The notes below the pieces were generated by a model. That model was not told where the DNA came from. It saw only the letters and a list, made by a program, of their open reading frames with translations, and searched no databases. Positions 1 to 64,000 of a DNA stretch of 64,000 nucleotides are shown here, piece by piece. Origin of the DNA: a virus; IMG/VR virus record IMGVR_UViG_3300045988_145033, positions 32,001-96,000 of that record. One strand, given 5' to 3'. The translations under genes were made by a program, and so were the position numbers. Every line of letters begins with the position of its first letter. Positions within the stretch are counted from its first letter, which is position 1.

Positions 1-36
1 TTAAAGATTCACCGTTATTAACTTTTCTTTTTGCTT
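1..36 (-). CDS. 5' end of a minus-strand gene; the body lies upstream of the window
   Basis: ATG at 34-36 on the minus strand preceded by AAGGAGGAAGAA; the frame stays open to the window edge. Confidence 0.35.
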   Translation of the reverse strand, partial: KQKEKLITVNL

Positions 37-75
37 TTCTACCCATTTTCTTCCTCCTTAAAATTTTAAATATAT

Positions 76-97
76 TGGGTAGGTTTCCCTACCCAAT
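76..97. terminator. GC-rich hairpin (ttgggtagg-tttc-cctacccaa) next to a TATAATATATA motif
   Basis: perfect inverted repeat in an AT-rich intergenic region; same family as the atggtaggc-tttc-gcctaccat hairpins. Confidence 0.4.
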
Positions 98-118
98 TCT
101 TAGTTTATAATATATAAG

Positions 119-760
119 TTATTTTTTATCCTTTGCTTCAGCCTTTTCTTTAGGTGGTTCTATCTTTTCAATTAAAGACTTAATTTCAGCTTCGATAGTC
201 TTTACATTAGGAAGATTTTCTTTAAATAGACTTTGTAAAATTCTTGCATAAATCTTCATTTCTTTTAGTTTTCTTACTAAGTCTTTCTTATCATCTTCTG
301 ATAAGTCTTTTAATGATTTGTCTGATTGTAAACTATCAGAAACTTCAGTTATGAGTTTGATATTAAGAGATGCTCCTTGTAGTTCAGATAAGTAGTAATC
401 TATCTTACCAAACTCAGATGCAACTTTAGGTTCTTCAGGAATAACTCCTTTTAAACCATTCTTTAAACCTTCAATCATAGAAATAATTTTATCTCCTCTT
501 CTTTTAGATAAAACCTTTTCTTTAACCGGACCTATTAAATATTGAGAAACATAGTCAGCAAGTATTTTCGCTGTTTTCTTTTCTTCAATATCATTAAGCA
601 TCTCCATAACTGCTTCAGGTTCATGTTTTAATACATCTTCCTTTTTACCTTCTTTTGAAAGTAACTTATCTAGCATTAGTTTTGCAAACATTACTAAACC
701 TACTTTCATATTCACTTCTCTTGGTGTTAATTCCTTCTTTTCTTTTAATTCTTTAGACAT
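119..760 (-). CDS. hypothetical protein, Lys/Glu-rich, probable coiled coil
   Basis: 213-aa ORF; SD AAGGAGGAATTAAAA upstream of the ATG. Confidence 0.75.
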   Translation of the reverse strand: MSKELKEKKELTPREVNMKVGLVMFAKLMLDKLLSKEGKKEDVLKHEPEAVMEMLNDIEEKKTAKILADYVSQYLIGPVKEKVLSKRRGDKIISMIEGLKNGLKGVIPEEPKVASEFGKIDYYLSELQGASLNIKLITEVSDSLQSDKSLKDLSEDDKKDLVRKLKEMKIYARILQSLFKENLPNVKTIEAEIKSLIEKIEPPKEKAEAKDKK

Positions 761-790
761 TTTTAATTCCTCCTTATTTATTTTATAATC

Positions 791-1060
791 TTATCTGTCT
801 TTATATCTTTTTAGAAATCTCGTAAGCTTTTCTTCGTAAGCGTCAAGAATAGAATCTTTAGTCTCATCAGAAAGCTTCTCAAATCTCAATCTACTTTTTA
901 GTTTACTAAAATCTTCGATTAAGTATTCTAAATCTTCCACAAATGGTGTTTTAGGTTTAGAAACTAATATACTTCCTACTGGAAGTTTATTATCGGTTTC
1001 ATCAACTACTTTAAGTCCATATCTGTCTCCAATGTTTAAAAATGTAGCGTTTTCTTTCAT
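791..1060 (-). CDS. hypothetical protein
   Basis: 89-aa ORF with AAGGAGGAACAAA SD; ATGA overlap with the upstream small ORF. Confidence 0.65.
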   Translation of the reverse strand: MKENATFLNIGDRYGLKVVDETDNKLPVGSILVSKPKTPFVEDLEYLIEDFSKLKSRLRFEKLSDETKDSILDAYEEKLTRFLKRYKDR

Positions 1061-1200
1061 TTTTGTTCCTCCTTTTTATTCTTATCTATTAAAACCATAG
1101 TTAAAAACTTTGCCATTTCCTTTATAGGAATTTTATCTTTACCTTCCCTTGCTGCTTCTCCTGTATAGGTATTTAGTCTTGGAATTCTGTGTAGGTTCAT
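1057..1200 (-). CDS. unannotated 47-aa ORF translationally coupled on both sides
   Basis: translation MNLHRIPRLNTYTGEAAREGKDKIPIKEMAKFLTMVLIDKNKKEEQK; its ATG overlaps the TGA of the 113-aa gene (ATGA) and its TGA overlaps the ATG of the 89-aa gene (ATGA). Confidence 0.45.
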   Translation of the reverse strand: MNLHRIPRLNTYTGEAAREGKDKIPIKEMAKFLTMVLIDKNKKEEQK

Positions 1201-1538
1201 AGAATATCACCTCTTATTGATTGTGTATAATATTCTCTTAATATTTCTGAATCGCTTTTACCATCGTCCTTTCTACCTTGCTTAAGTTCTTCTATTAAAT
1301 CTTTATGAATAACTCTTACTATATCATCTTCTATTGTAGGTGGTCTAAATACCACCTCATCTTTCTTGGGTTCTTTATACCCAATATATTCCTTTACAGC
1401 TTCCCCTTGTTCTATCCATTTTTGAGCAAGTTCACCTTCAGGGTGTGTTATGAATTCCATTATATTTTCTTCATTTTCTACCATAAATTTATTTATCAAA
1501 CTCATTACTAATTTATTACTCATTTCTGTTACCTCCAT
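1197..1538 (-). CDS. hypothetical protein
   Basis: 113-aa ORF with good SD. Confidence 0.65.
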   Translation of the reverse strand: MEVTEMSNKLVMSLINKFMVENEENIMEFITHPEGELAQKWIEQGEAVKEYIGYKEPKKDEVVFRPPTIEDDIVRVIHKDLIEELKQGRKDDGKSDSEILREYYTQSIRGDIL

Positions 1539-3444
1539 TTTTCTTATTATCTTCTTCTATTTCCTTTTTGTATTTTTCTTCATAAGCTTTCTTGTATGCT
1601 TCATGGTTACTTCTATCGGCATATAATACATCATAGTTCATATGTGATACAGGTTTAAAGTTATCAGGAGATGTCATAACCTCATCAAAGTATCCATAAC
1701 ATAACTTATTTACTATTCCTGTATTATTAACTATACCCTTTTTGTATCCTACAAATGTATAAGACTCATCATCTCTTAAATCTCTTGACCAATCAGGCTT
1801 ATACATTTCTTTGTCTTTATTAGTCACAAATAGACAGTTCTTTAATACAGTTTCTCCAACTATGTATGGAGATTTTAAAAGCTTATTAAGTTCAGCTACT
1901 GGGTCTTTAAACTTAGCTGGATTTTCAAATATAGCCTTTATTTCATTGTATACTTTAGACTTTCTTTTGTTCTTATATACAACGTGCAAGAAGTTATCAT
2001 CTCTTAGCTCAAGTACACCGTCAGTTTCTACAGGGTACACCATTCCATTTACTTCTACGTCAAATCCGTTATAGCATACTCTTTGACTGTCTTTTCTTGG
2101 GTCATCTATTCTATACTTTTCATTTATCACAATAGTACCATTACAGTATATAATATCTGTGTGCTTAACTTGGACATCGATAGTATTATCGTGTCTAAAT
2201 ATTATATTTTCTATAATAGTTATCATATTGTGCTTAGATGATAGATAGTTTTGACCCTCTGGTGCAATGTACTGCTTTACAAACTGAACTCCTAAATTCA
2301 TATTAGCACCAAGTGGTCCTTTTACATTATCAAAATATGTATGCTCTCCTGTACAGTATCTACATATACCTTCTTTAGAATTACAAGTAAAAGGACTTCT
2401 AACCTTAATAGTTTTCCCAATTAAGTCAGTTCTATCTTTAGTTATAAGCTCGATATCTCTTGGGTGATTACTGTCGTGTATCATATATCTATCATTTAGC
2501 TTATCAAGAACTTCTTGTGATTCTACAAAGTATTCTACATATGCTTTTGAATCACACATATAATCTGGATTAGGATTTAAGTAGTTTGGATTGTTAAGAT
2601 ATGATATAGTCTTTTGAAATGCACCCGGGTCTTTTATCTCAAGTTTAGTTATTATAGTTGCACATCTTGAGATATATGATTCATAATAGAAGCTCTCAGG
2701 TGTTGATATTCCACGAAGCCAAGACTCTTTCTCTATATTAGGTATAACTTCATCTTGGTCGGGACGAGAACCTATCATAAACAGACAGTCAACAAACTGT
2801 GCAAGACGAAGTCCAGTTCCTGCTTTTACAAGAGAACGCAAAGGTTGTATATCTTTTTCTTCGACTACTTTTGATATGTAATCAAGTGTGTGCTTTTTAA
2901 GTTCTTCCACTTCAAATAAACTCATATCGTCTCTTTTAACTGGACCGTTTATAATCCAGTCTTTAAGGGTTTCATCAGCATCACAAAGTTCAAATATATC
3001 AAGCATTGATATATCTATCATCTTTTTATTATCGACTACCCAAGCAAACTGAACAAACGCTTCTTTTATTTCACCTACGATAGATGCTACGTCAAAGAAC
3101 TTCATATTCATTCTATTAAAGCACTCATCTTTCACCATTTCCACATATTCATTTTGACTATCAACATTACCAGAACCCGTGAATATAAAATCCTCAAGTC
3201 TTTGCTCTTGTCCGTCGAGTATATGGTGCTTATCAAGAGTTGTAAATAAAAGCCAGTTCATAATAGCTTTAGCAAACTTCATTTTAGCTATCTTCTCACC
3301 TTTATAAGTTACAGTAACTCTAGTTTCAAGCTTTCCTATATCCCAGTAATCATCAACAAACAACTTTGGTGAAAACTCTGCAATAAGTGGTAAACCTAGT
3401 TCATTTACCTTACTCCAGACATCTGCCATTACTTCATTCTTCAT
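1516..3444 (-). CDS. multisubunit RNA polymerase beta-prime-like subunit, C-terminal part
   Basis: KVRSPFTCNSKEGICRYCTGEH aligns to the bacterial beta-prime RSPLTCetrhGvCakCYG segment; GANMNLGVQFVKQYIAPEGQ follows where beta-prime has GEAVGVIAAQSIGEPGTQ. Confidence 0.65.
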   Translation of the reverse strand: MKNEVMADVWSKVNELGLPLIAEFSPKLFVDDYWDIGKLETRVTVTYKGEKIAKMKFAKAIMNWLLFTTLDKHHILDGQEQRLEDFIFTGSGNVDSQNEYVEMVKDECFNRMNMKFFDVASIVGEIKEAFVQFAWVVDNKKMIDISMLDIFELCDADETLKDWIINGPVKRDDMSLFEVEELKKHTLDYISKVVEEKDIQPLRSLVKAGTGLRLAQFVDCLFMIGSRPDQDEVIPNIEKESWLRGISTPESFYYESYISRCATIITKLEIKDPGAFQKTISYLNNPNYLNPNPDYMCDSKAYVEYFVESQEVLDKLNDRYMIHDSNHPRDIELITKDRTDLIGKTIKVRSPFTCNSKEGICRYCTGEHTYFDNVKGPLGANMNLGVQFVKQYIAPEGQNYLSSKHNMITIIENIIFRHDNTIDVQVKHTDIIYCNGTIVINEKYRIDDPRKDSQRVCYNGFDVEVNGMVYPVETDGVLELRDDNFLHVVYKNKRKSKVYNEIKAIFENPAKFKDPVAELNKLLKSPYIVGETVLKNCLFVTNKDKEMYKPDWSRDLRDDESYTFVGYKKGIVNNTGIVNKLCYGYFDEVMTSPDNFKPVSHMNYDVLYADRSNHEAYKKAYEEKYKKEIEEDNKKNGGNRNE

Positions 3445-3697
3445 TTGAATCCTCCCAATTATTAAATATTACTCTTTTTATAATCTTACTAAGCTTTTGA
3501 TTAAAAGCCTTTTTAACAAGATTATTCTCCGATAGAAGCTCTTTTCTATACTTTACAAAAGCTTCTCTTTCATATTCAGACTCCTCAGCCTGAATATCCT
3601 TCCAATCTTTCATAAACTCATCATAATCCTTTTCAATATCAAGGTTCATAATTCTCTCATTGAATTTCCTTACAATTTCTTTAGTTACTTTCTTCAT
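3434..3697 (-). CDS. hypothetical protein
   Basis: 87-aa ORF; SD AAGGAGGAATTAAA. Confidence 0.65.
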   Translation of the reverse strand: MKKVTKEIVRKFNERIMNLDIEKDYDEFMKDWKDIQAEESEYEREAFVKYRKELLSENNLVKKAFNQKLSKIIKRVIFNNWEDSNEE

Positions 3698-3736
3698 TTT
3701 AATTCCTCCTTAAAATTTGTATTATTTAATCGTTTG

Positions 3737-3755
3737 CTACATTTATAATATATAT
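3737..3755 (-). promoter_or_regulatory. class A AT-rich promoter-like motif (ctacatttataatatatat on the + strand)
   Basis: one of about 14 copies of a CTAC-N-TATAATATATA motif found only upstream of minus-strand genes. Confidence 0.4.
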
Positions 3756-3780
3756 GTCAAATATTGTTATTTTGGAACAT

Positions 3781-3812
3781 AAAAAAAAATAAAGGTGAGG
3801 ATAAACCCCACC
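3781..3812 (-). terminator. rho-independent terminator (ggtgagg-ataaa-ccccacc hairpin plus U-run on the minus strand)
   Basis: this element (aaataaaggtgaggataaaccccacca) recurs almost identically at 6449-6479 and 46742-46772. Confidence 0.6.
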
Positions 3813-3819
3813 AATATCT

Positions 3820-4479
3820 TTATTCTTCTTCAATATCATCTTCATCATCACAACCAAAGAAATCATCAAAGAAGTATTGAGGCTCTATATATTCATACCC
3901 TCTTTTGATTTCTCTAGTCAGTCTATGACTATCTTTGATTGTGAACCAGTACACATTGCCCACATCAAATACTTGTCCATTTGAAAGGACTATAAGTTCG
4001 TCCCATTCTCCAGAACCATATCTGATTTTCTTATGTCCATTAGGCATGTAGAAATAATGTTCAGTACCATCACTGAAAGTGTACTTTTCCCACTTCTTTG
4101 AATTGTGTGGGTTGTACAAACCTCTTATAGTTTTCCAGATGTACTTACTATTAATAATACAATAGTCATCTGGATGATTTGTATATTTCAACTTTTCTGC
4201 ACCACTTAATATCTTGCCATAGTCTCCAATCCATAGATACGGACTTAATACTGTGATTGCAGAAATATTGAATTTTTCACATTCCTTTATTATTAAAGAA
4301 ACGTACTTCATATTTCTGCTGTGATATTTCTTTAGAGAAGCTCTGTACTTTCTATCTCTGTCTGATATAACTTCTCCAAAGTAACTTACATCGAATCCAG
4401 CAATCTTTGCGATTTTTCTGAATTCTTTAACTAATTTTTCATCTTCCCATTTTTCTTTTAAGTTTGCAAATTTGTTCAT
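3820..4479 (-). CDS. hypothetical protein with an acidic C-terminal tail (FFDDFFGCDDEDDIEEE)
   Basis: 219-aa ORF with strong SD and its own promoter, leader and terminator. Confidence 0.7.
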   Translation of the reverse strand: MNKFANLKEKWEDEKLVKEFRKIAKIAGFDVSYFGEVISDRDRKYRASLKKYHSRNMKYVSLIIKECEKFNISAITVLSPYLWIGDYGKILSGAEKLKYTNHPDDYCIINSKYIWKTIRGLYNPHNSKKWEKYTFSDGTEHYFYMPNGHKKIRYGSGEWDELIVLSNGQVFDVGNVYWFTIKDSHRLTREIKRGYEYIEPQYFFDDFFGCDDEDDIEEE

Positions 4480-4590
4480 AATTAAAACCTCCTAAGTTTT
4501 ATTAAAATTAAATTATGGCTTCTCCCCGTTGGATTGCCTTATCTACGAATATAATATATAAACAAAAAAAAAATAACGTGAATAGGATAA
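4480..4590 (-). promoter_or_regulatory. conserved 5' leader plus class A motif, copy 1 of 2
   Basis: about 110 nt nearly identical to 5198-5310 (shared core aaaacctcctaa-gttttta-attaaattatggcttctcccc-ttggattgcctt ... tataatatataaacaaaaaaaaaa). Confidence 0.5.
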
Positions 4591-4591
4591 T

Positions 4592-4622
4592 AAAAAAAAA
4601 ATAAAGGCTAGGAAAACCTAGC
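4592..4622 (-). terminator. rho-independent terminator (ggctagg-aaaa-cctagcc plus A/T runs)
   Basis: perfect hairpin flanked by A10 and T-rich tracts. Confidence 0.55.
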
Positions 4623-4630
4623 CAATATCT

Positions 4631-5197
4631 TTACTTATTTGGTATTAGATTGCTGTGTCTCTTTTTGTGTCTAAGAGACTTATAAAGAATAAGAAAGCTT
4701 GATAACTTAACTTTAACCTTCTTATTCTTTTTAAAGCAAATTTTAGCACTATTTAAGCCTTGAGGGATTTTTGTAAGAATATACCCCTTTCCAGCTTTAT
4801 ATTCTAAAGTTTCCCAGTCAGGAACAGCCTTTTCAACTTTGTTCCCGATTTTAAAAGTTTCTGTGAAGTTAGTAGCAACTCCACGTTTCAAATCTACAGA
4901 ATAGTAACCACCGTGTTGCCATAGTGATACTATGTCGGCAGTTTTTAATTCTTTCTCAAAATATTTTATATCACGAATGTACCCGTCCCAAACCATTTGA
5001 AATGGTCCTTCGTAGTAGATACAATCGTAGTCTTGATAACAAGTTTCAGGCTTGCCTCTGTATATACAAGACTTTTTGCTGTGTCTTATACTTCTTTTAC
5101 CGAAGTATAAATCGAATGTAGGCTCAACCCTTGTAGCCTCATCGAACATGATTTTCCCTAACTTTCTCATTTTTGCAACCAATTTAATATTTCTCAT
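4631..5197 (-). CDS. hypothetical protein
   Basis: 188-aa ORF with strong SD. Confidence 0.7.
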   Translation of the reverse strand: MRNIKLVAKMRKLGKIMFDEATRVEPTFDLYFGKRSIRHSKKSCIYRGKPETCYQDYDCIYYEGPFQMVWDGYIRDIKYFEKELKTADIVSLWQHGGYYSVDLKRGVATNFTETFKIGNKVEKAVPDWETLEYKAGKGYILTKIPQGLNSAKICFKKNKKVKVKLSSFLILYKSLRHKKRHSNLIPNK

Positions 5198-5310
5198 TTC
5201 TAAAACCTCCTAAAGTTTTTAAATTAAATTATGGCTTCTCCCCATTGGATTGCCTTTGTCTTAGTATATAATATATAAACAAAAAAAAAAATACTGTAAG
5301 AATAATAAAT
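5198..5310 (-). promoter_or_regulatory. conserved 5' leader plus class A motif, copy 2 of 2
   Basis: see 4480-4590. Confidence 0.5.
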
Positions 5311-5348
5311 AAAAAAAAAAAATAAGAGGACGGGCGTAGCAAACCCGT
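5311..5348 (-). terminator. rho-independent terminator (gacgggcgtagcaaacccgtc)
   Basis: GC-rich hairpin after an A10 run, immediately downstream of the radical SAM gene stop. Confidence 0.55.
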
Positions 5349-5359
5349 CGTTATTTATA

Positions 5360-6112
5360 TTAGAAGATTTCGAAACCACCTTTCCAGTAGTTTCTAGTCC
5401 CTATCTTAAGAGTAGGAAACTCTTCCTTTATCGCTTGTGCGATATGAGTAACATCGTCCATTTCGGGCACGGGGAAATCACACCCTTGGACTTTATTATA
5501 CTTTCTAAGCGTCCAGAATACATTATCGAACTTAGATATGACACTTGCGATTTCTCTAAGTTCGTCAAGGCTTGTGTCTCCGAATACTGGAGTTCTTATA
5601 TCAACTAAAACTCCATTTTCTTGACACAATTTAATAATTCTTTCTTGGTCCATAACTGGTTTGGCAACTCCAGTTATTTTAACCAATCTGTCACTATAGA
5701 ATGCCTTGAAATCTATAGCAACATAGTCTAGGTATTTTACTAGACTTTTAACTAGCCCATAACTGCTACCATTATGAGCTATTGATATTTTTTGTCCAAA
5801 TTTGTTCATTACATATTGGGCTATATGTAATGATTCAGAAGGATAAGCCGCGGGGTCTCCCCCGCTTAATCTAATCCTTCTTCCTTTAGAAGCTTCAATA
5901 TCTATCAAAGCTTCTAAGTCACTCATTTTAATGTCGTGAGTGTTGATGACGTTGCCAGCATCATCGTAGAATTGACAGTCCCTTTTACAGTAAGGACAAC
6001 TGTAATTACAATCACCAAAAGAAACGATTGCCATTTCTTCTGGTGTTCTATTGAATGCTTGTAGGAAGTAAGCCTTTCTCACTTCCAAATTTTTTCTTTT
6101 AATTAATTTCAT
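5360..6112 (-). CDS. radical SAM enzyme (activase, QueE or viperin-like size class, 250 aa)
   Basis: CNYSCPYC (CxxxCxxC) cluster motif near the N-terminus and an SGGDP (GGEP-like) motif; no SPASM extension. Confidence 0.8.
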   Translation of the reverse strand: MKLIKRKNLEVRKAYFLQAFNRTPEEMAIVSFGDCNYSCPYCKRDCQFYDDAGNVINTHDIKMSDLEALIDIEASKGRRIRLSGGDPAAYPSESLHIAQYVMNKFGQKISIAHNGSSYGLVKSLVKYLDYVAIDFKAFYSDRLVKITGVAKPVMDQERIIKLCQENGVLVDIRTPVFGDTSLDELREIASVISKFDNVFWTLRKYNKVQGCDFPVPEMDDVTHIAQAIKEEFPTLKIGTRNYWKGGFEIF

Positions 6113-6124
6113 TTTGTTACCTCC

Positions 6125-6215
6125 TCAGGTATATTAAATTTAGACGGTGAGCTCTTAAGCCTTCTTAAGTTTACTCTTGTCCCTACATTTATTATATATA
6201 ATTGAAAAAAAAACG
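6125..6215 (-). promoter_or_regulatory. class A promoter plus a roughly 90-nt conserved leader containing a CTTAAG-loop-CTTAAG hairpin (copy 1 of 3)
   Basis: near-identical to 19078-19170 and 40096-40190; copy 2 carries the compensatory pair cttaaC/Gttaag. Confidence 0.55.
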
Positions 6216-6249
6216 TAGAAATTACAGCTAATGATTAAAGGAACATAGA

Positions 6250-6297
6250 AAAAATAAGAGAAAGTATACTCTTATATCACCTCCTTGAGTATCTTTC
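6250..6297 (-). terminator. long hairpin terminator (aagagaaagtatactc ... gagtatctttctctt) followed by a U-run on the minus strand
   Basis: imperfect inverted repeat of about 14 bp downstream of the 22-aa peptide gene. Confidence 0.45.
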
Positions 6298-6307
6298 TCT
6301 TAAAAAG

Positions 6308-6376
6308 TTAAAGCCTAGTAATTGTCCAAATTGCCGCTATGGCGTAAGCCGCCAACATTAATACTAATGCGAACAT
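6308..6376 (-). CDS. unannotated 22-aa hydrophobic peptide (MFALVLMLAAYAIAAIWTITRL)
   Basis: perfect SD AAAGGAGGTGCCAT before the ATG; own class A promoter at 6424-6447 and terminator at 6250-6297. Confidence 0.45.
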   Translation of the reverse strand: MFALVLMLAAYAIAAIWTITRL

Positions 6377-6448
6377 ATGGCACCTCCTTTAAATTATCCC
6401 GGTGGAACTTTCATTCCGTGGGTTCTACATTTATTATATATAATTAAA

Positions 6449-6479
6449 ATAAAAAATAAAGGTGAGGATAAACCCCACC
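6449..6479 (-). terminator. rho-independent terminator, second copy of the ggtgagg/ccccacc element
   Basis: identical to 3781-3812. Confidence 0.6.
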
Positions 6480-6488
6480 AATATTTCT

Positions 6489-7229
6489 TTATTCTATACA
6501 ATACATCTTCGCACAAATATCTAAAATTGTTGCAATCATTTCTATGAAGTAGTCTTCCTTATCTAATAAGTAATCATCTACTAATGTCTCAAGGTCTTCA
6601 CTATCATAACTGTGTCCAAAATAGCTATCAACTACCTTATCTCTTATTTCGTAGATATTTTGCTCTGATATTCTTTCAGTAAATAATCCAAACCATATTC
6701 TTTCAGCTTGAGCTTTAATATCACTATAACCATATTTATCTCTTAAATCTTTATTAGATGTGTAATCACGTTCACAGAATTCTTTATACATCCTCTTAGC
6801 ATTTACTATAAGTGTAGTATCTATATCCCAAGGTTTCTTGTTAAGTTTTGCTACAGTTTGTTTATCTTTCCAAGGTTCGCAGATATTACATACAGTTTGT
6901 AAAAGAGCAAGTCCAACAACAGCAGATGTTGAATATATCTCAGTTTCTCCATTATCAAAATAATTCTTTGAGTATCTCTCTAAATCTGAAGCTTGTAAAT
7001 AATCATCTCTGATTTCATTGTCGATTACTTCATTACATATATAGCTTATAGCATTACTATCTAATCCTCTAAATAAAGAATTCCATAAATAATGTACCTC
7101 ATCTCTAAATTCTTCAAACTCGTGTGCACATTCTACCCAAGCTACTTCATTATTTGGTTTATCCCATACTCCAAATAGATACATTCCTTTTTCAAATAAC
7201 TCCTTCTTTAACACTGCTTTAATTTTCAT
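6489..7229 (-). CDS. hypothetical protein
   Basis: 246-aa ORF with strong SD. Confidence 0.7.
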   Translation of the reverse strand: MKIKAVLKKELFEKGMYLFGVWDKPNNEVAWVECAHEFEEFRDEVHYLWNSLFRGLDSNAISYICNEVIDNEIRDDYLQASDLERYSKNYFDNGETEIYSTSAVVGLALLQTVCNICEPWKDKQTVAKLNKKPWDIDTTLIVNAKRMYKEFCERDYTSNKDLRDKYGYSDIKAQAERIWFGLFTERISEQNIYEIRDKVVDSYFGHSYDSEDLETLVDDYLLDKEDYFIEMIATILDICAKMYCIE

Positions 7230-7265
7230 TTCAATTCCTCCTTAAAAATTTTAATATGACTTTCG

Positions 7266-7285
7266 TCTACTTATATAATATATAG
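7266..7285 (-). promoter_or_regulatory. class A motif (tctacttatataatatatag)
   Basis: motif family member upstream of 6489-7229. Confidence 0.4.
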
Positions 7286-7296
7286 AAGAAAAGAAT

Positions 7297-7316
7297 AATG
7301 GTGGCTAAGCCACCAT
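7297..7316. terminator. hairpin aatggtggc-taa-gccaccat
   Basis: member of the aatggtgg...ccaccatt hairpin family (also at 14485, 39137, 49108). Confidence 0.5.
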
Positions 7317-7321
7317 CTTAA

Positions 7322-7696
7322 TTATTCTGGATTTTTAAGTTTATTAATAGTTTCTTGAATATTAACTCTTAAGTCTGCGACCTCAGCTCCAAACTTATCT
7401 TTCAGCTTTTGAATTGAGTTTGTGTAAAGCATATAGTATTTAGACGCATCTTTTAAATCATCATCATCTATATCTTTACCTTTAGCAACTGCTACAGCAA
7501 GAGTTGTATCAACCCCGTAATCAAGCGTTTTCTTTACATCTTCCCTAGCTTCTTCCATTATTTGCTTTACTATATTAGATGGTGTATTATATAAGTTACA
7601 TAAAGTTTCTAATTTGTCAAGTGACAAAGGAACACCTGTTTCTCTTTCATCAGCAAGAACTATAGTAGCTACAACAAGAGCATTATTTTGTGCCAT
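7322..7696 (-). CDS. hypothetical protein
   Basis: 124-aa ORF; SD GGAGGTTTTAAT. Confidence 0.7.
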   Translation of the reverse strand: MAQNNALVVATIVLADERETGVPLSLDKLETLCNLYNTPSNIVKQIMEEAREDVKKTLDYGVDTTLAVAVAKGKDIDDDDLKDASKYYMLYTNSIQKLKDKFGAEVADLRVNIQETINKLKNPE

Positions 7697-7733
7697 ATTA
7701 AAACCTCCTACATTTATATTAAAATCTATAATC

Positions 7734-7758
7734 GTGTTTTGAAAAACACCTTTTTGAT
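7734..7758 (+). promoter_or_regulatory. class B motif (gtgttttGAAAAACACCTTTTTGA), palindromic in this copy
   Basis: one of 8 copies of TGAAAAACAGCCTTTTGA-like sequence lying 20-45 nt upstream of start codons. Confidence 0.5.
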
Positions 7759-7784
7759 ATCTAAATAAGGGGGTTTTGGTAAAA

Positions 7785-10001
7785 ATGGAACTTAAAAATA
7801 CATATACATCTCAGATAGCTGAGATATTTAAAAGTAAAGAAACTTTAAAAGAAAACTGGATAAAATCAATAAAAAATAAGATAAGACTTGATGATATTAA
7901 ATCGCAAGAGTTATCAAGTATTTTTGATAAAGCATTCAAAGAAACTCGTATACAATATACAAACTCAGTACAAGGAAAGACAAGAACTCTAGGTGCACTA
8001 GAGTTTATTTATAATACATATAAAGACGAAAAGATACTTGTAGAAAACGGAGTAATATTTCGTAACTCAAGAGAAGTATTTGCTCCTACTGTGGAGTCTG
8101 AGATATATCTTTTCAAAAGAAGAAAGACAGTTAAGAAATTAGGTAACTATTGGCTTACAGAAGGGAATGACCCAATAGTTGGAGCGATATATGATAACTT
8201 GCAAAAGAATATAAAGATACTTATGAATACGTACTATGGGGTACTCACAAATCCATATTCGAGATTTTACAATAGAGATTTAGGAGATAGTATTACTATG
8301 CGTGGACGTTCATCTATATCAGTATCAGCTCTTTCTATGGAAGGAGCATTTGCTAAGAAGATACCACAAGAAACTGAAGCACTTCTTGCTTATTTTGATA
8401 GATGCTCGAAATCTCAGATAGATAAAGATATAATGTGTGATATGAGTTTTCTATATATGAATATTATGAAAGATAAAGATGAAATAGAAGAACTTTTAAA
8501 AGAGTTTCATTTAGAAAATCATTACGACAGAGAGCTTCTTGTAAGAATACTATGTGAATATACTACTCAAGATAGATGTAAGATATACTTTAAAAATAAC
8601 TTTAAAAGAATATCAGAACTTCACATATTTAAAAAGAATGTAATAGATTTCATGAAAGATAGTATAGAACTTAAGACACCGTTTCTTGACCCTAATGAAA
8701 TACCATTTGATAATGCTAAGGGTTATATAGAAGATTTAAGAAGAATAGTGTCTCAAGGACTTACAGGAATGTATTGGTATGGTGGAGATTATATCCAAGA
8801 AAGAGAGATACTTGTTAAGAACTCACAAGATGTAATACAAAGTATAGATAGAAAGGTTATACCGGTAATAGACACGGACTCTAACTTCTTATCTTATGAA
8901 ACTGAATATAATATATTATATGATATACTTAAAAATTCTATATCTTGTATGCCAGCAAAAGATGATGACAATACTTTCTACACTATATCTAATATATGTG
9001 CTATTGTGATGACAGAGGTTATAGATAGTGCTCTTGCGAGATATAAGACTTATGTAAATATACTTCCTGAGAAGAATGGTTGCTTGAAATTAAAGAATGA
9101 ATTTTTATATTTAAAACTTCTTATAACTTCAAGAAAGAAAAACTATATAGGACTTATATCATTAAAAGAGGGTAAACCTTATCCTAAACCTAAACTAGAT
9201 GTAAAAGGATTGGTATTTAAGAAATCGTCAGTAAACTCAAATATCGGTGAAGAGGTTGAATCTATTGTATCTAAACTTCTAAAAGATGATACTCTTAATA
9301 TAAATGATATACTTGCAAGAACTAGAGCAACTACAAATATGATACTAGATGCTCATAAAAACCAAAAGCTTTTAGATTACTGTGTAGCACTAAAGCTTAA
9401 GACTAAACTTGAAGAAACTGATATATCTGATTATAGATGCAAAATGGTAACTTTATGGAATGCTCTTGCTGAAAACGAAAGAGATATAATTATAACACCT
9501 GCAACTTTTTACTCTATTCCTATAAAGATTACAGATAAGTTTAGAAATAAATACCCAGAAATATATGGAAAAATTAAAGCGTGGCTTGACGAACGAAACA
9601 CAATTTTGATTAAAACTCAGATAAATGAGATACTTTCGGACTCTAAGAATAAGAAGTTTCGATTCCTTTCCTTTATGGACCAAAACTTTGACTTGTCTAC
9701 TATAGACTCAGCAGACTCGTGGGTACAAATGCGAAAAGACGCAATGAAACTTAAAAGAGATAAAGGTATAAAGATGCCTTCCGAAGATGTATCTTACTGG
9801 AGTGAAGACGATATATCAAAGATAGCATACCCTATAACGTCAGAAGTAGTTCCAGAATTTATCTTAGATTTAGTGAACGCCGACAATTCATTAGTTCTTG
9901 TCAATTCCCTTTTAGCACCTGTAATTCAAGAGCTTCATGTTTTATGTCCAAGAAATAGTGATGGTAAAAGACTTGTAACTAATATTGTCGAAAGATACTA
10001 G
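7785..10001 (+). CDS. family B DNA polymerase, C-terminal half (palm motifs B and C plus thumb)
   Basis: KILMNTYYG (Kx3NSxYG, motif B), VIDTDS (motif C), KKNY (KKRY-like); the likely start is the ATG at 7785 (the listed ORF begins at a TTG at 7776). Confidence 0.8.
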   Translation: MELKNTYTSQIAEIFKSKETLKENWIKSIKNKIRLDDIKSQELSSIFDKAFKETRIQYTNSVQGKTRTLGALEFIYNTYKDEKILVENGVIFRNSREVFAPTVESEIYLFKRRKTVKKLGNYWLTEGNDPIVGAIYDNLQKNIKILMNTYYGVLTNPYSRFYNRDLGDSITMRGRSSISVSALSMEGAFAKKIPQETEALLAYFDRCSKSQIDKDIMCDMSFLYMNIMKDKDEIEELLKEFHLENHYDRELLVRILCEYTTQDRCKIYFKNNFKRISELHIFKKNVIDFMKDSIELKTPFLDPNEIPFDNAKGYIEDLRRIVSQGLTGMYWYGGDYIQEREILVKNSQDVIQSIDRKVIPVIDTDSNFLSYETEYNILYDILKNSISCMPAKDDDNTFYTISNICAIVMTEVIDSALARYKTYVNILPEKNGCLKLKNEFLYLKLLITSRKKNYIGLISLKEGKPYPKPKLDVKGLVFKKSSVNSNIGEEVESIVSKLLKDDTLNINDILARTRATTNMILDAHKNQKLLDYCVALKLKTKLEETDISDYRCKMVTLWNALAENERDIIITPATFYSIPIKITDKFRNKYPEIYGKIKAWLDERNTILIKTQINEILSDSKNKKFRFLSFMDQNFDLSTIDSADSWVQMRKDAMKLKRDKGIKMPSEDVSYWSEDDISKIAYPITSEVVPEFILDLVNADNSLVLVNSLLAPVIQELHVLCPRNSDGKRLVTNIVERY

Positions 10002-10013
10002 GAGGTGATAATT

Positions 10014-10433
10014 ATGACAGGTATGAAAGACTTTATTGTACATACAGTAAAAGAGATTAAGGATATATTCGGAAGCATACTAGCTAAAGTTCTATTCTTC
10101 TACATATCGTATAAAGCGAAGAAGCTTTTATCTCTTATATCGACTGTATATATAGACGGAGTTAAATATCTCATCGAGTCAAGAGACACGATAAATGGTA
10201 AATTAAAGCTTTTCTCTAAAGATAAAGGATATTTAAACTTAGAACAAGATATCCTTTTAAGTGCTATAAAAGGAGCATTAGAAAAGCAAACTAATCCATT
10301 TGTCCTCAATGACAAAGATGTTCAGCTAACGTCCCTTAATATAATAAAAGAAAAAGTATCAAAACCGTTAGCTGATTTTATAAATATAAAGAATAAAAGA
10401 GTTACTCTTGATTTCAAGAGTATAGATAAATAA
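10014..10433 (+). CDS. hypothetical protein
   Basis: SD GGAGGTGA 5 nt before the ATG at 10014 (the listed ORF begins at a GTG at 10005). Confidence 0.65.
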   Translation: MTGMKDFIVHTVKEIKDIFGSILAKVLFFYISYKAKKLLSLISTVYIDGVKYLIESRDTINGKLKLFSKDKGYLNLEQDILLSAIKGALEKQTNPFVLNDKDVQLTSLNIIKEKVSKPLADFINIKNKRVTLDFKSIDK

Positions 10434-10445
10434 GGAGGCTTTAAA

Positions 10446-11324
10446 ATGAAAGGTGCAATGAAAGAAAACTTTTTTGGGGATATAATGGAATTTATAAATG
10501 GTTCGAAAGAACCATTTATAAATCTTTCAGATTACAATAAAAAGGATAAACTATTCTTTTTTGATATGTCTTTATATCTTTTTATATCAAATAAACTTAA
10601 TTCATCATTTAAAGAAAAGGGACAAGATAAGATTGAGTTTACAAAAAATAGTCCTGAGAAAGATTGGTTTAAATCAAATAATATAAATTCTTGGATAGAG
10701 TTTGTATTCTTTATGAAAGAATGGAGAGAAAAGAATAATAATACTAAGAGTGTAATAGATATGGAAGAAGTATCTCATATAGGTTTATTTAAAGGATACT
10801 ATGATGAGTTCTTCTTGCTTTACAAGAAGTTCCCTAAGATACTATGGGTTACAGCTCTTAGTAATCATAAGATAGAAAATATAGACGGAACTCAATACTA
10901 CTTCATAGATGAACTAGAAGAAATTACAGTTCTTATAGCTATGAATGCTTGGGTGAGACACTTAATGGATAAACACGATAGATACTTTGCTGAGCTTATA
11001 AATACAGAATCTGAGGGACAAGAAAGATTTATAGAATACATAAAAGACTATGTTAAAAATGGATTACCTGAAAATCACGATAGTATTTTAGATTATATAG
11101 GTTACGCTATCTTTATGTCGGGAGTTCAATATTCTAATAAGTTCTTAAGTGAGAATAAGGATTTAATAGGAATGAAACTAGATAAGTATTCAAATAAGGC
11201 TATATCTAAAAGGCTTATAAACGTATTTAAAGAATATATGTGTAATATGCCTAAAGAAGATAACCCTACAAGACCTCGTGAGCTTATAGATAAAATAAAA
11301 GAAATAGAGCATAATGTAAAGTAA
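10446..11324 (+). CDS. hypothetical protein
   Basis: 292-aa ORF; SD AAGGAGG. Confidence 0.7.
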   Translation: MKGAMKENFFGDIMEFINGSKEPFINLSDYNKKDKLFFFDMSLYLFISNKLNSSFKEKGQDKIEFTKNSPEKDWFKSNNINSWIEFVFFMKEWREKNNNTKSVIDMEEVSHIGLFKGYYDEFFLLYKKFPKILWVTALSNHKIENIDGTQYYFIDELEEITVLIAMNAWVRHLMDKHDRYFAELINTESEGQERFIEYIKDYVKNGLPENHDSILDYIGYAIFMSGVQYSNKFLSENKDLIGMKLDKYSNKAISKRLINVFKEYMCNMPKEDNPTRPRELIDKIKEIEHNVK

Positions 11325-11330
11325 AGAGAT

Positions 11331-11352
11331 ATGGTAGGCTTTCGCCTACCAT
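11331..11352 (+). terminator. hairpin atggtaggc-tttc-gcctaccat, copy 1 of 3
   Basis: perfect 9-bp stem directly after the stop codon of 10446-11324; identical copies at 11631-11651 and 33092-33112. Confidence 0.5.
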
Positions 11353-11992
11353 AAAACTGATATTTATTGCGATAAATAAAGGACGCCTGAAATATATCCG
11401 AAAGGATTTCTATAGCAAATTAAAAGCAGTACCAAATCTTTGTTGTTAGATTATGGCTGGGCTCCATGCCCCAACCATAATCCGTCCTTACATGATTAAT
11501 GTTATGAAAGTAATATCTCTGAAAAAATAGAATTTTCATGAATATTTCAAAAAATGCAACGGGACACCCAAAATAATGAATAATATTCAAATTAGTTACA
11601 CCATAGTGTTCTGTAAAAATGCAAAGACTTATGGTAGGCTTTCGCCTACCACTTGTCACCTCTTAATTTGTATAAAGATTAATCATACAATAGCTTACAA
11701 TAGGACGCCTAAAATGTATATTACAATCAATACACTTTTGTGTTACGTATTTAATTAAAAATGTGAGTGTAGTTGATGTATCTATAACGATGAACTTAAC
11801 TATCAATATCATTAGTTTGGTAAAGGACGCCTAAAAGCAGTAACCAAAAATATACTTTGCGTAGCGATACTACGCCTATTAGCCATATCTATTTACTGAA
11901 AGGAGAAAATACAATACACACTCACATTCAAGAAAGTGTTGTGTAATTTGTCAATATTTGGAACAATTTTTTGATAAATGGAGGTGAACTTA
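11353..11992. other. 640-bp non-coding region with three copies of AGGACGCCTRAAA, a second copy of the atggtaggc hairpin and an 11-bp-stem hairpin (ttatggctggg...cccaaccataa)
   Basis: no credible ORF (the two listed 60-79-aa ORFs lack SDs); repeats at about 11380, 11702 and 11824. Confidence 0.5.
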
Positions 11993-12748
11993 ATGGTTAC
12001 TAATGAAGAATATGAACATAAAGCACATTATAATACTATGGATTTTTATACAAAAGCTGATGCGGCTCATATGGGAGACCATGTAGAGCTTGTAAAGCAA
12101 AGAGCTCTTGATATGTATAATTGGTTAAAGGAAAAGAAAGGAATAGAAGCTGACCTCAAATGTGTAATACTTGCGGCTTCATTTCATGATACAGGTTCTG
12201 CTATACAAAGAGAAGACCATAATGTAATATCTTATAACTTATTTAAAGCTGGTAAATTAACTGACGGTATTGAGCTTACAGATGATGAAAAGATTATTAT
12301 AGCAAATGCTATACTTCAGCATTCGTCTCATTTTAAAGGAAACTATTATTCTATAGAAGCTGAGATAGTAGCATCAGCTGATAGAGATGAACCTGACATA
12401 TATGCGATACTTTCTCGTAGTGTAGACTATGCTAGAAAACATAATCCAGATGATATAATAGATAGTGTAGCTGAATATAATATCAAAAGATATGCTAGTT
12501 TTCCGAGCTCTGACTATAGAGTTCCTGATTGGCACTTCGAGTATTGGAATGATATAATGCCGAATTGTTTTACATATATTAATAAATTTTTCCAAAACGA
12601 AGATATAGTTAAAAAGGTTGTGAATTCTATAGCAGACGATAATACTGAAAGATATGTACGAGAGATGATAGATAGCTATATACACAGTGATACTAAACCA
12701 AATTTATTCTCCGAAAGTGTATTCAGGAGATTTAAAGGAGAGATGTAA
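11993..12748 (+). CDS. putative HD-domain phosphohydrolase
   Basis: AASFHDTG plus flanking His residues (AAHMGDH, QHSSH); SD GGAGGTGA before the ATG at 11993. Confidence 0.5.
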   Translation: MVTNEEYEHKAHYNTMDFYTKADAAHMGDHVELVKQRALDMYNWLKEKKGIEADLKCVILAASFHDTGSAIQREDHNVISYNLFKAGKLTDGIELTDDEKIIIANAILQHSSHFKGNYYSIEAEIVASADRDEPDIYAILSRSVDYARKHNPDDIIDSVAEYNIKRYASFPSSDYRVPDWHFEYWNDIMPNCFTYINKFFQNEDIVKKVVNSIADDNTERYVREMIDSYIHSDTKPNLFSESVFRRFKGEM

Positions 12749-12750
12749 TT

Positions 12751-13260
12751 ATGAAAGAAATTTTAAAAACTGAAGACGGAAGAACTATTGAAAACGATAC
12801 AGTTAAATCTGGTAAACCAGTTTATGAAGCTCATAAGTATAACTGCCTTATGAGAGATAAGCATATGGGAAAACTTATAAGAGATACTAAGATACCTAAG
12901 TGTACTATATCTAAGAAGTTCTATAGAGAGCTTGTATATAATAAGACTGGAGATTGTATGTATGAAAGGCTTGTAGACTGGAAGACAGGAAGAACTTTGC
13001 ATTCAGAAGGTTCTATAACACAAGAACCTATAGGATATAGAGTTAGACTTACCTGTCCTAATAATGATACAAAACTTTCATATCAAGTTAATTATTCTAA
13101 ATGGTGGTCATCAGAAGAATATTATATGGATTTATTCAAGATAGATAAAGTTACAGAAAATCTATACTTTGATGACTTCTACGTATACGATTACTATGGT
13201 AAAGTATGTAAGGTTTTATGTGTAAGAAAAGAGTACGGAAAACAATATTCACGTGGGTAA
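12751..13260 (+). CDS. hypothetical protein
   Basis: 169-aa ORF; SD AAAGGAGAG overlaps the upstream stop codon. Confidence 0.7.
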   Translation: MKEILKTEDGRTIENDTVKSGKPVYEAHKYNCLMRDKHMGKLIRDTKIPKCTISKKFYRELVYNKTGDCMYERLVDWKTGRTLHSEGSITQEPIGYRVRLTCPNNDTKLSYQVNYSKWWSSEEYYMDLFKIDKVTENLYFDDFYVYDYYGKVCKVLCVRKEYGKQYSRG

Positions 13261-13270
13261 TACCCACGTG
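13250..13270 (+). terminator. hairpin cacgtgggtaa-tacccacgtg overlapping the stop codon
   Basis: perfect palindrome. Confidence 0.4.
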
Positions 13271-13288
13271 AAAAACAATTTTTTGGAT
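13268..13288 (+). promoter_or_regulatory. class B motif (GTGAAAAACAATTTTTTGGA)
   Basis: motif family member 27 nt upstream of the ATG at 13315. Confidence 0.45.
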
Positions 13289-13314
13289 AATTTAATAATA
13301 AAAGGAGGCAAGTA

Positions 13315-14481
13315 ATGATTAATGATAGCAGAATAATAAGACCTTTTATAACTGATGCTGATGATATGTACTCATTTGATGATTTAGACCAAATGAAATC
13401 AGAGATACAATCTATACTAGGTTTTGATTTAAAAAAGATAATAAGAGTTAATAGATTTTCAAATGCTGATACTAAAGGTAGAATACATTGGAGATACTTA
13501 AGTGATACTCAAGATGATACTTCTGTAGAAGTTAGAGTGAATCTATCAAATGATATAGTACACCCAAATAAAGTTAAAAAATATGCAAATGTTGTAGTAG
13601 GTATACCTTTTATGAATAACGACGGTACAGCACTTCAATATTGGAATGGTTCAGCTTATGAAACTGTGCCTAAGAAACTACAAATAGGAAGACAGTTTGT
13701 AGCATCAGGAGATAACATAGAATGGACTAAAATACCAGTTCTTTTAAAGACAGAAGATGAATTAAAAGCACTCGATAATATAGTATCAGGAGATATATTT
13801 ATAATTCCTAATATGCCAACAGCAACGACAGCTGGTTCTATATCTATGTATTTTGCATCTGTAAAAGAATCAACAGAATTTCCATATAATACAGAGATAG
13901 AAACAGCTACGACTGGTATACACGTTTACAGAATATCATCGTTGGATTTTAGCTACATATCAGACGGTGAAGAAAATAATACTACTGGAAAGCTTACAAT
14001 AGAAGATACAGCAGTTGCAAGCGGTAAAGCTTTAACTTATGTACAAGATAATGTAGTTAATAAGAAAGCTATAATATCTGTAGTATCACAAGCATCGGCT
14101 GATACCGTACATTCATCTGAAGTTACTAAAATGATAGATGATAAGGCAACTCTTGCTTTAAAGAATAGAAGAATAATTTATGATACTGGCAATGGTAAAC
14201 CTAAGAGCTACATATATACAGAAAGAACTTTATACAAAAGACAGCTACAAGCTGGTACTAATACGTTCGTATTTAAAATAGAAGATAGTGCAGAATCGGT
14301 TGCTATACTTGCAGATATATGCTCTTGGACTATAAATAGAGATGTAAGTGCTACATCTAAATATGAATTTACTTTTGATACTACTAAGAAAGAATTAAAG
14401 CTTACTTATGTAAAAGATGCAAGTGATACAAATACTCATATAAAGGTAAATCTATTCCATGGATATAAAGTAGTTGAATAA
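13315..14481 (+). CDS. hypothetical protein (possibly structural)
   Basis: 388-aa ORF; SD AAAGGAGG. Confidence 0.7.
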   Translation: MINDSRIIRPFITDADDMYSFDDLDQMKSEIQSILGFDLKKIIRVNRFSNADTKGRIHWRYLSDTQDDTSVEVRVNLSNDIVHPNKVKKYANVVVGIPFMNNDGTALQYWNGSAYETVPKKLQIGRQFVASGDNIEWTKIPVLLKTEDELKALDNIVSGDIFIIPNMPTATTAGSISMYFASVKESTEFPYNTEIETATTGIHVYRISSLDFSYISDGEENNTTGKLTIEDTAVASGKALTYVQDNVVNKKAIISVVSQASADTVHSSEVTKMIDDKATLALKNRRIIYDTGNGKPKSYIYTERTLYKRQLQAGTNTFVFKIEDSAESVAILADICSWTINRDVSATSKYEFTFDTTKKELKLTYVKDASDTNTHIKVNLFHGYKVVE

Positions 14482-14484
14482 AGA

Positions 14485-14510
14485 TAATGGTGGCACAACG
14501 CCACCATTAT
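14485..14510. terminator. bidirectional terminator hairpin ataatggtggc-acaa-cgccaccattat between convergent genes
   Basis: 12-bp perfect stem. Confidence 0.6.
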
Positions 14511-14512
14511 CT

Positions 14513-16426
14513 TTATAATTGTCCGTTTTTAAAGCTTTCTACATCGTATTGGTCCGGCATAGTTATTTGGTTAGTACCAAGTAGTGCTATAACTGCTCCA
14601 GTTGCCGCATCAAGTATTTTCTTTTCAGCGTCAATAGAGTTAAGTACCTTAAATGTAGTTATGTCTTTTAAAGTGCAAGTTTCACCTTTATATAACTTAT
14701 CAAGTAACACTCTTAAATCAAATGATTCTCTTATAATAAGTTTAGGGTCTTTATCTTCCATTCTATCAAAGTATTCGTTAAGTTGAGACGTTTCGTGGTT
14801 TTCAGATTCATACACTGCTTCGGTTAGATTAAATCCTACACTTTCAAATAGTATTTCTACTAAGTGAATATAAGCCATATTGATTCTATTAGCTATAGCT
14901 CTTTTTATCTTATCCATTGAATTTCCTGTCATTTTATATTTTAGATATACTTCTAAATAAGTTTTAGGAATTATAGTAGACATACCACCACAAACTCCTG
15001 AAGCTACAGCTGATTTTATAGCTCCTACCGCATCATCAACAGCTCCTAGTTTTCTATCTACTTCCCAAGAGTTATCAGCTCCAACTACTATTTCAGCATA
15101 CTTTCCATTTATTCTTCTTATTCTTGCTTTTATAGCATCAGCTCTTCCTTTATCATCTTTTACAAGAGCTAATTCTTCTTCAAGCTCTTTTACGTGTCCC
15201 TCGGCTCTTACTTTATCAAAACCAAATAAAGTAACTTGAGTTTTACTCATAATAGCATCTACTGGATTTATTGCTCCAACTTTTAATAGATTTTCTACAT
15301 ATGAAGAAACTGTGAAATCTAACTCTTCTTCTGTAAATTCTTCTATATTATCAGGGAATATATCTCTAAGTTTCTTATCAAGTTCATATGCTTGTGGTTG
15401 TCCTATCAAATATTCAAAGTCTTTATGTTCTTCTTGCGATAGTATTGTTCCAGTATAAGCATACTCGAGTATATAGATAGGTAAGAAGTCTACATTATAT
15501 TTAGTCTTATACCAATTTCTAACTTGTAGTATTTCTCTTTCAACTACATCTTTATATTGAAGATTATAAGTTATAAATACAACTGGAGACATATTTTCAA
15601 TACCAACACCGTGACCATTCATAAACTCTATCATATTATAAGCAACTTTAGCATATAGTTTCATAAGAGCTCTTATACTATCAGCCGATGCAATATTATT
15701 ATCAACTATAACTGGTATTATCTTCTTTCTTAAAACTGCTTTAGGAAATCCTAAAGGTCCTTGTTGTATAGTATATCCTTCTTTTACAGAATAGTTAGTT
15801 TTAGCTTGAGTTCCGTCTGCTTTATAAGTTACAGAGATATTAGATAAGTCTTCTCCGTCTCTTGTAATCTCTTTTAAAGCTCCTATTAAAGCATCTTTAA
15901 GTTCTGTATCATTATTTACAGAAGTTTCTATAATACCTATTAAATCACTTAAATCAGCTTGAGCAAACACTTTATGGTCGTCCATTTCTTTTTTGAAAGA
16001 TTCCACTACATCTTTAATTAAATCATTAAAGAATTGTGCTGGTAAGTTACTTTTATCTCTAAGCTCAGCTAAAGACTTATATAAATCAGCTATAAGTATT
16101 GTAGTAGTTGTAGTACCGTCTCCAGCTGTTGATAGAACTCCTAGCATAGATGATAATACAAGTTGCTTTAAAGCTTGTGCTACAGGGTGAAAGTATTTAG
16201 TTTTAGATAAAAGAGTATATCCGTCTTTTGTAATAGATGCAAGCACTGCACCATTATCTCCTGATTTTTGTATCATAAGAGTTGAAGCACCTATTGGACC
16301 ATAACTCTTTTTAACTACATCTGCCATATCATCAAGTATATGAGATATGTGCTCACTATTCATCACTGTGTGATTTGTCTCCAAAAGTATTTTCTTCGGT
16401 TGTTCCACTTTCTCTGTCATGTTCAT
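14513..16426 (-). CDS. GroEL-like (Hsp60) chaperonin
   Basis: [16 protein letters not shown] matches the GroEL ATP-binding motif GDGTTTATVLA; N-terminal [32 protein letters not shown] matches GroEL [36 protein letters not shown] near the C-terminus. Confidence 0.8.
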   Translation of the reverse strand: [637 protein letters not shown]

Positions 16427-17102
16427 TTTTAAATTCCTCCTTATTTTTATCTTCTTCTTTAGGTTTATCTAGCACCCAAGTTTCTACAGCAACAACAGCT
16501 TTATCCTTTATCCAAGGAAAGTTAATAGGTGCAAGCATTACAAAGTCATCATGCAAGGCATCTAAAAGTAGTTCATTTGCTGTAAATATAGAAGAACGTT
16601 CTTCTTTGGTACTATATTGTAGTTTCTCTCTTTTTAATCTATTTCCCATTTCTTCATCAGTTATAAGATTAGGTAAAACTCCTAATAAGTTTAGTTTCTT
16701 TAATACTAAAAGCTCTACTGTATTTGTAGGTTGATAAACGCATAAAACTTCGGGTACTCCTATTATAGCCATTATTCCCGAAACTCTTACAGGAATATCT
16801 TCTATATTTGTAAATTTAGAAAGTAACCAGTTTAAAAACTCATCATCTACATTAAGATACGCCCACATAAATCTTGTCATAAAAGCATTAAATAATGAGT
16901 ATCTATCAAGATTACGTTCGTCTTTTAATGTTATCTCAAGTAAAGCCTTACAAACTAAGAAGTTTTCTTTATCTTCTTCAGTTACCATTTTATCAGGGTT
17001 CTCACACCAATCGACATATAGCTTCCCCATAAGCTCAGCTATAACAAGCTGAGTTGAGTAGCATACGTCGTCGAGAATTAAATATTTAGTATTAGATGCC
17101 AT
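16356..17102 (-). CDS. hypothetical protein; its 3' end overlaps the chaperonin gene by about 70 nt
   Basis: 248-aa ORF; SD GGAGGGTATAGTAT. Confidence 0.65.
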   Translation of the reverse strand: MASNTKYLILDDVCYSTQLVIAELMGKLYVDWCENPDKMVTEEDKENFLVCKALLEITLKDERNLDRYSLFNAFMTRFMWAYLNVDDEFLNWLLSKFTNIEDIPVRVSGIMAIIGVPEVLCVYQPTNTVELLVLKKLNLLGVLPNLITDEEMGNRLKREKLQYSTKEERSSIFTANELLLDALHDDFVMLAPINFPWIKDKAVVAVETWVLDKPKEEDKNKEEFKNEHDRESGTTEENTFGDKSHSDE

Positions 17103-17105
17103 ATA

Positions 17106-17339
17106 CTATACCCTCCACATACTCATCATATACATTAAAGCAACAATAGAAAAACCTATTACAAATGCTATTCCTCTTGCTTTTCTTTTATTACCTTTTT
17201 TGATATGCTTTTTGTATCTTTTTATATTAAGTAGTACAGCATATTGTAGCATCACCATAAATATACCTGTCTTCATAATAGACGTGAATATAGTAGCGAT
17301 AACGTATTTTAAATAAGCATCACTCATTATCTTCATCAT
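17106..17339 (-). CDS. small membrane protein (two hydrophobic segments)
   Basis: 77-aa ORF. Confidence 0.55.
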   Translation of the reverse strand: MMKIMSDAYLKYVIATIFTSIMKTGIFMVMLQYAVLLNIKRYKKHIKKGNKRKARGIAFVIGFSIVALMYMMSMWRV

Positions 17340-18822
17340 AATTAGAACCTCCTTTTTTATGAGTTATATCTATTTCTTTCCAGTCTTTGAATTCTTCATC
17401 AAAGAACTTATAAAGCTTTCTATAATATCTTTTAGTTTCAGAAAAACTCTTATCCACAGCTTTAATGTATATTCCAGTTTCTCCACCAACCCGTCCGTTT
17501 CTTCCTGTAGCTTGTTTAAATATCGAGCCCCCTGCATAAGTTTCCATATCTATTGTAAGTTTAATCTTAGATATATCAAGTCCTCTACCAATACTGTCAG
17601 TAATTGATATTATAAAAGGTTTTGTAAGAGCATTCGCTCTTTCTCCTTTTGGGAGTTCTGAATGAAACTCAGATACATGCTTTGCTGGGATATTAAACTT
17701 ATCCATTACCCATTCCTTTATAAGCTTACAATTTTCTATCTTACCTGTCATTATAACTATCTTATATCCCTTGTCCATTTCATATATAGGTATAGCGTGA
17801 GTTTTTATTATCTTCTCTAGTATATTAAAATACCCTTCCGATGCTATAGCTACAGCCATATGCTTATCAGGAACAAACTGTCCTTTGAAATTATAACAAG
17901 ATTGTCTTACTTTTTGTAAAGGTTTTGACTCCCAACCATAAACGTAAGCTATTCTATTTGGCTTTTCTGTATAAAACTCTTTACCATATTTTGGTATAGT
18001 TTTAATCATCTTTTGAAAAGCACTATCATCAAACTGTCCATTTTTAAATGTAGTTGCTGATAAATATAAGTTATATCTCACAGAAGTTGTAAAGTCTAGC
18101 TTTAGCATACTGTCTACTTCTGTATCAAACTCATCAAATATCTTAAGTCCTATTTTATTTTTAATACACCATTCAGCAACGAATGGAGAACCTTTTTGCT
18201 CTATTATAGAACGTAGAGTTGCGTGAGTGGTTACAAATACTTTATATCCTAAATCTTCTTCATAGGTAGATAAAAACCATTTAGAACCATTCATAGCACA
18301 CACGTATCTTTGACGAAGCTTTGTATGATTAGCAAATGAACCTTTCTCTCCTGCCCATTGATTTAAAAGAGTATTTGTCTTAACTAGAACCAGTATATTA
18401 CAACCAAGTTCTGATGCTATAGCAGTTGCTGTAAATGTCTTACCTCTTCCTGTAGGCATATCTATTATAACTTGAGTTTCCCCACGTCTAAATTCCTTTA
18501 AAGCTAGAGTTATAACTTTCATTTGCTCAGGAAACGGCTTTTTATTAACATTAAAGAATTTCTTATTATCACAAGGGAATGCAAGTCCTTTATGAATACT
18601 TCCATATACATTCAATTTATTCATAAGAAATGTATCTCCTATACCTCTTGGAACTCTTAAGTTATCAGGAGATAATAGATAACAAAATGGTTCTTTTTCT
18701 TCTGTGATATAGTTTACTGTCGATAAAGAATCCATTAAATCTTGAGCATAAAACATTTCTCTTTTCTTATTATTTTTATCAAATTCTATTTTATAAAAAG
18801 TGGTAAATTTAGTAATCTTCAT
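17320..18822 (-). CDS. SF2 (DExD/H-type) helicase
   Basis: Walker A MPTGRGKT, motif II DEFD, SAT motif (YLSATT). Confidence 0.75.
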   Translation of the reverse strand: MKITKFTTFYKIEFDKNNKKREMFYAQDLMDSLSTVNYITEEKEPFCYLLSPDNLRVPRGIGDTFLMNKLNVYGSIHKGLAFPCDNKKFFNVNKKPFPEQMKVITLALKEFRRGETQVIIDMPTGRGKTFTATAIASELGCNILVLVKTNTLLNQWAGEKGSFANHTKLRQRYVCAMNGSKWFLSTYEEDLGYKVFVTTHATLRSIIEQKGSPFVAEWCIKNKIGLKIFDEFDTEVDSMLKLDFTTSVRYNLYLSATTFKNGQFDDSAFQKMIKTIPKYGKEFYTEKPNRIAYVYGWESKPLQKVRQSCYNFKGQFVPDKHMAVAIASEGYFNILEKIIKTHAIPIYEMDKGYKIVIMTGKIENCKLIKEWVMDKFNIPAKHVSEFHSELPKGERANALTKPFIISITDSIGRGLDISKIKLTIDMETYAGGSIFKQATGRNGRVGGETGIYIKAVDKSFSETKRYYRKLYKFFDEEFKDWKEIDITHKKGGSNYDEDNE

Positions 18823-18832
18823 TTATTTCACC

Positions 18833-18852
18833 TCAAAAGGCTGTTTTTCACA
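18833..18852 (-). promoter_or_regulatory. class B motif (sense TGTGAAAAACAGCCTTTTGAGGTG)
   Basis: motif directly abuts the SD of the helicase gene. Confidence 0.5.
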
Positions 18853-18879
18853 ATTTTAAAACAAAAAAAAAAGAGGAAC

Positions 18880-19068
18880 TTAATCCCCTTTGTGTTTGTT
18901 GAAGTAGTACCATGCGTCTGCCCACATAGTAAGCAGAGCACCACTCCATCTTAGACTAGCTAAGACTTTGATTCCGGCGATTGCTGTCGCCAAAGTTATA
19001 ATACCGAAATATATCACAGTCATTATAGTGGCTGCGATAAGCATAGCAATGATTTGTAGATTTTTCAT
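18880..19068 (-). CDS. small membrane protein (62 aa, two TM segments)
   Basis: hydrophobic; preceded by the conserved class A leader. Confidence 0.6.
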   Translation of the reverse strand: MKNLQIIAMLIAATIMTVIYFGIITLATAIAGIKVLASLRWSGALLTMWADAWYYFNKHKGD

Positions 19069-19077
19069 ATTGTACCT

Positions 19078-19170
19078 CCTTAAGGTATTAAATTAAGACT
19101 GTAAGCTCTTAACCCTTGTTAAGTTTACTCTTGTCTTCTACTATTATTATATATAATTGAAATGAAAAAT
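19078..19170 (-). promoter_or_regulatory. class A promoter plus conserved leader, copy 2 of 3
   Basis: see 6125-6215. Confidence 0.55.
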
Positions 19171-19202
19171 TAAGGAACGTAGATAAAAAAAATAGAATAT
19201 CT

Positions 19203-19463
19203 TTACGGGCAGAAGATATCTATTATATCGTCCAAGCAGTCAAGAATAACCGCAGCTATCTTTCCGATGAACGATTTCTTTTGAAGTTTCTTTATCACCC
19301 TGTCCTTTCTTGCGTCCATTTTGTCTATATAATTGAAGATAAACCTAGCCAATGGACTCCATCTAAGTCTCTTCTTTAAAACCTTGTACGCGTAACTCTT
19401 AACAATGTCGCCCGCAGCATATGTCAGAGCTTTACGTACGAATAAACCGAATAGATACCACAT
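19203..19463 (-). CDS. hypothetical protein
   Basis: 86-aa ORF with class A motif at 19491-19516. Confidence 0.6.
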   Translation of the reverse strand: MWYLFGLFVRKALTYAAGDIVKSYAYKVLKKRLRWSPLARFIFNYIDKMDARKDRVIKKLQKKSFIGKIAAVILDCLDDIIDIFCP

Positions 19464-19539
19464 GATATCACCTCCTTTTAACTCGGCTATTCCTATTATT
19501 ATTATATATAATTGAAAGAAAAAATTGCGAATTTTATAT

Positions 19540-19555
19540 ACTCCCCGAAGGGAGT
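19540..19555. terminator. hairpin actcccc-gaa-gggagt
   Basis: short GC-rich palindrome. Confidence 0.35.
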
Positions 19556-19562
19556 ATAATAT

Positions 19563-19910
19563 TTAACTTATAGTAACTGTGCCATCTAGCTTAATTTTAA
19601 CTGTTGCTATAACACCAGTTGAACCGTCGAATTTACCCACAAATGTTAAGTGCTCAGAATCTGATAGTTTAAAATCATAAGCGACACCAGCACCAGTATA
19701 TACAGAAGTAGTACCTTTTAAAGTTACAACTTCATATATCGGCATACCGTCCGAATCTGTTCCAGTTCTTCTTCTTTCATTTGTATCAAACGCTGTTCTT
19801 GCACAACCGTTTATTTGTAAAACTGATACCATTTCTACTTTCTTATCTTCGATTGAACCATCAGTTTTCATATTCTTAACCATAGCTTCTCTTAGAACTT
19901 TTATAAGCAT
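19563..19910 (-). CDS. hypothetical protein
   Basis: 115-aa ORF. Confidence 0.65.
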   Translation of the reverse strand: MLIKVLREAMVKNMKTDGSIEDKKVEMVSVLQINGCARTAFDTNERRRTGTDSDGMPIYEVVTLKGTTSVYTGAGVAYDFKLSDSEHLTFVGKFDGSTGVIATVKIKLDGTVTIS

Positions 19911-20956
19911 TATAAATCACCTTCCCCTGAAGAAGAATACGAAAGTACCGCTTCGCATCTTTTTGAAAATTCTTCTATAGGATACATATCAAAGTCATCA
20001 AGTAAATATCCAAAAGTTATAATACCATAAGTTGCAACTCCTAAGAATGCTTTAGTAGTATCATTAACTTCTTGTCCATCTTTTAAAGACTCAAATACAT
20101 ACTTAGAAACTGAGTTCTTAATTCTGTATACGAAGTTCTTATAAAGTTCTTGTGCATATTTTACTCGAACGGACTCTGCGTAAACTTCTCCGTCGTCTCC
20201 TGCGATTGCTGATTTATCGTCTGGTTCATCTTTTGGGACTTCTTCTCCCTCATTCGTGCTATTATCTTCCGTTTTATTTTCTTCGCCACTATCTTTATTA
20301 TCGTCTTTATTGCCATCTTCACCAGAAACTGTATCGCCATCGCTAGAGCCGCCAGTATCACCGGCATTTTCGTCTCCAGTGTCCGTATCATCATCTTCAT
20401 TGTCATTATAAACTGCATTATCATCATCACCTGTTGCTGTGTTTATAAGGTTAGTTTCATTTTGTTCAATTTTCTCAAGTTGTTCATTTGACTTTTTAAC
20501 CTCTCCTTGAACTTTAGCTGCTATAGCCTTTAATATATTAGGTACAGCGTCTTTATTTAAAATATCAGTTAAATCCTTAGTTGTGTCTTTAACTTCTTCT
20601 TCAGTTTCAGCCTCAGCAATAAGTTTTATATTTTCTTCTTTAACTACCTCTTTTATAGACTCTACTGTCAGAATATCATATAATTCTTGCATATCTGATT
20701 GTCTAGCATTTATAGCGTCAGATAACCTTTTTGAAAACTCATCTTCTCCTACAAATTTAGGTAGTATATCTTTTAAAATATCTAAAACTTTTACATCATC
20801 AAGAAGCACTGTACCGTTTGCGTCTTGTGTTAGCTTAGCTTTGATATTTTGTGGTATCGCTTTCCATACAAGAGTTGCTAGAAATACAGAGTATGATTCA
20901 GCATCAGCATTCTTATAAGCTATCTCTTTTAAATCTTCTAATTTATTTACATCCAC
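19910..20956 (-). CDS. hypothetical protein with a D/E/G/N-rich low-complexity acidic central region
   Basis: 348-aa ORF. Confidence 0.65.
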   Translation of the reverse strand: MDVNKLEDLKEIAYKNADAESYSVFLATLVWKAIPQNIKAKLTQDANGTVLLDDVKVLDILKDILPKFVGEDEFSKRLSDAINARQSDMQELYDILTVESIKEVVKEENIKLIAEAETEEEVKDTTKDLTDILNKDAVPNILKAIAAKVQGEVKKSNEQLEKIEQNETNLINTATGDDDNAVYNDNEDDDTDTGDENAGDTGGSSDGDTVSGEDGNKDDNKDSGEENKTEDNSTNEGEEVPKDEPDDKSAIAGDDGEVYAESVRVKYAQELYKNFVYRIKNSVSKYVFESLKDGQEVNDTTKAFLGVATYGIITFGYLLDDFDMYPIEEFSKRCEAVLSYSSSGEGDL

Positions 20957-20967
20957 TTTGTAACCTC

Positions 20968-21240
20968 CTATCCATATAATTTTATATTTTTTACTATTGT
21001 TGATAATTGATTTTTAAATACCTCTTCAAAGTATTTACTGTCCTCTATATACTTTATAGTCTCATTATCTTTTATTACTGGTATATTTGCTAGTAATAGT
21101 CCTCTTTTAATAACAGCCTTATTTAAAAGGGATTTGACATTTTTACTCTCAACAGCAGATATCGCATCAGCAGGATTTTCATTTGCAATGAAAGATGCTA
21201 TGTGACACGCTATGAGATGTAATTTATCGTGCTCCATCAT
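20968..21240 (-). CDS. hypothetical protein
   Basis: 90-aa ORF. Confidence 0.55.
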   Translation of the reverse strand: MMEHDKLHLIACHIASFIANENPADAISAVESKNVKSLLNKAVIKRGLLLANIPVIKDNETIKYIEDSKYFEEVFKNQLSTIVKNIKLYG

Positions 21241-22133
21241 TTAAGCCTCCTTGGTCTTTTCTTAGACATATAGAAATCTCCACGTATCACAGCTTCTCTT
21301 ATAGTGAGAGTATTATCAACTCTTGTCTTAACTGGTTCTTTAAGATAAGCAGTTAAAAGTTTTATATCCTCAGCACTATATAAAGATAATATACTTTCTA
21401 CCTGCTTACCAGTTAAATCACATTTTCCTATATTATCGAAAAATACTTGTGGAAATTTGGCTCTCGATATACCCTTTATATTAAAGATATACTTAGGATA
21501 TATTCTTGCCTTTCTATACGTTGCTAATTTTTTAATATGCTCCATATACGGAGCAAAATATTTACTTTCTTTTGATAGCATAGTATCACTTGGGTAATGC
21601 ACTTCTATAACTATTCTTGGGTCTATAGAATACATTTGTATAGTTTCATTGAATGAGACAAGTCTATCATCTAAAATGACAGCGTATTTCTCATCTTGCA
21701 GAACGTCCCAGTGCACTTTTTCTATGTTATCGTTATCTTTTTGTTTTATAGAGATTGATAACTCGTCTAAAATAGCCTCTCCTATAGCCTTTTTTACTTT
21801 GTTTTCTGGTGTTACAAACGAACGTATTCTCATACCCAAAGGTCTTTCTATAAGAGTAGATTGTAAAAGTTTATCTTGCTCATAAACTGGTTTAAATACT
21901 CTCATAAGAAATGCTTTGTGAGGATTGTAAGTTCCATCTCTTTCCTTTAAATATCTTGGACGACTATCAGCTATAGGCTCTCCATATACAGTTATTACAA
22001 GTCTTTCATCAAAGAATTTAAAAAGCTTCTCATCTTCTGGTACTTTTTCTATATAAGCAGGAGTATATCTCTCTTTTGTGTATTCAACTCTTGCTTTAGC
22101 TTTCGCTCCACTAAATTTAAGCAAACTTATCAT
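21237..22133 (-). CDS. hypothetical protein
   Basis: 298-aa ORF. Confidence 0.65.
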   Translation of the reverse strand: MISLLKFSGAKAKARVEYTKERYTPAYIEKVPEDEKLFKFFDERLVITVYGEPIADSRPRYLKERDGTYNPHKAFLMRVFKPVYEQDKLLQSTLIERPLGMRIRSFVTPENKVKKAIGEAILDELSISIKQKDNDNIEKVHWDVLQDEKYAVILDDRLVSFNETIQMYSIDPRIVIEVHYPSDTMLSKESKYFAPYMEHIKKLATYRKARIYPKYIFNIKGISRAKFPQVFFDNIGKCDLTGKQVESILSLYSAEDIKLLTAYLKEPVKTRVDNTLTIREAVIRGDFYMSKKRPRRLK

Positions 22134-22137
22134 CTCC

Positions 22138-23886
22138 TTATAGCATATTAACTATGTACGCTTTCATTTGTCCTGCACTATCCATAAATCTACGTCTTAT
22201 CCCAGCCCAGTTTCTTGTAGGTGAAATCATATTCTTAAGTGATGCTAGCACATTAGGACCTGCAAATTTAGTCCAGTCAAGAAGCACAGCATTTGCTCCA
22301 GCAAGTCCACCAAGAATAGACATATATCCTACAGCGTTTAAAGGTGCAAGTCCATTATTGTGATGTGGTAGTGCTACAACTGGTGTCATATCTCTTACAG
22401 TTACAGTAAGTGTCATATCTGTCATAAGTCCCATACCTGTCATAGTCTTAGGGTCTACAGTAGCAGATAAGGAAGTTATCATACCTACGTCCATACTAGG
22501 TAAACCTTTTGAGTACATTCTACATAGAAATGGTGCAGAAAATCCAAAGTTACCCACAGAGTGTATAGGAAGTGCCATAGGTAATATATGAGCTAGAGGC
22601 TTTAATACGTGGAAAGCATAACCTTCGGGAGTCCCTTCAGCTGTTGCGAGTCTAAATTGAAGCTGGTGCTCTCTTGCATTAGATGAAGCATCTTTCCATA
22701 TATCAGGAACTATGGTTTTAATTCCCCATCTTTTTGATTTTAAGAAATTACTCCCTGTCATCTTTTGGTCTTTATTTGATACATCTTCTTCAGCATTTAT
22801 AGTTTCATAAGATTTACCAGTTAAGAATGCTAGTTCTCTTCCTAAATCTCCAAGTCCTCCAAATGTATTAAGTTTTGCTCCAAGTTCAGACTCTCCTGCT
22901 TGGTTATCAACACCTATCGCACTTTGAACAGGACCGTCGTGATAAAATGGTACAAATGATTGGAAACTTATTTGCTCTGTAAGCATAAGTTCAACCTCTG
23001 GGTTTCCTATAGCTCTATATAAAAGCTTACCTAAAGTATCTCCAGCTGACACCTTATCCCAATATATATCAAGAAGTGTAGAACCGGGTTTTCCAGTGTA
23101 AGCTGATGCCACCCTTGATTTATACGACTGAAGTCCCGCAAGAATTATAAGATGTTGCCATATAGCATTTACATATTTCCAATAAGTATTATTAGAGGGT
23201 CTAAATTCATAAAATCTCCCTTCTCCTTTTTCACCTATTTCTCCTTGTAGTTCAGCTGTTTTTTGCTCTGCATCTTCTGCATTATTAACAGCCGCATTTA
23301 AAAACGCATCTGATATCTTAGATGATATTCCGGGTAAAAGCATAGCTATACCGGGAGTAAATGTAACTATTTGTCCATTTGATAAGAAGTTATCAAGATA
23401 GGTTCTACCGAATGAAGCATTTGTATACGGTGGGTCATCAGTTACTGAATATTTAAAAGGTTCAGCCATAAGCCCATGAATACTAAAATTCGTTTCAGTT
23501 GGATTTTGTCCTTTACCTGATAAATCATCTACCGTTGAACGCTTTAAAGCTGTGTATAAATCTCCTCCACCAATTTGTGCTTTAAAAATCTTTGTAAAAT
23601 CACTTTGTGCTATTCCGGATAAGTTTTTAAATCCGTCTGTTGCTGTTGCCATTGCCGCAGTTACATTAGCTACAGCGGCTACGGCTGGACCACCAAGTAA
23701 ACCAGCCGCTTGAAGTCCTCCACTCATAGCTTGTGGTGATATACCACCAGCACTATTTGTATTATTATTTTTTCTTACAGATTTACCTAAAGATGAAGTA
23801 GCCGCTTTAACTCCACCTGCTATAGCACCCATAGGTTTATTTGCTCCGCCAGATTTATTTTTTAAACTAGAACCTTCGTCTAACAT
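22138..23886 (-). CDS. hypothetical protein, probably virion-associated (immediately downstream of the giant gene)
   Basis: 582-aa ORF with a Gly/Ala-rich N-terminus. Confidence 0.65.
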   Translation of the reverse strand: MLDEGSSLKNKSGGANKPMGAIAGGVKAATSSLGKSVRKNNNTNSAGGISPQAMSGGLQAAGLLGGPAVAAVANVTAAMATATDGFKNLSGIAQSDFTKIFKAQIGGGDLYTALKRSTVDDLSGKGQNPTETNFSIHGLMAEPFKYSVTDDPPYTNASFGRTYLDNFLSNGQIVTFTPGIAMLLPGISSKISDAFLNAAVNNAEDAEQKTAELQGEIGEKGEGRFYEFRPSNNTYWKYVNAIWQHLIILAGLQSYKSRVASAYTGKPGSTLLDIYWDKVSAGDTLGKLLYRAIGNPEVELMLTEQISFQSFVPFYHDGPVQSAIGVDNQAGESELGAKLNTFGGLGDLGRELAFLTGKSYETINAEEDVSNKDQKMTGSNFLKSKRWGIKTIVPDIWKDASSNAREHQLQFRLATAEGTPEGYAFHVLKPLAHILPMALPIHSVGNFGFSAPFLCRMYSKGLPSMDVGMITSLSATVDPKTMTGMGLMTDMTLTVTVRDMTPVVALPHHNNGLAPLNAVGYMSILGGLAGANAVLLDWTKFAGPNVLASLKNMISPTRNWAGIRRRFMDSAGQMKAYIVNML

Positions 23887-23919
23887 ATTTAAACCTCCTT
23901 TATTTATGTATTAAAATAC

Positions 23920-23939
23920 GGAGTGGGAAACCCCACTCC
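23920..23939. terminator. hairpin ggagtggg-aaa-ccccactcc
   Basis: perfect 8-bp stem followed by a TATATTATATA motif. Confidence 0.45.
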
Positions 23940-23945
23940 AATATA

Positions 23946-26900
23946 TTATATAGATTTTCCTTTACAAATTCTATCAATAAGTTTATAAAAGTCATCATTA
24001 GAATTCATACCAGAACTTCCCATTGTAACTGGAGTAGGGTTACCATTGACCGTAGTCATTACATTGTATCCATTTAGTGCAAGATTTGTCTTCTTACCAG
24101 TTACAGCTTCTATGAATGTAGCAAATAGCTTATTCATATTACGTAACTCTCCTAAAATAGCTTCAAGTAATTTAGTTTCACCATTTTGTTCCATACCTTG
24201 AGAACGATTTATGAATTTTACCAAGTTTTCATTTATTTCATTTAAAATACCAGTCTGAGTTTGACTATGTTTTGCTGATGCTTGTATACCAGCTTTTATC
24301 TTATCTGTAGATAAAGCAATAGAGTTTGATGATTTAGCAACACCATCATCACTACCTTTTCCAGATAAGTTCATAGTCTTTGTATATTGCTCTGCCGCAT
24401 TATATGTCATATCACGAGATACACGTCCATATCCTGCAAGAACTGGCTCAACCACTTTTTCTTTAAATGTACCATAAGCTCCTTTTATGATATCTACCAT
24501 AGAAGCAGTTTTCTTTGCAAGTTTTACAGATGCTTTTTCTTTGTATATCAAAATTGCTTTTGCCATACGAAGACGTTTGTCATTTACTGAAACTTGCTCA
24601 GATGAGTTCTTTTCCGGGTCATTTATATAAATCTTACCATTTACCATCTCTTTACCTATTATGAAATGTGGTGCACCAGTTGATGATACTGTAAGAAGTA
24701 TAGGAGAACGTCCGGCACGTAGTTCACTTACAAATCTTGCAAGTACCTTATCATTAAATATAACAGAACGTATTTTATGCTCAGCTAGTATATTTACGAA
24801 ATACTTCATAGGCGTACCAGCTTTAGGTGATGATTTCATAGCAACAGCTTTACGTACTAAATCTTCCATATTGTATCTTATCTTTAACTTATCAAGAAGC
24901 ATAGCCATAACAGCAGGACCACAACCAGCTTCTCTAAATCTAAGTCCTCCACCCATTCCAAGTTTATTCCACTTTCCTGAGTTTTGTGATACGTGTTTCA
25001 TAGGTCCAAAACCTTCGTTACCAGCTTTTAATCCTTCTTGTTGCTTTGCTGACGTTTTAACTTTTTGAGTTACGCTATATGGGTCAAAGGCATCAACAAC
25101 ATATCCGTCAAACCCCATAAATTGTGCTGCTTCTTTTGTAGACGGATATTTAGATGCTGAGAAATTAGCAACTTCTCTTCCTCTTACGTGTCCATCTCCA
25201 TCTTTGTCCATTCCGTGATTTGCTTTATATTCCGCTGAACCACGCGAATAAACTGGCTTATCTGGATGATATCCTAAAGACTTAGGATAATGTAAGTAAG
25301 AATATAAGTTATATAGGTTAGGAGGATATTTACCCAAGCCTTTTATCCATCTAGGTCCAACTCTTTTTAATTGCTCAAGTGGCGTGAAACTTCCCGGAAG
25401 TTCATTAGGTGCAAACCCCCAACCTTTTCTGTAACTCTTCATTACTTGGAAAAGTCCAGATGCTCCACCGTTACTATTATATGCGTCAGGTTGCCAAGTT
25501 GACTCAGAATAAGATACAGCTAACATATTTCTCGCAACATCTACTCCCCATTGAGAAACAGCATAATCCCACATTTCTTTCATTTGCTTCCTATATTGTG
25601 GGTTCTTAGCTTTTTGCATAAGCCCCATATTCTTAGTGACTCCAGTTATAACATTTCCACCACTAAAATCTCCTGAACTTGAATCTTCTGCTACAACATT
25701 GCCGTTTTCATCTAGGTTAAATCCTAAAGATGTTGCTAAATTTTTCACAGTAGCACCTATATCGAAGTTTTTGATAAATTCATATCTATCTCCAAATTTA
25801 GAAGCATTGTCATCATCTATCATAGCTTGCATATCAGATTTAGCTTTTGTAGCTTCTTGAGTTGTTGTATCAACTTTTGTAAGCTTACCGTCTGGAGTTA
25901 CAGGTCCAAATCCTTGATAAGCTCCATATCCGTCACTATCAGTTTTATATTTATCATACAACTTACTATTCTTTTTAGCTATGTCTTCTTTTTCTTTTTT
26001 ATCTTTCTCTTCTTGTTGCTTTTTAAGTTTTTCTTGATTTTCTTTTCTCTTCTTTGCATCTTCGTCACGTTTCTTCCAATAATCTGGGTCTTTTAAATCA
26101 TAATCGCTATCAGCATCTGGGTCATATCCATAATCAGTCTTATCAACATCACCATTTGCTTCTTCTTCACGCTTAGCTTTATATTCTTCATATTTGCTCT
26201 TACCCCATTCTTTTAATTCTTCTTCTTCTCTCTTCTTAGCTTCTTCTTTATCACTTTCTTCTTTATTAAAAGCTTCTAGTGCTTCTTTTGATTTCCATTC
26301 GGATTCATCAACACCAGATACCCATTCGTAGAACCACACAACCATATCATCTATAGGGATAGCAGCAAGCCACCATACTTTAGATGATGCTAGTCCCCAT
26401 AATAGTTCCACAAAACCTGATGCAAATTTCATACCAGTAGTTATGTAATCAGAACCTACGTTGAAATAATCTCTTGCGTGTCTCCAACCATGAATAAAAT
26501 CATATATTGCAAATATTCCGTCTACTATAGCTCCTACTGGTGGTAATGCGTAAGATGCAGAACGAGTAACATTTTTAGCTGTCTTCTTAGCGGCTTTCTT
26601 TGCAGCCTTTTTACTCATCTTTTTAGCAACAACTTCTATTCCGCCTTTCTTTAAAAGTTTTTCAGCAAATGCTTTAGTAAGCTTATAATTAAGAAGTTTT
26701 CTTAACATCTTTTCTATAAACTCTTTAAACCATTTACCAATAGCGGTTTCTGTTATTTGCTTTACTCCACGTTCAGCCAGATTTTGAGCACCTTTTCTAA
26801 ACGCTTCGTTTTTAAATAAACCATTTTTAGCTATTCTAAGTCCAGTTTGTTGAATATTATGAGTTACAGTTTCTCCAGTTCTTCCAGTAGAGTTTATAAA

Positions 26901-29900
26901 GTTTTCGTATTGTTGTCCATAAGAAGAATTAGCAAACGCAACAAGTGCTCCACCACCAACAAGTGCTCCTATTGCCGGAAGTGCTTTTACTATAGCTCCA
27001 CCCATAATCTTAGAACCAAGTCCTTGCATTCCAAGTTTTGTGAATATATTACCTAAGAATTTAGAACCTCCACCACCAGAACCAAACATAGATGCCGCTG
27101 CTCCAGCTATAGTTCCTAATACACCATTATCTTTCACTTGTTGTACTAAAGTTACCTTACCATCTTTATCCTTTTTCTCCTTATCTTTTTTGTCTTGTCT
27201 TTTATCAATGTCAGCATATTCTGCACCGTCTTTCATCTTAGGTGATTTACCTTTTCTTCTCTTTCCAGACATAGCAGATTTGAAGTCTTCTTTATATCCA
27301 AGCTTATTATACATAGATTCAGCATATTCTAAATCTACTGCACCAACAGCTTTTACAACTTCAACTACTCTTACATTATCTATTATACCGCCTTCAACCC
27401 AAACTTTATTAGTTCTATTCTTTCTACCAAATAGAATATTCCATACACCGGTTACTAAGTCTTTACCTCTTTGATATATCCAGTCAAATACCTTACCAAC
27501 TGAAGTTACAAGCCAAGTAATACCTCTACCTATCTTATCAAGACCTTTATCTATGATAGTTCCTATTCTATCAGCCGCACCCATAACTATAGCAGGAAAA
27601 TTAGATATAAGTTTCCAAGCAAGTCCAAAAGTAGCATTCCATAAAGTTCTACCGAATATCTTAATACCACCCCATATCTTGCCAGCAAACATTCTAAGTC
27701 CTAAAAGCATTTGAGTTCCCCAATACTTAATAGATGAGAATACCCCTTTTACGAACCCACCTATTCTTGAAAGCACTGGTAGTGCCATATGTTTCCATAT
27801 AGATTTAGCTATCCATAAAGGAAACTTAATAAACATAAGCTTCATAGCACCTAATGTTTGCATAGTTGCTGATACGACAGGTCTTACAAGTTTATTATAA
27901 AGTCCAGAAAGTAGAGCTCCCGGTAAAGCCTTAAGTCTTCTCCAACCGTTTTTGAATTTTTGTCCAAGCCAAGAGAAGTGCTTATTCTTTACATTCTTCG
28001 CACCAAAGCCGGGAATAGGTCCATATTTACGAACAAGAATTCTTTTAATATACTCAGCATTATATGCAAGAGATGAGGTTTGAAGATTTATAGTATCACG
28101 AAGTTTTTCAGCTTCTTCTAAATACTTCTTTCTCCAATTCTTTATAAGGATATAAAGTTCGGAACGTTTACCTAAATACTTAGCAAGAGCCGACCTTTGT
28201 GTCATATTCTTGTCAAAGGCTTGTATACCACCTTTTATCTTTTGAGCAACATTTACAACACCATCTCTCATCTTCTTAATCATAGATACCTTTATTGGAT
28301 TTCCATTCTCATCTAAAACTTCAGGTTCGTCTTCATTTGGGTCTTTTTTTCCAAATTTAGATTTAAGCCAACCTTTTATAGCGTTGACATAACCTTTCTT
28401 TCCTTCTTCTACATTTATACCTTCTTTGTGAAGAAATTCTTCAGTAGTTTCACCTTTCTTCAAAGCCTCGGCTTCAGGCATAGTTTTACCTATGACTTCT
28501 CCTATTTTATTTACATATGCTTTCTTTCCTTTTTCTAGCATATCCTTTATATTCTCATCTGTAGTAGATGAAACTACAGCTTCTTTAGGACCTACTTCCT
28601 CAGCTTTAGCCCCAGCTAACATAGTTCCAATAGTTATCTTTTCTTCATTTGTTAATGTCTTCCATTGTTTTTCTTTAAAGAATATCGCTTGCTTTGCGTG
28701 TGCTTCTAAAGTAGCAATATCCACTGTCATATCAGGTTTTCTATCAGGGTCTGCATATTCTACAGTTCCTTGAGAAGATATAAAGTATACCACAATATAA
28801 TGAAGATTATCAGTTTCAAAATCTGATAACTCTACTATTACACAATTTCCAGAAAAAGCACCTTTCATAAATGACATAAATGTACCAGCTTTAGGATTTA
28901 CAACATGGGTTGCATCTATTCCAAATTTTCTAGCGACGCTCATTATATATGAAGCTGGAACTCCATTTGTAGAACCTGTCCAACCAAATGATTTCTTAGT
29001 TAGATATTCAGGTTTTATAGAAAATCCTGTAGCACGAGATAAAGCCGTTGCAAGAGCTGATAGTCCACATAAAGTTCCATCTCCACCAATATTTGGTATG
29101 ACTTTACTTTTTATAGATTTCGCTATATCTTTTGCAACTCCTTTTAGATTAAGTGCTCCACTTCTTCCTTTTATACCCTTTCCTGATTGCCCTTCTTCTT
29201 CTTTAGCTTTGGCTTTTTGAGCTTCATCGACTTTAGCATCCGCTTCAGCTTTCTTCTTAAGATAATCAGCTTGAATTTCTTTACCTCTTTTCTTAAGTCT
29301 AAAAGCTTCGAGTCTTTCATCTAAAGTTTTATCTTTTACTTCTTGTACGTCTTGACCTTCCATACGTTTAGCAATAGCAGCCTTTTTAGCATCTTTTGCT
29401 CTCATCTTAAGTAAAAGCTTTTTATCACTTTCAGAAAACTCTGAAGCTTCTTGTACGTCTTTATCTGTCATACCTTCAGAACGCATATAAAGGTCTTCTT
29501 TACGTCTTGTAGCATTTTCATAAGCTTCAACATTTTTAACACCTTCTGGAGTTTTAGCTGTATGAGAAGCACTAAATGAAGCTCTTCTATCAGCTATATC
29601 GTCAGCGTCCGTTCTTCCAGTTACTAGAGTTCTAAACATTTTAAACGGAGCCGCAATTATTCTACCTATGAATTTAAACATTCCACCGAATATCTTTTTA
29701 AATACTCCAGCAATAGGGTCTATTACCTTTTCTTTCATAGTTTTAAAGAATGGTTTTACAAAGTCATTTGTAAATGAACCCGTAAGTTCTCCTTTTATAC
29801 CAGTTATAGTTTTAAATATACCAGAAGCTGTATTTGACATAAATTCCTTAATAGGAGTAAATGTTTGCGAAAGTGGCTTCCATATATCTTTTCTAAACCA

Positions 29901-32900
29901 TATAGCCATCTTTCTAGGAGCTTCTTTTATAAATCCAGTAAATCCTTTTGTAGCTTTTGTAAGTATTCCTTCTTTACCAGACTCTTTATCTCCTATAAGC
30001 CAAGTCTTTAAGTTTCCTAAGAAAGTTCCTTCTTCAGTTCCAAAAAGCATTTTTCTAAAACCTTTAGATTCCCCAGCTATAGATACAGCAAGTCCAGCAA
30101 GAGCCGCATTAACTGGTCCTATAAAACCAAGAGGTGTTGCAGCCGCAAGTATTCCAGAAAGTCCAGCAATAGCTCCACCTGTAACAAGTGCTCCTTTTGT
30201 AATTCTCATCATCTTAGCACGTGCTTCTTTAGCTTTTTCACTATTTCCAAATAATCTTTCAAATAAGTTAGACTTATAAGCATACACTCCAACTCCTAGA
30301 GCGAGAGCACCTAAAGCTAGAGGAGATGCAAGTCCTGTAAGTCCTATTATTGGACCAAACATTGACTTCTTCAAGAACTTGAAAGCTCCTATACCTGCCG
30401 CACCTATCATTGCGGCTTTTGATGCTTTCCATATAGTATCTTTATTATCTTCGTAAAAGTTCTTAGCTTTATCTTTCATATCTCCCATTTTTTCTTTAAA
30501 AGACTTAGCTGTATTTTCTACTCTTTCTTTCATTCTATCGACAGCTTCTGATTTACCAGATTCTATACCGTCAACAGTTCCATCATCTTTTAATTTAATA
30601 GAAGAAGCAACTGATGATACTGAATTTTTAGCATCTTTCCAAACAGACTTCGCTTTATCTATTTTTCCGTCAACGTTAATATCAGACCTTACTTGAAATC
30701 TATCTTTTAACTCAACTATCTTCTTTTTAAACCAGTTAGACGAATATATTATATCTTTAATTTCTTTTCTTATATCTTCGTCTTTCTTTTCTGGGTCTGT
30801 AAGTATTTCAAGTATTCTATCTTTATCTTTATCAGTCACATCGAATTTATCAAGTTCCATTTTAATAGATTCTATTTCTAAATTTCCGCCTATTATAGCA
30901 TCTATTGTAGCTTGGTGTCCTAGAATAGTATCAATAGAAAATACATCTGTATCCATCATATTTTTAAACCACTCTTTATCTTGAACTCCTATTCTTTCTC
31001 CAAGTTTAGTATTTCCTATATCAACTATAAAGTCCTTTATCTTATTTTTGAACATAGTTCCAGCTCTTCTATTATCTTTATAGAATTCATCTATAGATTT
31101 AATAGCATCTGGAGTTAGAGTTTCTCCTAATATATTTCCAACAAGTCCATCTTTATTCTTAAGAGATACCTTACCTTCATTCTTTAAAAGATATTCATAC
31201 TTAAACCCTAAAGATTCAAGTATCTTTTTCTTATCTTCTTCCGATACATTGCTACCGCCTCCAACTCCACCAGTTAGAAGTTGTTGAAATATAGCTTTAA
31301 GTCCTACGGCAGAACCTTCGTCTATAGAACCTGAGTTATTTAAAAGATGGATAACTCCATTATTTCTTGACTCTAAACTTTGCTCTCTAAAGAAATTATT
31401 AGAATCTCTTATCCAAGTTTCCATAGATTTATCAAGTGATGCGAACTGGTCGGCTCTATTTTTCTCAGCTTTATTCATCAAATCCACGAACTTATAAAAA
31501 TCTGATTTTGAAAGTTCATCAGACGATAAATTAAGATTTGATAGCAGTTGTCCGTAATCGTGTTCCTTGAAGTTAGTTAAAGTGTAACCCTTTTTAGATA
31601 GTTCTTCCATTACGATTTTAGTAAAATCATTAAGTCTTTGCTCATCTAAATTCTTCTTATCACCATCAGACATTTGAGATTTGAGCATTTCAGCTAGTTG
31701 TCTGTATTCGTACTTCATTGTAGGTCTATTATCTTCAAATTCTTTACGAACTGTAGATAATGTCTTAAACTGTCCTTTATTATAATCATACGTAGTTCTC
31801 TCATTTCCAGTTAAAGCTGAAGCAATAGATGATAGATATGTAGGAATTACTGTAACTATAGCTTCTCTTGTTATGCCATCGAAAAATACATGCTTTGATT
31901 TATCATACTTATCTGTACGAAGATTAGATTCAACGTCAGGTTTTATCATAACAGACCTACCGAAAGTAGATAAAGTTGCATTAGATGATAAAGATGCAGT
32001 TCTTGCTTGTTTATTAATAAAGTCTTGAGTTGTTCCAAATACTCTTTCTACCTTTTTAGCAATTTTATCTAGTCCAAATAGTTTATTAAGCTGATTGTCT
32101 ATAGCAAAGGCACGAAGTGCTGCAAATGGATTTGAACCGAATGCTTGCATAAGCATAGGAAGTGCAGCCATAGCAAGTCCCCAAGTTCCTTGAAACTTTT
32201 CTTGGTCGATAGCTCTACCTAATTCTCCACCTAAAGCCTTTACACCTTGTCCCATTTCCCCTTTACGAATAGCTTTATACCATTCTGGAATATAGTCTCC
32301 ACCTCTATCATCTTCTTTATTTATCTTAGGTAAATAGTAATCTGATAGCATTTCTTTTAATGCTTTATGCTCTGTAAGCATCTCTGTTTGTATAGCAAGT
32401 AACTTTTGTTGTATACCGACAGATTGAGTTAAGCTATCAGCCATAGTTCTATAATACATTTCATTTTTAAGCATTTGAGATTTAATATCAGAACTTGTAG
32501 CTACGAGTGTATTATTTATGGAAGTTGCTGTTTGCATAAATCCTTCCATCATCATCTTTTGCGATGCTTTAGTACCACCTTGTATACTTTTAGATAATCT
32601 TCCTACAGCGGCATATGTCGCTATACCGTTGGTAGCACCAACGGAAGGAGAGCTTTGTGAACTACTATCAGAAGACTCGCTATCTCTACTCGAATCCCCA
32701 CTCTCGAAGAAAAAGTCATCTTCACCAAAATCAAAGTCTGCATCAAGTCCATACATCTCATCTTCAGATTTATAGAATTTACCAGATTTAAGTCCAGCAA
32801 ACGCATTCTTTGTAAGAGATGATACGAATTGATAAAGAGATGATTGTTTTATTTTATTTTTAATTCCGGAAAAACCAGACGTATTTCTACTATCATTAAA

Positions 32901-33035
32901 CGCCTTATATCCAGCACGAACGTCTTTTGAGAAATTCATAGTATTTCCAAATGTATCTGACATATAATCAGCATACACATTTCTCATTGACATCTTGGCG
33001 TTATACATATAAGTCGATTCTTTTTTACCAGCCAT
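23946..33035 (-). CDS. giant (3029 aa) virion or tape-measure-like protein with one lytic transglycosylase domain and two papain-like peptidase domains
   Basis: SLT motif YSESTWQPDAYNSNGGASGLFQVM (about nt 25440-25530); Cys-His peptidase signatures DGTLCGLSALA...NLHYIVVY...DPD (about nt 28700-29100) and AGCGPAVMAMLL (about nt 24450-24940); long Lys/Glu coiled-coil tracts and Gly-rich hydrophobic segments. Confidence 0.8.
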   Translation of the reverse strand: MAGKKESTYMYNAKMSMRNVYADYMSDTFGNTMNFSKDVRAGYKAFNDSRNTSGFSGIKNKIKQSSLYQFVSSLTKNAFAGLKSGKFYKSEDEMYGLDADFDFGEDDFFFESGDSSRDSESSDSSSQSSPSVGATNGIATYAAVGRLSKSIQGGTKASQKMMMEGFMQTATSINNTLVATSSDIKSQMLKNEMYYRTMADSLTQSVGIQQKLLAIQTEMLTEHKALKEMLSDYYLPKINKEDDRGGDYIPEWYKAIRKGEMGQGVKALGGELGRAIDQEKFQGTWGLAMAALPMLMQAFGSNPFAALRAFAIDNQLNKLFGLDKIAKKVERVFGTTQDFINKQARTASLSSNATLSTFGRSVMIKPDVESNLRTDKYDKSKHVFFDGITREAIVTVIPTYLSSIASALTGNERTTYDYNKGQFKTLSTVRKEFEDNRPTMKYEYRQLAEMLKSQMSDGDKKNLDEQRLNDFTKIVMEELSKKGYTLTNFKEHDYGQLLSNLNLSSDELSKSDFYKFVDLMNKAEKNRADQFASLDKSMETWIRDSNNFFREQSLESRNNGVIHLLNNSGSIDEGSAVGLKAIFQQLLTGGVGGGSNVSEEDKKKILESLGFKYEYLLKNEGKVSLKNKDGLVGNILGETLTPDAIKSIDEFYKDNRRAGTMFKNKIKDFIVDIGNTKLGERIGVQDKEWFKNMMDTDVFSIDTILGHQATIDAIIGGNLEIESIKMELDKFDVTDKDKDRILEILTDPEKKDEDIRKEIKDIIYSSNWFKKKIVELKDRFQVRSDINVDGKIDKAKSVWKDAKNSVSSVASSIKLKDDGTVDGIESGKSEAVDRMKERVENTAKSFKEKMGDMKDKAKNFYEDNKDTIWKASKAAMIGAAGIGAFKFLKKSMFGPIIGLTGLASPLALGALALGVGVYAYKSNLFERLFGNSEKAKEARAKMMRITKGALVTGGAIAGLSGILAAATPLGFIGPVNAALAGLAVSIAGESKGFRKMLFGTEEGTFLGNLKTWLIGDKESGKEGILTKATKGFTGFIKEAPRKMAIWFRKDIWKPLSQTFTPIKEFMSNTASGIFKTITGIKGELTGSFTNDFVKPFFKTMKEKVIDPIAGVFKKIFGGMFKFIGRIIAAPFKMFRTLVTGRTDADDIADRRASFSASHTAKTPEGVKNVEAYENATRRKEDLYMRSEGMTDKDVQEASEFSESDKKLLLKMRAKDAKKAAIAKRMEGQDVQEVKDKTLDERLEAFRLKKRGKEIQADYLKKKAEADAKVDEAQKAKAKEEEGQSGKGIKGRSGALNLKGVAKDIAKSIKSKVIPNIGGDGTLCGLSALATALSRATGFSIKPEYLTKKSFGWTGSTNGVPASYIMSVARKFGIDATHVVNPKAGTFMSFMKGAFSGNCVIVELSDFETDNLHYIVVYFISSQGTVEYADPDRKPDMTVDIATLEAHAKQAIFFKEKQWKTLTNEEKITIGTMLAGAKAEEVGPKEAVVSSTTDENIKDMLEKGKKAYVNKIGEVIGKTMPEAEALKKGETTEEFLHKEGINVEEGKKGYVNAIKGWLKSKFGKKDPNEDEPEVLDENGNPIKVSMIKKMRDGVVNVAQKIKGGIQAFDKNMTQRSALAKYLGKRSELYILIKNWRKKYLEEAEKLRDTINLQTSSLAYNAEYIKRILVRKYGPIPGFGAKNVKNKHFSWLGQKFKNGWRRLKALPGALLSGLYNKLVRPVVSATMQTLGAMKLMFIKFPLWIAKSIWKHMALPVLSRIGGFVKGVFSSIKYWGTQMLLGLRMFAGKIWGGIKIFGRTLWNATFGLAWKLISNFPAIVMGAADRIGTIIDKGLDKIGRGITWLVTSVGKVFDWIYQRGKDLVTGVWNILFGRKNRTNKVWVEGGIIDNVRVVEVVKAVGAVDLEYAESMYNKLGYKEDFKSAMSGKRRKGKSPKMKDGAEYADIDKRQDKKDKEKKDKDGKVTLVQQVKDNGVLGTIAGAAASMFGSGGGGSKFLGNIFTKLGMQGLGSKIMGGAIVKALPAIGALVGGGALVAFANSSYGQQYENFINSTGRTGETVTHNIQQTGLRIAKNGLFKNEAFRKGAQNLAERGVKQITETAIGKWFKEFIEKMLRKLLNYKLTKAFAEKLLKKGGIEVVAKKMSKKAAKKAAKKTAKNVTRSASYALPPVGAIVDGIFAIYDFIHGWRHARDYFNVGSDYITTGMKFASGFVELLWGLASSKVWWLAAIPIDDMVVWFYEWVSGVDESEWKSKEALEAFNKEESDKEEAKKREEEELKEWGKSKYEEYKAKREEEANGDVDKTDYGYDPDADSDYDLKDPDYWKKRDEDAKKRKENQEKLKKQQEEKDKKEKEDIAKKNSKLYDKYKTDSDGYGAYQGFGPVTPDGKLTKVDTTTQEATKAKSDMQAMIDDDNASKFGDRYEFIKNFDIGATVKNLATSLGFNLDENGNVVAEDSSSGDFSGGNVITGVTKNMGLMQKAKNPQYRKQMKEMWDYAVSQWGVDVARNMLAVSYSESTWQPDAYNSNGGASGLFQVMKSYRKGWGFAPNELPGSFTPLEQLKRVGPRWIKGLGKYPPNLYNLYSYLHYPKSLGYHPDKPVYSRGSAEYKANHGMDKDGDGHVRGREVANFSASKYPSTKEAAQFMGFDGYVVDAFDPYSVTQKVKTSAKQQEGLKAGNEGFGPMKHVSQNSGKWNKLGMGGGLRFREAGCGPAVMAMLLDKLKIRYNMEDLVRKAVAMKSSPKAGTPMKYFVNILAEHKIRSVIFNDKVLARFVSELRAGRSPILLTVSSTGAPHFIIGKEMVNGKIYINDPEKNSSEQVSVNDKRLRMAKAILIYKEKASVKLAKKTASMVDIIKGAYGTFKEKVVEPVLAGYGRVSRDMTYNAAEQYTKTMNLSGKGSDDGVAKSSNSIALSTDKIKAGIQASAKHSQTQTGILNEINENLVKFINRSQGMEQNGETKLLEAILGELRNMNKLFATFIEAVTGKKTNLALNGYNVMTTVNGNPTPVTMGSSGMNSNDDFYKLIDRICKGKSI

Positions 33036-33091
33036 TAAATTACCTCCTTTAAAAGCTTATTTCATCAAAAAAATGTTTCTGACGAGTTTAA

Positions 33092-33112
33092 ATGGTAGGC
33101 TTTCGCCTACCA
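33092..33112. terminator. hairpin atggtaggc-tttc-gcctaccat, copy 3
   Basis: identical to 11331-11352. Confidence 0.45.
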
Positions 33113-33120
33113 AAATATAC

Positions 33121-35538
33121 TTATTCTTCTTGCCCTTCTTCTTTAAGATTATCTTTAAATGTAAGTTTATGAACTTTCCATTTTTCTTCAATTTGTTCAA
33201 GCTCTTCTGAATGGTCGTATGCTGGGAATAGTTCTTTTATAAGCTCTCTTCTTATAAATAGTTTCTTCTCAGCAGATAATGTGTCTTCTTCTCCATAATA
33301 CATTTTCATTATATTATTTAAACTTTCTTCAAACTTCTGAGCATTTTCGTTAGATATATTAGAAGTTAAAAGTTTAGGAACAGGGAATGTTATATCAACA
33401 TGTGTATCATCTTCTCCAGTTTCATATCTTGCTATCTTAGTTGCAAGTTCTGTAGCCATAGGAGCATAATGCACTTGAAGATTAGTTATCATTTGTACAA
33501 GTCTTCCGTCTTGAGCTATAATAGATGTAGCATAATCGTATGTCTTTTCTGCTTGATTAAGAGTTGACATAGGGAAACCTACTATATCTTCTATTATAGT
33601 TTCAAGGTTTTTCATAAAATCATCATTTGAATTATCATACTTTTGACCTTCTATTCTGTCTACTGAGAATAACTCATTACCAGCTTTATCCACAGGAATT
33701 AAAAGTCTTCCAATAGTTGCCATAGATGAGTGTACTCTTGTGAAATCTGTAAGCTCAGACGGTAGCGGAAATAAATCTGTAAATATCTCCATGGCATCAT
33801 TTCTATCATTGAATAAGCTTTGTGCAAAAGTAGTTCTGTATTTTATAGCAAGTTTATCCTTTTCATAGAATAGTTTTGTCATCATCTTATCTTGTTGTAA
33901 AAGTGTCCAGAATAGAATAGGAATTCTTGCGTATAAAAGTTTAGATTTTCCTATACCATTATTTGATTCTTCATTTTGAAAAGGAACTAAATATTTTCTA
34001 GGTATAAATCTTATTCTAAATTGAGACTTATACATATCGTTTTCTTCTAGCACTTTAAGCATAGAACCTAGTATTCTTCTATTTTCTGTAACGAAGTTAG
34101 CATCCATATGCTCAGTTAATATATTAGAAAGTCCTTCTATTATATCCTTTCTTACTATAGGATTATCTTTGTAATCTCCACTATCTCCAAACTTATTAGA
34201 ACCTAATACGTTATTTATAGTATTAGAATATGATTTATTAGCAGCATAATCCATAAATGTATCTATATAGTAAACTCCTATAAGTTCCTTATTTACTATA
34301 ACTGGATAAGTCTTCTCATCATCAAGAGGAGATACATAACAACCAGTCATATCTTTTATCTTAGATTTTCTTTTAGACTTTGTACTTCTTTTAAGCTCAG
34401 CCAGTGCCTTTTTGTATTCAGCATCATCAGTTGCTTCAGCATATAGTTTACTTATTTTAGCTTGTTTTACAACTTCTCTTTTATCAGCTCTTGTTGTCAA
34501 AAAGCTTTCATTTGACTCTCCCATAAGTCTCATATGAATACTATGAGCTATCTTTTCTTTATGATTAGGAGAATATACAGATTCTGTAAAGAATTGAGAA
34601 GCTAACTTTTCTTTTGTTTCCACACTCTTGTCTATAGGTTTTGCAAATGATTCCGAATAAGTCTCGTAAACTCTACTATATTTTCCCATACCAAAAGCTT
34701 CATCTATAGCATCGTATAGAGTTGACATTATCTCTCTTCTTTGAGTAGAAGTTCCATTATATGATTCTCTATATAGTTTTACATAATTTGCAGGAATTAC
34801 GATATTTTCACTTTCTCCATAAAAAACTACGTCTTCTATCTTATCTATATGAGACATACCATAAAGTTGTGGTTGCCCACCCGGTATAACTCTTTGTCCT
34901 TGAGCCATCTTACCCTCTATTATTTGTCTTTGCTCAACCTTACTTCCTGATACTCTATCAAGTAATTTCTTTGCTACATTTTGTAAAGGTATGAGTTCTA
35001 TAAATCTATAACCTAGCTCTAAACTTGCAAGTATGCTATCGTTTACAAGTTTATATAAACCTCTTTCTTCAAGTATTGCATTTATATCAGATTGTGTAAA
35101 AGCACTATCAGATTTTAAATAAATGTCTTGTATAAGTTCTTCTTCTGAGTAGTTATCAGGAGACATAATAAATTTAGTTAGGTTTGCAAATGTATTATGT
35201 AGCTGAGGCATTTGAGTAAGCATATAGTTTGACTCACGAATAAGTCTAGTTCTTTCATTATAAGGAATAGAGTGTACATATCTTTTACCCATATTCTCCA
35301 TAACTTCTACAAATTGATTTTCAAGGTCAGTTTCCTTTCCTCTTATTCTTGAACGTGCTTCTACTATATTACCTTGTCCTGCTGTTGATTCTATTGACGA
35401 TTGTACAAAATTAAAGCCTATATCATCTGAACTATCCATAAGCTTACCTATATCTGTAGTAATACCAAAAACTTTAGACGTCGTTTTATCCCTAAGTTTT
35501 AGGTATTGTTCTTCATTCTCTTGTCTATTAAGTGGCAT
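33121..35538 (-). CDS. hypothetical protein (805 aa)
   Basis: long ORF with SD AAAGGAGGAAATAAT. Confidence 0.7.
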   Translation of the reverse strand: MPLNRQENEEQYLKLRDKTTSKVFGITTDIGKLMDSSDDIGFNFVQSSIESTAGQGNIVEARSRIRGKETDLENQFVEVMENMGKRYVHSIPYNERTRLIRESNYMLTQMPQLHNTFANLTKFIMSPDNYSEEELIQDIYLKSDSAFTQSDINAILEERGLYKLVNDSILASLELGYRFIELIPLQNVAKKLLDRVSGSKVEQRQIIEGKMAQGQRVIPGGQPQLYGMSHIDKIEDVVFYGESENIVIPANYVKLYRESYNGTSTQRREIMSTLYDAIDEAFGMGKYSRVYETYSESFAKPIDKSVETKEKLASQFFTESVYSPNHKEKIAHSIHMRLMGESNESFLTTRADKREVVKQAKISKLYAEATDDAEYKKALAELKRSTKSKRKSKIKDMTGCYVSPLDDEKTYPVIVNKELIGVYYIDTFMDYAANKSYSNTINNVLGSNKFGDSGDYKDNPIVRKDIIEGLSNILTEHMDANFVTENRRILGSMLKVLEENDMYKSQFRIRFIPRKYLVPFQNEESNNGIGKSKLLYARIPILFWTLLQQDKMMTKLFYEKDKLAIKYRTTFAQSLFNDRNDAMEIFTDLFPLPSELTDFTRVHSSMATIGRLLIPVDKAGNELFSVDRIEGQKYDNSNDDFMKNLETIIEDIVGFPMSTLNQAEKTYDYATSIIAQDGRLVQMITNLQVHYAPMATELATKIARYETGEDDTHVDITFPVPKLLTSNISNENAQKFEESLNNIMKMYYGEEDTLSAEKKLFIRRELIKELFPAYDHSEELEQIEEKWKVHKLTFKDNLKEEGQEE

Positions 35539-35584
35539 ATTATTTCCTCCTTTTGAGTTACTTTAAAACTAAAGTGGTGTTTGT

Positions 35585-35606
35585 GATACTCCCGCTAGGG
35601 AGTATC
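35585..35606. terminator. hairpin gatactccc-gcta-gggagtatc
   Basis: 9-bp stem. Confidence 0.45.
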
Positions 35607-38012
35607 ATATTGTAGGGTTTTACTTTCTATAGATATATGAAAATTACCAACTTTTGGAACTTTTACATCATACTCAAATACGAATACATCATCAGAATGT
35701 ACAGTACAAGTAACTTCATCTGACAGGAATATATGCGTTCTTGCCGTTACATCTATCTTCTTATTATCCATTTTAATAGTAGTTATAATATTAGGATTTT
35801 TAGATACTTCATCTATTGTATCTTTATTTATGAATTTACAAGATACTATTTCTTTCTTTAAAAATCTATTAGGTTTTATATAGTCTTCTATATGGTTTTT
35901 ATATTCACCATCTATTTTAACTATATAACCGTCTTCATCTTCTTTTAAAGTAAATAATTCTCCTAATGATTTATAAGGAAATTTACTATCGGGAGTGAAT
36001 GTAACTTCATATAGTGAACCATTTATAACTTGACGAGATACATTATTTCTTATATGAAATGATGATAAATTAGATACAACTCCCGCTTTAATATCAGAAG
36101 CATCTACTTTTGTATTATCAAGTCTTCCTAAAACCTTTCTTACAGCTTCGGCATATTTAAACTCATCTTTTCCTAAGAATAATGTATATGCTGGAGTTTC
36201 TTCTCTTACATATGGTTTATTTGTAGCTATATTATATGTAAACGATGCTATCTCTTTTGCTGTAGGAAGATTAAAGAATGCTGTTCCTATTATATCTACG
36301 TCTTTATCAATAAGTGCTTGTATCCCTTTTTCTACAGGTATTTCCTTTTCTTCATTTAGTTCTATTTTTTCTATTCTACCGTCTAAGCTATCTTTTGATA
36401 CATTAGTGTGCTCAACTATCATAGGATACATAGACAGAGCATCTGCGTCCATGACTTTATTTAAGAATTTATTATTAGGTAAATCATCTAAAAATGGAGT
36501 CATTTCCTTTTTAAATTTATTAGGGTCAGAACATAATCCGCCTGCTATTTGTATTCTATTTGTAAGAACGTCATATGTACTTTCAATAGCATCATCTACT
36601 TCACGTAGTCTTTCTATTATTCTCTCAGCAGATTCATTCTTTGTCATAATAAGCTTATTAACATCATTAGACATTATATATCCCATTCTCTTACATAAGT
36701 GGAAGAATGTATTGGTAACTGAAGTCATAGGAGAGTAAACTCTATCAAACTCAGTTCTTACTATAAATCTTCTAGTTAAAAGTGAAGATATATCATCTGT
36801 CTTTATATCATTAAATGCCATAACTATAACGTCAATCATATTGTACATTACATAAACCCAATAATCTTCATAAGGAAGTTTACCGATAAAGTCAGTTATG
36901 TGAGCATATGATAGTTTACCAAAACCTAACTCATGCTTTGATATAGCGTCTAAGCTCTCTCTTTCTAATTGGTCTTGTGGACGAAGTCCAAAGTAACTTT
37001 GTTGTACATCTACTATCTTAGTAAAAGACTCTGAATTATAATTGTGTCTTCTCTTAGCGGCTTTAGGGTCTTCGTTTCTATAGTTAAAATCAAATCTATT
37101 TCCAACTTTAGGGTGACAGAATAGCTTATGCTGAGGAATTCCTAATTTGTCTGCTCTATATTGTGTATGACGAACGTCGTATACAGCATTAAATATTCCA
37201 AGATACATAGGTTTATAAACTTGTATCATTTGATACCAACTGTCTTCTATCATCTCTTTTTCTGTATTATACCAAGATATAATAATCTTCATTTCTTCTA
37301 CAATCTTTTTAAATCTAGGAGCTAGAAGATTTCTAGTTTTATCGTCCATTTGAGCTTCATCTATTATCTTTAAAAGCATAGATTTAAACTCATCTTTAAA
37401 TTTATCTTCATTTTCTTTTATTTCGTGAAGTCTTTTAAAATCGTCTCTTATTATAGAAAATACATGACAAGTATTTGTACTATCATCATAATAAGTAGAG
37501 CAGGTAATAGGTTGAAGTTCTTCTATATCTGTATTTAAAACATCAGTTTCTATATCGTAATAACCTTTCTTTAAATTCTTAATAGGTGGTAAGTCATTAT
37601 AATCCTTGACTCCATCTTTTTCTTCATAACCTAAACTATCAAGATAATCCATTATTGCTAAATCTTCTATAAATAAGTCTGAGCCAATAGTTCTTCTATC
37701 TAAGAAAATATGGTCATATTTTATCTTCTTTTCTTTAAGTCCTCTTTTAAACTTATCTCCCATATTTAAAATCTTAGCTATATCGAAACCTCTCCATTTA
37801 TAAGATACTTTTTGTATAACTAGATTACCAAGAGATATAGTCTCTCTATAGTAATCTGGAGCATCTCCCTTTACAAAGTAAGCTGGTACTTTAGGGTGCT
37901 TTATTTTCTTTACATATTGCTTACCAGTTTCTGTATCGTACATAAATATATTATAAACATCTTCATCTTTATTATAATATGAGTTATAGAATAAATCTTT
38001 TGCTTTCTCCAT
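35595..38012 (-). CDS. family B DNA polymerase, N-terminal half (3'-5' exonuclease domain plus palm motif A)
   Basis: Exo I YYDIETD, Exo II-like IFNAVYD, Exo III YNMID, motif A DADALSMYPMI (DxxSLYPS); likely start is the ATG at 38012 after GAGGTGATTGAT (the listed ORF begins at a GTG at 38021). Confidence 0.75.
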   Translation of the reverse strand: MEKAKDLFYNSYYNKDEDVYNIFMYDTETGKQYVKKIKHPKVPAYFVKGDAPDYYRETISLGNLVIQKVSYKWRGFDIAKILNMGDKFKRGLKEKKIKYDHIFLDRRTIGSDLFIEDLAIMDYLDSLGYEEKDGVKDYNDLPPIKNLKKGYYDIETDVLNTDIEELQPITCSTYYDDSTNTCHVFSIIRDDFKRLHEIKENEDKFKDEFKSMLLKIIDEAQMDDKTRNLLAPRFKKIVEEMKIIISWYNTEKEMIEDSWYQMIQVYKPMYLGIFNAVYDVRHTQYRADKLGIPQHKLFCHPKVGNRFDFNYRNEDPKAAKRRHNYNSESFTKIVDVQQSYFGLRPQDQLERESLDAISKHELGFGKLSYAHITDFIGKLPYEDYWVYVMYNMIDVIVMAFNDIKTDDISSLLTRRFIVRTEFDRVYSPMTSVTNTFFHLCKRMGYIMSNDVNKLIMTKNESAERIIERLREVDDAIESTYDVLTNRIQIAGGLCSDPNKFKKEMTPFLDDLPNNKFLNKVMDADALSMYPMIVEHTNVSKDSLDGRIEKIELNEEKEIPVEKGIQALIDKDVDIIGTAFFNLPTAKEIASFTYNIATNKPYVREETPAYTLFLGKDEFKYAEAVRKVLGRLDNTKVDASDIKAGVVSNLSSFHIRNNVSRQVINGSLYEVTFTPDSKFPYKSLGELFTLKEDEDGYIVKIDGEYKNHIEDYIKPNRFLKKEIVSCKFINKDTIDEVSKNPNIITTIKMDNKKIDVTARTHIFLSDEVTCTVHSDDVFVFEYDVKVPKVGNFHISIESKTLQYDTP

Positions 38013-38022
38013 ATCAATCACC

Positions 38023-38042
38023 TCAAATCGCTGTTTTTCACA
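38023..38042 (-). promoter_or_regulatory. class B motif (sense TGTGAAAAACAGCGATTTGAGGTG)
   Basis: same motif as upstream of the other polymerase half. Confidence 0.5.
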
Positions 38043-38093
38043 TCTAAAATATTAAAAACACCAAATTATTATAAAAATAAGGAGGTTTTATAA

Positions 38094-39137
38094 ATGCTTA
38101 TAATTCCTAGAAGTATAAGAAATACAAATGACACTTATGGTAGTGGATACTTTGGAACTTTAAAAGTATCCGTTGATAATACTAAGCAAATGTCTGAGAT
38201 AGAAAAGAAGTATGCACCTTATATAGCGAAGATGAATACTCTTGTTAAAGAAATAGATACAGAAATTAAAAAGTCTGAAAGAAGAGCAAAAGAAATACTT
38301 GAAGCTTTTCCTAAGAAAGTTGAGATAGAAACAGAGTCTACAAAAAATAGAGTTTCTTTATACACAACTAAGATGAATGCTTTAAAGACTATTATGGGTG
38401 CTATAAAAGAGATTAAAGAAACTGAAATGAAAGAGCAGAAAATGGTTTATGATATGACAGGGAAGAATGTAGATATTAAGGGTGGTAATGTCAATATGAA
38501 AGCAAACATTGCATCTTTATATGATTCTAATATAACTTCCGCTCCTAGAACTATACACTCTTTGCAAGGATATGGTAAACCAATACCTTCAAGTAATGGA
38601 GAATTTGTTCCTAATCCTACTACAGCACAAAATGTAGATAATAGCGATATGGTAGAAGAAGGAGCAATGGAAGAAAATTACTCAAGAGATGTAAAAACTG
38701 ACGGAGCTTTCACTTCTTTATTTGGGAAAGTAGAAACTCCTGATAGTTCTAAATATATTCAAGGTAATAATACTATGAAAGATTACGAAAAGGTTGATAA
38801 TAGATTCTCGTATGGTGCTGCACAAACTGGACTTAAAGCTAAGTATTTAGAAGATACAGAAGTTAAATGTCATTGGGACGATGACGAGAAGATAGGTTGG
38901 CTTAGAACTTATTCAAAAGACACAGGGAATATAGTATCAGAAGAAGCCTTTATTTCACCAGCATATCACGGAGTTTTAAATAAAATGGTATCAGGAGGAC
39001 TGACTTATGCTATATCTGAAACTGATGATACTTACTCTATCGTACCTGATAAAGTAGACAATGCTCCTATAGCTATAGTAGATGATTTACTTGAAACTTA
39101 TAAAAGACAAGATTTAAGAGATAGACTTAAAAAATAA
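38094..39137 (+). CDS. hypothetical protein
   Basis: 347-aa ORF; SD AAGGAGG. Confidence 0.7.
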   Translation: MLIIPRSIRNTNDTYGSGYFGTLKVSVDNTKQMSEIEKKYAPYIAKMNTLVKEIDTEIKKSERRAKEILEAFPKKVEIETESTKNRVSLYTTKMNALKTIMGAIKEIKETEMKEQKMVYDMTGKNVDIKGGNVNMKANIASLYDSNITSAPRTIHSLQGYGKPIPSSNGEFVPNPTTAQNVDNSDMVEEGAMEENYSRDVKTDGAFTSLFGKVETPDSSKYIQGNNTMKDYEKVDNRFSYGAAQTGLKAKYLEDTEVKCHWDDDEKIGWLRTYSKDTGNIVSEEAFISPAYHGVLNKMVSGGLTYAISETDDTYSIVPDKVDNAPIAIVDDLLETYKRQDLRDRLKK

Positions 39138-39158
39138 ATGGTGGCGTGACGCCACCAT
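39137..39158. terminator. bidirectional hairpin aatggtggcg-tg-acgccaccat between convergent genes
   Basis: perfect stem. Confidence 0.55.
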
Positions 39159-39159
39159 A

Positions 39160-39471
39160 TTATTCTTCGACTAAATCAGCATTTGACTTATCTAAATCAA
39201 ATCCAGCATCTTTTAATACTCTTTTTAAAAACTCGTATCTTTCTAAATCAAACTTATCTAAAAAGCCTTCATCTTCGTTTCTTATTTCCATAGCATCAAG
39301 TACCCCTCTTACAACAGCTTGTCCAGCTATTTGAAATTCTGTATAGGGCAGTTGTTCTAGTGATTCTACAATAGTTGCTACAAGAGTAGTTATCTGCGAT
39401 AGAAGTCTTACATCGAACTTATGATTTATTTTTGTTGCTTGTGATGGCATATTAAAAACGTCCAGTTTCAT
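39160..39471 (-). CDS. hypothetical acidic protein
   Basis: 103-aa ORF; SD AAGGAGAG overlaps the end of the upstream 50-aa ORF. Confidence 0.65.
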   Translation of the reverse strand: MKLDVFNMPSQATKINHKFDVRLLSQITTLVATIVESLEQLPYTEFQIAGQAVVRGVLDAMEIRNEDEGFLDKFDLERYEFLKRVLKDAGFDLDKSNADLVEE

Positions 39472-39473
39472 AG

Positions 39474-39626
39474 TTATTTCACTCTCCTTAAAAAAAATAA
39501 AGGATGTGCAGTCCCTTATCTTTTGGTTTATAGACTTATGATAATAAGAACTACTACCATAAATCCAAGTCCGACAGTTACTACTTGGACTTCACTGTCA
39601 GACAAAATTGATTTTAAGTGTTTCAT
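39474..39626 (-). CDS. unannotated 50-aa membrane peptide (MKHLKSILSDSEVQVVTVGLGFMVVVLII...)
   Basis: ATGA overlap with the upstream 36-aa ORF; SD GGGAGGTAGAAT. Confidence 0.45.
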
Positions 39627-39733
39627 ATTCTACCTCCCATAATCGCGTGTGCGATAGAATACAAAATTATTAGGACAATGATGATAAATACTGAAAACAT
39701 CTTGTCCTCTAAATCTAAATGTGGGGCTTTCAT
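39623..39733 (-). CDS. unannotated 36-aa membrane peptide (MKAPHLDLEDKMFSVFIIIVLIILYSIAHAIMGGRI)
   Basis: ATGA overlaps at both ends; SD GGGGTGG. Confidence 0.45.
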   Translation of the reverse strand: MKAPHLDLEDKMFSVFIIIVLIILYSIAHAIMGGRI

Positions 39734-39948
39734 ATAGTCCACCCCACTACAATTAAACTAGCAAAGAATGCACATACAGAAAACAAACCGAAGTACATTT
39801 GTTTTCTTATTGCATCCTTTCTTTTACGAGCTACTATTTTTCTTCTAATAGCTCTATTCGCTCTGCATTCTTCAGAATGTTGATATGCAGAACGAGCTTT
39901 GTTGTAATTGGCATTTATTTCTTTTTCAAAAGGAACGTCTAGTCTCAC
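39730..39948 (-). CDS. 72-aa basic protein with a C-terminal TM segment (GTG start)
   Basis: its GTG overlaps the TAG of the upstream 47-aa ORF (TAGTG); the listed 84-aa ORF begins at a TTG with no SD. Confidence 0.45.
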   Translation of the reverse strand: MRLDVPFEKEINANYNKARSAYQHSEECRANRAIRRKIVARKRKDAIRKQMYFGLFSVCAFFASLIVVGWTI

Positions 39949-40091
39949 TAGAACCACGCTCCTTTCATTGAAGCTATTGCACAAGCAATTATTGCTATAG
40001 CAAAAGCTCCTAAAGAGATGATAGTACCATAAATGGTATCTAACTCTCTTTCTCTTTCCTTGTTATAAATTTTCTTTTCTTTCTTTTTCAT
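39948..40091 (-). CDS. unannotated 47-aa protein with a basic N-terminus and one TM segment (MKKKEKKIYNKERERELDTIYGTIISLGAFAIAIIACAIASMKGAWF)
   Basis: ATG at 40089-40091 preceded by GGGAGGTAAAACT; first gene after the conserved class A leader. Confidence 0.5.
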   Translation of the reverse strand: MKKKEKKIYNKERERELDTIYGTIISLGAFAIAIIACAIASMKGAWF

Positions 40092-40095
40092 AGTT

Positions 40096-40190
40096 TTACC
40101 TCCCAAGGTATTAAATTTAGACGTCGGAACTCTTAAGCCCTCTTAAGTTTATTCCTTATCTCTACTTTTATTATATATAATTGAAATGAA
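40096..40190 (-). promoter_or_regulatory. class A promoter plus conserved leader, copy 3 of 3
   Basis: see 6125-6215. Confidence 0.55.
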
Positions 40191-40203
40191 AAATGCAGAT
40201 ATT

Positions 40204-40713
40204 TTACAACTTTTTCTCAAGAGTTGCTTTAAATGATTTTGTACGTTCCTTTTCCTTATATCCAAGCTTCTCATATAGACTTCTCGCTTCGGTATTAAAG
40301 TCGTACACATCTAGCGATATAGTATTACAACCCTTTTCTTTAGCATAAACCGATGCTACATTCATAAGACGAGTCGCAACACCTTTTCCTCTTGCTTCAG
40401 GGGTTGTCCATAATGCACGAATATAACAAGTTCTCTTTTCTCTATCAGCTCTTATTTCTATAAATCCTACATAGACTGAACTTATAGAAGTCTTAAGAGA
40501 TGCTAGAAATACTGTACTATAATGAGTCTTAAAATCCTCTTTTATTCTATCAAGAAGGTCTCCCTCATCTTCTAAAGGAAAGGATACTCTATCAGCGTGA
40601 TACTTATATATTGCGTGATGAAATTTTAATAGTGTATCGCTATCTTTTATATTTGCTTCCCTTATTACTATTCTCTCAATCATATCATTTTGTGCTTCAC
40701 CGTATAATATCAT
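40204..40713 (-). CDS. GNAT-family N-acetyltransferase
   Basis: motif A ARGKGVATRLM and a typical C-terminal YEKLGYK. Confidence 0.75.
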   Translation of the reverse strand: MILYGEAQNDMIERIVIREANIKDSDTLLKFHHAIYKYHADRVSFPLEDEGDLLDRIKEDFKTHYSTVFLASLKTSISSVYVGFIEIRADREKRTCYIRALWTTPEARGKGVATRLMNVASVYAKEKGCNTISLDVYDFNTEARSLYEKLGYKEKERTKSFKATLEKKL

Positions 40714-40721
40714 AATATCAC

Positions 40722-41285
40722 CTAAAATATCTTGTCTTTATAAAAAGACATTCTTTCTCTTAATATATCAGCATACTTTGTAGAATATTCTTTTTGCTTA
40801 TCTACAAGCTCTTTTTCTTTTTTGTCCATTTTAAACCAATCATCAGAACGTAAGAAAGTTTCAAGTGCTACAACTCTTACAGATATTTCATTATACTCTT
40901 CTTCCAGTTTTTTAACTTTCTTTTTATACTCTTCATTATCGGCTTTCATTTTAGTTCTATCTTCGCTATCATAAGATAAAGATATTTGCTTCACTTCATT
41001 TATATTAGCTATAAGATTTATCATCTCATCAGCTATTATACCCTTTTGCTCTTCCGTTAGCTTTACATTGTGAACTTCATCTTTTTCACAGTTATTTTCT
41101 ATTACAGATGATATAGCAGATGATAGTTTAGTAGCATTTTCTTCACCTTTTATAAACTTTGCTATTTTAGCATCTTTCTTTAAATCCTTTTTTACATAAT
41201 CACTTACTGCGATTATAAGTCCATTTATCTTTTTCTTTTCAAGTCCTTTATTTATTATAACCTTTAATTCATTTTTATCTGCCAT
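40722..41285 (-). CDS. hypothetical coiled-coil protein
   Basis: 187-aa ORF. Confidence 0.65.
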   Translation of the reverse strand: MADKNELKVIINKGLEKKKINGLIIAVSDYVKKDLKKDAKIAKFIKGEENATKLSSAISSVIENNCEKDEVHNVKLTEEQKGIIADEMINLIANINEVKQISLSYDSEDRTKMKADNEEYKKKVKKLEEEYNEISVRVVALETFLRSDDWFKMDKKEKELVDKQKEYSTKYADILRERMSFYKDKIF

Positions 41286-41305
41286 TTATTGCCTCCTTTA
41301 TATAA

Positions 41306-41446
41306 TTAAAACTCGTCTATCTTTATTGTATTTTGTATAAGTTTATTTTTACCTTTACTTTCCTTTAAAAGAGTAGAACCTTTTATAAATTTCTTATTTT
41401 CTTTACTCTGTTCTAATAAGCCTAACTTCTTTTTATATTTGCTCAT
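41306..41446 (-). CDS. unannotated 46-aa basic protein (MSKYKKKLGLLEQSKENKKFIKGSTLLKESKGKNKLIQNTIKIDEF)
   Basis: SD AAAAAGGAGACAGT before the ATG. Confidence 0.4.
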   Translation of the reverse strand: MSKYKKKLGLLEQSKENKKFIKGSTLLKESKGKNKLIQNTIKIDEF

Positions 41447-41470
41447 ACTGTCTCCTTTTTCATATTAAAA

Positions 41471-41489
41471 GGCAGGGTTTCCCCTGCCA
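41471..41489. terminator. hairpin ggcaggg-tttcc-cctgcc
   Basis: GC-rich palindrome directly after the stop of 41495-42154. Confidence 0.5.
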
Positions 41490-41494
41490 TATAT

Positions 41495-42154
41495 TTATTC
41501 TTCCCATGGATATTCGTCGCCGTCACTACTTTCGTAATCTTCTTGAATTTCCACTTTCTTATTACCATAGTTTGCACTATTCTTTTTAGCTAGTTTTTCT
41601 TGGTGAAAACTCATAACTGTAGAAGTACCATTAAGTATCGCTTCTAACATATTTACAAATGTATTAGTTTCAGATGGTCCACCAAGTCTTACCATATCTT
41701 CCATTCCACCATCACTTGCAAATAGTTTTACTCTATTTGTATCCATAAATGGACATATGATTTTAGAATTTTGTATAACTTGTCCGTCTACTACCGAGTA
41801 TATAGCTGTACCAGTTACATACTTATCTTCTACATTCATTCCAAGAATTCCAAATGCTGTTTCTTTTCCTTGCATTACAAACTCAAATGGAACTTTATCT
41901 ACCATTTTCTTTCTAGCTTGTCTTACCATCATAGTTAAATCTTCAAAATCATTATTAGAAATGAAGTGAGATTTCTCAGGTTTTTTAGCAAAAGGACCTT
42001 CTTCAGTTCTTTTGTAAACTGAGAATAACATTCCTCTTTCAAATAATTTAACACTCATTCTTTTACAATTTTCAATTTCCTTTGTAAAAAATACAAATGA
42101 GATAAGGTGTGTTGATACTAAATCTTCCGGATTTTTCTTTTGTTGTTCTGCCAT
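41495..42154 (-). CDS. hypothetical protein
   Basis: 219-aa ORF. Confidence 0.7.
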   Translation of the reverse strand: MAEQQKKNPEDLVSTHLISFVFFTKEIENCKRMSVKLFERGMLFSVYKRTEEGPFAKKPEKSHFISNNDFEDLTMMVRQARKKMVDKVPFEFVMQGKETAFGILGMNVEDKYVTGTAIYSVVDGQVIQNSKIICPFMDTNRVKLFASDGGMEDMVRLGGPSETNTFVNMLEAILNGTSTVMSFHQEKLAKKNSANYGNKKVEIQEDYESSDGDEYPWEE

Positions 42155-42202
42155 TTTTAAGCCTCCTATTTAAAATTAATCTAAAGTCGTGTTCCTAATT
42201 CT

Positions 42203-44737
42203 TTAGATTTTTTGTATATTTATCTTATATGATTTATTCTTATCATATTCTATATTAACTATTTCTGGTATTACAGATGGGTCATCTGGGTCATAATTTG
42301 CTTCTATGTATTGATAGTCTGAGTTGTAACCATTTATACCTACAAACTCTATCTTTGTAACGTCAACTATATCATCTCTTACCTTTCTTATTAAATCTGA
42401 TACGTGGAAAGTCTCATCATTTATAAAGTCTATCTTAGAGAAGTAATCTCTTATATAATCCTTCACATAGTTCATATCTACTGTAGCATTATAAGCAAGA
42501 GCAACTTTGAAGTTTAAAGATATATTAGTTTTATCAAGTCTTTCATTATCATTTCCGATAATATGGTTTTTAGAAGTACCATACGTGTTTGCAAACTTTA
42601 AAGTTGACACGAAATTAGTTTGAGTTTCAAGCCACTTAGTATGAATATAGTCCATTTGAGCATATACATCATTGTATACAGTATACCCATTATTTTCTAC
42701 ATAATCATATCCAAATAAAGGGATAGATAAAAGTTTTAACTTATTAGCATCTATATCTTCTATTTGTACATATGAGTTATCTGTATACTGTCTTATAAGT
42801 GATATATCATTAAGTGAGAATACATTTATAAGTCCTTTTCCTACTATATTAGGAACACCATAATCACTTGCTTGAACTGTATCATTCTCTTGGTCATCTT
42901 GTACTATTATCTTTATAGATTTAAAGTTTATCTTAGTTGTAACCTCATTTAAAACTCCCGCATTCATAAGTTTTAAATCTATTTTACCATCTCTTATAAA
43001 GTATGCTGTTTCTATCTCAGCTTCATATAAATACATATCATTCTTTTCATTATACGATTTCATGACACAAGGAATATAACCTATATAGTTTGTATCTTCT
43101 GCTTGGAAAGATACATTTATCTTAAGTATTCCTTTGTCATTTATTGAACCGTCTGGAAGCTTTTCGTGAAACTTAACTAAGTCATCTTTATTTTCAGATG
43201 CTAAATTCGTCATAATATTAAAGTGAAGCTTTATATTTCCTTTAGGTTCTCTTGTTATATACACAGCATTTGCCATAAATGAATATTTCGATTTATCATA
43301 GTTATATTCAAACTCACAAACTGAACGTCTATCTATATAAGTTTCATAAGTTTCTACAACTCTTTTGATTCTATTTATAATATACAGTAAAGATGGTGTG
43401 TAATCAAATATGTCATTTGTTTCTTTTGTATCCCTGTGAAATGCTGTATCAGAACCAAGCGGTGCACGGAAATGTGCCATTTCAGGAACTTTATACCAGT
43501 TATCAAGCTTCTCAAGAGTTGATATATCTATAAGACAATTTAAAGTATTAGTAGGAACTAAATACTTGTCATCTACGGTTGTAAGAGGAGCAAATATAGA
43601 ATATACTCTCATCTTCCAATCATCACGAGTTTTTATAACTTTATAATTCTTTTTATTTGCTGAGAAGTGTAAAGATAAATCATAGTCTGTAATTAGTGAG
43701 TTTCTTGTGTGAAGTGAATCTATTATCTTCTTTCTTAAAGATTCTAAATCATCTTCATCAGAACCCGGAGTAGAATACTTCTGAGCTGTATCTGCTGTTA
43801 TATAAAATGGTAGTTCTTCTCCGTCACTATCTTCTACTATTATATCATCACCGATATATTCAAAGTTTGCTTCCTTACCTTTTGTAAGATACATAGAAAG
43901 CTCTATTATGCTATCTCTTACAGGTACGAAATTTCCTCTATATCCGCGATTTGTAAGAGTTATTTTATTTTGGTTCAAATCATAGTATATAGTAGGTTTA
44001 TCAGGAATTGACTTATCATAATACATAGACTTCTGAAGTCTTTTGACTTCATTTGTAAATTCAGACACTCTATAATATGGAGTAAAATCTATAAGCTCAT
44101 CTTTATAAGTTATAGGATATACGTCAGTTGTAGAATCTATATAACGATAAGTTTCTATCTGTCTTTTATATTGATAAAGTATTAAAGATAGTATCATTCT
44201 CTTACCTTGCTTTATAACTTTTATATTTGGATTTACTACTTTAGATATAGGATTATATAAAGCTTCTTTATCATATCTTGCAGTTATAGCCATTTGACCT
44301 TCTGGGTCATATATTTGTATATTTATAGGATAATCAAGAGAATATATAAATTTCCCTATCTTTACTTCTAAAGTGTGAGGTATAGTATATCTGTAAAGTT
44401 TAGGATTTATTCTTTCAGCATTTTTAAGTACATCTTCTATAAATATTGTAAATGTAAATACACGAGAAGAAGGTGTAGCTAGTTGAAAGGATACATCTGC
44501 AACTTTATTCCACTTAAATAAACTATCTTTAAACTCAGCAGTTACTGGAAACATCTCACGAGAAGATATATAAGATGAATATGATACTATATCATATAAT
44601 TCTCCCAAACCTTGAGTTTGATAAAAGGCTGTAGATAAAGCGTGTACTCTATCAGGGGGTAAACCTAAAGTATCTAAAACCACAGCCATAGATTTTAGAA
44701 ACTCCTCTTTTGTCGAGGTAAATTTATCACTTAACAT
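42203..44737 (-). CDS. hypothetical protein (844 aa), possibly structural
   Basis: long ORF with strong SD. Confidence 0.7.
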   Translation of the reverse strand: MLSDKFTSTKEEFLKSMAVVLDTLGLPPDRVHALSTAFYQTQGLGELYDIVSYSSYISSREMFPVTAEFKDSLFKWNKVADVSFQLATPSSRVFTFTIFIEDVLKNAERINPKLYRYTIPHTLEVKIGKFIYSLDYPINIQIYDPEGQMAITARYDKEALYNPISKVVNPNIKVIKQGKRMILSLILYQYKRQIETYRYIDSTTDVYPITYKDELIDFTPYYRVSEFTNEVKRLQKSMYYDKSIPDKPTIYYDLNQNKITLTNRGYRGNFVPVRDSIIELSMYLTKGKEANFEYIGDDIIVEDSDGEELPFYITADTAQKYSTPGSDEDDLESLRKKIIDSLHTRNSLITDYDLSLHFSANKKNYKVIKTRDDWKMRVYSIFAPLTTVDDKYLVPTNTLNCLIDISTLEKLDNWYKVPEMAHFRAPLGSDTAFHRDTKETNDIFDYTPSLLYIINRIKRVVETYETYIDRRSVCEFEYNYDKSKYSFMANAVYITREPKGNIKLHFNIMTNLASENKDDLVKFHEKLPDGSINDKGILKINVSFQAEDTNYIGYIPCVMKSYNEKNDMYLYEAEIETAYFIRDGKIDLKLMNAGVLNEVTTKINFKSIKIIVQDDQENDTVQASDYGVPNIVGKGLINVFSLNDISLIRQYTDNSYVQIEDIDANKLKLLSIPLFGYDYVENNGYTVYNDVYAQMDYIHTKWLETQTNFVSTLKFANTYGTSKNHIIGNDNERLDKTNISLNFKVALAYNATVDMNYVKDYIRDYFSKIDFINDETFHVSDLIRKVRDDIVDVTKIEFVGINGYNSDYQYIEANYDPDDPSVIPEIVNIEYDKNKSYKINIQKI

Positions 44738-44747
44738 TTATTCCTCC

Positions 44748-46679
44748 TTATTTCTTAATATAGTCTACGACATCATTATAAGTATTTTGTACAGAATTTG
44801 CGTATCCTGTTACTTTATCTTTAACAGCTCCCGCCATACTTTGTGCTTTAGAAACCGCCGCATCATATGCTCCAGACGCCGTATCCATACCTTTATTCAT
44901 AAGTTTTTCAGCCGTTCCTCTTGGGTCTTTTATAGCATCTAGTATACCACCAGTTACAGTTTTAAAGAATCCGTCTTTCTTAACTACTGTAGCTTTAACT
45001 TTAGGTGCAACTTGAGCTGATGAGAATGGTACAAGTTTATATCTTCCTGTAGCATTATCATATATTACTTCAGCACCATTAGTCCAATAGTATTGTAAGT
45101 CTCTGTCTTCTTTTGGAAGCCACCTGTCATAATATTTTTTAGGCACATATCTTTTTTGCATTTCGTTAAACTCATACAAAGCATTTATATCAAATGGCTT
45201 AAATACAGAAGACGCAAAAGACACAGTTATTTCTCTTATTTCTCTATTTATCATACCTTGATTTGAAAATACCGAAAACGGTATAGTCTTAGGAAAGTTT
45301 CCTACAAGTTTTGCCCAGTATGTAATAGATAAGTCATCTTCTTCTGTACAGAATATAAATATAGGACAGCTATAACTCATTCTATTGGCAACTGTATCAT
45401 CTGGGTGCTGTATTATAAGTCCGTCTTTAACTCTATCTATATATGTAACCCAAGCGTATATAAGCTTAAATGCTTCTGCTTGTCTATCCATAGCAAAAGT
45501 CAAGTTTATTGGTATATTTATCATAGATGAACCGTACGATATCCCATACTCTTGAGCTGAACCATATCTATTCGCAGGAGAGTTAGAAACGTCAAGAGAA
45601 GCATCTTGGAATGATATTCCAACTATTCTATTTTGAAGAGATGTCATCCAAGGAGTAGCACCGTCTATTCTTCCATTAAGTTGTAAGAATAAATCGTAAT
45701 CTCTTAGAATGAACTCAGCAAGGTTATAGTCATTTCTTACACTTTCTGCAAGTTTATTTGTATCTTCCTCTTGCAAGTTACAAGTAGGCTTTCCTATAAA
45801 AATATGAGTTCTTGTATGAGCAAGAGTATTATCTATAAGTGTAACACCTAGCCTATTTACGAAGTTACGTTCCAAATCTTTACCTTTTGATATATTGCCA
45901 GTCATACCATAAGAGTTTTTAATAGTTTCTGCAAGAGATGCAAAGGTATCATCTGAGAATATATCAAATCCGTCATATGAAGGATATGAAGCCGCAGGAG
46001 AATATCCAGAAGCATTCCAGAATCTTTGGAAGGCGTCTATTTTAGGTTTTCCTGTTGTCTTACCATTCATAGCTCCAGCTTCTCCCCAGCCACTTAGTGA
46101 AGCACCACGAAGAGCAGCCATAAGTTTATCCTTATCGTCTTTATTTCCTGAAAGTCTATCCATATCTTGAGCATCAGGTCCTGTATATATTTCATGATAA
46201 GGGTCTCTATTTTTAAGAAGTTCTGATTTCATAGAGCCTATAAGTCCACCAAATGTACTATTAAGTGCCATACCTAGTGGATTTCCTAAGAAATTATTTA
46301 TTTTACCTAATATTCCTCTTTGCAGTTTTGACTCTATCTTTCCTATGGTTGAGTTAATTTTATTATTTATTCTTTCTTCGACTCCACCTACTACACTATT
46401 TATTCTACCTTGAACTAAACCTTCTATATTTGAACTTCCGGTTCTTATGGCATTATCTACAGCACTACCTATACTACCTATGGCGTTATTAACAAAGTTA
46501 CCCGGTATCTCTTGAGCATTTTGCCATACTTCATTTAATCTATCAGTACCGAAGTTTGATTTAAGCTTATTTGCGTAAGTATCATATGTCTCTTTTGCTG
46601 TCTCTTGGTTCTTTTTAAACTGTGCCGTTGCGACGTCAGATAAACTTCCACCAGCTGATTTTTGGTTATCATCTGCCAT
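44748..46679 (-). CDS. hypothetical protein (643 aa), possibly structural
   Basis: long ORF; SD AAAGGAGGTTTTACA. Confidence 0.7.
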   Translation of the reverse strand: MADDNQKSAGGSLSDVATAQFKKNQETAKETYDTYANKLKSNFGTDRLNEVWQNAQEIPGNFVNNAIGSIGSAVDNAIRTGSSNIEGLVQGRINSVVGGVEERINNKINSTIGKIESKLQRGILGKINNFLGNPLGMALNSTFGGLIGSMKSELLKNRDPYHEIYTGPDAQDMDRLSGNKDDKDKLMAALRGASLSGWGEAGAMNGKTTGKPKIDAFQRFWNASGYSPAASYPSYDGFDIFSDDTFASLAETIKNSYGMTGNISKGKDLERNFVNRLGVTLIDNTLAHTRTHIFIGKPTCNLQEEDTNKLAESVRNDYNLAEFILRDYDLFLQLNGRIDGATPWMTSLQNRIVGISFQDASLDVSNSPANRYGSAQEYGISYGSSMINIPINLTFAMDRQAEAFKLIYAWVTYIDRVKDGLIIQHPDDTVANRMSYSCPIFIFCTEEDDLSITYWAKLVGNFPKTIPFSVFSNQGMINREIREITVSFASSVFKPFDINALYEFNEMQKRYVPKKYYDRWLPKEDRDLQYYWTNGAEVIYDNATGRYKLVPFSSAQVAPKVKATVVKKDGFFKTVTGGILDAIKDPRGTAEKLMNKGMDTASGAYDAAVSKAQSMAGAVKDKVTGYANSVQNTYNDVVDYIKK

Positions 46680-46712
46680 TGTAAAACCTCCTTTTAATTA
46701 TAATTTTTAAAC

Positions 46713-46733
46713 TAAAGGGCTGTTTTTCACACT
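46713..46733 (-). promoter_or_regulatory. class B motif (sense GTGTGAAAAACAGCCCTTTAG)
   Basis: motif family member. Confidence 0.45.
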
Positions 46734-46741
46734 TTTGCGAC

Positions 46742-46772
46742 AAAAAAAAAAATGGTGAGGATAAACCCCACC
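46742..46772 (-). terminator. rho-independent terminator, third copy of the ggtgagg/ccccacc element
   Basis: identical to 3781-3812. Confidence 0.6.
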
Positions 46773-46779
46773 ACTTATA

Positions 46780-48105
46780 TTATATTAAATACATAGGACC
46801 GCAAACATTAAGCCAGAAGCCTGCTGTAGTTTCTACATTTATATTAGGAATAGCAAATCCTCTTGTAGCTTTCTCTACACTTTGTAGATGTGTTAAAAGC
46901 TCTTGCAAATTCTTCTTTATATTAGAACCTAAGTTACTATCAATAAATATTATACGTGCTTTTTCTTTCACAATGACATCTGTTAGTCTAGCTACATCAA
47001 AATCTTCTTCTACTGCATATTCTACATAATCGTAATCGTACTTGTATTTAGATTTAAGAGCTTCTCCTCTTTTAGTTATTATAATGGCAGTATCTAGTTT
47101 CTTAGTATAGATATTTATTATGCTATCTATACTATTAGCACTTTCACAATCATATCCTACAACTTTAACGGTATTCAGCCATTTTATAAACTTTTCATAT
47201 CCATCAATTTGTATATAATGTTCTGTAGATTTACGATTAGTTGTGAAGAAGTTAAATATAGCCATTATAGTTTGTCTATTTGTTACATATGCGATTTTAG
47301 GTTCAGTGATATGTAGAACATGAGTTATAAACTCATCCATTGTGAATTTGATTCTATCTAATACATTTCGATTATCTATATAATGTACAAGTTCTATGTG
47401 TCCTTCATCGTTCATAAACACTATATCGAAGTTATTTTCTTTACCGTCCACAACCTTTATGTCTATTTCAGGCAGTATAACACAAGAAGCTGTCATCTTT
47501 CTTACCGCTTCTCTTGCTTTATCTTGAGATTCTTTAAAAGCTACTCCTTTTACTCCTGCCATAAAGTCTCTAAATCTATCTCCTACTAGAAGCTCTCTTT
47601 GATAAGTAGTAACCTCAGGAATTTTAAATCCGTTATCTATTGCTATATGTTGTAAATAGAATACATCTTGTAAGTTCTTCATAAATCTTGCAACCATAGC
47701 GTGAGCTTCAGGAAGTTTTTCTTCATCACTATCAGCCACAAGTTGTGTAAGATATCTCATAGTCTCAACCGAAGTTTTGCTGAATGCAGTTTTTGTGTAT
47801 CTATTAGTTGGAGCATTTTCAAGACATCTTGCACAGTTTTCTAAAAACTCTACAGGATTTTGATAGACATTAAATTTAGCAGTGCTGTCCATCATTCTTT
47901 TGATTCTTTCTATTTCCTCATTATATTTCATAACGTCACTTAATATATGCGACATATGATATATAAAGCAATAGTCATCAAAACTACCATCATTTTGATG
48001 TAAAACAACATCACATCTTATAGGAGAATCTGCTGCTCCTACCACTAATTTACTCATACCTATTGTCATAAATTTCATTCCATTTTCTTGTCTATATTTT
48101 ACCAT
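46780..48105 (-). CDS. hypothetical protein
   Basis: 441-aa ORF. Confidence 0.7.
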   Translation of the reverse strand: MVKYRQENGMKFMTIGMSKLVVGAADSPIRCDVVLHQNDGSFDDYCFIYHMSHILSDVMKYNEEIERIKRMMDSTAKFNVYQNPVEFLENCARCLENAPTNRYTKTAFSKTSVETMRYLTQLVADSDEEKLPEAHAMVARFMKNLQDVFYLQHIAIDNGFKIPEVTTYQRELLVGDRFRDFMAGVKGVAFKESQDKAREAVRKMTASCVILPEIDIKVVDGKENNFDIVFMNDEGHIELVHYIDNRNVLDRIKFTMDEFITHVLHITEPKIAYVTNRQTIMAIFNFFTTNRKSTEHYIQIDGYEKFIKWLNTVKVVGYDCESANSIDSIINIYTKKLDTAIIITKRGEALKSKYKYDYDYVEYAVEEDFDVARLTDVIVKEKARIIFIDSNLGSNIKKNLQELLTHLQSVEKATRGFAIPNINVETTAGFWLNVCGPMYLI

Positions 48106-48144
48106 TTTTCTTCCTCCTTAAAATTTTTAAAATATAAAATAAAA

Positions 48145-48165
48145 GGGTGAGAACAACTCTCACCC
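48145..48165. terminator. hairpin gggtgag-aacaact-ctcaccc
   Basis: 7-bp stem. Confidence 0.45.
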
Positions 48166-48172
48166 ATATAAA

Positions 48173-49027
48173 CTATTTGCTGATAACTGAACCTTCAGGA
48201 ACTATTTTATTTCTGTCTTGTCCCATTATAAGTTCAAAACCTATGCTATTTAATACATATAATGCAACTTCATCTTCATTGTACGAAGTTTTCATTTCAC
48301 ACAATATGTCAGTTAAATACTTTGTAGCCCCTTGGAACGCAGATATCGAGTTCATATCCACAACTACTGTAACTCCATTTAAAGCATCATAGCTATTTAT
48401 AAACTTTGCCATATCAGGACCTTCATAATCAAGTCTTACAACTTTAGCCTTGATATTCTTAGTCTTTTGTAAGAATATATCATTACTTACTTGATATGAA
48501 GTTATGAACAAAACTTCTTCTTCCTTTTTGACTTCCTCTTCGGTTTTCATAAGATAAGCTTGACCTAAATCCTTTGCATTCCAGTCAGGTCTTGAGAACT
48601 CTCTTGATGCTGGGATATATTTTAAACTTGCTATAAATCCACAAATTTCATTTAATCCTTGCATAACGGCATCATCTTTAACATTGTATCTGTCAAGAAA
48701 TTCTTCCATGATATGTTTAGGTACATACTTGTCAGCTAGTACAGGTAAATCAGGTAAAGCATCTATATTGTGCTCTACTATACTATCTATTAATTCCTTT
48801 AAAGAATATTCTTTAACATGTCCTACAGCTTTACCATCTTCAAATCTTTGAAGTTGTACAAATCCTCCATTTGTATTCCAAGTTGTTATAGCTGTGAATG
48901 TTTGATAAATTCCTTTATCATTTACCTTACCAATTTTTCCAGTCATGATGTCCATAAGTCCATCGAGCATATCTTCCACACCTATAACAATTCCAAATCC
49001 TATTCCTTTTACTTCTTTTTTGTTCAT
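48173..49027 (-). CDS. hypothetical protein
   Basis: 284-aa ORF. Confidence 0.7.
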   Translation of the reverse strand: MNKKEVKGIGFGIVIGVEDMLDGLMDIMTGKIGKVNDKGIYQTFTAITTWNTNGGFVQLQRFEDGKAVGHVKEYSLKELIDSIVEHNIDALPDLPVLADKYVPKHIMEEFLDRYNVKDDAVMQGLNEICGFIASLKYIPASREFSRPDWNAKDLGQAYLMKTEEEVKKEEEVLFITSYQVSNDIFLQKTKNIKAKVVRLDYEGPDMAKFINSYDALNGVTVVVDMNSISAFQGATKYLTDILCEMKTSYNEDEVALYVLNSIGFELIMGQDRNKIVPEGSVISK

Positions 49028-49107
49028 TTTTGAACCTCCTTTAAATTTTAAATTTTAGCATCTAGTTATTCCTATTGCTAGGTTTATAATATATAAGAAA
49101 TAATGTG

Positions 49108-49129
49108 AATGGTGCACGAAGCACCATTC
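49108..49129. terminator. hairpin gaatggtgc-acga-agcaccattc
   Basis: 9-bp stem; class A motif at 49083-49100. Confidence 0.5.
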
Positions 49130-49138
49130 TACATATTA

Positions 49139-49981
49139 TTATCTGAAGTGTACATTGTATTCATATTCAGCTTCTTTATTTTGTTTTAAATACTCTTCTT
49201 CTATATTAAGCTGATTAGCACATAGAAGATTTCTGTGGTCTTGATAAGTAGAACCATTTATAAGCACATTAACTGTATTACCTATAAATAAGCAAATAGT
49301 TGAGAACTTTCTTCTTACGTTTTCTCCTATACTTCTGTAGTATTCAGTTAAGTCTTGTAATGTTATAGAAAACTCAGTTTGAATTACAGTCTCAACTGCA
49401 ACTGAACCAGATAAACTATTTTCTGGTCTATTTGTAAGCTTTTGCTCACCATCTACAGTTCTATTAACCCAATCTAGTTTCTTTAACTTTTTAAGATAAT
49501 ATTTTACATCATTTCCTTCAACGCTTCTACAAGCATAAGTTTGATATAAAGTATTAGGGTCATCAGCTGATTTTTTAACCATTCTCCAAGGAATTCTTGT
49601 AGCAGCCGTAAATCCCGGAGCATATCTATTAACGGCTTTTACGACAGCTCCGTCTGCTCCACCATTACATAGCATTACTCCACAATAGTTTAAATCGTTT
49701 TTAACTATAGATGAAGTTGCTGTAATTGTCGATTCTAAATCTTTATCAAGAGTTAGAACTTCAATCTTATTAGTTCTCTTACCAGTTAGAAACTCAGCTA
49801 CAAGTTGAGTTACACCAATAAGCATAGTATTTTCTCCTTCTTTTCTTCTTCTAAATAAAGTTCTACCAGAAGGAAGTGTTATATTTTCTTCTTTTCTTAT
49901 AAGAACTCCTCTTACCTGATTTCCAGTTGAGGCGTGATTTATATCTGAAGATATACTTACTATATCACTAAATCTTTTCAT
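49139..49981 (-). CDS. hypothetical protein
   Basis: 280-aa ORF. Confidence 0.7.
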   Translation of the reverse strand: MKRFSDIVSISSDINHASTGNQVRGVLIRKEENITLPSGRTLFRRRKEGENTMLIGVTQLVAEFLTGKRTNKIEVLTLDKDLESTITATSSIVKNDLNYCGVMLCNGGADGAVVKAVNRYAPGFTAATRIPWRMVKKSADDPNTLYQTYACRSVEGNDVKYYLKKLKKLDWVNRTVDGEQKLTNRPENSLSGSVAVETVIQTEFSITLQDLTEYYRSIGENVRRKFSTICLFIGNTVNVLINGSTYQDHRNLLCANQLNIEEEYLKQNKEAEYEYNVHFR

Positions 49982-49983
49982 TT

Positions 49984-52659
49984 TTAACCTCCTATGTTTA
50001 TAATATCTACAATATCTGTTTGTAAACGTCCGCTCTCACGCTTTATAAGCGTATCATAAACCCTTAAATCTGAATATAATCTTTTCTTAGTTTTATTCTT
50101 TAAAGTATCATAAAAACCTAACTTTGCGTGTCTATCCCAGAAATAAGTCTTATACTTGTCGTTTAATATATCAAGAGTTATAACGTCATCATTTTCAAAT
50201 TCACGGAACTTCTTTTGAAAAGCATAATCATCTATGATTATTTCTCTATCGTGTTCCCATACCTTTACTCTCACATGCGGTATAGTGTCTTCTATATAAA
50301 AATAATCATTATCGTACTCTTTATACCACTTTTGAAAACCATCATCATATGTAAACTCATTAAGGTCAGGTCTTATGTATTCTACTGTATTAGGAACTGT
50401 AATCCAAGGTGGATATAAAACTTTACTTCTATCTCTTTCTCCCTTTCTATGTAGTAAGTCAGTCACTTCAAGATATGAGTGTAGTCCTGACATTTTAACT
50501 GTCATTGTAGCTTCTTCAAAAGTTGTAGTAGTTACTCTATCCCAAAGCCACACATGGTTTTTAATTAAAGTCTCAGATAGTATTCTTTCGTAATCATCAA
50601 ATACATAAGAAGTACCCGAAAGTCTCAAATCTACAGTATACGATTTTAAAAAGGCTATCATCTTAAACATTGTCGTTTTAATAGTTTGAGCTTCATCTTC
50701 TTTTATCTTAGATAAAAAAGATAAAAGATTGTCTCTCGCTGCAAGATGCGATGGATTACAATAATTATATAAATCTTCTATAACTGATAGTAATTCTTCA
50801 TTCATATTAGATTCAACATTTGCTCCAGTTGCACGAAGTGACTCAAGATGAGTATACAAAGCTGGATTTGTATGAGATAACCATTCTGAGTAAGTATTGT
50901 AGTTTTTAATATCTTTATAGTAATGATTTATAGCCATAGTTCCAACCATATGCTCAAGCTTCATAAGTTCTTTCATTATATGATAATCAAAATGCTCAGT
51001 TTCTATCATTTTACGTAGAACACCTAGTGCATTTCTATTATGTAAAAGTACATCTAAGAAATCTACAACTGACATAGATGAGTTTACAGTTTTATAATAA
51101 GTTAGATATTCCATATCTTTTGGTATATTTCTTTGAAAGGCATCCACTATATCAGCACTTAATTTAAAATGGTTATCTATTCCATATATGTAAACTAAAC
51201 CTTCTGTATCTTTTATTATATCATCTTCAAAGCCATTCTTATTTATAATAAGTATCATAGCATACACAAATGCTTCCCATAAGGTTGCTGGTAGTTGAGC
51301 CTTTGTAAGAGTTAGTTTAAAGTCCCCTAGTCTTTCTTTATTTCCAAATAAAAAAGACATAAACTCAGATTGAGTAAAAGCGTTCTCAGTTAGAGATACA
51401 ACGTTATCAACTCCTATATATTTAGTAGTAAGAAATGAGAAGTTTTCCTTAAGTACCATATCTTCAAGCTTATCACGTCCTAATCCCCATCTTTTATCAT
51501 TTGCTACAAATTCATTAAATGGTATTTTAGCCTTAGTATCTCCCTCTCTTATATTGTAGATATAATTATGTAAATCTGATGCTCCTATAGGAACTCTTAC
51601 AAAAGATAACTTATAATTTTCGCTTAAAGATTTAGTCTTATCATATCCCTTTTCAAAGTCTACATATTCTTTATAAAGAATATATTGATAAACGTCTTTA
51701 ATACCAAAAGCTTCTACTATATTTATAATAGACGATTTATCTCCTTTAAATCTTAGAACTCTATTTATTTTTTCAGCAAATGCTATTCTTACATTCTTAG
51801 GTAAATCAGCCACATATGGAATTGAAAATGTCTTATAAAGACTATCAAGTATATCATCTGACGTAAAGTCAAACTCCAAAATATTCATAGGGTTTTCAGC
51901 AAGTATCACATACATTGTAGCACAGATAAGATAAGTAGCCATTATAGGTTCATAGTATTCATATGAATCATTATAATACTCATTAAAGATAGTTCTTGCA
52001 AATGCAAGTCTTAAGTATTCGTATACTTCTGCAACTCTATATCCAATATTATAATTTACTGTATCTATATATAAAAGTCCAAACTTATCTGAAGTTCTTG
52101 TCACATAAAAGGGTATTCTTCTTTGAATAAAGTTAAGATACTCTTTATCTTGATTTTTCTTTATTATCTCCTCAAGTAGTCCTTTATTCTCTAATATTGA
52201 TAGCTCCCCTTGACTCATAAGATGAAGTGGAGTATTATCTGTAATACCATCTATATGATACCCTAAGTATATGTAATCTTCCTCTCTATAAGGATAACCC
52301 ATTAGAGTTAGCACATATCTATTTTCTTCTTTATACTCAGCTATTATCTTACGTCTTTTATTTGCGTGTAATTGCTCTCTTTGAGCAAGTGTTGTGAACC
52401 TAGATAGTTCACGTACATCTCTTTGTATTATTATAATATCATTACTATCATATATTCCTATTGCGTTTAGTTCTTCTGTAGTGTAGTCATACTCGTAAAC
52501 TGTATCAGTTCCGTTATACGCATTTTTATATTTATTAAATCTAACCTTCATTTCTTCCGTGTCCCATATCTCAAGTTCTTTTTGTCTTTTTATGACAGCG
52601 GTTTTGAGACAGTTAAGAATATCTCGGTTATCAGTTACAAAATCATCAATCCGTAACAT
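49984..52659 (-). CDS. hypothetical protein (about 891 aa)
   Basis: the internal Met at 52659 is preceded by AAAGGAGGTGTACT; the listed N-terminal 13 codons cover a class B motif and are probably not translated. Confidence 0.65.
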   Translation of the reverse strand: MLRIDDFVTDNRDILNCLKTAVIKRQKELEIWDTEEMKVRFNKYKNAYNGTDTVYEYDYTTEELNAIGIYDSNDIIIIQRDVRELSRFTTLAQREQLHANKRRKIIAEYKEENRYVLTLMGYPYREEDYIYLGYHIDGITDNTPLHLMSQGELSILENKGLLEEIIKKNQDKEYLNFIQRRIPFYVTRTSDKFGLLYIDTVNYNIGYRVAEVYEYLRLAFARTIFNEYYNDSYEYYEPIMATYLICATMYVILAENPMNILEFDFTSDDILDSLYKTFSIPYVADLPKNVRIAFAEKINRVLRFKGDKSSIINIVEAFGIKDVYQYILYKEYVDFEKGYDKTKSLSENYKLSFVRVPIGASDLHNYIYNIREGDTKAKIPFNEFVANDKRWGLGRDKLEDMVLKENFSFLTTKYIGVDNVVSLTENAFTQSEFMSFLFGNKERLGDFKLTLTKAQLPATLWEAFVYAMILIINKNGFEDDIIKDTEGLVYIYGIDNHFKLSADIVDAFQRNIPKDMEYLTYYKTVNSSMSVVDFLDVLLHNRNALGVLRKMIETEHFDYHIMKELMKLEHMVGTMAINHYYKDIKNYNTYSEWLSHTNPALYTHLESLRATGANVESNMNEELLSVIEDLYNYCNPSHLAARDNLLSFLSKIKEDEAQTIKTTMFKMIAFLKSYTVDLRLSGTSYVFDDYERILSETLIKNHVWLWDRVTTTTFEEATMTVKMSGLHSYLEVTDLLHRKGERDRSKVLYPPWITVPNTVEYIRPDLNEFTYDDGFQKWYKEYDNDYFYIEDTIPHVRVKVWEHDREIIIDDYAFQKKFREFENDDVITLDILNDKYKTYFWDRHAKLGFYDTLKNKTKKRLYSDLRVYDTLIKRESGRLQTDIVDIINIGG

Positions 52660-52671
52660 AGTACACCTCCT

Positions 52672-52727
52672 TTGATTTTTCAAATAGCTGTTCGTCATAA
52701 AACCCCCAGAAACAGCTTAAATAGAAG
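52672..52727. promoter_or_regulatory. divergent region with two class B-like motifs (minus sense GAACAGCTATTTGAAAAATC; plus sense AGAAACAGCTTAAATAGAAG)
   Basis: AACAGC cores 25-40 nt from each divergent start codon. Confidence 0.4.
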
Positions 52728-52757
52728 AAAAATATTAACTTTAGGAGGTATAAACAT

Positions 52758-53681
52758 ATGGAACTTACTATTATAAGTTTGATAGTTATGGTAAATTTAA
52801 TGCTATTTGGTGGAGCTACATTATTTGTAATGTATATGCTTAAATCAAAGGAAATGGAAGATAAAAGAATAGAAAATGAAAGGCAATTTATGCTTGAGCA
52901 AACGAGACTTTCAATAGAGCAAACCGAGAATAAACGAAAGGAAGAAGAAAGGGTAAGACGGTATTTACTCGATAAGGAAAAGCAACTTGCAGATATTAAA
53001 CTTCGTGAAAAGGAAATAGATTATAACGCCTCTCTTGATGTCAAGAAAGAAGTTTATAATCCTTTAGAAGAAATGATAGAAACTGTTGTAGAACCTTATT
53101 TGAAATTCAAATATACTAATATAGAAAAAGACCCTAAAGACTTTGTAATGGAAGATATAATAATTCCTAGATTTGGACCGCATAGAGAAAATGATATAAA
53201 AGATATTTATAAAACTATAGTTTCTGATATGTCTCCTACTATGAGAAATATACTAGGTAAATATTTAAAAGATGAAAATTTAGATATAATGATAGATAAG
53301 ATGATAAGACTATACTACAATAGAACTCTTGATACATTAACTAAATATAAAAATGAGCTAGCACTTCGTGAACAAGCTGTAATGTCAAGAAAAGACCCAC
53401 TATTTATAAATGGTAAGCTTAATAGAAAGGCAAGAGGACTTTCAAAAGAAGCGGCTGATGCAATAGAATATTATAAGATACATAATGTAAAAGACTTAGT
53501 AGAAGCACAAAAACTTATGCGTGATGAAGAACACGCTGACTTATATATAAATGCACGTTATGAAAATGAAATACGTAATGGATTTGACCACGGAGTTAAT
53601 ATACTAAAAGTTGACCCTTCACAATATGATGACTTTTTAAGGTGGAAATTCCCAGACAATTACGGTTTATATAATAGATAA
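52758..53681 (+). CDS. hypothetical protein with an N-terminal TM segment and coiled coil
   Basis: 307-aa ORF; SD TTTAGGAGGTATAAACAT. Confidence 0.7.
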   Translation: MELTIISLIVMVNLMLFGGATLFVMYMLKSKEMEDKRIENERQFMLEQTRLSIEQTENKRKEEERVRRYLLDKEKQLADIKLREKEIDYNASLDVKKEVYNPLEEMIETVVEPYLKFKYTNIEKDPKDFVMEDIIIPRFGPHRENDIKDIYKTIVSDMSPTMRNILGKYLKDENLDIMIDKMIRLYYNRTLDTLTKYKNELALREQAVMSRKDPLFINGKLNRKARGLSKEAADAIEYYKIHNVKDLVEAQKLMRDEEHADLYINARYENEIRNGFDHGVNILKVDPSQYDDFLRWKFPDNYGLYNR

Positions 53682-53692
53682 AGGAGAAGATT

Positions 53693-56485
53693 ATGGAAAT
53701 ATTTAATATAGATAAATTCATAAGAGCAAGACAAGTAAAAGAAGTTACGACAACTAACCTCTTTCTCGCATCAGGTTCACCAGACCCTGAAGGACTTGTA
53801 TCTCAAGTTATATTTGGTACGTCTACAATAGATAGACAATCAAGATATGGGTATATACAACTTCATGGAAAGTTTATGCACCCTATAATATACAAAAGAA
53901 TATTTAAAAGAAGTTATAGAAAGATAGACGGTATTATAGCTGGAACTGATTACTATAATATTACTGAAAAGGGAGAACTTGTAAAAGACCCCGAAGGATA
54001 TACTGGACTTGAATGGCTTTATAAGAATTTTGAGAGAATAAAGTTTCAGAATATAAATTTAGAAGAAGATGGTGATGATATAGAACTATCTTTATTTAAA
54101 GAGGACGTAAGAGCAGTTATGAAGAAATATACAAAGGACCAGTTATTTATTGATAAGATTATAGTTATACCTATAGCTTATCGTGATATAGATATAAGAG
54201 ACGGTCAAATGGGTATTGATGAGCTTAACTCTTTATATCGTTCTATTATGAATAAAGCTAGAATGCTACAAGATAATAAGAATGTAAAACTGTTTGATTT
54301 GAATAGGCTTATGTTTCAGATGCAACTACAGATAGCTCAACTATCTGACCACTACAAAGCTATAATAAGTGGTAAGTATGGACTTCAAAGAAAAAGAGCA
54401 CTATCTAAAAACGTTGACTATGGTTCAATAGTTGTATTATCAGGACACGAGTTTGACGGAGATAAGTTTTATGATGAAAAGGTAAATGTTGATAAAACAG
54501 GTTTCCCTTTAACTGCTATAGTTACTAATATGCAATTATTTATAATACGTAGAGTAGAAGATTTCTTAAGACAACTTCCTATGACAAAGAAAAATGGTGA
54601 GCAGTTCTCTTTAAGAGAAAAGGAAATGTATTATGACGGTGAGAAGATAAAGGAATACATACAAACTTATGCTCACTCTATATCAGAAAGATTTAACTTT
54701 GTTGAAACTCCAGACGGTGGTAATGTTACTTTCACATATAAAGTAGCTGGAAAAGAAAAGACAAGATTTATGACAATAACTGACGTTTTGTATATGTTTG
54801 CTTATAGTGAAGCTGAGCTTGCAGAACGTCATATGCTTATAACACGTCACCCTACTATGGATAGCTTTAACGTTATACCTACGCTTATTCACGTTCTATC
54901 TACTATTAAGACAATAGAAGTCGAAGCGTATGGTATGAAATATCCTTACTATCCCGATATAGATTATATCTTTGATAAGTATGGAGATTTAAGAGTAAGA
55001 GAAAATGCAATAAAGGCAGAAAGAGAATTATCAGGTTACTTTACAGAATCTGAAAAGATATCCACTTTACAACTTGAGGGAATGGACGGAGACTTAGACG
55101 GAGATAAAAATATAGCAAGACCGGTATTTTCAGATGAAGCCAACGAAGAATGCAGGCAAAAAAGAGAGGCACTTGCGTCACACTTTAATATGAGAATGGA
55201 GAATATGAAGATACTTGGAACTGATAGTGTACAAGCTTTATATTCATTTACAGTATTTAGAAAAGACGCACCTTATGCTAAACCTGCTACAATAGAAAAG
55301 TTAAAGAATGCTAAATCAGATGATATTACTGTAACTTATTTATTTAAAGAACTAAGACTTGCAGATACTACTAAATTTAAAAGAGAAAATGATATAAGAG
55401 ATTTAATACCTATTAAAAATGGTGAGTTTGGTTATAAAGGAAAAGATACAGTTTGTACAATAGGACAATTCATAGCTTGGAAGCTTTTATTTGAAGATTG
55501 TAAAATACCAATTCTTACAGAAGTTCTAACTAAGAAAGTCATAGAAAGAACTTTTACAGAAATAGGAGTTAAGATACAACATAAAGAAATTACAATAGAC
55601 GATTTCAAGAAATGTGTAAATAGATATGAAGCGTTCTCACTTCGTATGACTTCATTTGTAAATCCTTCTGTATCAACTGAAATGCTTATTCTTACACCAG
55701 AGATAAGAGAATTAAAATCGAAACTTATAGAAGAAAATAAAGCTGGTATTGAAGCTAATGACCCATATGCCGCTGCTAAGGTTGAAAAGCCACTAATTGA
55801 TAAAGTAGAAGAAGTGTATGGAGATAAACCTGAAATGGAAACTTATCGTTCAGGGGTTGTAACTCTTGATAATAACTATAAGGTACTTGCACTTATGGCA
55901 GGAGCACTACCACAAGATGAAGACTTCAATAAGTTTAAAGTAGTTACAGATTCTTTATCAGACGGACTACAAAAGAAAGACTTATCTTACTTTGGTAATA
56001 TGGGACTTGTGGGTGGATACTCAAGAGGTAAAGCACCAGAAGTCGGTGGAGCTATGGCAAAACTTGCAGGGTATGTGTATCAAACTATGAGACTTGATAA
56101 GTTTGGTACTGATTGTGGAACGAAAGTATATTGTGAAATATATGTAGACCCTAAAGCAGAAGTTGAATATTATGGAAGATATGTTCCTGAAGGGAATGAG
56201 CTTGTAATGATAACTAAAGAAAACTTCTCAAAATATGCTGGAAAGAAAGTTCCTATGCGTTCAGTTCTAACTTGTAAGACACCTCTTGTATGCAATAAAT
56301 GTGCAGGAGATGGAATATACAATATCTTAGGAATATATGATAGACCTGTAGATTTCGGACTTAAGCTTAATAAACAACAGCACGAGCTTGTACAAAAGAG
56401 ACTTAAACTTTCTCACGATACTTCAGTTAAATTCAAGCACTTAGATTTTGACTGTATAGTACCTAGTAAGAAGAAAGGAAAATAG
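53693..56485 (+). CDS. multisubunit RNA polymerase beta-prime-like subunit, N-terminal part including the catalytic region
   Basis: YGYIQLHGKFMHPII resembles MGHIELAAPVAHIWF; LSKNVDYGSIVVLSG resembles LLGKRVDYSGRSVIV; ITRHPTMDSFNVIPTLIHV resembles LNRAPTLHRLGIQAF; MDGDLDGD is a candidate DxDGD metal-binding loop. Confidence 0.7.
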   Translation: MEIFNIDKFIRARQVKEVTTTNLFLASGSPDPEGLVSQVIFGTSTIDRQSRYGYIQLHGKFMHPIIYKRIFKRSYRKIDGIIAGTDYYNITEKGELVKDPEGYTGLEWLYKNFERIKFQNINLEEDGDDIELSLFKEDVRAVMKKYTKDQLFIDKIIVIPIAYRDIDIRDGQMGIDELNSLYRSIMNKARMLQDNKNVKLFDLNRLMFQMQLQIAQLSDHYKAIISGKYGLQRKRALSKNVDYGSIVVLSGHEFDGDKFYDEKVNVDKTGFPLTAIVTNMQLFIIRRVEDFLRQLPMTKKNGEQFSLREKEMYYDGEKIKEYIQTYAHSISERFNFVETPDGGNVTFTYKVAGKEKTRFMTITDVLYMFAYSEAELAERHMLITRHPTMDSFNVIPTLIHVLSTIKTIEVEAYGMKYPYYPDIDYIFDKYGDLRVRENAIKAERELSGYFTESEKISTLQLEGMDGDLDGDKNIARPVFSDEANEECRQKREALASHFNMRMENMKILGTDSVQALYSFTVFRKDAPYAKPATIEKLKNAKSDDITVTYLFKELRLADTTKFKRENDIRDLIPIKNGEFGYKGKDTVCTIGQFIAWKLLFEDCKIPILTEVLTKKVIERTFTEIGVKIQHKEITIDDFKKCVNRYEAFSLRMTSFVNPSVSTEMLILTPEIRELKSKLIEENKAGIEANDPYAAAKVEKPLIDKVEEVYGDKPEMETYRSGVVTLDNNYKVLALMAGALPQDEDFNKFKVVTDSLSDGLQKKDLSYFGNMGLVGGYSRGKAPEVGGAMAKLAGYVYQTMRLDKFGTDCGTKVYCEIYVDPKAEVEYYGRYVPEGNELVMITKENFSKYAGKKVPMRSVLTCKTPLVCNKCAGDGIYNILGIYDRPVDFGLKLNKQQHELVQKRLKLSHDTSVKFKHLDFDCIVPSKKKGK

Positions 56486-56498
56486 AAAAAAAAAAATA

Positions 56499-56518
56499 GG
56501 AAGGGGCGTCCCCCTTCC
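56499..56518 (+). terminator. terminator hairpin ggaagggg-cgtc-ccccttcc followed by a T-run
   Basis: 8-bp GC stem after an A11 run and before atatattttt. Confidence 0.6.
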
Positions 56519-56520
56519 AT

Positions 56521-56600
56521 ATATTTTTAATGGGATTATGTCTTTACTATATAGTATAATGGGATTTGTCTAATATTGGGATTATAGACTTATACTGTAT
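56521..56600. repeat. three direct copies of (A)TGGGATT(N)TNTCT in a convergent intergenic region
   Basis: aatgggattatgtcttta, aatgggatttgtctaata, attgggattatagactta. Confidence 0.4.
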
Positions 56601-56619
56601 ATTTTTCCAAGTGTTTCCG

Positions 56620-57603
56620 TTATAGGTAAGTATTTTCAAATACTTGTAAAAGAGCTTGTATACAATCAGCTGCATCGTATAAATCATCTTTTGACTCAAT
56701 ATGGAATAACTTACCTTCGCTATCAGCTGGAGCCCAAGACTCAGCATATGTAGAAAGTTTGGCAATTCTTGCCTCTGTATTCTTTCTTTCTTCTTCAGTT
56801 AGCGGTACATGGTCAAGTGTCCAATAAATCATTTGACAATCTTGTCCACCAAATGAAGCTGTTACAAATTCCAAGTCTCCTATTCTTGGAACAAAGTAAC
56901 CTATATCACGAACAGCTATCTCGTCACCTTTAACTCCAAAGTTTTCAGCTGAGATAACCAAGTGAATATCGTTCATATGGAAATACTTATTAAGCTTTCT
57001 AATGATACGAGACATATACTCATAATTTTCAACACATACAGCGATAGACTCTTCCTTAACGTTTAAGAAAGTACCGTCTGTATGCTTAAGCATATCAGCT
57101 CTTAAGTTTCCAATGTATTCAGCACATATCATAAAATCTTTCCACCCATCAGGTAGAGCGAAATTAGATACGACTGGAATATGTTTTCCAATATCATTAT
57201 AGATTTCTGGATTAGTAGTTACATAAGATGAAATAAATCTCTCGATTTTATTATCTCTTATTCCTACTTCTCTAAAAGGTACTTTATATACCCAACCAGA
57301 ACCTTCAGCCATAAAGGCAATTCTATTTTGTCCTCTTCCAAGGTATTTAAAACCTGCACCCATTATAAGTCTTTTGAATCTCTCAGCAACTTCATCTGGA
57401 GCAGATTCGCTCACAAATACTTCAGCAAGTTCTTGAGCTAGTTCTACTACTCTTTCTTGAACTTCATCATTATCGCCCATTCTTTGTTGACGTCCGAATG
57501 GACTTTCACCAAATGGAGAACTAGATTCTCCGAATCTTCCATTACCACTTAAACTATTACTTCTCTTTAAAACGTTTCCTACTTCTTTAATATTAAATGC
57601 CAT
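56620..57603 (-). CDS. hypothetical protein with a disordered FG/Ser-rich N-terminus; possible protein-kinase-like fold
   Basis: LGRGQNRIAF...VYKV (Gly loop plus Lys), HMNDIHLVISAEN (catalytic-loop-like), VRDIGYF (DFG-like); weak. Confidence 0.6.
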   Translation of the reverse strand: MAFNIKEVGNVLKRSNSLSGNGRFGESSSPFGESPFGRQQRMGDNDEVQERVVELAQELAEVFVSESAPDEVAERFKRLIMGAGFKYLGRGQNRIAFMAEGSGWVYKVPFREVGIRDNKIERFISSYVTTNPEIYNDIGKHIPVVSNFALPDGWKDFMICAEYIGNLRADMLKHTDGTFLNVKEESIAVCVENYEYMSRIIRKLNKYFHMNDIHLVISAENFGVKGDEIAVRDIGYFVPRIGDLEFVTASFGGQDCQMIYWTLDHVPLTEEERKNTEARIAKLSTYAESWAPADSEGKLFHIESKDDLYDAADCIQALLQVFENTYL

Positions 57604-57658
57604 TTTCTTCCTCCTTAAAATTTTATAATTTTATAATAAGTTAAATTGCTAATTATTT

Positions 57659-58762
57659 TTACCACCATTTATTTACTGTAGAACCTGTTCTAGGCTTCAA
57701 CGGAACGTAAGGTTTTGATTCCACCGCCGCACCCGGTGTAACCCAAGGTCTTACCCCGCCATTTGAAGAACTACCACCGCCTGTATTTCCTCCAAATATT
57801 GATGCAAACCCTTTCTTACCACTACTTCCTCCGCTACCACTGTTTCCATATCCTAAGCCGTTATTTGGTTTGTACTTATCGGCGTATGTATTATTCTTTT
57901 CACCGAATGTAGACTTTTTCTTGCCGAATGGACTATTACTGTTATATCCACTTCCGTAGTCATCGTTAAATAATCCGCCACCGAATGAACCAAATCTACC
58001 GAAACTTCCATCATCTACAAAGTAATCATCTTCATTTTCTTCTTTCTTGAACTTTGCAAATGACGAAGTCTTTTCTTCTTTCTTACCAGCTGTATAGAAC
58101 CCACTTACTGTACCCGGAATAAGTTTTCCAGTTTTCTTTTCATTCTTCTTCATATTTTGTAAGAAGTATTTATCAGCGTCTGGGTCAGGTCTATCAGGTT
58201 CAATCTTAAATCCTAAATCTTGAATAGCTGCCACAACTTCTGGAGCTATTAGTTCTTCGTCTACTGCCGCAGTTAGAGTCTTAACTAATTTATCCAAGTT
58301 ATTAGTAACTAGCTTTAGAACCTTAGTAAGCATAAATGTGTCTACACCGTATCTTGAAAGTTTTAGCTCACTATCAATAGTAGTGATTTGACTGATACCG
58401 GTAGTATCTACTATTTCATTGATTTGCTTTAATTGCTCTTTATCAAATCTAGTTCTGAAGTCAGTCATACCGTCGTTCCACTTGTCTCTCATTCTAATCC
58501 ATCTAGTCAAGTTTTCCCCAACGCTTTCTTCTTCTCTACCGAAATACGCAGCCGTTTTATTTAGGAAATCACAATCTGTGAATTTACCTAAATCGTTTGT
58601 CATGTAATTTTCAAGTGCCATCATTGTTTGTTGCCATTGCTCTTCGTAGTTTGCAGCAACTTTTAAATCGTGACTTAAAAATACACCTTCCGGAACCATA
58701 GAGTTCCATTTGTTCTTTCCATTCTTTCCATACTTTTTACCGTATTGTGTTACATCAATCAT
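57659..58762 (-). CDS. hypothetical protein with a roughly 130-aa Gly/Ser/Asn/Phe/Tyr-rich low-complexity C-terminal tail
   Basis: 367-aa ORF; class A motif at 58803-58821 upstream. Confidence 0.65.
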   Translation of the reverse strand: MIDVTQYGKKYGKNGKNKWNSMVPEGVFLSHDLKVAANYEEQWQQTMMALENYMTNDLGKFTDCDFLNKTAAYFGREEESVGENLTRWIRMRDKWNDGMTDFRTRFDKEQLKQINEIVDTTGISQITTIDSELKLSRYGVDTFMLTKVLKLVTNNLDKLVKTLTAAVDEELIAPEVVAAIQDLGFKIEPDRPDPDADKYFLQNMKKNEKKTGKLIPGTVSGFYTAGKKEEKTSSFAKFKKEENEDDYFVDDGSFGRFGSFGGGLFNDDYGSGYNSNSPFGKKKSTFGEKNNTYADKYKPNNGLGYGNSGSGGSSGKKGFASIFGGNTGGGSSSNGGVRPWVTPGAAVESKPYVPLKPRTGSTVNKWW

Positions 58763-58852
58763 TTTGATTCCTCCTTAAAATTTTTTATTTTTACCTCTCG
58801 GTCTACATATATAATATATAGTATAAAAAATGAAAGTTGCACTAAGGCTACT

Positions 58853-60502
58853 TTATTTGAACTGGTCTGTAACTCCAAGTAGTTCAAGTGTAGCCTTTCT
58901 AGCTTCTTCCATTTGTTGCTCTAACTTCTTCTTATTTTCTTCAGATATATTAAATTCCCATTCATTCTTAGAACCACCGAATATCTTAGTTAGAAGTCCG
59001 TCTGGGTCTCCCGGTGCCGCATCTTGAATATTATCATAAGCGTCTTCGGGATTTGGTGATATTCTAAAATAGTTCTCAGTAAACTTAAAGAATTTAAGTT
59101 GTCTTTCGTTTGAGTTATTTTCCCCTTCAGATGCGTTATCTCTGTCTTTATCAAGAAGCATATGAAGTATAGGAATACCATTATAATATCCTCTAAATTG
59201 TATTATAAGAGTTTCTACGTGGAACTTAATTCCAAATCCACCAGCAACATGAGCCGCTGTTAGTTGTCCACCCATAAGTGGACTTGGATATCTTTTAGTA
59301 GCTATAGCTTCTCTTGCAACTCTTTCTCCGTCTCTGTTGAATTGTCCTGCTGTTATAATAGGGACATTAAGTCTTTGAGCGGCTAGTTTCAAAGCTTCAA
59401 ACTTTCTAACTAAAAGTGGTTTATTTCTATCTTCCATTTCATCTTTACTATATGGTGGGTCTTTTATAAGGTCAGCATAGTCTACTACTATTGCAACTAT
59501 TCTTTGTCCACCATTTCTATAATCTGCAACTAAATCGTCTAAATCTTCAGCTCCAAATTTATATCTTGAATATTGCTTAACTATTATACCCATTTCTTTA
59601 TCATCTTTAGGAGCAAGACGAGCAACTGCAAGTTCTCCTATTTCTTCATTAGACCTACCGTCAAGTGTACGAGAAAACATCTTCTCAGCTGATGACCAGT
59701 CCATGAATCTTTTAAATACTTGTAATACATCGTTTTCAAATGTTATATGTAAAACTGTATTTTCAAGTCCGGGTATATTATCAGCATTAGGATTAAACTT
59801 AGATATACCCATAGTTACATTTTCTAAAAATCCAGATTTGAATCCACCTGATAAAGCTATAGTACAATATAGCTTTTGTGGTTTAAATTTACCTATGAAT
59901 TTATCGAGTTCTGGTATACCCATAGATAGTGCATTCTTTTCTTCATAACGAAGTTTATGTATTATAGTTTCCATACCTTCTATCTTACCACCACGACGAA
60001 ATTGCACAGTAGTTACATCTTCTATAGATTCTGCATTTATCGTATTTCTCGCAAACACTTTCATTCCGCCTAGTAAGTCTTTAAAATTGTCTACCATATT
60101 CGTAACGGAAGAACCTTGAAATTTATATACATTTTCTATTAAGTTTTCAGCATCTGCAATTACCTTAGCATTAAGTGCAGTAAAGTTTACAAGATTTAAG
60201 GACGCTTGTCTATTCTCTTCAGTTAGAGCTTGATATCCAGCATACAAATCATCTGCCATTGCATTATCATAAGCTGATTGATATATCAAAGCTTCTTCAT
60301 CAAATGATACTCCATTTTTTATAAACTCAAGCATCTTCTCCATACAGCTTAGCATATTCTGCTCTCTTACATCTTGTACATTTTTATTCCATATTTCAAC
60401 GCACTCTCTACAATTTTTTATAAATCTAGCATTAGTACGAAAGTACGGTATAGTTGTGGTTATAAGGTTTAGTATAGCATAGTTTATTGGTAATATCCTC
60501 AT
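58853..60502 (-). CDS. DnaB-like replicative helicase
   Basis: GIPELDKFIGKFKPQKLYCTIALSGGFKSGF (DnaB Walker A region), IVAIVVDYADLI (resembles DnaB IDYLQLM), VRKFEALKLAAQRLNVPIITAGQFNRDGER (resembles SRsLKaLAkEL-vPViaLSQLNR). Confidence 0.7.
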   Translation of the reverse strand: MRILPINYAILNLITTTIPYFRTNARFIKNCRECVEIWNKNVQDVREQNMLSCMEKMLEFIKNGVSFDEEALIYQSAYDNAMADDLYAGYQALTEENRQASLNLVNFTALNAKVIADAENLIENVYKFQGSSVTNMVDNFKDLLGGMKVFARNTINAESIEDVTTVQFRRGGKIEGMETIIHKLRYEEKNALSMGIPELDKFIGKFKPQKLYCTIALSGGFKSGFLENVTMGISKFNPNADNIPGLENTVLHITFENDVLQVFKRFMDWSSAEKMFSRTLDGRSNEEIGELAVARLAPKDDKEMGIIVKQYSRYKFGAEDLDDLVADYRNGGQRIVAIVVDYADLIKDPPYSKDEMEDRNKPLLVRKFEALKLAAQRLNVPIITAGQFNRDGERVAREAIATKRYPSPLMGGQLTAAHVAGGFGIKFHVETLIIQFRGYYNGIPILHMLLDKDRDNASEGENNSNERQLKFFKFTENYFRISPNPEDAYDNIQDAAPGDPDGLLTKIFGGSKNEWEFNISEENKKKLEQQMEEARKATLELLGVTDQFK

Positions 60503-60516
60503 ATCGTTTACTCCTT

Positions 60517-61662
60517 TCAGTTATCGCTAATAGTTGGTTTTTCAAATTCAGGAATATCTAGTAGCTCTTTTATCCTCGATATGTCGATATTCACATCATA
60601 TATTTCCTCTATAGTTTTTTGTATCTTGTCAGTTAAAGGTATAGTAGGAGACAGTACATACTCTGCATCTTCTTCTATTGATTTAACTTCTGATACCTTT
60701 ACTTCTCTTTCTATCTTAAATTTAAAAGTTCCTTTATAAGATGACATAATAAGTGATAGATTTTTATACTCCTCATCGGAGTATCTATTAGTATCTACAT
60801 CTATTCTTATTTCATCTTTATCAGTTTTGTCAAGCTTTAAATCATTAAAGAAAGCTTTCATTTTCTTTATTGATTGTCTGCATATCTCAGTACCATCAAT
60901 TATTGTATATCTCCTACATTTCTTATTTTCTATAAATTTACAATCATAAGTTCCATTTTCTAAATCTATTGTAATATCATCAAAACCTTTCTTTACTCCT
61001 GCGTCTGTAAATGATTTAGAAGAATATGAACCTGTATACCAAATATTATCAGCAACTACTATTCTATTATGTATATGACCACACACTGTATATAATCCTG
61101 TAGTTTCTATTATATCTTTATCTTTAAGTATTTGAGCTGACTTGTGAGTTTCAGCTTTATAAGCTTTAGCATAAGGCATAGCAGATTCTATCGAACCGTG
61201 GTATACAGTTACATCAGCCATAGTAGTTAAAGCCTTTTCTTTTAGCTCTTCGTAATCATTTGAGTAATACTCAGGGATGAATCTAAATAAAAGTCCTTCG
61301 TATTCATAGAAAGTTACGTCCTTTATTATAAATAAATTTGTATTATCTTCAAGTGGAGCAAATATATCAAGTTGTGTACTATCGTGAGATTGTGTACCTT
61401 TAACTATGAATATTTTAAAATCGTATATCTTAGCACGATTATAAAGTATCTTTATAAATTCTACTGCTATTTGTATAGCTTTATGGTTAGCCGGATAAAC
61501 TCTATCAAATAAATCTCCAGCTATAGTTAGTATATCTAAATTATCTTTTATTTTATCTATATAATAAATGATATCCATAAGTTCCTCTACATAATCAGTC
61601 GGTTCTTTATAGATTGATATATGAATATCTGAAATATTAATATGTCTTACAAAATGCTTCAT
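60517..61662 (-). CDS. SbcD/Mre11-like metallophosphoesterase nuclease
   Basis: motifs ISDIHIS, GDLFD, GTQSHD, VYHGS and CGHIHNR; likely start is the ATG at 61662 after GGAGGTGTTT (the listed ORF begins at a GTG at 61707). Confidence 0.65.
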   Translation of the reverse strand: MKHFVRHINISDIHISIYKEPTDYVEELMDIIYYIDKIKDNLDILTIAGDLFDRVYPANHKAIQIAVEFIKILYNRAKIYDFKIFIVKGTQSHDSTQLDIFAPLEDNTNLFIIKDVTFYEYEGLLFRFIPEYYSNDYEELKEKALTTMADVTVYHGSIESAMPYAKAYKAETHKSAQILKDKDIIETTGLYTVCGHIHNRIVVADNIWYTGSYSSKSFTDAGVKKGFDDITIDLENGTYDCKFIENKKCRRYTIIDGTEICRQSIKKMKAFFNDLKLDKTDKDEIRIDVDTNRYSDEEYKNLSLIMSSYKGTFKFKIEREVKVSEVKSIEEDAEYVLSPTIPLTDKIQKTIEEIYDVNIDISRIKELLDIPEFEKPTISDN

Positions 61663-61667
61663 AAACA

Positions 61668-61690
61668 CCTCCGAAACAGCCTTTTGATTA
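61668..61690 (+). promoter_or_regulatory. class B motif (CCGAAACAGCCTTTTGATTAAA)
   Basis: motif family member upstream of 61753. Confidence 0.45.
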
Positions 61691-61752
61691 AATTTGGTGC
61701 TACGCACCCAAAATTTTGTTAATGAAATTTTGACTAATTAGGAGGTATAAAA

Positions 61753-62700
61753 ATGATAAAAACTAACAAAGCTAAGTTCTCTGATTTATCATCTCTATGG
61801 GTACAAATGGATAAAGTAGATAACTTATCATCAAAAGTTATAGAGCTTATAAGTGGACAAGATGTCAATGCTGAAACAGCTCCTGAATCTTTTCTTCTAT
61901 ATGAAGCGAACTCGAACAAAATGTTCAAAAGAGATATATTTAGACTATTAAATGAAGGTAAAATAAAAATCAAATACAATCCTATGGTTGCTATAGGAAT
62001 GTATCTACCTTACGCTCCTCTAATTGATAAGAATTCAGGTTCTGTACAAGTTATAGTAAATGCTACTTCTTATTGTGTGGAAGAAGATGGTAAATTAAAG
62101 ATTAATATAAATGATTTAATCGGACTTTGTCAAGGAGCTTATGCTGTTTATACATCTCTTATTAACTATACTAAGATATGTACTAATTTTAAGATGAGAT
62201 ATGAACTTATTGAGTTATATTTCAAGATTATGACTATTGCTATATCAGGTTCTCCTATATTTGCAAGCGGAGCTAACTCAAGATATCTTAAATATATCTG
62301 TGCAAGATTTTTGCTAGGACATCACTTTGGACTTGATAAAAATGTGCACGAAAGTGCAATGAACCAAGCGAAGATAGAAATGGATAATGAAAAAGCTTTT
62401 ATAAACCAAATGGTTTTAGAAACTCCAAAAGAAAACTGGCACTCATTTCACGGTATAGTAGAAATACTAAAGGCTAACTTCTTATCTTTAAAAGATAAAG
62501 TATCAGTAGAAAGTATAAGACAAAGAATTGCAATTATACTAGGTTCTCCTAATACATTTGTGATAGATTATGTCCCTTATCTTTGTGCACTATCAGCTGG
62601 ATATTATACTAACTATATCATCTACAGAAGCTCTACTATTAAATCAGAACTTCAGCCTTATTGTATGATGGTAGCAAAAGATGTATTGCAAGCACTTTAA
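61753..62700 (+). CDS. hypothetical protein
   Basis: 315-aa ORF; SD TTAGGAGGTATAAAA. Confidence 0.7.
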   Translation: MIKTNKAKFSDLSSLWVQMDKVDNLSSKVIELISGQDVNAETAPESFLLYEANSNKMFKRDIFRLLNEGKIKIKYNPMVAIGMYLPYAPLIDKNSGSVQVIVNATSYCVEEDGKLKININDLIGLCQGAYAVYTSLINYTKICTNFKMRYELIELYFKIMTIAISGSPIFASGANSRYLKYICARFLLGHHFGLDKNVHESAMNQAKIEMDNEKAFINQMVLETPKENWHSFHGIVEILKANFLSLKDKVSVESIRQRIAIILGSPNTFVIDYVPYLCALSAGYYTNYIIYRSSTIKSELQPYCMMVAKDVLQAL

Positions 62701-62712
62701 AGGAGGTTTAAT

Positions 62713-64000
62713 ATGAAAGCCTTTATTGATAGCTCAGATGGAAGAAAGACTTCCTTTTTCGAGCATATAACTCCACATATGGCAAGTCTCATAGAAATAG
62801 ACGGAATAGTAGGAGTTCATAAGTTTACTTTAAATAAGCTTACAAATCCTACTATGGAATTTTTAGATACATTAAATTTAGGTAAGGGACACTTTCAAAC
62901 TATGTATGATGTGTACCAGTTTCCCGATTTACAATTCACACCAGACTTTGGTAAGTATCAAATAATGTTTGAAAATACTACTGGATTTAGAGATTATAAA
63001 TCGTACTGTGATTTAAAAGGAGCTAAATACTTCTATGTAGATGAAAGTCTATTCTTTGTAGTACCTAAAGGAGAAATATTTCTAACTTCTGGGGTACTTC
63101 TTATATCTTCAGGTAATGACGTAGTTAGATTTACAACTACAAAAGAAACTGACAGTATTCATCTGTATTCTAATCTGTATCTTAATACAGCTCTCAAAAA
63201 TATAGAAGTATTTTCAGATAAAAAACCCATAGACCAGTATGAGATATGTCACGGTGTATTTGAAGATGATGAAGCTAAGTTTAAAAACGGTATAGCAAGA
63301 GGAGTAGTTATAAAAGCTCCTACAAATGGAATATTATCATCTATAGGAATTATAGTATACGAGAAAGCTGGAGTTACAGGATTTGAGTTTAGAGAGATTA
63401 ACTATGCTTCTTGGAATCAAAAGATAGCAGTTCTTAATCTAAATCATTTAGAAGATGAAATAGGAGCAGGTACTACTATAACTAAGCTATTTATACTATA
63501 TGATATAAATACAGCAGAGAAAACTACAGTAGATAAGTTATTTCCGGGTATAATAGATATAGCTTCTAAAAAACCTGCACTTCATTTTGTAAAAAATGAA
63601 AACGCATCTCTTGTACCTATGATACAAGATGACCCAAGACTATATATGAACTTTGGAGCAGACAGTGAATACTTTTCAAATATTAAATCTATATCTAAAA
63701 GACTAGCACTTGATTTAATATCAGAAGAGTATTCAAAAGTCAGAAATATATTAGAAATACCAAAAGACGAAACTTTAGATACTTGGGTTTTCTACGTTCC
63801 TAATAGATACTCACAAGTAATATCTTTATACGTAAATGGTTTATTCTATCACCACGAGTTTTTAAGAGAAGATAGACTTGGACTTTCTAAGATTACAATA
63901 GAAAAAGAGCACTTAAAAGAATACGGTGAAATAAAGACATTAGAGGCTTGTGTTGAGCCTTTATTTACGAGAAGGTATGATTTAGTTATAGATGATGATA
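62713..64000 (+). CDS. hypothetical protein, 3' end beyond the window (at least 429 aa)
   Basis: ATG at 62713 after AAGGAGGTTTAAT; open frame with no stop to the window end; absent from the supplied ORF list. Confidence 0.6.
   Translation, partial: MKAFIDSSDGRKTSFFEHITPHMASLIEIDGIVGVHKFTLNKLTNPTMEFLDTLNLGKGHFQTMYDVYQFPDLQFTPDFGKYQIMFENTTGFRDYKSYCDLKGAKYFYVDESLFFVVPKGEIFLTSGVLLISSGNDVVRFTTTKETDSIHLYSNLYLNTALKNIEVFSDKKPIDQYEICHGVFEDDEAKFKNGIARGVVIKAPTNGILSSIGIIVYEKAGVTGFEFREINYASWNQKIAVLNLNHLEDEIGAGTTITKLFILYDINTAEKTTVDKLFPGIIDIASKKPALHFVKNENASLVPMIQDDPRLYMNFGADSEYFSNIKSISKRLALDLISEEYSKVRNILEIPKDETLDTWVFYVPNRYSQVISLYVNGLFYHHEFLREDRLGLSKITIEKEHLKEYGEIKTLEACVEPLFTRRYDLVIDDD

Follow-up and report, generated by a model that had tools for sequence, protein, structure and literature searches.

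The largest protein encoded in the window, the stretch of 64,000 nucleotides analysed here, is very probably a tail protein of the phiKZ gp181 type, as judged from sequence comparison, and its new element relative to phiKZ gp181, AR9 g204 and phiR1-37 g083 is the presence of two C39-type cysteine peptidase domains. The window is part of a Fusobacterium nucleatum myovirus genome of about 180 kb, related to phage JD-Fnp1. We tentatively prefer a self-processing role for the peptidase domains, at rather less than an even chance; this was one of two suggestions made in an earlier note on this DNA, and is the one now favoured.

Family membership and layout of the giant protein

The protein is the translation of an ATG-started open reading frame of 3029 aa. 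Its features, and the two genes that follow it, are:

23946..33035, minus strand: giant ORF, predicted gp181-type tail tape-measure/tail-lysin protein, 3029 aa
31656..33035, minus strand: N-terminal family-signature domain, aa 1-460, motif FFDGITREAIVTVIPTYLSSIASALTG...YDYNKGQF (tblastn, HMM, hhalign)
30069..30362, minus strand: Gly-rich hydrophobic (transmembrane-like) cluster 1, aa 892-989 (hydropathy scan)
29157..29183, minus strand: GKGIKGRSG motif, aa 1285-1293, in the linker that closely precedes C39a, candidate processing site
28626..29138, minus strand: predicted C39a peptidase domain, aa ~1300-1470, Cys1323/His1412/Asp1429 (PF03412, AF2)
26490..27014, minus strand: hydrophobic cluster 2, aa 2008-2182, segments 2008-2038 and 2163-2182 (hydropathy scan)
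25836..26303, minus strand: hypervariable K/E/D-rich linker, aa ~2245-2400, with QGFGPV (aa 2374) at its end (composition)
25056..25628, minus strand: predicted SLT lytic transglycosylase module, aa ~2470-2660, catalytic Glu2511 (ES motif), GLFQV (Pfam, AF2)
24999..25016, minus strand: EGFGPM motif, aa 2674-2679, right before the opening strand, KHVSQ, of C39b, candidate processing site
24486..25004, minus strand: predicted C39b peptidase domain, aa ~2678-2850, Gln2684/Cys2705/His2790/Asp2806 (PF03412, predicted fold)
24351..24482, minus strand: linker after C39b with GAYGT (aa 2852), AGYGR (aa 2867) and SGKGS (aa 2891), candidate processing sites
23949..24428, minus strand: C-terminal tail, aa 2870-3029, kept within the Fusobacterium-phage clade only
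22138..23886, minus strand: gp182-like virion structural protein, 582 aa (phrog_3181 and phrog_20401, 'virion structural protein')
21237..22133, minus strand: RusA-like resolvase ORF (phrog_140 match)

The N-terminal domain finds AR9 g204, PBS1 gp95, phiR1-37 g083 and BpSp gp263 by tblastn. These are its closest cultured-phage matches; they come from uracil-DNA jumbo phages and are annotated as tail tape measure proteins. The family HMM gives E~1e-16 for AR9 g204 and phiR1-37 g083, and BLASTP against a protein of this type aligns aa 18-425 with 13-405 (E 2e-14). Similarity to phiKZ gp181 is seen by profile methods only (hhalign probability 91%, E 9e-7), and the two domains share an IPxYLS...YDxxxGxF motif. 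A profile search with the domain returned 2170 clusters at 50% identity.

The 582-aa protein matches phiKZ gp182 and phiR1-37 g085 by BLASTP. AR9, phiR1-37, BpSp and a 269-kb metagenome contig have the giant, the gp182-like virion protein and RusA in this same order, and the giant-gp182 pair is also kept in phiKZ. The homology of the N-terminal 460 aa together with these following genes indicates that the giant is the counterpart of phiKZ gp181, AR9 g204 and phiR1-37 g083, in agreement with the tape-measure-type virion protein proposed earlier.

gp181 resembles the giant in being very large with an SLT domain near its C-terminus, and the phiKZ lineage, like the phage studied here, has split multisubunit RNA polymerases. 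It is, however, 800 aa shorter (2237 aa), and the phiKZ genome is 280 kb. gp181 is a virion/tail-associated peptidoglycan hydrolase with homologues in phiKZ-like jumbo phages, and is listed among tail-associated muralytic proteins (PMC5380687). The AR9, PBS1, BpSp and phiR1-37 proteins are also shorter than the giant (1800-2550 aa) and come from phages of Bacillus and Yersinia; AR9 g204 and phiR1-37 g083, like the giant, carry a lysin towards the C-terminus, either a VgrG3-like lysozyme or an SLT domain. In SPN3US, which is related to phiKZ, mass spectrometry of tailless heads led to a tail assignment for gp239, a 259-kDa 'tail tape measure protein' (PMC10052503); gp239 is set beside gp181 and the giant by description and phage kinship, not by sequence.

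About 100 full-length homologues of the giant occur on contigs of 170-180 kb, and identity to JDFnp1_176 of JD-Fnp1 is 72-79%, varying by region. The next largest JD-Fnp1 proteins after this counterpart are an RNA polymerase subunit of 1484 aa and a protein of 1048 aa, and the giant is the sole protein of the genome with enough length for a tail ruler. The myovirus JD-Fnp1 has a tail of 335 nm, and the tail of JD-Fnp4 is 300 nm (PMC9670143).

The K/E-rich stretches and Gly-rich hydrophobic segments described earlier are present by composition. Cluster 1 is the most conserved part of the body, with 97% identity to the relative P0030 and 66-70% to a clade of 40% identity, whereas the linker at aa ~2245-2400 has 43% and 18% respectively. 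For the C-terminal tail, Pfam gave no match above threshold, and an HMM found P0100 and P0101 as its sole matches among distant relatives.

The lytic and peptidase domains

The earlier note described a lytic transglycosylase and two cysteine peptidase domains, and had proposed Pfam annotation as a check. This returned SLT and Peptidase_C39 with catalytic residues intact, all three domains being above threshold as segments. The SLT match has 24.9 bits as a segment (cut-off 21.3) and 20.8 bits on the whole protein, and spans only positions 1-49 of the 117 in the profile. Its signature is where it was first placed, with ESTW at aa 2511 and GLFQVM at 2527 (nt ~25457-25505), and the Glu is invariant among homologues down to 32% identity. 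A profile of the module matches the phage lytic transglycosidase 9udh (E 9e-8) and also EF-hand proteins; an EF-hand-like loop, DKDGDGHVRGRE, lies inside it (aa 2610-2621, nt 25173-25208). The AF2 model (pLDDT ~90) has a fold like those of 9udh and MltF.

Peptidase_C39 matches two stretches of the whole protein (E 3e-11). Scanned as segments with PF03412 (cut-off 22), C39a reaches 24.4 bits and C39b 28.3 bits; C39b also has sub-threshold matches to C39_2, C70 (near threshold) and DUF3335. Both signatures noticed earlier coincide with these domains: DGTLCGLSALA (aa 1319), HYIVVY (1412) and DPD (1429) with C39a (nt 29081-28749), and GCGPAVMAMLL (aa 2704) and HFIIG (2790) with C39b (nt 24926-24666). 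The top fold matches of the C39a model (pLDDT 80) are the ComA peptidase domain and PCAT1, and the predicted fold of C39b matches PCAT1 (7n87), ComA (3k8u), LahT150 (6mpz) and 3erv. Of the alternatives 'C39/NlpC-P60 type' offered earlier, C39 thus stands, by Pfam and by fold, and NlpC/P60 falls away: there are no Pfam hits to NlpC/P60 or CHAP in the giant, and neither is named among the fold matches listed.

Homologues down to 32% identity all keep Cys, His and Asp of both domains, and those down to ~22% all keep the Gln/Cys/His/Asp set of C39b. Because the catalytic residues are invariant, the domain matches go beyond chance. The giant has only four cysteines in 3029 aa, two of which are the predicted nucleophiles Cys1323 and Cys2705. 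The upstream Gln-containing strand of C39a (YYFNQ in relatives) is missing from the giant's sub-clade. Both domains are apparently catalytically competent C39-type peptidases, to judge from residues and models, and it is likely that SLT and C39b are enzymatically active.

At least one C39 domain stands beside a lysin in 127 of 137 full-length cluster representatives from metagenomes, while two C39 domains occur in only 11. The combination that the earlier note called unusual is therefore common as regards C39 beside a lysin, and uncommon as regards the second C39. Among cultured relatives, phiKZ gp181, AR9 g204 and phiR1-37 g083 were scanned, and have no C39 by Pfam or custom profiles. The uncultured proteins P0103-P0260 (3000-5200 aa, contigs of 240-270 kb) share with the giant the N-terminal domain, hydrophobic and 'LFG' blocks, and a C-terminal C39_2 beside lysins with G-[RKSFY]-G flanks. 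Most of them differ in having a single C39, before a lysozyme, with NlpC/P60, CHAP or M23; in the giant SLT is followed by C39, and a second C39 lies mid-protein.

Glycine motifs around the C39 domains

Flanking motifs were counted around 130 C39 domains, taken from representatives of clusters at ≤50% identity. These came from the best 150 hits of a profile made with proteins that carry C39, and the lineages are partly non-independent. G[RK]G occurs in 49% of the 50-aa windows upstream and 45% of those downstream, against 6.5% of random windows. For G-[R/K/S/F/Y]-G, enrichment is ~3- to 16-fold above background depending on the middle residue; with A, V, I, D, E or T in the middle there is no enrichment in the same 130 domains. 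In the C-terminal third of the sampled family proteins, 53% of G[RK]G motifs are within 50 aa of a C39 boundary.

At the EGFGPM position, which falls within a low-pLDDT linker of the AF2 model, G[FY]G[PN] is kept in every family member examined, and G[FY]G at the QGFGPV site is also kept in relatives. In divergent members such as P0106, P0113 and P0116, motifs are also found between other lytic domains. AR9 g204 and phiR1-37 g083 each have one copy of an LFGRG-type motif.

The giant's domains resemble the C39 domains of the bacteriocin ABC exporters ComA, PCAT1 and LahT in profile match, Gln/Cys/His/Asp set and predicted fold. The giant differs in having no ABC transporter fusion and no evident double-glycine leader substrate. 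The flanking motifs differ from the GG/GA/GS sites of characterised C39 enzymes, and no canonical double-glycine site adjoining the giant's C39 domains is conserved among homologues.

Possible roles of the C39 domains

The serious rival to self-processing, in our judgment unlikely, is that the C39 domains act on peptidoglycan, as endopeptidase or amidase, and help SLT to open the wall locally, with no self-cleavage. C39 is always in the C-terminal lytic block beside a glycosidase, 3erv is among the C39b fold matches, and the N5 'cysteine protease' domain, present in mycobacteriophage endolysins, matches the same B. anthracis C39-like peptidase (PMC3314691); virion lysins with two or three bond specificities are also common (PMC5380687). 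However, many relatives have dedicated NlpC/P60, CHAP or M23 peptidoglycan peptidases alongside C39, which argues that C39 serves another task. The nearest folds are leader-peptide proteases and protein-cleaving toxins rather than NlpC/P60 or CHAP enzymes, and neither the bracketing G-x-G motifs nor the second C39, mid-protein between hydrophobic blocks, is explained. The Gram-positive cross-links suggested earlier do not apply, since F. nucleatum is Gram-negative.

It is improbable that the domains are injected effectors that cleave proteins of the host's envelope or cytoplasm, such as those for defence or tethering. Papain-like CDI toxins, a protease toxin/immunity pair and the effector AvrRpt2 are among the fold matches, and there is the near-threshold C70 match, but no immunity or target gene is evident, and C39 and its flanking motifs are kept together across phages of very different hosts. 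Effector roles are proposed for embedded peptidases in the literature on polyvalent proteins (Iyer et al., 2017, PMC5512222), which like the giant are very large, multidomain and virion-delivered, and whose peptidase is proposed to free other domains. Their peptidases are zincin-like metallopeptidases, however, and they are head-packaged with nucleic-acid and defence-targeting effectors; domain scans found no polyvalent-protein or other effector domains in the giant.

We regard as very improbable that the giant is an internal head (ejection) protein near the portal, T7 gp16-like or giant-phage-like, rather than a tail ruler. Its gene is directly downstream of one annotated as portal and outside a classical tail module, the head, reported as 130-155 nm, is large for a genome of 180 kb, and T7 gp16 is an internal protein with SLT (PMC5380687). 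Against this, its homologues and syntenic counterparts are annotated or reported as tail components, the assignment of SPN3US gp239, likened by description only, points to the tail, and a 300-335 nm tail would have no other ruler candidate. Least probable is that one or both C39 domains are structural remnants without catalysis. The lost Gln strand of C39a and inactive C39-like domains such as that of HlyB (fold matches 3zua and 7sgr) might suggest this, but Cys/His/Asp are invariant in both across deep divergence, in a protein with only four cysteines.

The full explanation that we favour, at slightly under an even chance, is a phiKZ/AR9-lineage tail tape-measure/tail-lysin protein with self-processing C39 domains. 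With a few copies filling it, the tail tube would take its length of 300-335 nm from the giant; on sheath contraction the giant would be expelled before the DNA, SLT would cut the glycan strands in the peptidoglycan layer, and the Gly-rich hydrophobic segments would enter the membrane and help to build a DNA conduit. These ejection steps are drawn from knowledge of tape-measure proteins and gp181, family membership alone being shown here. C39a and C39b would be built-in proteases cutting at G-[R/K/S/F/Y]-G linkers around the C39 and lytic modules, with candidate cuts at GKGIKGRSG before C39a, QGFGP before SLT, EGFGP before C39b, and GAYG, AGYGR and SGKGS after it. Cleavage would release or activate modules, during tail assembly or after ejection.

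Lactococcal Tal, lambda gpH (giving H*) and T5 pb2 are tail proteins that bear lysin domains and undergo proteolytic trimming, which in Tal falls at a Gly-rich site. To our knowledge none has a dedicated cysteine protease domain, and their proteases, where known, are non-C39. We count against the full explanation the LFGRG-type motif in C39-less AR9 g204 and phiR1-37 g083, C39a without its Gln strand, the portal-adjacent gene, the lack of canonical GG sites beside C39, and a folded 170-aa mid-protein domain that is hard to fit in a tail tube. Within this family of tail proteins, C39 beside a lysin is near-universal in the sampled metagenomic members and absent from phiKZ, AR9 and phiR1-37.

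Domain composition of the giant protein

The giant ORF is real and correctly located, and the transglycosylase and Cys/His/Asp motifs that the earlier note had quoted from it are all present where they were reported. It and the features within it that are discussed in this section are:

23946..33035 (−): giant ORF, ATG start, 3029 codons, uninterrupted
25173..25208 (residues 2610-2621): canonical EF-hand-like calcium-binding loop, DKDGDGHVRGRE, inside the SLT (lytic transglycosylase) module; a PDB profile search matches EF-hand proteins
~24935..25835 (residues 2401-2700): mosaic SLT module, from identity comparison
25836..26303 (residues ~2245-2400): K/E/D-rich hypervariable linker before the SLT module

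A Pfam search with the whole protein matched Peptidase_C39 in two separate stretches (E 3e-11), and gave SLT 20.8 bits, just below the cut-off of 21.3. Tested as in-frame segments, all three domains were above cut-off: SLT scored 24.9 bits, and PF03412 (cut-off 22) scored 24.4 bits for the mid-protein domain (C39a, residues ~1300-1470) and 28.3 bits for the C-terminal one (C39b, residues ~2678-2850), so that the domain annotation proposed in the earlier note gives Peptidase_C39 twice and SLT. PF13529 is below cut-off here, yet it is on record for the family. The SLT Pfam match spans residues 2491-2537, and the full module is present in the predicted model. SLT and C39 are the only domains detected in the Pfam and PHROGs searches, the latter giving nothing useful (a single match at E 0.007). 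The NlpC/P60-type identity suggested earlier for the cysteine domains is rejected, as is CHAP, because neither PF00877 nor PF05257 has a Pfam match in the giant even at E≤1, neither is named among the listed fold matches, and both Pfam and the fold matches indicate C39.

An alignment was made of 16 family members, down to 32% identity. The catalytic sites are intact: Cys1323/His1412/Asp1429 in C39a, Cys2705/His2790/Asp2806 in C39b, and the SLT catalytic residue Glu2511, which lies in the E-S motif, are all invariant. In a comparison of C39b with distant giants, which have one C39 domain each (~22% identity), no more than eight columns are invariant. Gln2684, Gly-Cys2705, His2790 and Asp2806-Pro are among them, and make up the complete Gln/Cys/His/Asp set of the clan CA peptidases. 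A caveat applies to C39a, in that the N-terminal strand carrying the conserved Gln (YYFNQ in the relatives of about 40% identity) is missing in the sub-clade of the window phage. The giant has four cysteines in total.

AlphaFold models built from family alignments have a mean pLDDT of 80 for both the C39a and the C39b/SLT regions. Searching PDB sequences with just the C39a profile found almost nothing, and a fold search was therefore needed. Using Foldseek against the PDB, the predicted structure of C39a matches 5xe8 and 3k8u (E 1e-6 to 1e-5, TM 0.7); the ComA peptidase domain and PCAT1 are closest, followed by papain-like CDI toxins and staphopain. The predicted structure of C39b matches 7n87, 3k8u and 6mpz (TM 0.69-0.75); its nearest folds are those of the PCAT1 peptidase domain, ComA, LahT150 (a double-glycine protease) and 3ERV, a C39-like peptidase of B. 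anthracis. Both domains are thus identified, by profile, catalytic residues and predicted papain-like fold, as Peptidase C39/C39_2 of clan CA. The SLT module has a PDB profile match to 9udh, a phage lytic transglycosidase (E 9e-8), and its predicted fold matches 9udh and MltF. By profile, catalytic Glu and predicted lysozyme-like fold it is assigned to the GH23-type lytic transglycosylases.

The module has several features of its own. A loop similar to DKDGDGHVRGRE is present in aligned family members. Residues 2401-2700 are only 44-56% identical to one homologue (P0002) that is elsewhere 83-99% identical. Their identity to two members of the clade that otherwise reaches 40% is as high or higher (49-60%), which suggests that phage lineages have exchanged the lysin module. 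The linker before it is 43% identical to that of the protein of JD-Fnp1, an annotated Fusobacterium phage, and 18% identical to that of the 40%-identity clade, compared to 70-97% in its flanks; a further homologue (P0101) has a repeat-rich stretch at the matching region.

Relationship to tape-measure and tail-lysin proteins

The DNA of the window is 88% identical to the Fusobacterium nucleatum phages JD-Fnp1, 4, 6 and 7. The other genes discussed here are:

14513..16426 (−): 637-aa ORF, counterpart of a JD-Fnp1 gene annotated '60 kDa chaperonin'
21237..22133 (−): 298-aa RusA-like resolvase ORF, with the RusA match only at residues 44-193
33121..35538 (−): 805-aa ORF, 'portal protein' in JD-Fnp1, no PHROG match at E≤0.001
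53693..56485 (+): piece of a split multisubunit RNA polymerase of phiKZ/AR9 type (phrog_2986/2962), also in the JD-Fnp1 genome

Among the ORFs near the giant are several from 'virion structural protein' families, and the phiKZ-type split multisubunit RNA polymerase subunit. The split polymerase pieces place the window phage in the phiKZ/AR9 lineage. The genome here is only ~180 kb, which is under the usual 'jumbo' limit, and the host is Fusobacterium. The phage also appears to encode a GroEL-like protein, judging from the annotated counterpart.

A family search found about 100 full-length homologues of 2900-3100 residues on contigs of 170-180 kb, plus more distant giants. Searching with the N-terminal 1300 residues (tblastn) revealed a short, strongly conserved motif at residues 377-432, which is shared with AR9 g204 ('tail tape measure protein'), PBS1 gp95, BpSp gp263 and phiR1-37 g083 ('putative tape measure'). 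An HMM covering the first 450 residues matches g204 and g083 with E~1e-16, and BLASTP aligns residues 18-425 with residues 13-405 of g083 (E 2e-14). Profile-sequence comparison (hhalign) aligns residues 13-508 with residues 68-614 of phiKZ gp181, at a probability of 91% and E 9e-7. The homology, of ~450 residues, sits at the very N-terminus of the giant. Like gp181, g083 and g204, the giant also has a muralytic domain in its C-terminal part. The closest cultured relatives of this N-terminal domain are AR9, PBS1 and phiR1-37, which are uracil-DNA phages.

Gene order is also conserved. After the giant comes a virion protein of ~570 residues, a homologue of phiKZ gp182 and phiR1-37 g085, and the RusA-like gene comes next; this arrangement is shared by the window, AR9, BpSp, phiR1-37 and a metagenomic contig of 269 kb. 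The resolvase is reported to be a virion component in BpSp (PMC4870245), and gp181 is listed as a tail/baseplate-associated muralytic protein (PMC5380687). The giant is therefore identified with high confidence as a tape-measure/tail-lysin protein of the gp181 type, and the tape-measure suggestion of the earlier note stands firmly as far as family membership goes. Two other identities were rejected. The giant adjoins the portal-annotated gene, but a head protein does not agree with its homology and gene order. Polyvalent proteins combine several host nucleic-acid or defence effector domains, usually with a zincin-like MPTase (PMC5512222), whereas the giant has only SLT and C39.

In SPN3US, a phiKZ-related phage, mass spectrometry of virions compared to tailless heads placed gp239, a 259-kDa 'tail tape measure protein', in the tail (PMC10052503). 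By analogy with gp239, a possible homologue of gp181 and the giant, and with gp181, the giant would lie in the tube lumen.

JD-Fnp1 and JD-Fnp4 are myoviruses with contractile tails of 300-335 nm (PMC9670143). In the complete JD-Fnp1 genome, the only protein above 1100 residues besides the giant is an RNA polymerase subunit, and the next non-polymerase protein has 1048 residues, so that no protein but the giant is a candidate ruler for a tail of this length. With 0.15 nm per residue, its 3029 residues would span 454 nm, or ~370 nm after subtracting three globular domains, which is of the right order compared to the tails but is not exact. A 643-residue ORF (44748..46679) with weak matches to tape-measure PHROGs was considered as an alternative ruler and rejected, since a tail of 300 nm would need a longer protein and the JD-Fnp1 counterpart carries the annotation baseplate wedge. 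A tail-module setting, following frameshifted tail-chaperone genes, was not found, the giant lying after the portal-annotated ORF and before the virion protein and RusA. Structural genes are scattered in JD-Fnp1, where the sheath gene is ~50 kb from the homologue of the giant.

GenBank already contains the sequence of the giant, with a name that misleads: its homologue is called 'papain-like cysteine protease' in the annotated records of JD-Fnp1 and JD-Fnp4. The analysis also corrects the database label 'papain-like cysteine protease AvrRpt2', a name that obscures the structural role of the protein.

Distribution of C39 domains in the family

It is well known that tape-measure proteins can carry lysin domains. 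Tape measures with dedicated cysteine protease domains were not described in the literature searched. According to Pfam, phiKZ gp181 and phiR1-37 g083 contain SLT only and AR9 g204 contains a VgrG3-like lysozyme only; none of the three has a C39 domain by Pfam or by the C39 profiles built here. In distant metagenomic giants, C39_2 is combined with Phage_lysozyme2, SLT, glucosaminidase, NlpC/P60, CHAP or M23.

The N-terminal profile was run exhaustively against 1.84 billion cluster representatives and matched 2170 clusters, 1308 of them at E≤1e-30; those listed are mostly 3000-5200 residues long. C39 domains were counted in 137 full-length representatives among the best 150 of the 2170 matches, a sample in which relatives of the query, itself C39-bearing, are over-represented. 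One C39 domain is present in 116 (median relative position 0.77), two in 11 and none in 10. At least one is therefore present in 127/137, and a lysin plus C39 is the norm in the sampled uncultured members. A second C39 in mid-protein marks the Fusobacterium-phage clade, and tandem copies at the C-terminus occur in a few other lineages. The earlier note had called two peptidase domains plus SLT unusual; two C39 domains are uncommon in this sample, and an architecture with one C39 is common in metagenomes. The giant, with its C39 domains (here two), is a variant form of the known gp181/tape-measure tail lysin.

A possible role for the C39 domains

The C39 domains could act on peptidoglycan or on the giant itself. 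The peptidases of the ComA/PCAT1 type cleave after a double-glycine leader, and work fused to an ABC exporter or as its partner. By contrast, no ABC transporter domain was detected in the giant by Pfam, and in the alignment canonical double-glycine sites are not conserved beside its C39 domains. The GG directly before both catalytic cysteines was considered as a cleavage site and is not conserved either (IGGDGTL compared to FMGNSTL, and MGGG compared to MG-G). The few conserved G-[GAS] positions fall in structured or hydrophobic regions, and the double-glycine idea was therefore dropped in favour of G-x-G linker motifs. In divergent members, short motifs of this kind occur exactly at domain borders, for example GSGLFGRGS, WGRGSG and KFGRGFFGRG. 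In the clade of the window phage the motif is G[FY]G[PN], and the giant contains:

residue 1285: GKGIKGRSG, before C39a
residue 2374: QGFGP, before the SLT module
residue 2674: EGFGP, directly ahead of the first C39b strand, where the model has a linker of low confidence
residues 2852-2895: GAYG, AGYGR and SGKGS, after C39b

A strict test for G[FYW]G in 12 proteins, whose lineages are not independent, found it in 5/12 on each side of C39. A larger set was then examined, 130 C39 domains whose source representatives are at ≤50% identity. Of the 50-residue windows upstream, 49% contain G[RK]G, as do 45% of those downstream, compared to 6.5% of random windows from the same proteins. GxG is enriched roughly 3- to 16-fold, depending on residue and side, only when the middle residue is R, K, S, F or Y; with A, V, I, D, E or T there is no enrichment beside C39 domains. 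The glycine content of the flanking windows is only slightly raised (13% vs 9%). Where G[RK]G occurs in the C-terminal third of these proteins, it falls within 50 residues of a C39 boundary in 53% of cases.

Many relatives of the giant also carry a dedicated peptidoglycan peptidase. Together with the flanking motifs, this pattern is best explained by C39 being a processing protease, which would cut the polyprotein-like C-terminal block and, in the Fusobacterium clade, may cut the ruler itself too. The self-processing suggested in the earlier note stands tentatively. It would parallel the autoproteolysis proposed for the metallopeptidases of polyvalent proteins (PMC5512222). The adjacent genes of Staphylococcus jumbo phage DC4, encoding a 1990-residue 'tail tape measure protein with M23 domain' and a 1962-residue 'tail lysozyme' (PMC10638138), may be a naturally split version of the giants, and would fit with the fused proteins being cut. 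Against self-processing, LFGRG motifs are also found in AR9 g204 and phiR1-37 g083, which both lack C39, and the motifs flanking C39 are not canonical C39 sites. That C39 makes the giants self-cleaving polyproteins, excising itself and neighbouring lysin modules at G-[R/K/S/F/Y]-G linkers in a so far undescribed maturation step, is possible but somewhat doubtful.

The main rival is that the C39 domains are peptidoglycan peptidases, for which the C39-like N5 domain of mycobacteriophage endolysins is a precedent (PMC3314691). The Gram-positive wall that the earlier note had considered as a substrate does not apply, the host being Gram-negative. A protease acting in trans could also be encoded elsewhere: JD-Fnp1 has a separate gene, JDFnp1_82 (82538..83410 of that genome, outside the window), annotated as a 'cysteine peptidase'.

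From what is established for tape measures and gp181, the giant would fill the tube and set the tail length, would be expelled on sheath contraction, and would cut glycan with its SLT domain, while its Gly-rich hydrophobic segments (residues 892-989, 2008-2038 and 2163-2182) may enter the membrane. If C39 is a processing protease, it would cleave the flanking linkers to release or activate the modules, either in tail maturation, or at infection to release the enzymes and unplug the tube. The Fusobacterium clade would then have gained a second protease, which may split the ruler in two.

Fusobacterium nucleatum is linked to periodontitis and colorectal cancer. Should C39 cut peptidoglycan instead, it would represent a new class of virion-borne wall peptidase, and could be useful against this bacterium. 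If the protease processes the ruler, it would provide a concrete and testable mechanism for maturing enormous tail proteins or for freeing their enzymes. C39-bearing tape measures are the majority state in our sample from a very large family of proteins, 3000-5000 residues long, of uncultured giant phages, and such a maturation step, if true, would be common to many of them.

What the first reader, a model, noticed from the sequence alone, without database searches (positions are those of the whole stretch)
39474..40091. Unannotated chain of translationally coupled small membrane-peptide genes
On the minus strand the conserved class A leader (40096-40190) is followed by four short ORFs that encode hydrophobic single-TM peptides. 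They are 47 aa (40091-39948), 72 aa with a GTG start overlapping the preceding TAG (39948-39730), 36 aa (39733-39623, ATGA overlap) and 50 aa (39626-39474, ATGA overlap). A 103-aa acidic protein (39471-39160) follows, and its SD lies inside the end of the 50-aa ORF. Only the 84-aa TTG-start version of one of these appears in the ORF table. Start-stop overlaps of 1 nt or 4 nt at every junction and an SD inside each upstream ORF fit a tightly coupled operon. Candidate roles are holin or antiholin-like proteins, superinfection exclusion, membrane depolarisation (host takeover), or a type I toxin-like module. Similar small TM peptide genes sit behind other class A elements (18880-19068, 6308-6376, 17106-17339).
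Basis: seen in the sequence. Interest (0 to 1): 0.7.

Follow-up and report, generated by a model that had tools for sequence, protein, structure and literature searches.

The report
Coupled small membrane-protein genes, Fusobacterium phage
A large Fusobacterium nucleatum phage carries a real, conserved mini-operon of four tiny single-helix membrane proteins made one after another from one mRNA; their job is unknown, and such genes are common in phages, so this is a well-documented but fairly ordinary find.

Summary
The four minus-strand ORFs are real genes. ORF1 is 40091-39948 (47 aa), ORF2 39948-39730 (72 aa, GTG start), ORF3 39733-39623 (36 aa) and ORF4 39626-39528. ORF4 is 32 aa, not 50. 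A 56-nt spacer with a hairpin and U-tract, not an overlap, separates it from the 103-aa gene. The window is a ~180-kb Fusobacterium nucleatum phage of the JD-Fnp group, not a Firmicute phage. Across 15 related genomes in four lineages all frames stay open. dN/dS is 0.02-0.8, substitutions pile up at third codon positions, and the 1-nt and 4-nt start/stop overlaps persist in all but the most divergent relatives. ORF2, ORF4 and the 103-aa gene are always present. ORF1 and ORF3 are gained or lost as exact gene-sized cassettes. Each peptide has one C-terminal hydrophobic helix. None of ORF1-5 matches Pfam, PHROGs or NCBIfam, and ORF2 and the 103-aa gene match nothing in PDB sequences. ORF2, ORF4 and the 103-aa gene were also searched in sequence collections, and relatives occur only in this phage clade. 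The unit is driven by a repeated promoter and a covarying 5' hairpin that also precede enzyme genes. It lies beside a Sequestin-domain (anti-Thoeris sponge) gene and a GNAT gene. Function is inferred only: accessory inner-membrane host-interaction peptides, not a lysis cassette. Related GenBank records already annotate several of them as hypothetical proteins.

The parts
40168..40185 (-). Promoter-like motif TTCAATTATATATAATAA (extended -10-like TATAAT)
   Evidence: Exact copies lie at 6189, 19144, 19499 and 40168, plus a 1-mismatch copy at 6431, all on the minus strand; 7 matches against 1.4 expected. JD-Fnp4 has 10 copies, all on one strand. Promoter activity is inferred, not shown.
40126..40155 (-). 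Conserved 5'-leader hairpin (GGAAU-AAA-CUUAAG-AGGG-CUUAAG-A-GUUCC) of the 'class A' leader
   Evidence: RNAalifold on 10 leader copies gives 10 pairs, 4 with compensatory changes and none broken. Further covarying inner stems (CUUAGA/UCUAAG, CUUAAU/AUUAAG, CUUGAA/UUCAAG) occur in other relatives. No Rfam family matches.
40099..40104 (-). Shine-Dalgarno GGGAGG for ORF1
   Evidence: Read directly from the sequence. The motif is conserved in all leader copies.
39948..40091 (-). ORF1, 47 aa: basic N-terminus (ERE.D motif), one C-terminal TM helix, ends KGAWF
   Evidence: ORF; KD 2.7 over residues 24-40. Homologues occur in 8 of the 14 genomes tabulated, and L048 also lacks it. dN/dS is 0.37 against JD-Fnp1, and identity to the L012 homologue is 38%. 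It is absent in JD-Fnp4/6/7, L006 and L007, and an unrelated 80-aa gene replaces it in L010.
39730..39948 (-). ORF2, 72 aa, GTG start overlapping ORF1's TAG by 1 nt: long basic cytoplasmic helix plus C-terminal TM
   Evidence: ATG replaces GTG at the same position in JD-Fnp1, L005, L009, L019 and L020. A gene caller gives an identical 72-aa product (P0001). dN/dS is 0.2-0.37. AF2 predicts a single helix over residues 8-71, pLDDT 82. Present in all 15 genomes.
39623..39733 (-). ORF3, 36 aa, ATGA overlap with ORF2: central TM helix
   Evidence: dN/dS is 0.02-0.03. Present in 12 of the 14 genomes tabulated; absent in JD-Fnp1 and L012, and also in L048. KD 2.9.
39528..39626 (-). ORF4, 32 aa (not 50), ATGA overlap with ORF3: DSEVQ motif plus a TM helix reaching the C-terminus
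   Evidence: ORF. Identity to the L012 homologue is 59%, higher than the neighbouring GNAT gene at 52%. Present in all 15 genomes. dN/dS is 0.4-0.8 on few sites.
39490..39524 (-). A/U-rich hairpin followed by a U-tract between ORF4 and the 103-aa gene (candidate partial terminator or attenuator)
   Evidence: Folding energy is -10 kcal/mol, z = -4.6. G+C-rich hairpins with non-homologous stems plus U11 sit at the same position in L012 and L019/L020, and L048 also has a hairpin and T-run there. The consensus terminator scan did not call it. Terminator function is inferred.
39160..39471 (-). 103-aa acidic (net -8) soluble helical protein with its own SD (39489-39482)
   Evidence: ORF. dN/dS is about 0.1. 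Present in all relatives. No family match. AF2 confidence is low, pLDDT 54.
39138..39158 (.). Strong bidirectional intrinsic terminator ending the unit, shared with the convergent 347-aa gene
   Evidence: Nine pairs, six of them G-C, followed by a T-run. Folding energy is -20.9 kcal/mol, z = -6.8.

Best explanation
**Shown.** This is a discrete phage transcription unit: a repeated phage promoter motif, a ~75-nt structured leader, and four translationally coupled micro-genes (ORF1-4). After a hairpin and U-tract comes a 103-aa acidic protein gene, and then a strong terminator. All the small ORFs are real genes under purifying selection. Each encodes one hydrophobic helix at or near the C-terminus. 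ORF2 and ORF4 are the invariant core. ORF1 and ORF3 are accessory cassettes that come and go exactly at the start/stop junctions.

**Inferred.**
- Ribosomes that terminate at TAG/TGA re-initiate 1-4 nt away, helped by the SD-like G-runs embedded in the last codons of each upstream gene. The peptides would then be made in fixed proportions.
- ORF1, ORF2 and probably ORF4 insert into the host cytoplasmic membrane N-in and tail-anchored, because their basic residues are N-terminal.
- The unit is expressed with the non-structural (pre-late) gene class, because the same promoter and leader drive a radical-SAM gene and a helicase operon.
- The hairpin damps read-through into the 103-aa gene.

**Most likely role (inference).** These are accessory host-interaction factors acting in the inner membrane of the infected cell. 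They could exclude superinfecting phage or blunt membrane-acting host defences. They are not the lysis system.
For: Genes are real:
- Frames are open in 15 genomes of four lineages.
- dN/dS values are ORF1 0.37, ORF2 0.2-0.37, ORF3 0.02-0.03 and ORF4 0.4-0.8.
- Substitutions by codon position 1/2/3 are 134/91/226.
- Independent gene calls exist in GenBank and in metagenomes.

Coupling:
- The TAGTG or TAATG overlap is present at 7 of 8 ORF1/ORF2 junctions.
- The ATGA overlap is present at all 12 ORF2/ORF3 junctions and all 12 ORF3/ORF4 junctions.
- The stretch AAAGGAGCGTGGTTCTA before the ORF2 start is identical in the window and in L019/L020, although identity to L019 ORF1 is only 43%.
- When a cassette is missing, the neighbours are rejoined at the same overlap.

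Membrane peptides:
- Hydropathy and flanking charges support one membrane helix each.
- AF2 predicts ORF2 as a single long helix.

Unit boundaries:
- Promoter motif, covarying leader hairpin, hairpin and U-tract at a conserved position, and terminal terminator.

Timing and context:
- The same promoter and leader precede a radical-SAM gene and an SF2-helicase operon.
- The neighbours are a GNAT gene and a protein with a Sequestin domain, PF21825 (36.4 bits against a cutoff of 24.8). That family is an experimentally shown anti-Thoeris 3'cADPR sponge (bioRxiv 10.1101/2025.07.12.664507).

Accessory nature:
- ORF1 and ORF3 are present or absent by lineage, and ORF1's slot is occupied by an unrelated gene in L010.
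Against: - No expression, localisation or phenotype data exist. The promoter, timing, coupling and topology are all inferred from sequence.
- Guilt by association with one Sequestin-domain gene is weak evidence.
- In the most divergent relative (L048), ORF2 and ORF4 are separated by a hairpin and T-run and do not overlap, so coupling is not essential.
- The window's own hairpin between ORF4 and the 103-aa gene is weak. It pairs with part of its own U-tract and failed the consensus terminator scan.
- ORF3 and ORF4 have near-neutral flanks, so their orientation in the membrane is uncertain.
- No lysis genes could be located in this phage family, so a lysis role cannot be excluded by position alone.
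Confidence: 0.5

Rival explanations
1. Holin, antiholin or pinholin-like lysis-timing module. The peptides accumulate in the inner membrane and trigger or delay permeabilisation for an endolysin encoded elsewhere.
For: They are small single-TM phage peptides. ORF1 carries a face of small residues (G22, S26, A29, A33, A36, A40, G44), as seen in oligomerising helices (read from the sequence). No lysis cassette is annotated anywhere in JD-Fnp4, so the real holin is unknown.
Against: No muralytic gene is adjacent; the neighbours are GNAT, a Sequestin-domain protein, an unknown 347-aa protein and a DNA polymerase. The C-terminal tails are 0-8 residues with at most one charge, so there is no charged cytoplasmic tail. 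No holin family matches in Pfam, PHROGs or NCBIfam. ORF3 and ORF4 (32-36 aa) are shorter than the holins I know of (my own knowledge). The promoter class is shared with DNA and nucleotide-metabolism genes.
Confidence: 0.1
2. Membrane tether or organiser for phage replication or transcription, working like phi29 p16.7 or p1. The long basic helix of ORF2 would bind nucleic acid or acidic lipid at the membrane.
For: ORF2 has a net +9 N-terminal helix directly preceding its TM helix. The locus lies two genes from a DNA polymerase gene, in a region rich in replication genes. ORF2 and ORF4 are core genes in every relative.
Against: There is no similarity to p16.7 or p1 or to any DNA-binding family. 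The orientation differs from p16.7, which has an N-terminal anchor (my own knowledge). The ORF1 and ORF3 cassette turnover fits accessory genes better than core machinery.
Confidence: 0.1
3. Toxic membrane-depolarising peptides (type I toxin-like or host shut-off). One or more peptides collapse the proton-motive force early in infection.
For: Their size and hydrophobicity resemble type I toxins such as Fst, TisB and Hok (my own knowledge). The first gene has a structured 5' leader.
Against: No antisense promoter signal exceeds chance: 17 promoter-like sites found against 17.7 expected. None of ORF1-4 matches any NCBIfam model, which include type I toxin families, nor Pfam. There are four different peptides in a coupled chain, not a stand-alone toxin with an antitoxin RNA. 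The leader is shared with enzyme genes.
Confidence: 0.05
4. The chain acts mainly as regulatory upstream ORFs. Translation up to the ORF4 stop, 3-9 nt before the hairpin, controls formation of the terminator and so controls expression of the 103-aa gene. The peptide products would be secondary.
For: The ORF4 stop codon lies 3 nt before the hairpin in the window and 6-8 nt before it in L012 and L019/L020, close enough for a terminating ribosome to cover the 5' arm (inference).
Against: The amino-acid sequences themselves are under strong purifying selection: ORF3 dN/dS is 0.02, and ORF4 is 59% identical across a divergence where the 103-aa protein keeps only 31%. Four ORFs are far more than such control would need.
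Confidence: 0.05
5. Chance ORFs in A+T-rich DNA, not genes.
For: The window is 32% G+C, and 11% of mechanical 30-80-aa ORFs contain a segment this hydrophobic.
Against: Frames, start positions and overlaps are conserved in 15 genomes. Substitutions are in excess at third codon positions, dN/dS is below 1, and indels are gene-sized or in whole codons.
Confidence: 0.02

Closest known systems
Phage superinfection-exclusion and early small inner-membrane proteins (T4 Imm and Sp, P22 SieA, lactococcal Sie2009)
   Same: They are small phage-encoded membrane proteins made before late genes. They are accessory and variable between related phages (my own knowledge). ORF1-4 share the size class, the predicted membrane location, the accessory turnover and the non-late promoter context.
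   Different: No sequence similarity. ORF1-4 are shorter, tail-anchored and arranged as a coupled chain of up to four. No exclusion phenotype has been tested.
Holins and pinholins (lambda S, phage 21 S21-68, T4 T)
   Same: Small phage membrane proteins that oligomerise through their TM helices.
   Different: No lysis-cassette context, no charged C-terminal tail and no family match. Two of the peptides are only 32-36 aa.
Bacterial small membrane proteins and type I toxins (YohP, AcrZ, MgtS, TisB, Fst), as reviewed in PMC12648545; insertion of YohP studied in PMC7549839
   Same: Peptides of 20-70 aa that are essentially one TM helix. Such proteins usually work by binding larger membrane proteins or by forming pores. 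They are inserted post-translationally, as PMC7549839 shows for YohP (abstracts listed).
   Different: ORF1-4 are phage-encoded, clade-restricted, multi-gene and translationally coupled. No antisense RNA partner is evident.
Phage anti-defence gene clusters (Sequestin, Tad and Acb sponges)
   Same: The unit lies two genes downstream of a Sequestin-domain gene (PF21825) and next to a GNAT gene. Sequestin family members sequester 3'cADPR and cancel Thoeris defence.
   Different: ORF1-4 are membrane peptides, not soluble sponges. The link rests on position only.

Membership tests
Holin (canonical lysis-cassette holin or pinholin) | At least one transmembrane domain | tested here: met
   Each of ORF1-4 has one hydrophobic helix of 17-19 aa, mean KD 2.1-2.9.
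Holin (canonical lysis-cassette holin or pinholin) | Highly charged, usually basic, cytoplasmic C-terminal tail | tested here: not met
   The C-terminal flanks are SMKGAWF, WTI, HAIMGGRI and L, with net charge 0 to +1.
Holin (canonical lysis-cassette holin or pinholin) | Encoded beside an endolysin or spanin and expressed late | tested here: not met
   The neighbours are GNAT, a Sequestin-domain protein, an unknown 347-aa protein and a DNA polymerase. The promoter class is shared with radical-SAM and helicase genes. Timing itself has not been measured.
Holin (canonical lysis-cassette holin or pinholin) | Match to a described holin family | tested here: not met
   No Pfam, PHROGs or NCBIfam hit for ORF1-4 at E-value cut-offs of 1 to 5.
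Type I toxin-antitoxin toxin | Hydrophobic peptide shorter than about 60 aa | tested here: met
   ORF1, ORF3 and ORF4 are 47, 36 and 32 aa, each with one TM helix.
Type I toxin-antitoxin toxin | Cognate antisense or overlapping small RNA antitoxin with its own promoter | tested here: inconclusive
   Promoter-like sites in 38000-42000 are at chance level, 17 against 17.7 expected. Rfam finds nothing. A sequence scan cannot exclude an sRNA.
Type I toxin-antitoxin toxin | Toxicity on expression | not testable with these tools
   This needs induction experiments.
Translationally coupled operon (termination-reinitiation) | Start codon overlapping or within a few nt of the upstream stop, with an SD inside the upstream ORF | tested here: met
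   The junctions are TAGTG, ATGA and ATGA, with G-rich SD-like motifs 6-10 nt upstream. They are conserved in 7/8, 12/12 and 12/12 junctions across relatives.
Translationally coupled operon (termination-reinitiation) | Downstream translation depends on upstream translation | not testable with these tools
   This needs reporter fusions with premature stop codons upstream. L048 shows that ORF2 and ORF4 can also exist uncoupled.
Superinfection-exclusion proteins | Membrane-located phage protein expressed before late genes | tested here: inconclusive
   Membrane location is predicted from hydropathy. Timing is inferred from shared promoter use.
Superinfection-exclusion proteins | Blocks DNA entry or infection by a second phage | not testable with these tools
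   This needs plating or superinfection assays.
Intrinsic (factor-independent) terminator between ORF4 and the 103-aa gene | G+C-rich stem-loop directly followed by a U-tract | tested here: inconclusive
   The window has a 13-bp A/U-rich stem with 2 G-C pairs at -10 kcal/mol, which the scan did not call. L012 and L019/L020 have canonical G+C-rich stems plus U11 at the same position.

The most novel reading that the evidence does not exclude
ORF2 and ORF4, with ORF1 and ORF3 as exchangeable subunits, assemble into a hetero-oligomeric microprotein complex in the host inner membrane. The complex is part of an anti-defence island next to the Sequestin-domain sponge. It would neutralise membrane-acting abortive-infection effectors, or it would act as a viroporin-like device that conditions the membrane early in infection. 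Either would be a new class of phage counter-defence or takeover factor made of tail-anchored microproteins in fixed stoichiometry.
Probability: 0.1. Interest if true: 0.75.

Novelty: new member of a known kind. Interest (0 to 1): 0.33.

Why it matters
Fusobacterium nucleatum phages are being explored against a cancer-associated bacterium, yet 148 of the 177-178 ORFs of JD-Fnp1 and JD-Fnp4 are listed as hypothetical (PMC9670143). This work fixes the gene models of a conserved micro-operon, including a 36-aa and a 32-aa gene that gene callers often miss. It separates the core genes (ORF2, ORF4 and the 103-aa gene) from the exchangeable ones (ORF1, ORF3). It also defines the promoter, the structured leader and the terminators, so the unit can be deleted or expressed cleanly. 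If the peptides do act on the host membrane or on host defences, they would bear on host range and on how well a therapeutic phage performs. As it stands, this is a careful annotation of orphan genes of a familiar type, not a new mechanism.

Tried and rejected
- **Family searches.** Pfam, PHROGs and NCBIfam gave nothing for ORF1-5. PDB sequence profiles for ORF2 and the 103-aa protein gave nothing below E = 0.28.
- **Large protein searches.** ORF2 and the 103-aa protein hit only this phage clade. A full HMMER profile of ORF2 against 1.84 billion representatives gave four hits, all in the clade, and one of them led to the divergent relative L012. tblastn of ORF2 and ORF4 against 50,697 phage genomes hit only the four JD-Fnp phages.
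- **Bacterial genomes.** A scan with concatenated ORF1-4 found no relative.
- **ORF3.** I ran no further search on ORF1.
- **Structure.** ORF2 is predicted as one long helix, so there is nothing to fold-search. The 103-aa protein reached only pLDDT 54, so no fold search was run.
- **Paralogy.** No pair among ORF1-4 scores above shuffles (z at most 1.7), so a tandem-duplication origin is rejected.
- **RNA families.** Rfam found no family anywhere in the window.
- **Leader pattern scan.** The scan of viral contigs gave 26 hits, mostly chance matches in A+T-rich DNA; only six were true leaders.
- **L010 replacement gene.** The 80-aa gene that replaces ORF1 has no family match.
- **Lysis genes.** I looked for them in JD-Fnp4 to test linkage, but none is recognisably annotated.
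Full report
**What is in the sequence**

On the minus strand I find ORF1 at 40091-39948 (47 aa, ATG). ORF2 is at 39948-39730 (72 aa), and its GTG start shares one base with ORF1's TAG. ORF3 is at 39733-39623 (36 aa, ATGA overlap). ORF4 starts at 39626, also with an ATGA overlap.

The frame stops at TAA 39530-39528, so ORF4 is 32 aa, not 50. The 103-aa gene (39471-39160) is therefore not overlapped. A 56-nt spacer separates it from ORF4. That spacer holds an A/U-rich hairpin and a U-run (39524-39490), followed by the gene's own SD at 39489-39482. The unit ends at a strong bidirectional terminator at 39158-39138.

**Where the window comes from**

The region is 84-88% identical to Fusobacterium nucleatum phages JD-Fnp4, -7, -6 and -1, which are myophages of about 180 kb. 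The host is therefore a Gram-negative fusobacterium, not a Firmicute.

Some of the small ORFs are already annotated as hypothetical proteins in GenBank. JD-Fnp4 has ORF2, ORF3 and ORF4 (JDFnp4_94-96). JD-Fnp1 has ORF1 and ORF2. Metagenome gene calls include an identical 72-aa ORF2 with the same start (P0001).

**Are they genes?**

I collected 15 related genomes in four lineages:
- the four GenBank phages;
- IMG/VR and ENA contigs of the same clade (L005-L007, L009-L011);
- three deeper lineages, L019/L020, L012 and L048.

Every ORF that is present is intact in its frame.
- dN/dS is 0.37 for ORF1, 0.2-0.37 for ORF2, 0.02-0.03 for ORF3, 0.4-0.8 for ORF4 and about 0.1 for the 103-aa gene.
- Substitutions fall 134/91/226 on codon positions 1/2/3.
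- Against L012, identity is 38% for ORF1, 41% for ORF2, 59% for ORF4 and 31% for the 103-aa protein. The neighbouring GNAT gene is 52% identical.
- Only 11% of mechanical ORFs of 30-80 aa in this 32% G+C window contain a segment as hydrophobic as these four.

That test comes out the other way: the frames are kept while the DNA diverges.

**Coupling**

The 1-nt overlap (TAGTG or TAATG) is present at 7 of 8 ORF1/ORF2 junctions. The exception, L011, has a 1-nt spacer. ATGA is present at all 12 ORF2/ORF3 junctions and all 12 ORF3/ORF4 junctions.

The last codons of each upstream gene carry a G-rich SD-like run: AAAGGAG, GGGGTGG and GGGAGG. The stretch AAAGGAGCGTGGTTCTA before ORF2 is identical in the window and in L019/L020, although identity to L019 ORF1 is only 43%. 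The Gly/Trp-rich C-terminal tails (KGAWF, VGWTI, MGGRI) therefore look shaped in part by the next gene's ribosome-binding site; this is inference.

Coupling is not obligatory. In L048, ORF2 and ORF4 are separated by a hairpin and a T-run.

**Cassette behaviour**

ORF2, ORF4 and the 103-aa gene are in all 15 genomes. The other two genes vary:
- ORF1 is absent from JD-Fnp4/6/7, L006, L007 and L048. In the first five, the leader's ATG is fused in frame directly to ORF2.
- In L010 an unrelated soluble 80-aa gene sits in ORF1's place.
- ORF3 is absent from JD-Fnp1, L012 and L048. In JD-Fnp1 the ORF2 stop and the ORF4 start are rejoined as ATGA.
- L019/L020 carry all four genes. That arrangement is therefore shared by two of the four lineages and may be ancestral.

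The four peptides are not detectable paralogues of each other.

**The proteins**

Each has one hydrophobic helix.
- ORF1 has 8 K/R residues before the helix.
- ORF2 has 15 K/R residues before the helix (net +9). AF2 predicts ORF2 as one continuous helix over residues 8-71, pLDDT 82.
- ORF4's helix runs to the last residue.

These features fit N-in, tail-anchored insertion; this is inference. ORF3 has near-neutral flanks, so its orientation is open. The 103-aa protein is acidic (net -8), helical and soluble, and its model is of low confidence.

**Homology**

- Pfam, PHROGs and NCBIfam give nothing for ORF1-5. PDB sequence profiles give nothing for ORF2 or the 103-aa protein.
- The large protein collections give only this clade for ORF2 and the 103-aa protein.
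- Of 50,697 phage genomes, ORF2 and ORF4 hit only the four JD-Fnp phages.
- A pattern scan of species-representative bacterial genomes with concatenated ORF1-4 found no relative.

ORF3 and ORF4 are too short for the large protein searches, and ORF1 was not searched there. As far as could be tested, these families are orphans of one phage group.

**Regulatory context**

The motif TTCAATTATATATAATAA has five good copies in the window, all on the minus strand. JD-Fnp4 has ten copies, all on one strand.

Three window copies and six JD-Fnp4 copies continue into the 'class A' leader. The distance from motif to start codon is fixed at 75-80 nt, and the leader contains a hairpin. On ten copies RNAalifold finds 10 pairs, 4 with compensatory changes and none broken. 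More covarying variants appear in other relatives. Rfam has no match.

The leader is not tied to membrane peptides. It also precedes a radical-SAM gene, an SF2-helicase operon (through a 62-aa two-TM gene), a lipoprotein-like gene and soluble proteins. That points to non-structural, pre-late expression. JD-Fnp4 carries several annotated RNA-polymerase subunit genes, so a phage polymerase may read these promoters. Neither point has been tested.

A hairpin plus U-tract sits between ORF4 and the 103-aa gene in all four lineages, with non-homologous stems. The folding energies are -10 kcal/mol in the window, -8.9 in JD-Fnp4, -14.3 in L012 and -11.8 in L019; L048 also has a hairpin and T-run there. 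I read this as a partial terminator that makes the peptide genes a unit of their own.

**Neighbourhood**

Directly upstream is a GNAT acetyltransferase gene (40713-40204). Before that is a 187-aa protein (41285-40722) whose C-terminus matches PF21825 above the curated cutoff. PF21825 is the Sequestin family, shown experimentally to sequester 3'cADPR and cancel Thoeris defence (bioRxiv 10.1101/2025.07.12.664507). No muralytic gene is nearby, and none is recognisably annotated anywhere in JD-Fnp4.

**Interpretation**

The anatomy is well supported: one promoter and leader, up to four coupled micro-genes for membrane helices, an attenuating hairpin, a soluble acidic protein gene and a terminator. 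The function is not known.

My preferred reading is that these are accessory factors acting in the host inner membrane before the late phase, through superinfection exclusion or protection against membrane-acting defences. ORF2 plus ORF4 would be the working core. This reading rests on four things: the predicted membrane location, the shared pre-late promoter class, the turnover of ORF1 and ORF3, and the anti-defence neighbour.

The rivals fare as follows:
- A holin-type role fails three of four defining features tested.
- A type I toxin reading lacks any sign of an antisense partner.
- A purely regulatory uORF role conflicts with the strong selection on the peptide sequences.

**Verdict**

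The coupling and membrane-peptide interpretation is supported. The functional suggestions remain guesses.

Small orphan membrane proteins with overlapping start and stop codons are common in phage genomes, and several of these are already deposited as hypothetical proteins. I rate this as a new member of a known kind, with modest interest (0.33). The covarying leader hairpin may be the more unusual feature of the locus.

Noticed in passing
window 40092-40185, 19066-19161 and 6110-6206 (minus strand); also L012, L019, L020, L025, L029, L046-L048: The 'class A' leader is a promoter motif followed by a 75-80-nt 5' UTR. The UTR contains a two-part hairpin whose inner stem covaries freely (CUUAAG/CUUAAG, CUUAAC/GUUAAG, CUUGAA/UUCAAG, CUUACA/UGUAAG, CUUAGA/UCUAAG, CUUAAU/AUUAAG). 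The flanks UAAACUU and AAGAG are invariant. No Rfam family matches. It precedes functionally unrelated genes. It could be an uncharacterised phage cis-regulatory RNA, acting on stability or as a protein-binding site.
   Followed up: partly
window 40722-41285 (minus strand): A 187-aa protein whose residues 124-180 match PF21825 (Sequestin/crAss001_48; 36.4 bits, cutoff 24.8). That family comprises experimentally shown 3'cADPR sponges that cancel Thoeris defence. Here the domain is fused to an N-terminal region of about 120 aa of unknown function. The gene is absent from L012 and L048.
   Followed up: partly
window 6308-6376 (minus strand): A 22-aa hydrophobic micro-ORF (MFALVLMLAAYAIAAIWTITRL) lies between its own copy of the promoter motif (6431-6448) and a terminator-like hairpin. 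JD-Fnp4 conserves it with substitutions (MFAAVLVLTAYAVAAIWTITKL), so it is probably a real micro-gene.
   Followed up: partly
window 18880-19068 and 17106-17339 (minus strand): A 62-aa two-TM protein lies directly behind a class A leader, upstream of an SF2 helicase gene (17320-18822). A 77-aa two-TM hairpin protein overlaps the helicase gene's end by 20 nt. These are further small membrane proteins embedded in a replication-type operon.
   Followed up: partly
JD-Fnp4 record (L008, L015, L021): JDFnp4_1, _5, _27, _84 and _124: Several genes are annotated as RNA polymerase subunits or RNA-polymerase-like proteins. This phage group may therefore carry its own multisubunit RNA polymerase, as some jumbo phages do. 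All copies of the promoter motif lie on one strand. The annotations were not verified here.
   Followed up: no
L010 1740-1982: In one metagenomic relative, the slot directly behind the leader holds an unrelated soluble 80-aa gene in place of ORF1. It has no Pfam or PHROGs match and is not overlapped with ORF2. This slot appears to be a hot spot for gene replacement.
   Followed up: partly
window 41306-41446 (minus strand), just after the terminator at 41471-41488: A lysine-rich 46-aa ORF (MSKYKKKLGLLEQSKENKK...) with a good SD. It is called as a gene in several metagenome relatives (L009-L011), and a diverged 45-aa ORF in L048 may be its counterpart. Function unknown.
   Followed up: no
whole JD-Fnp4 annotation: No endolysin, holin or spanin is recognisably annotated in this phage family. 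The only candidates by name are cysteine-peptidase-type proteins. The lysis system of these Fusobacterium phages appears to be unidentified.
   Followed up: no
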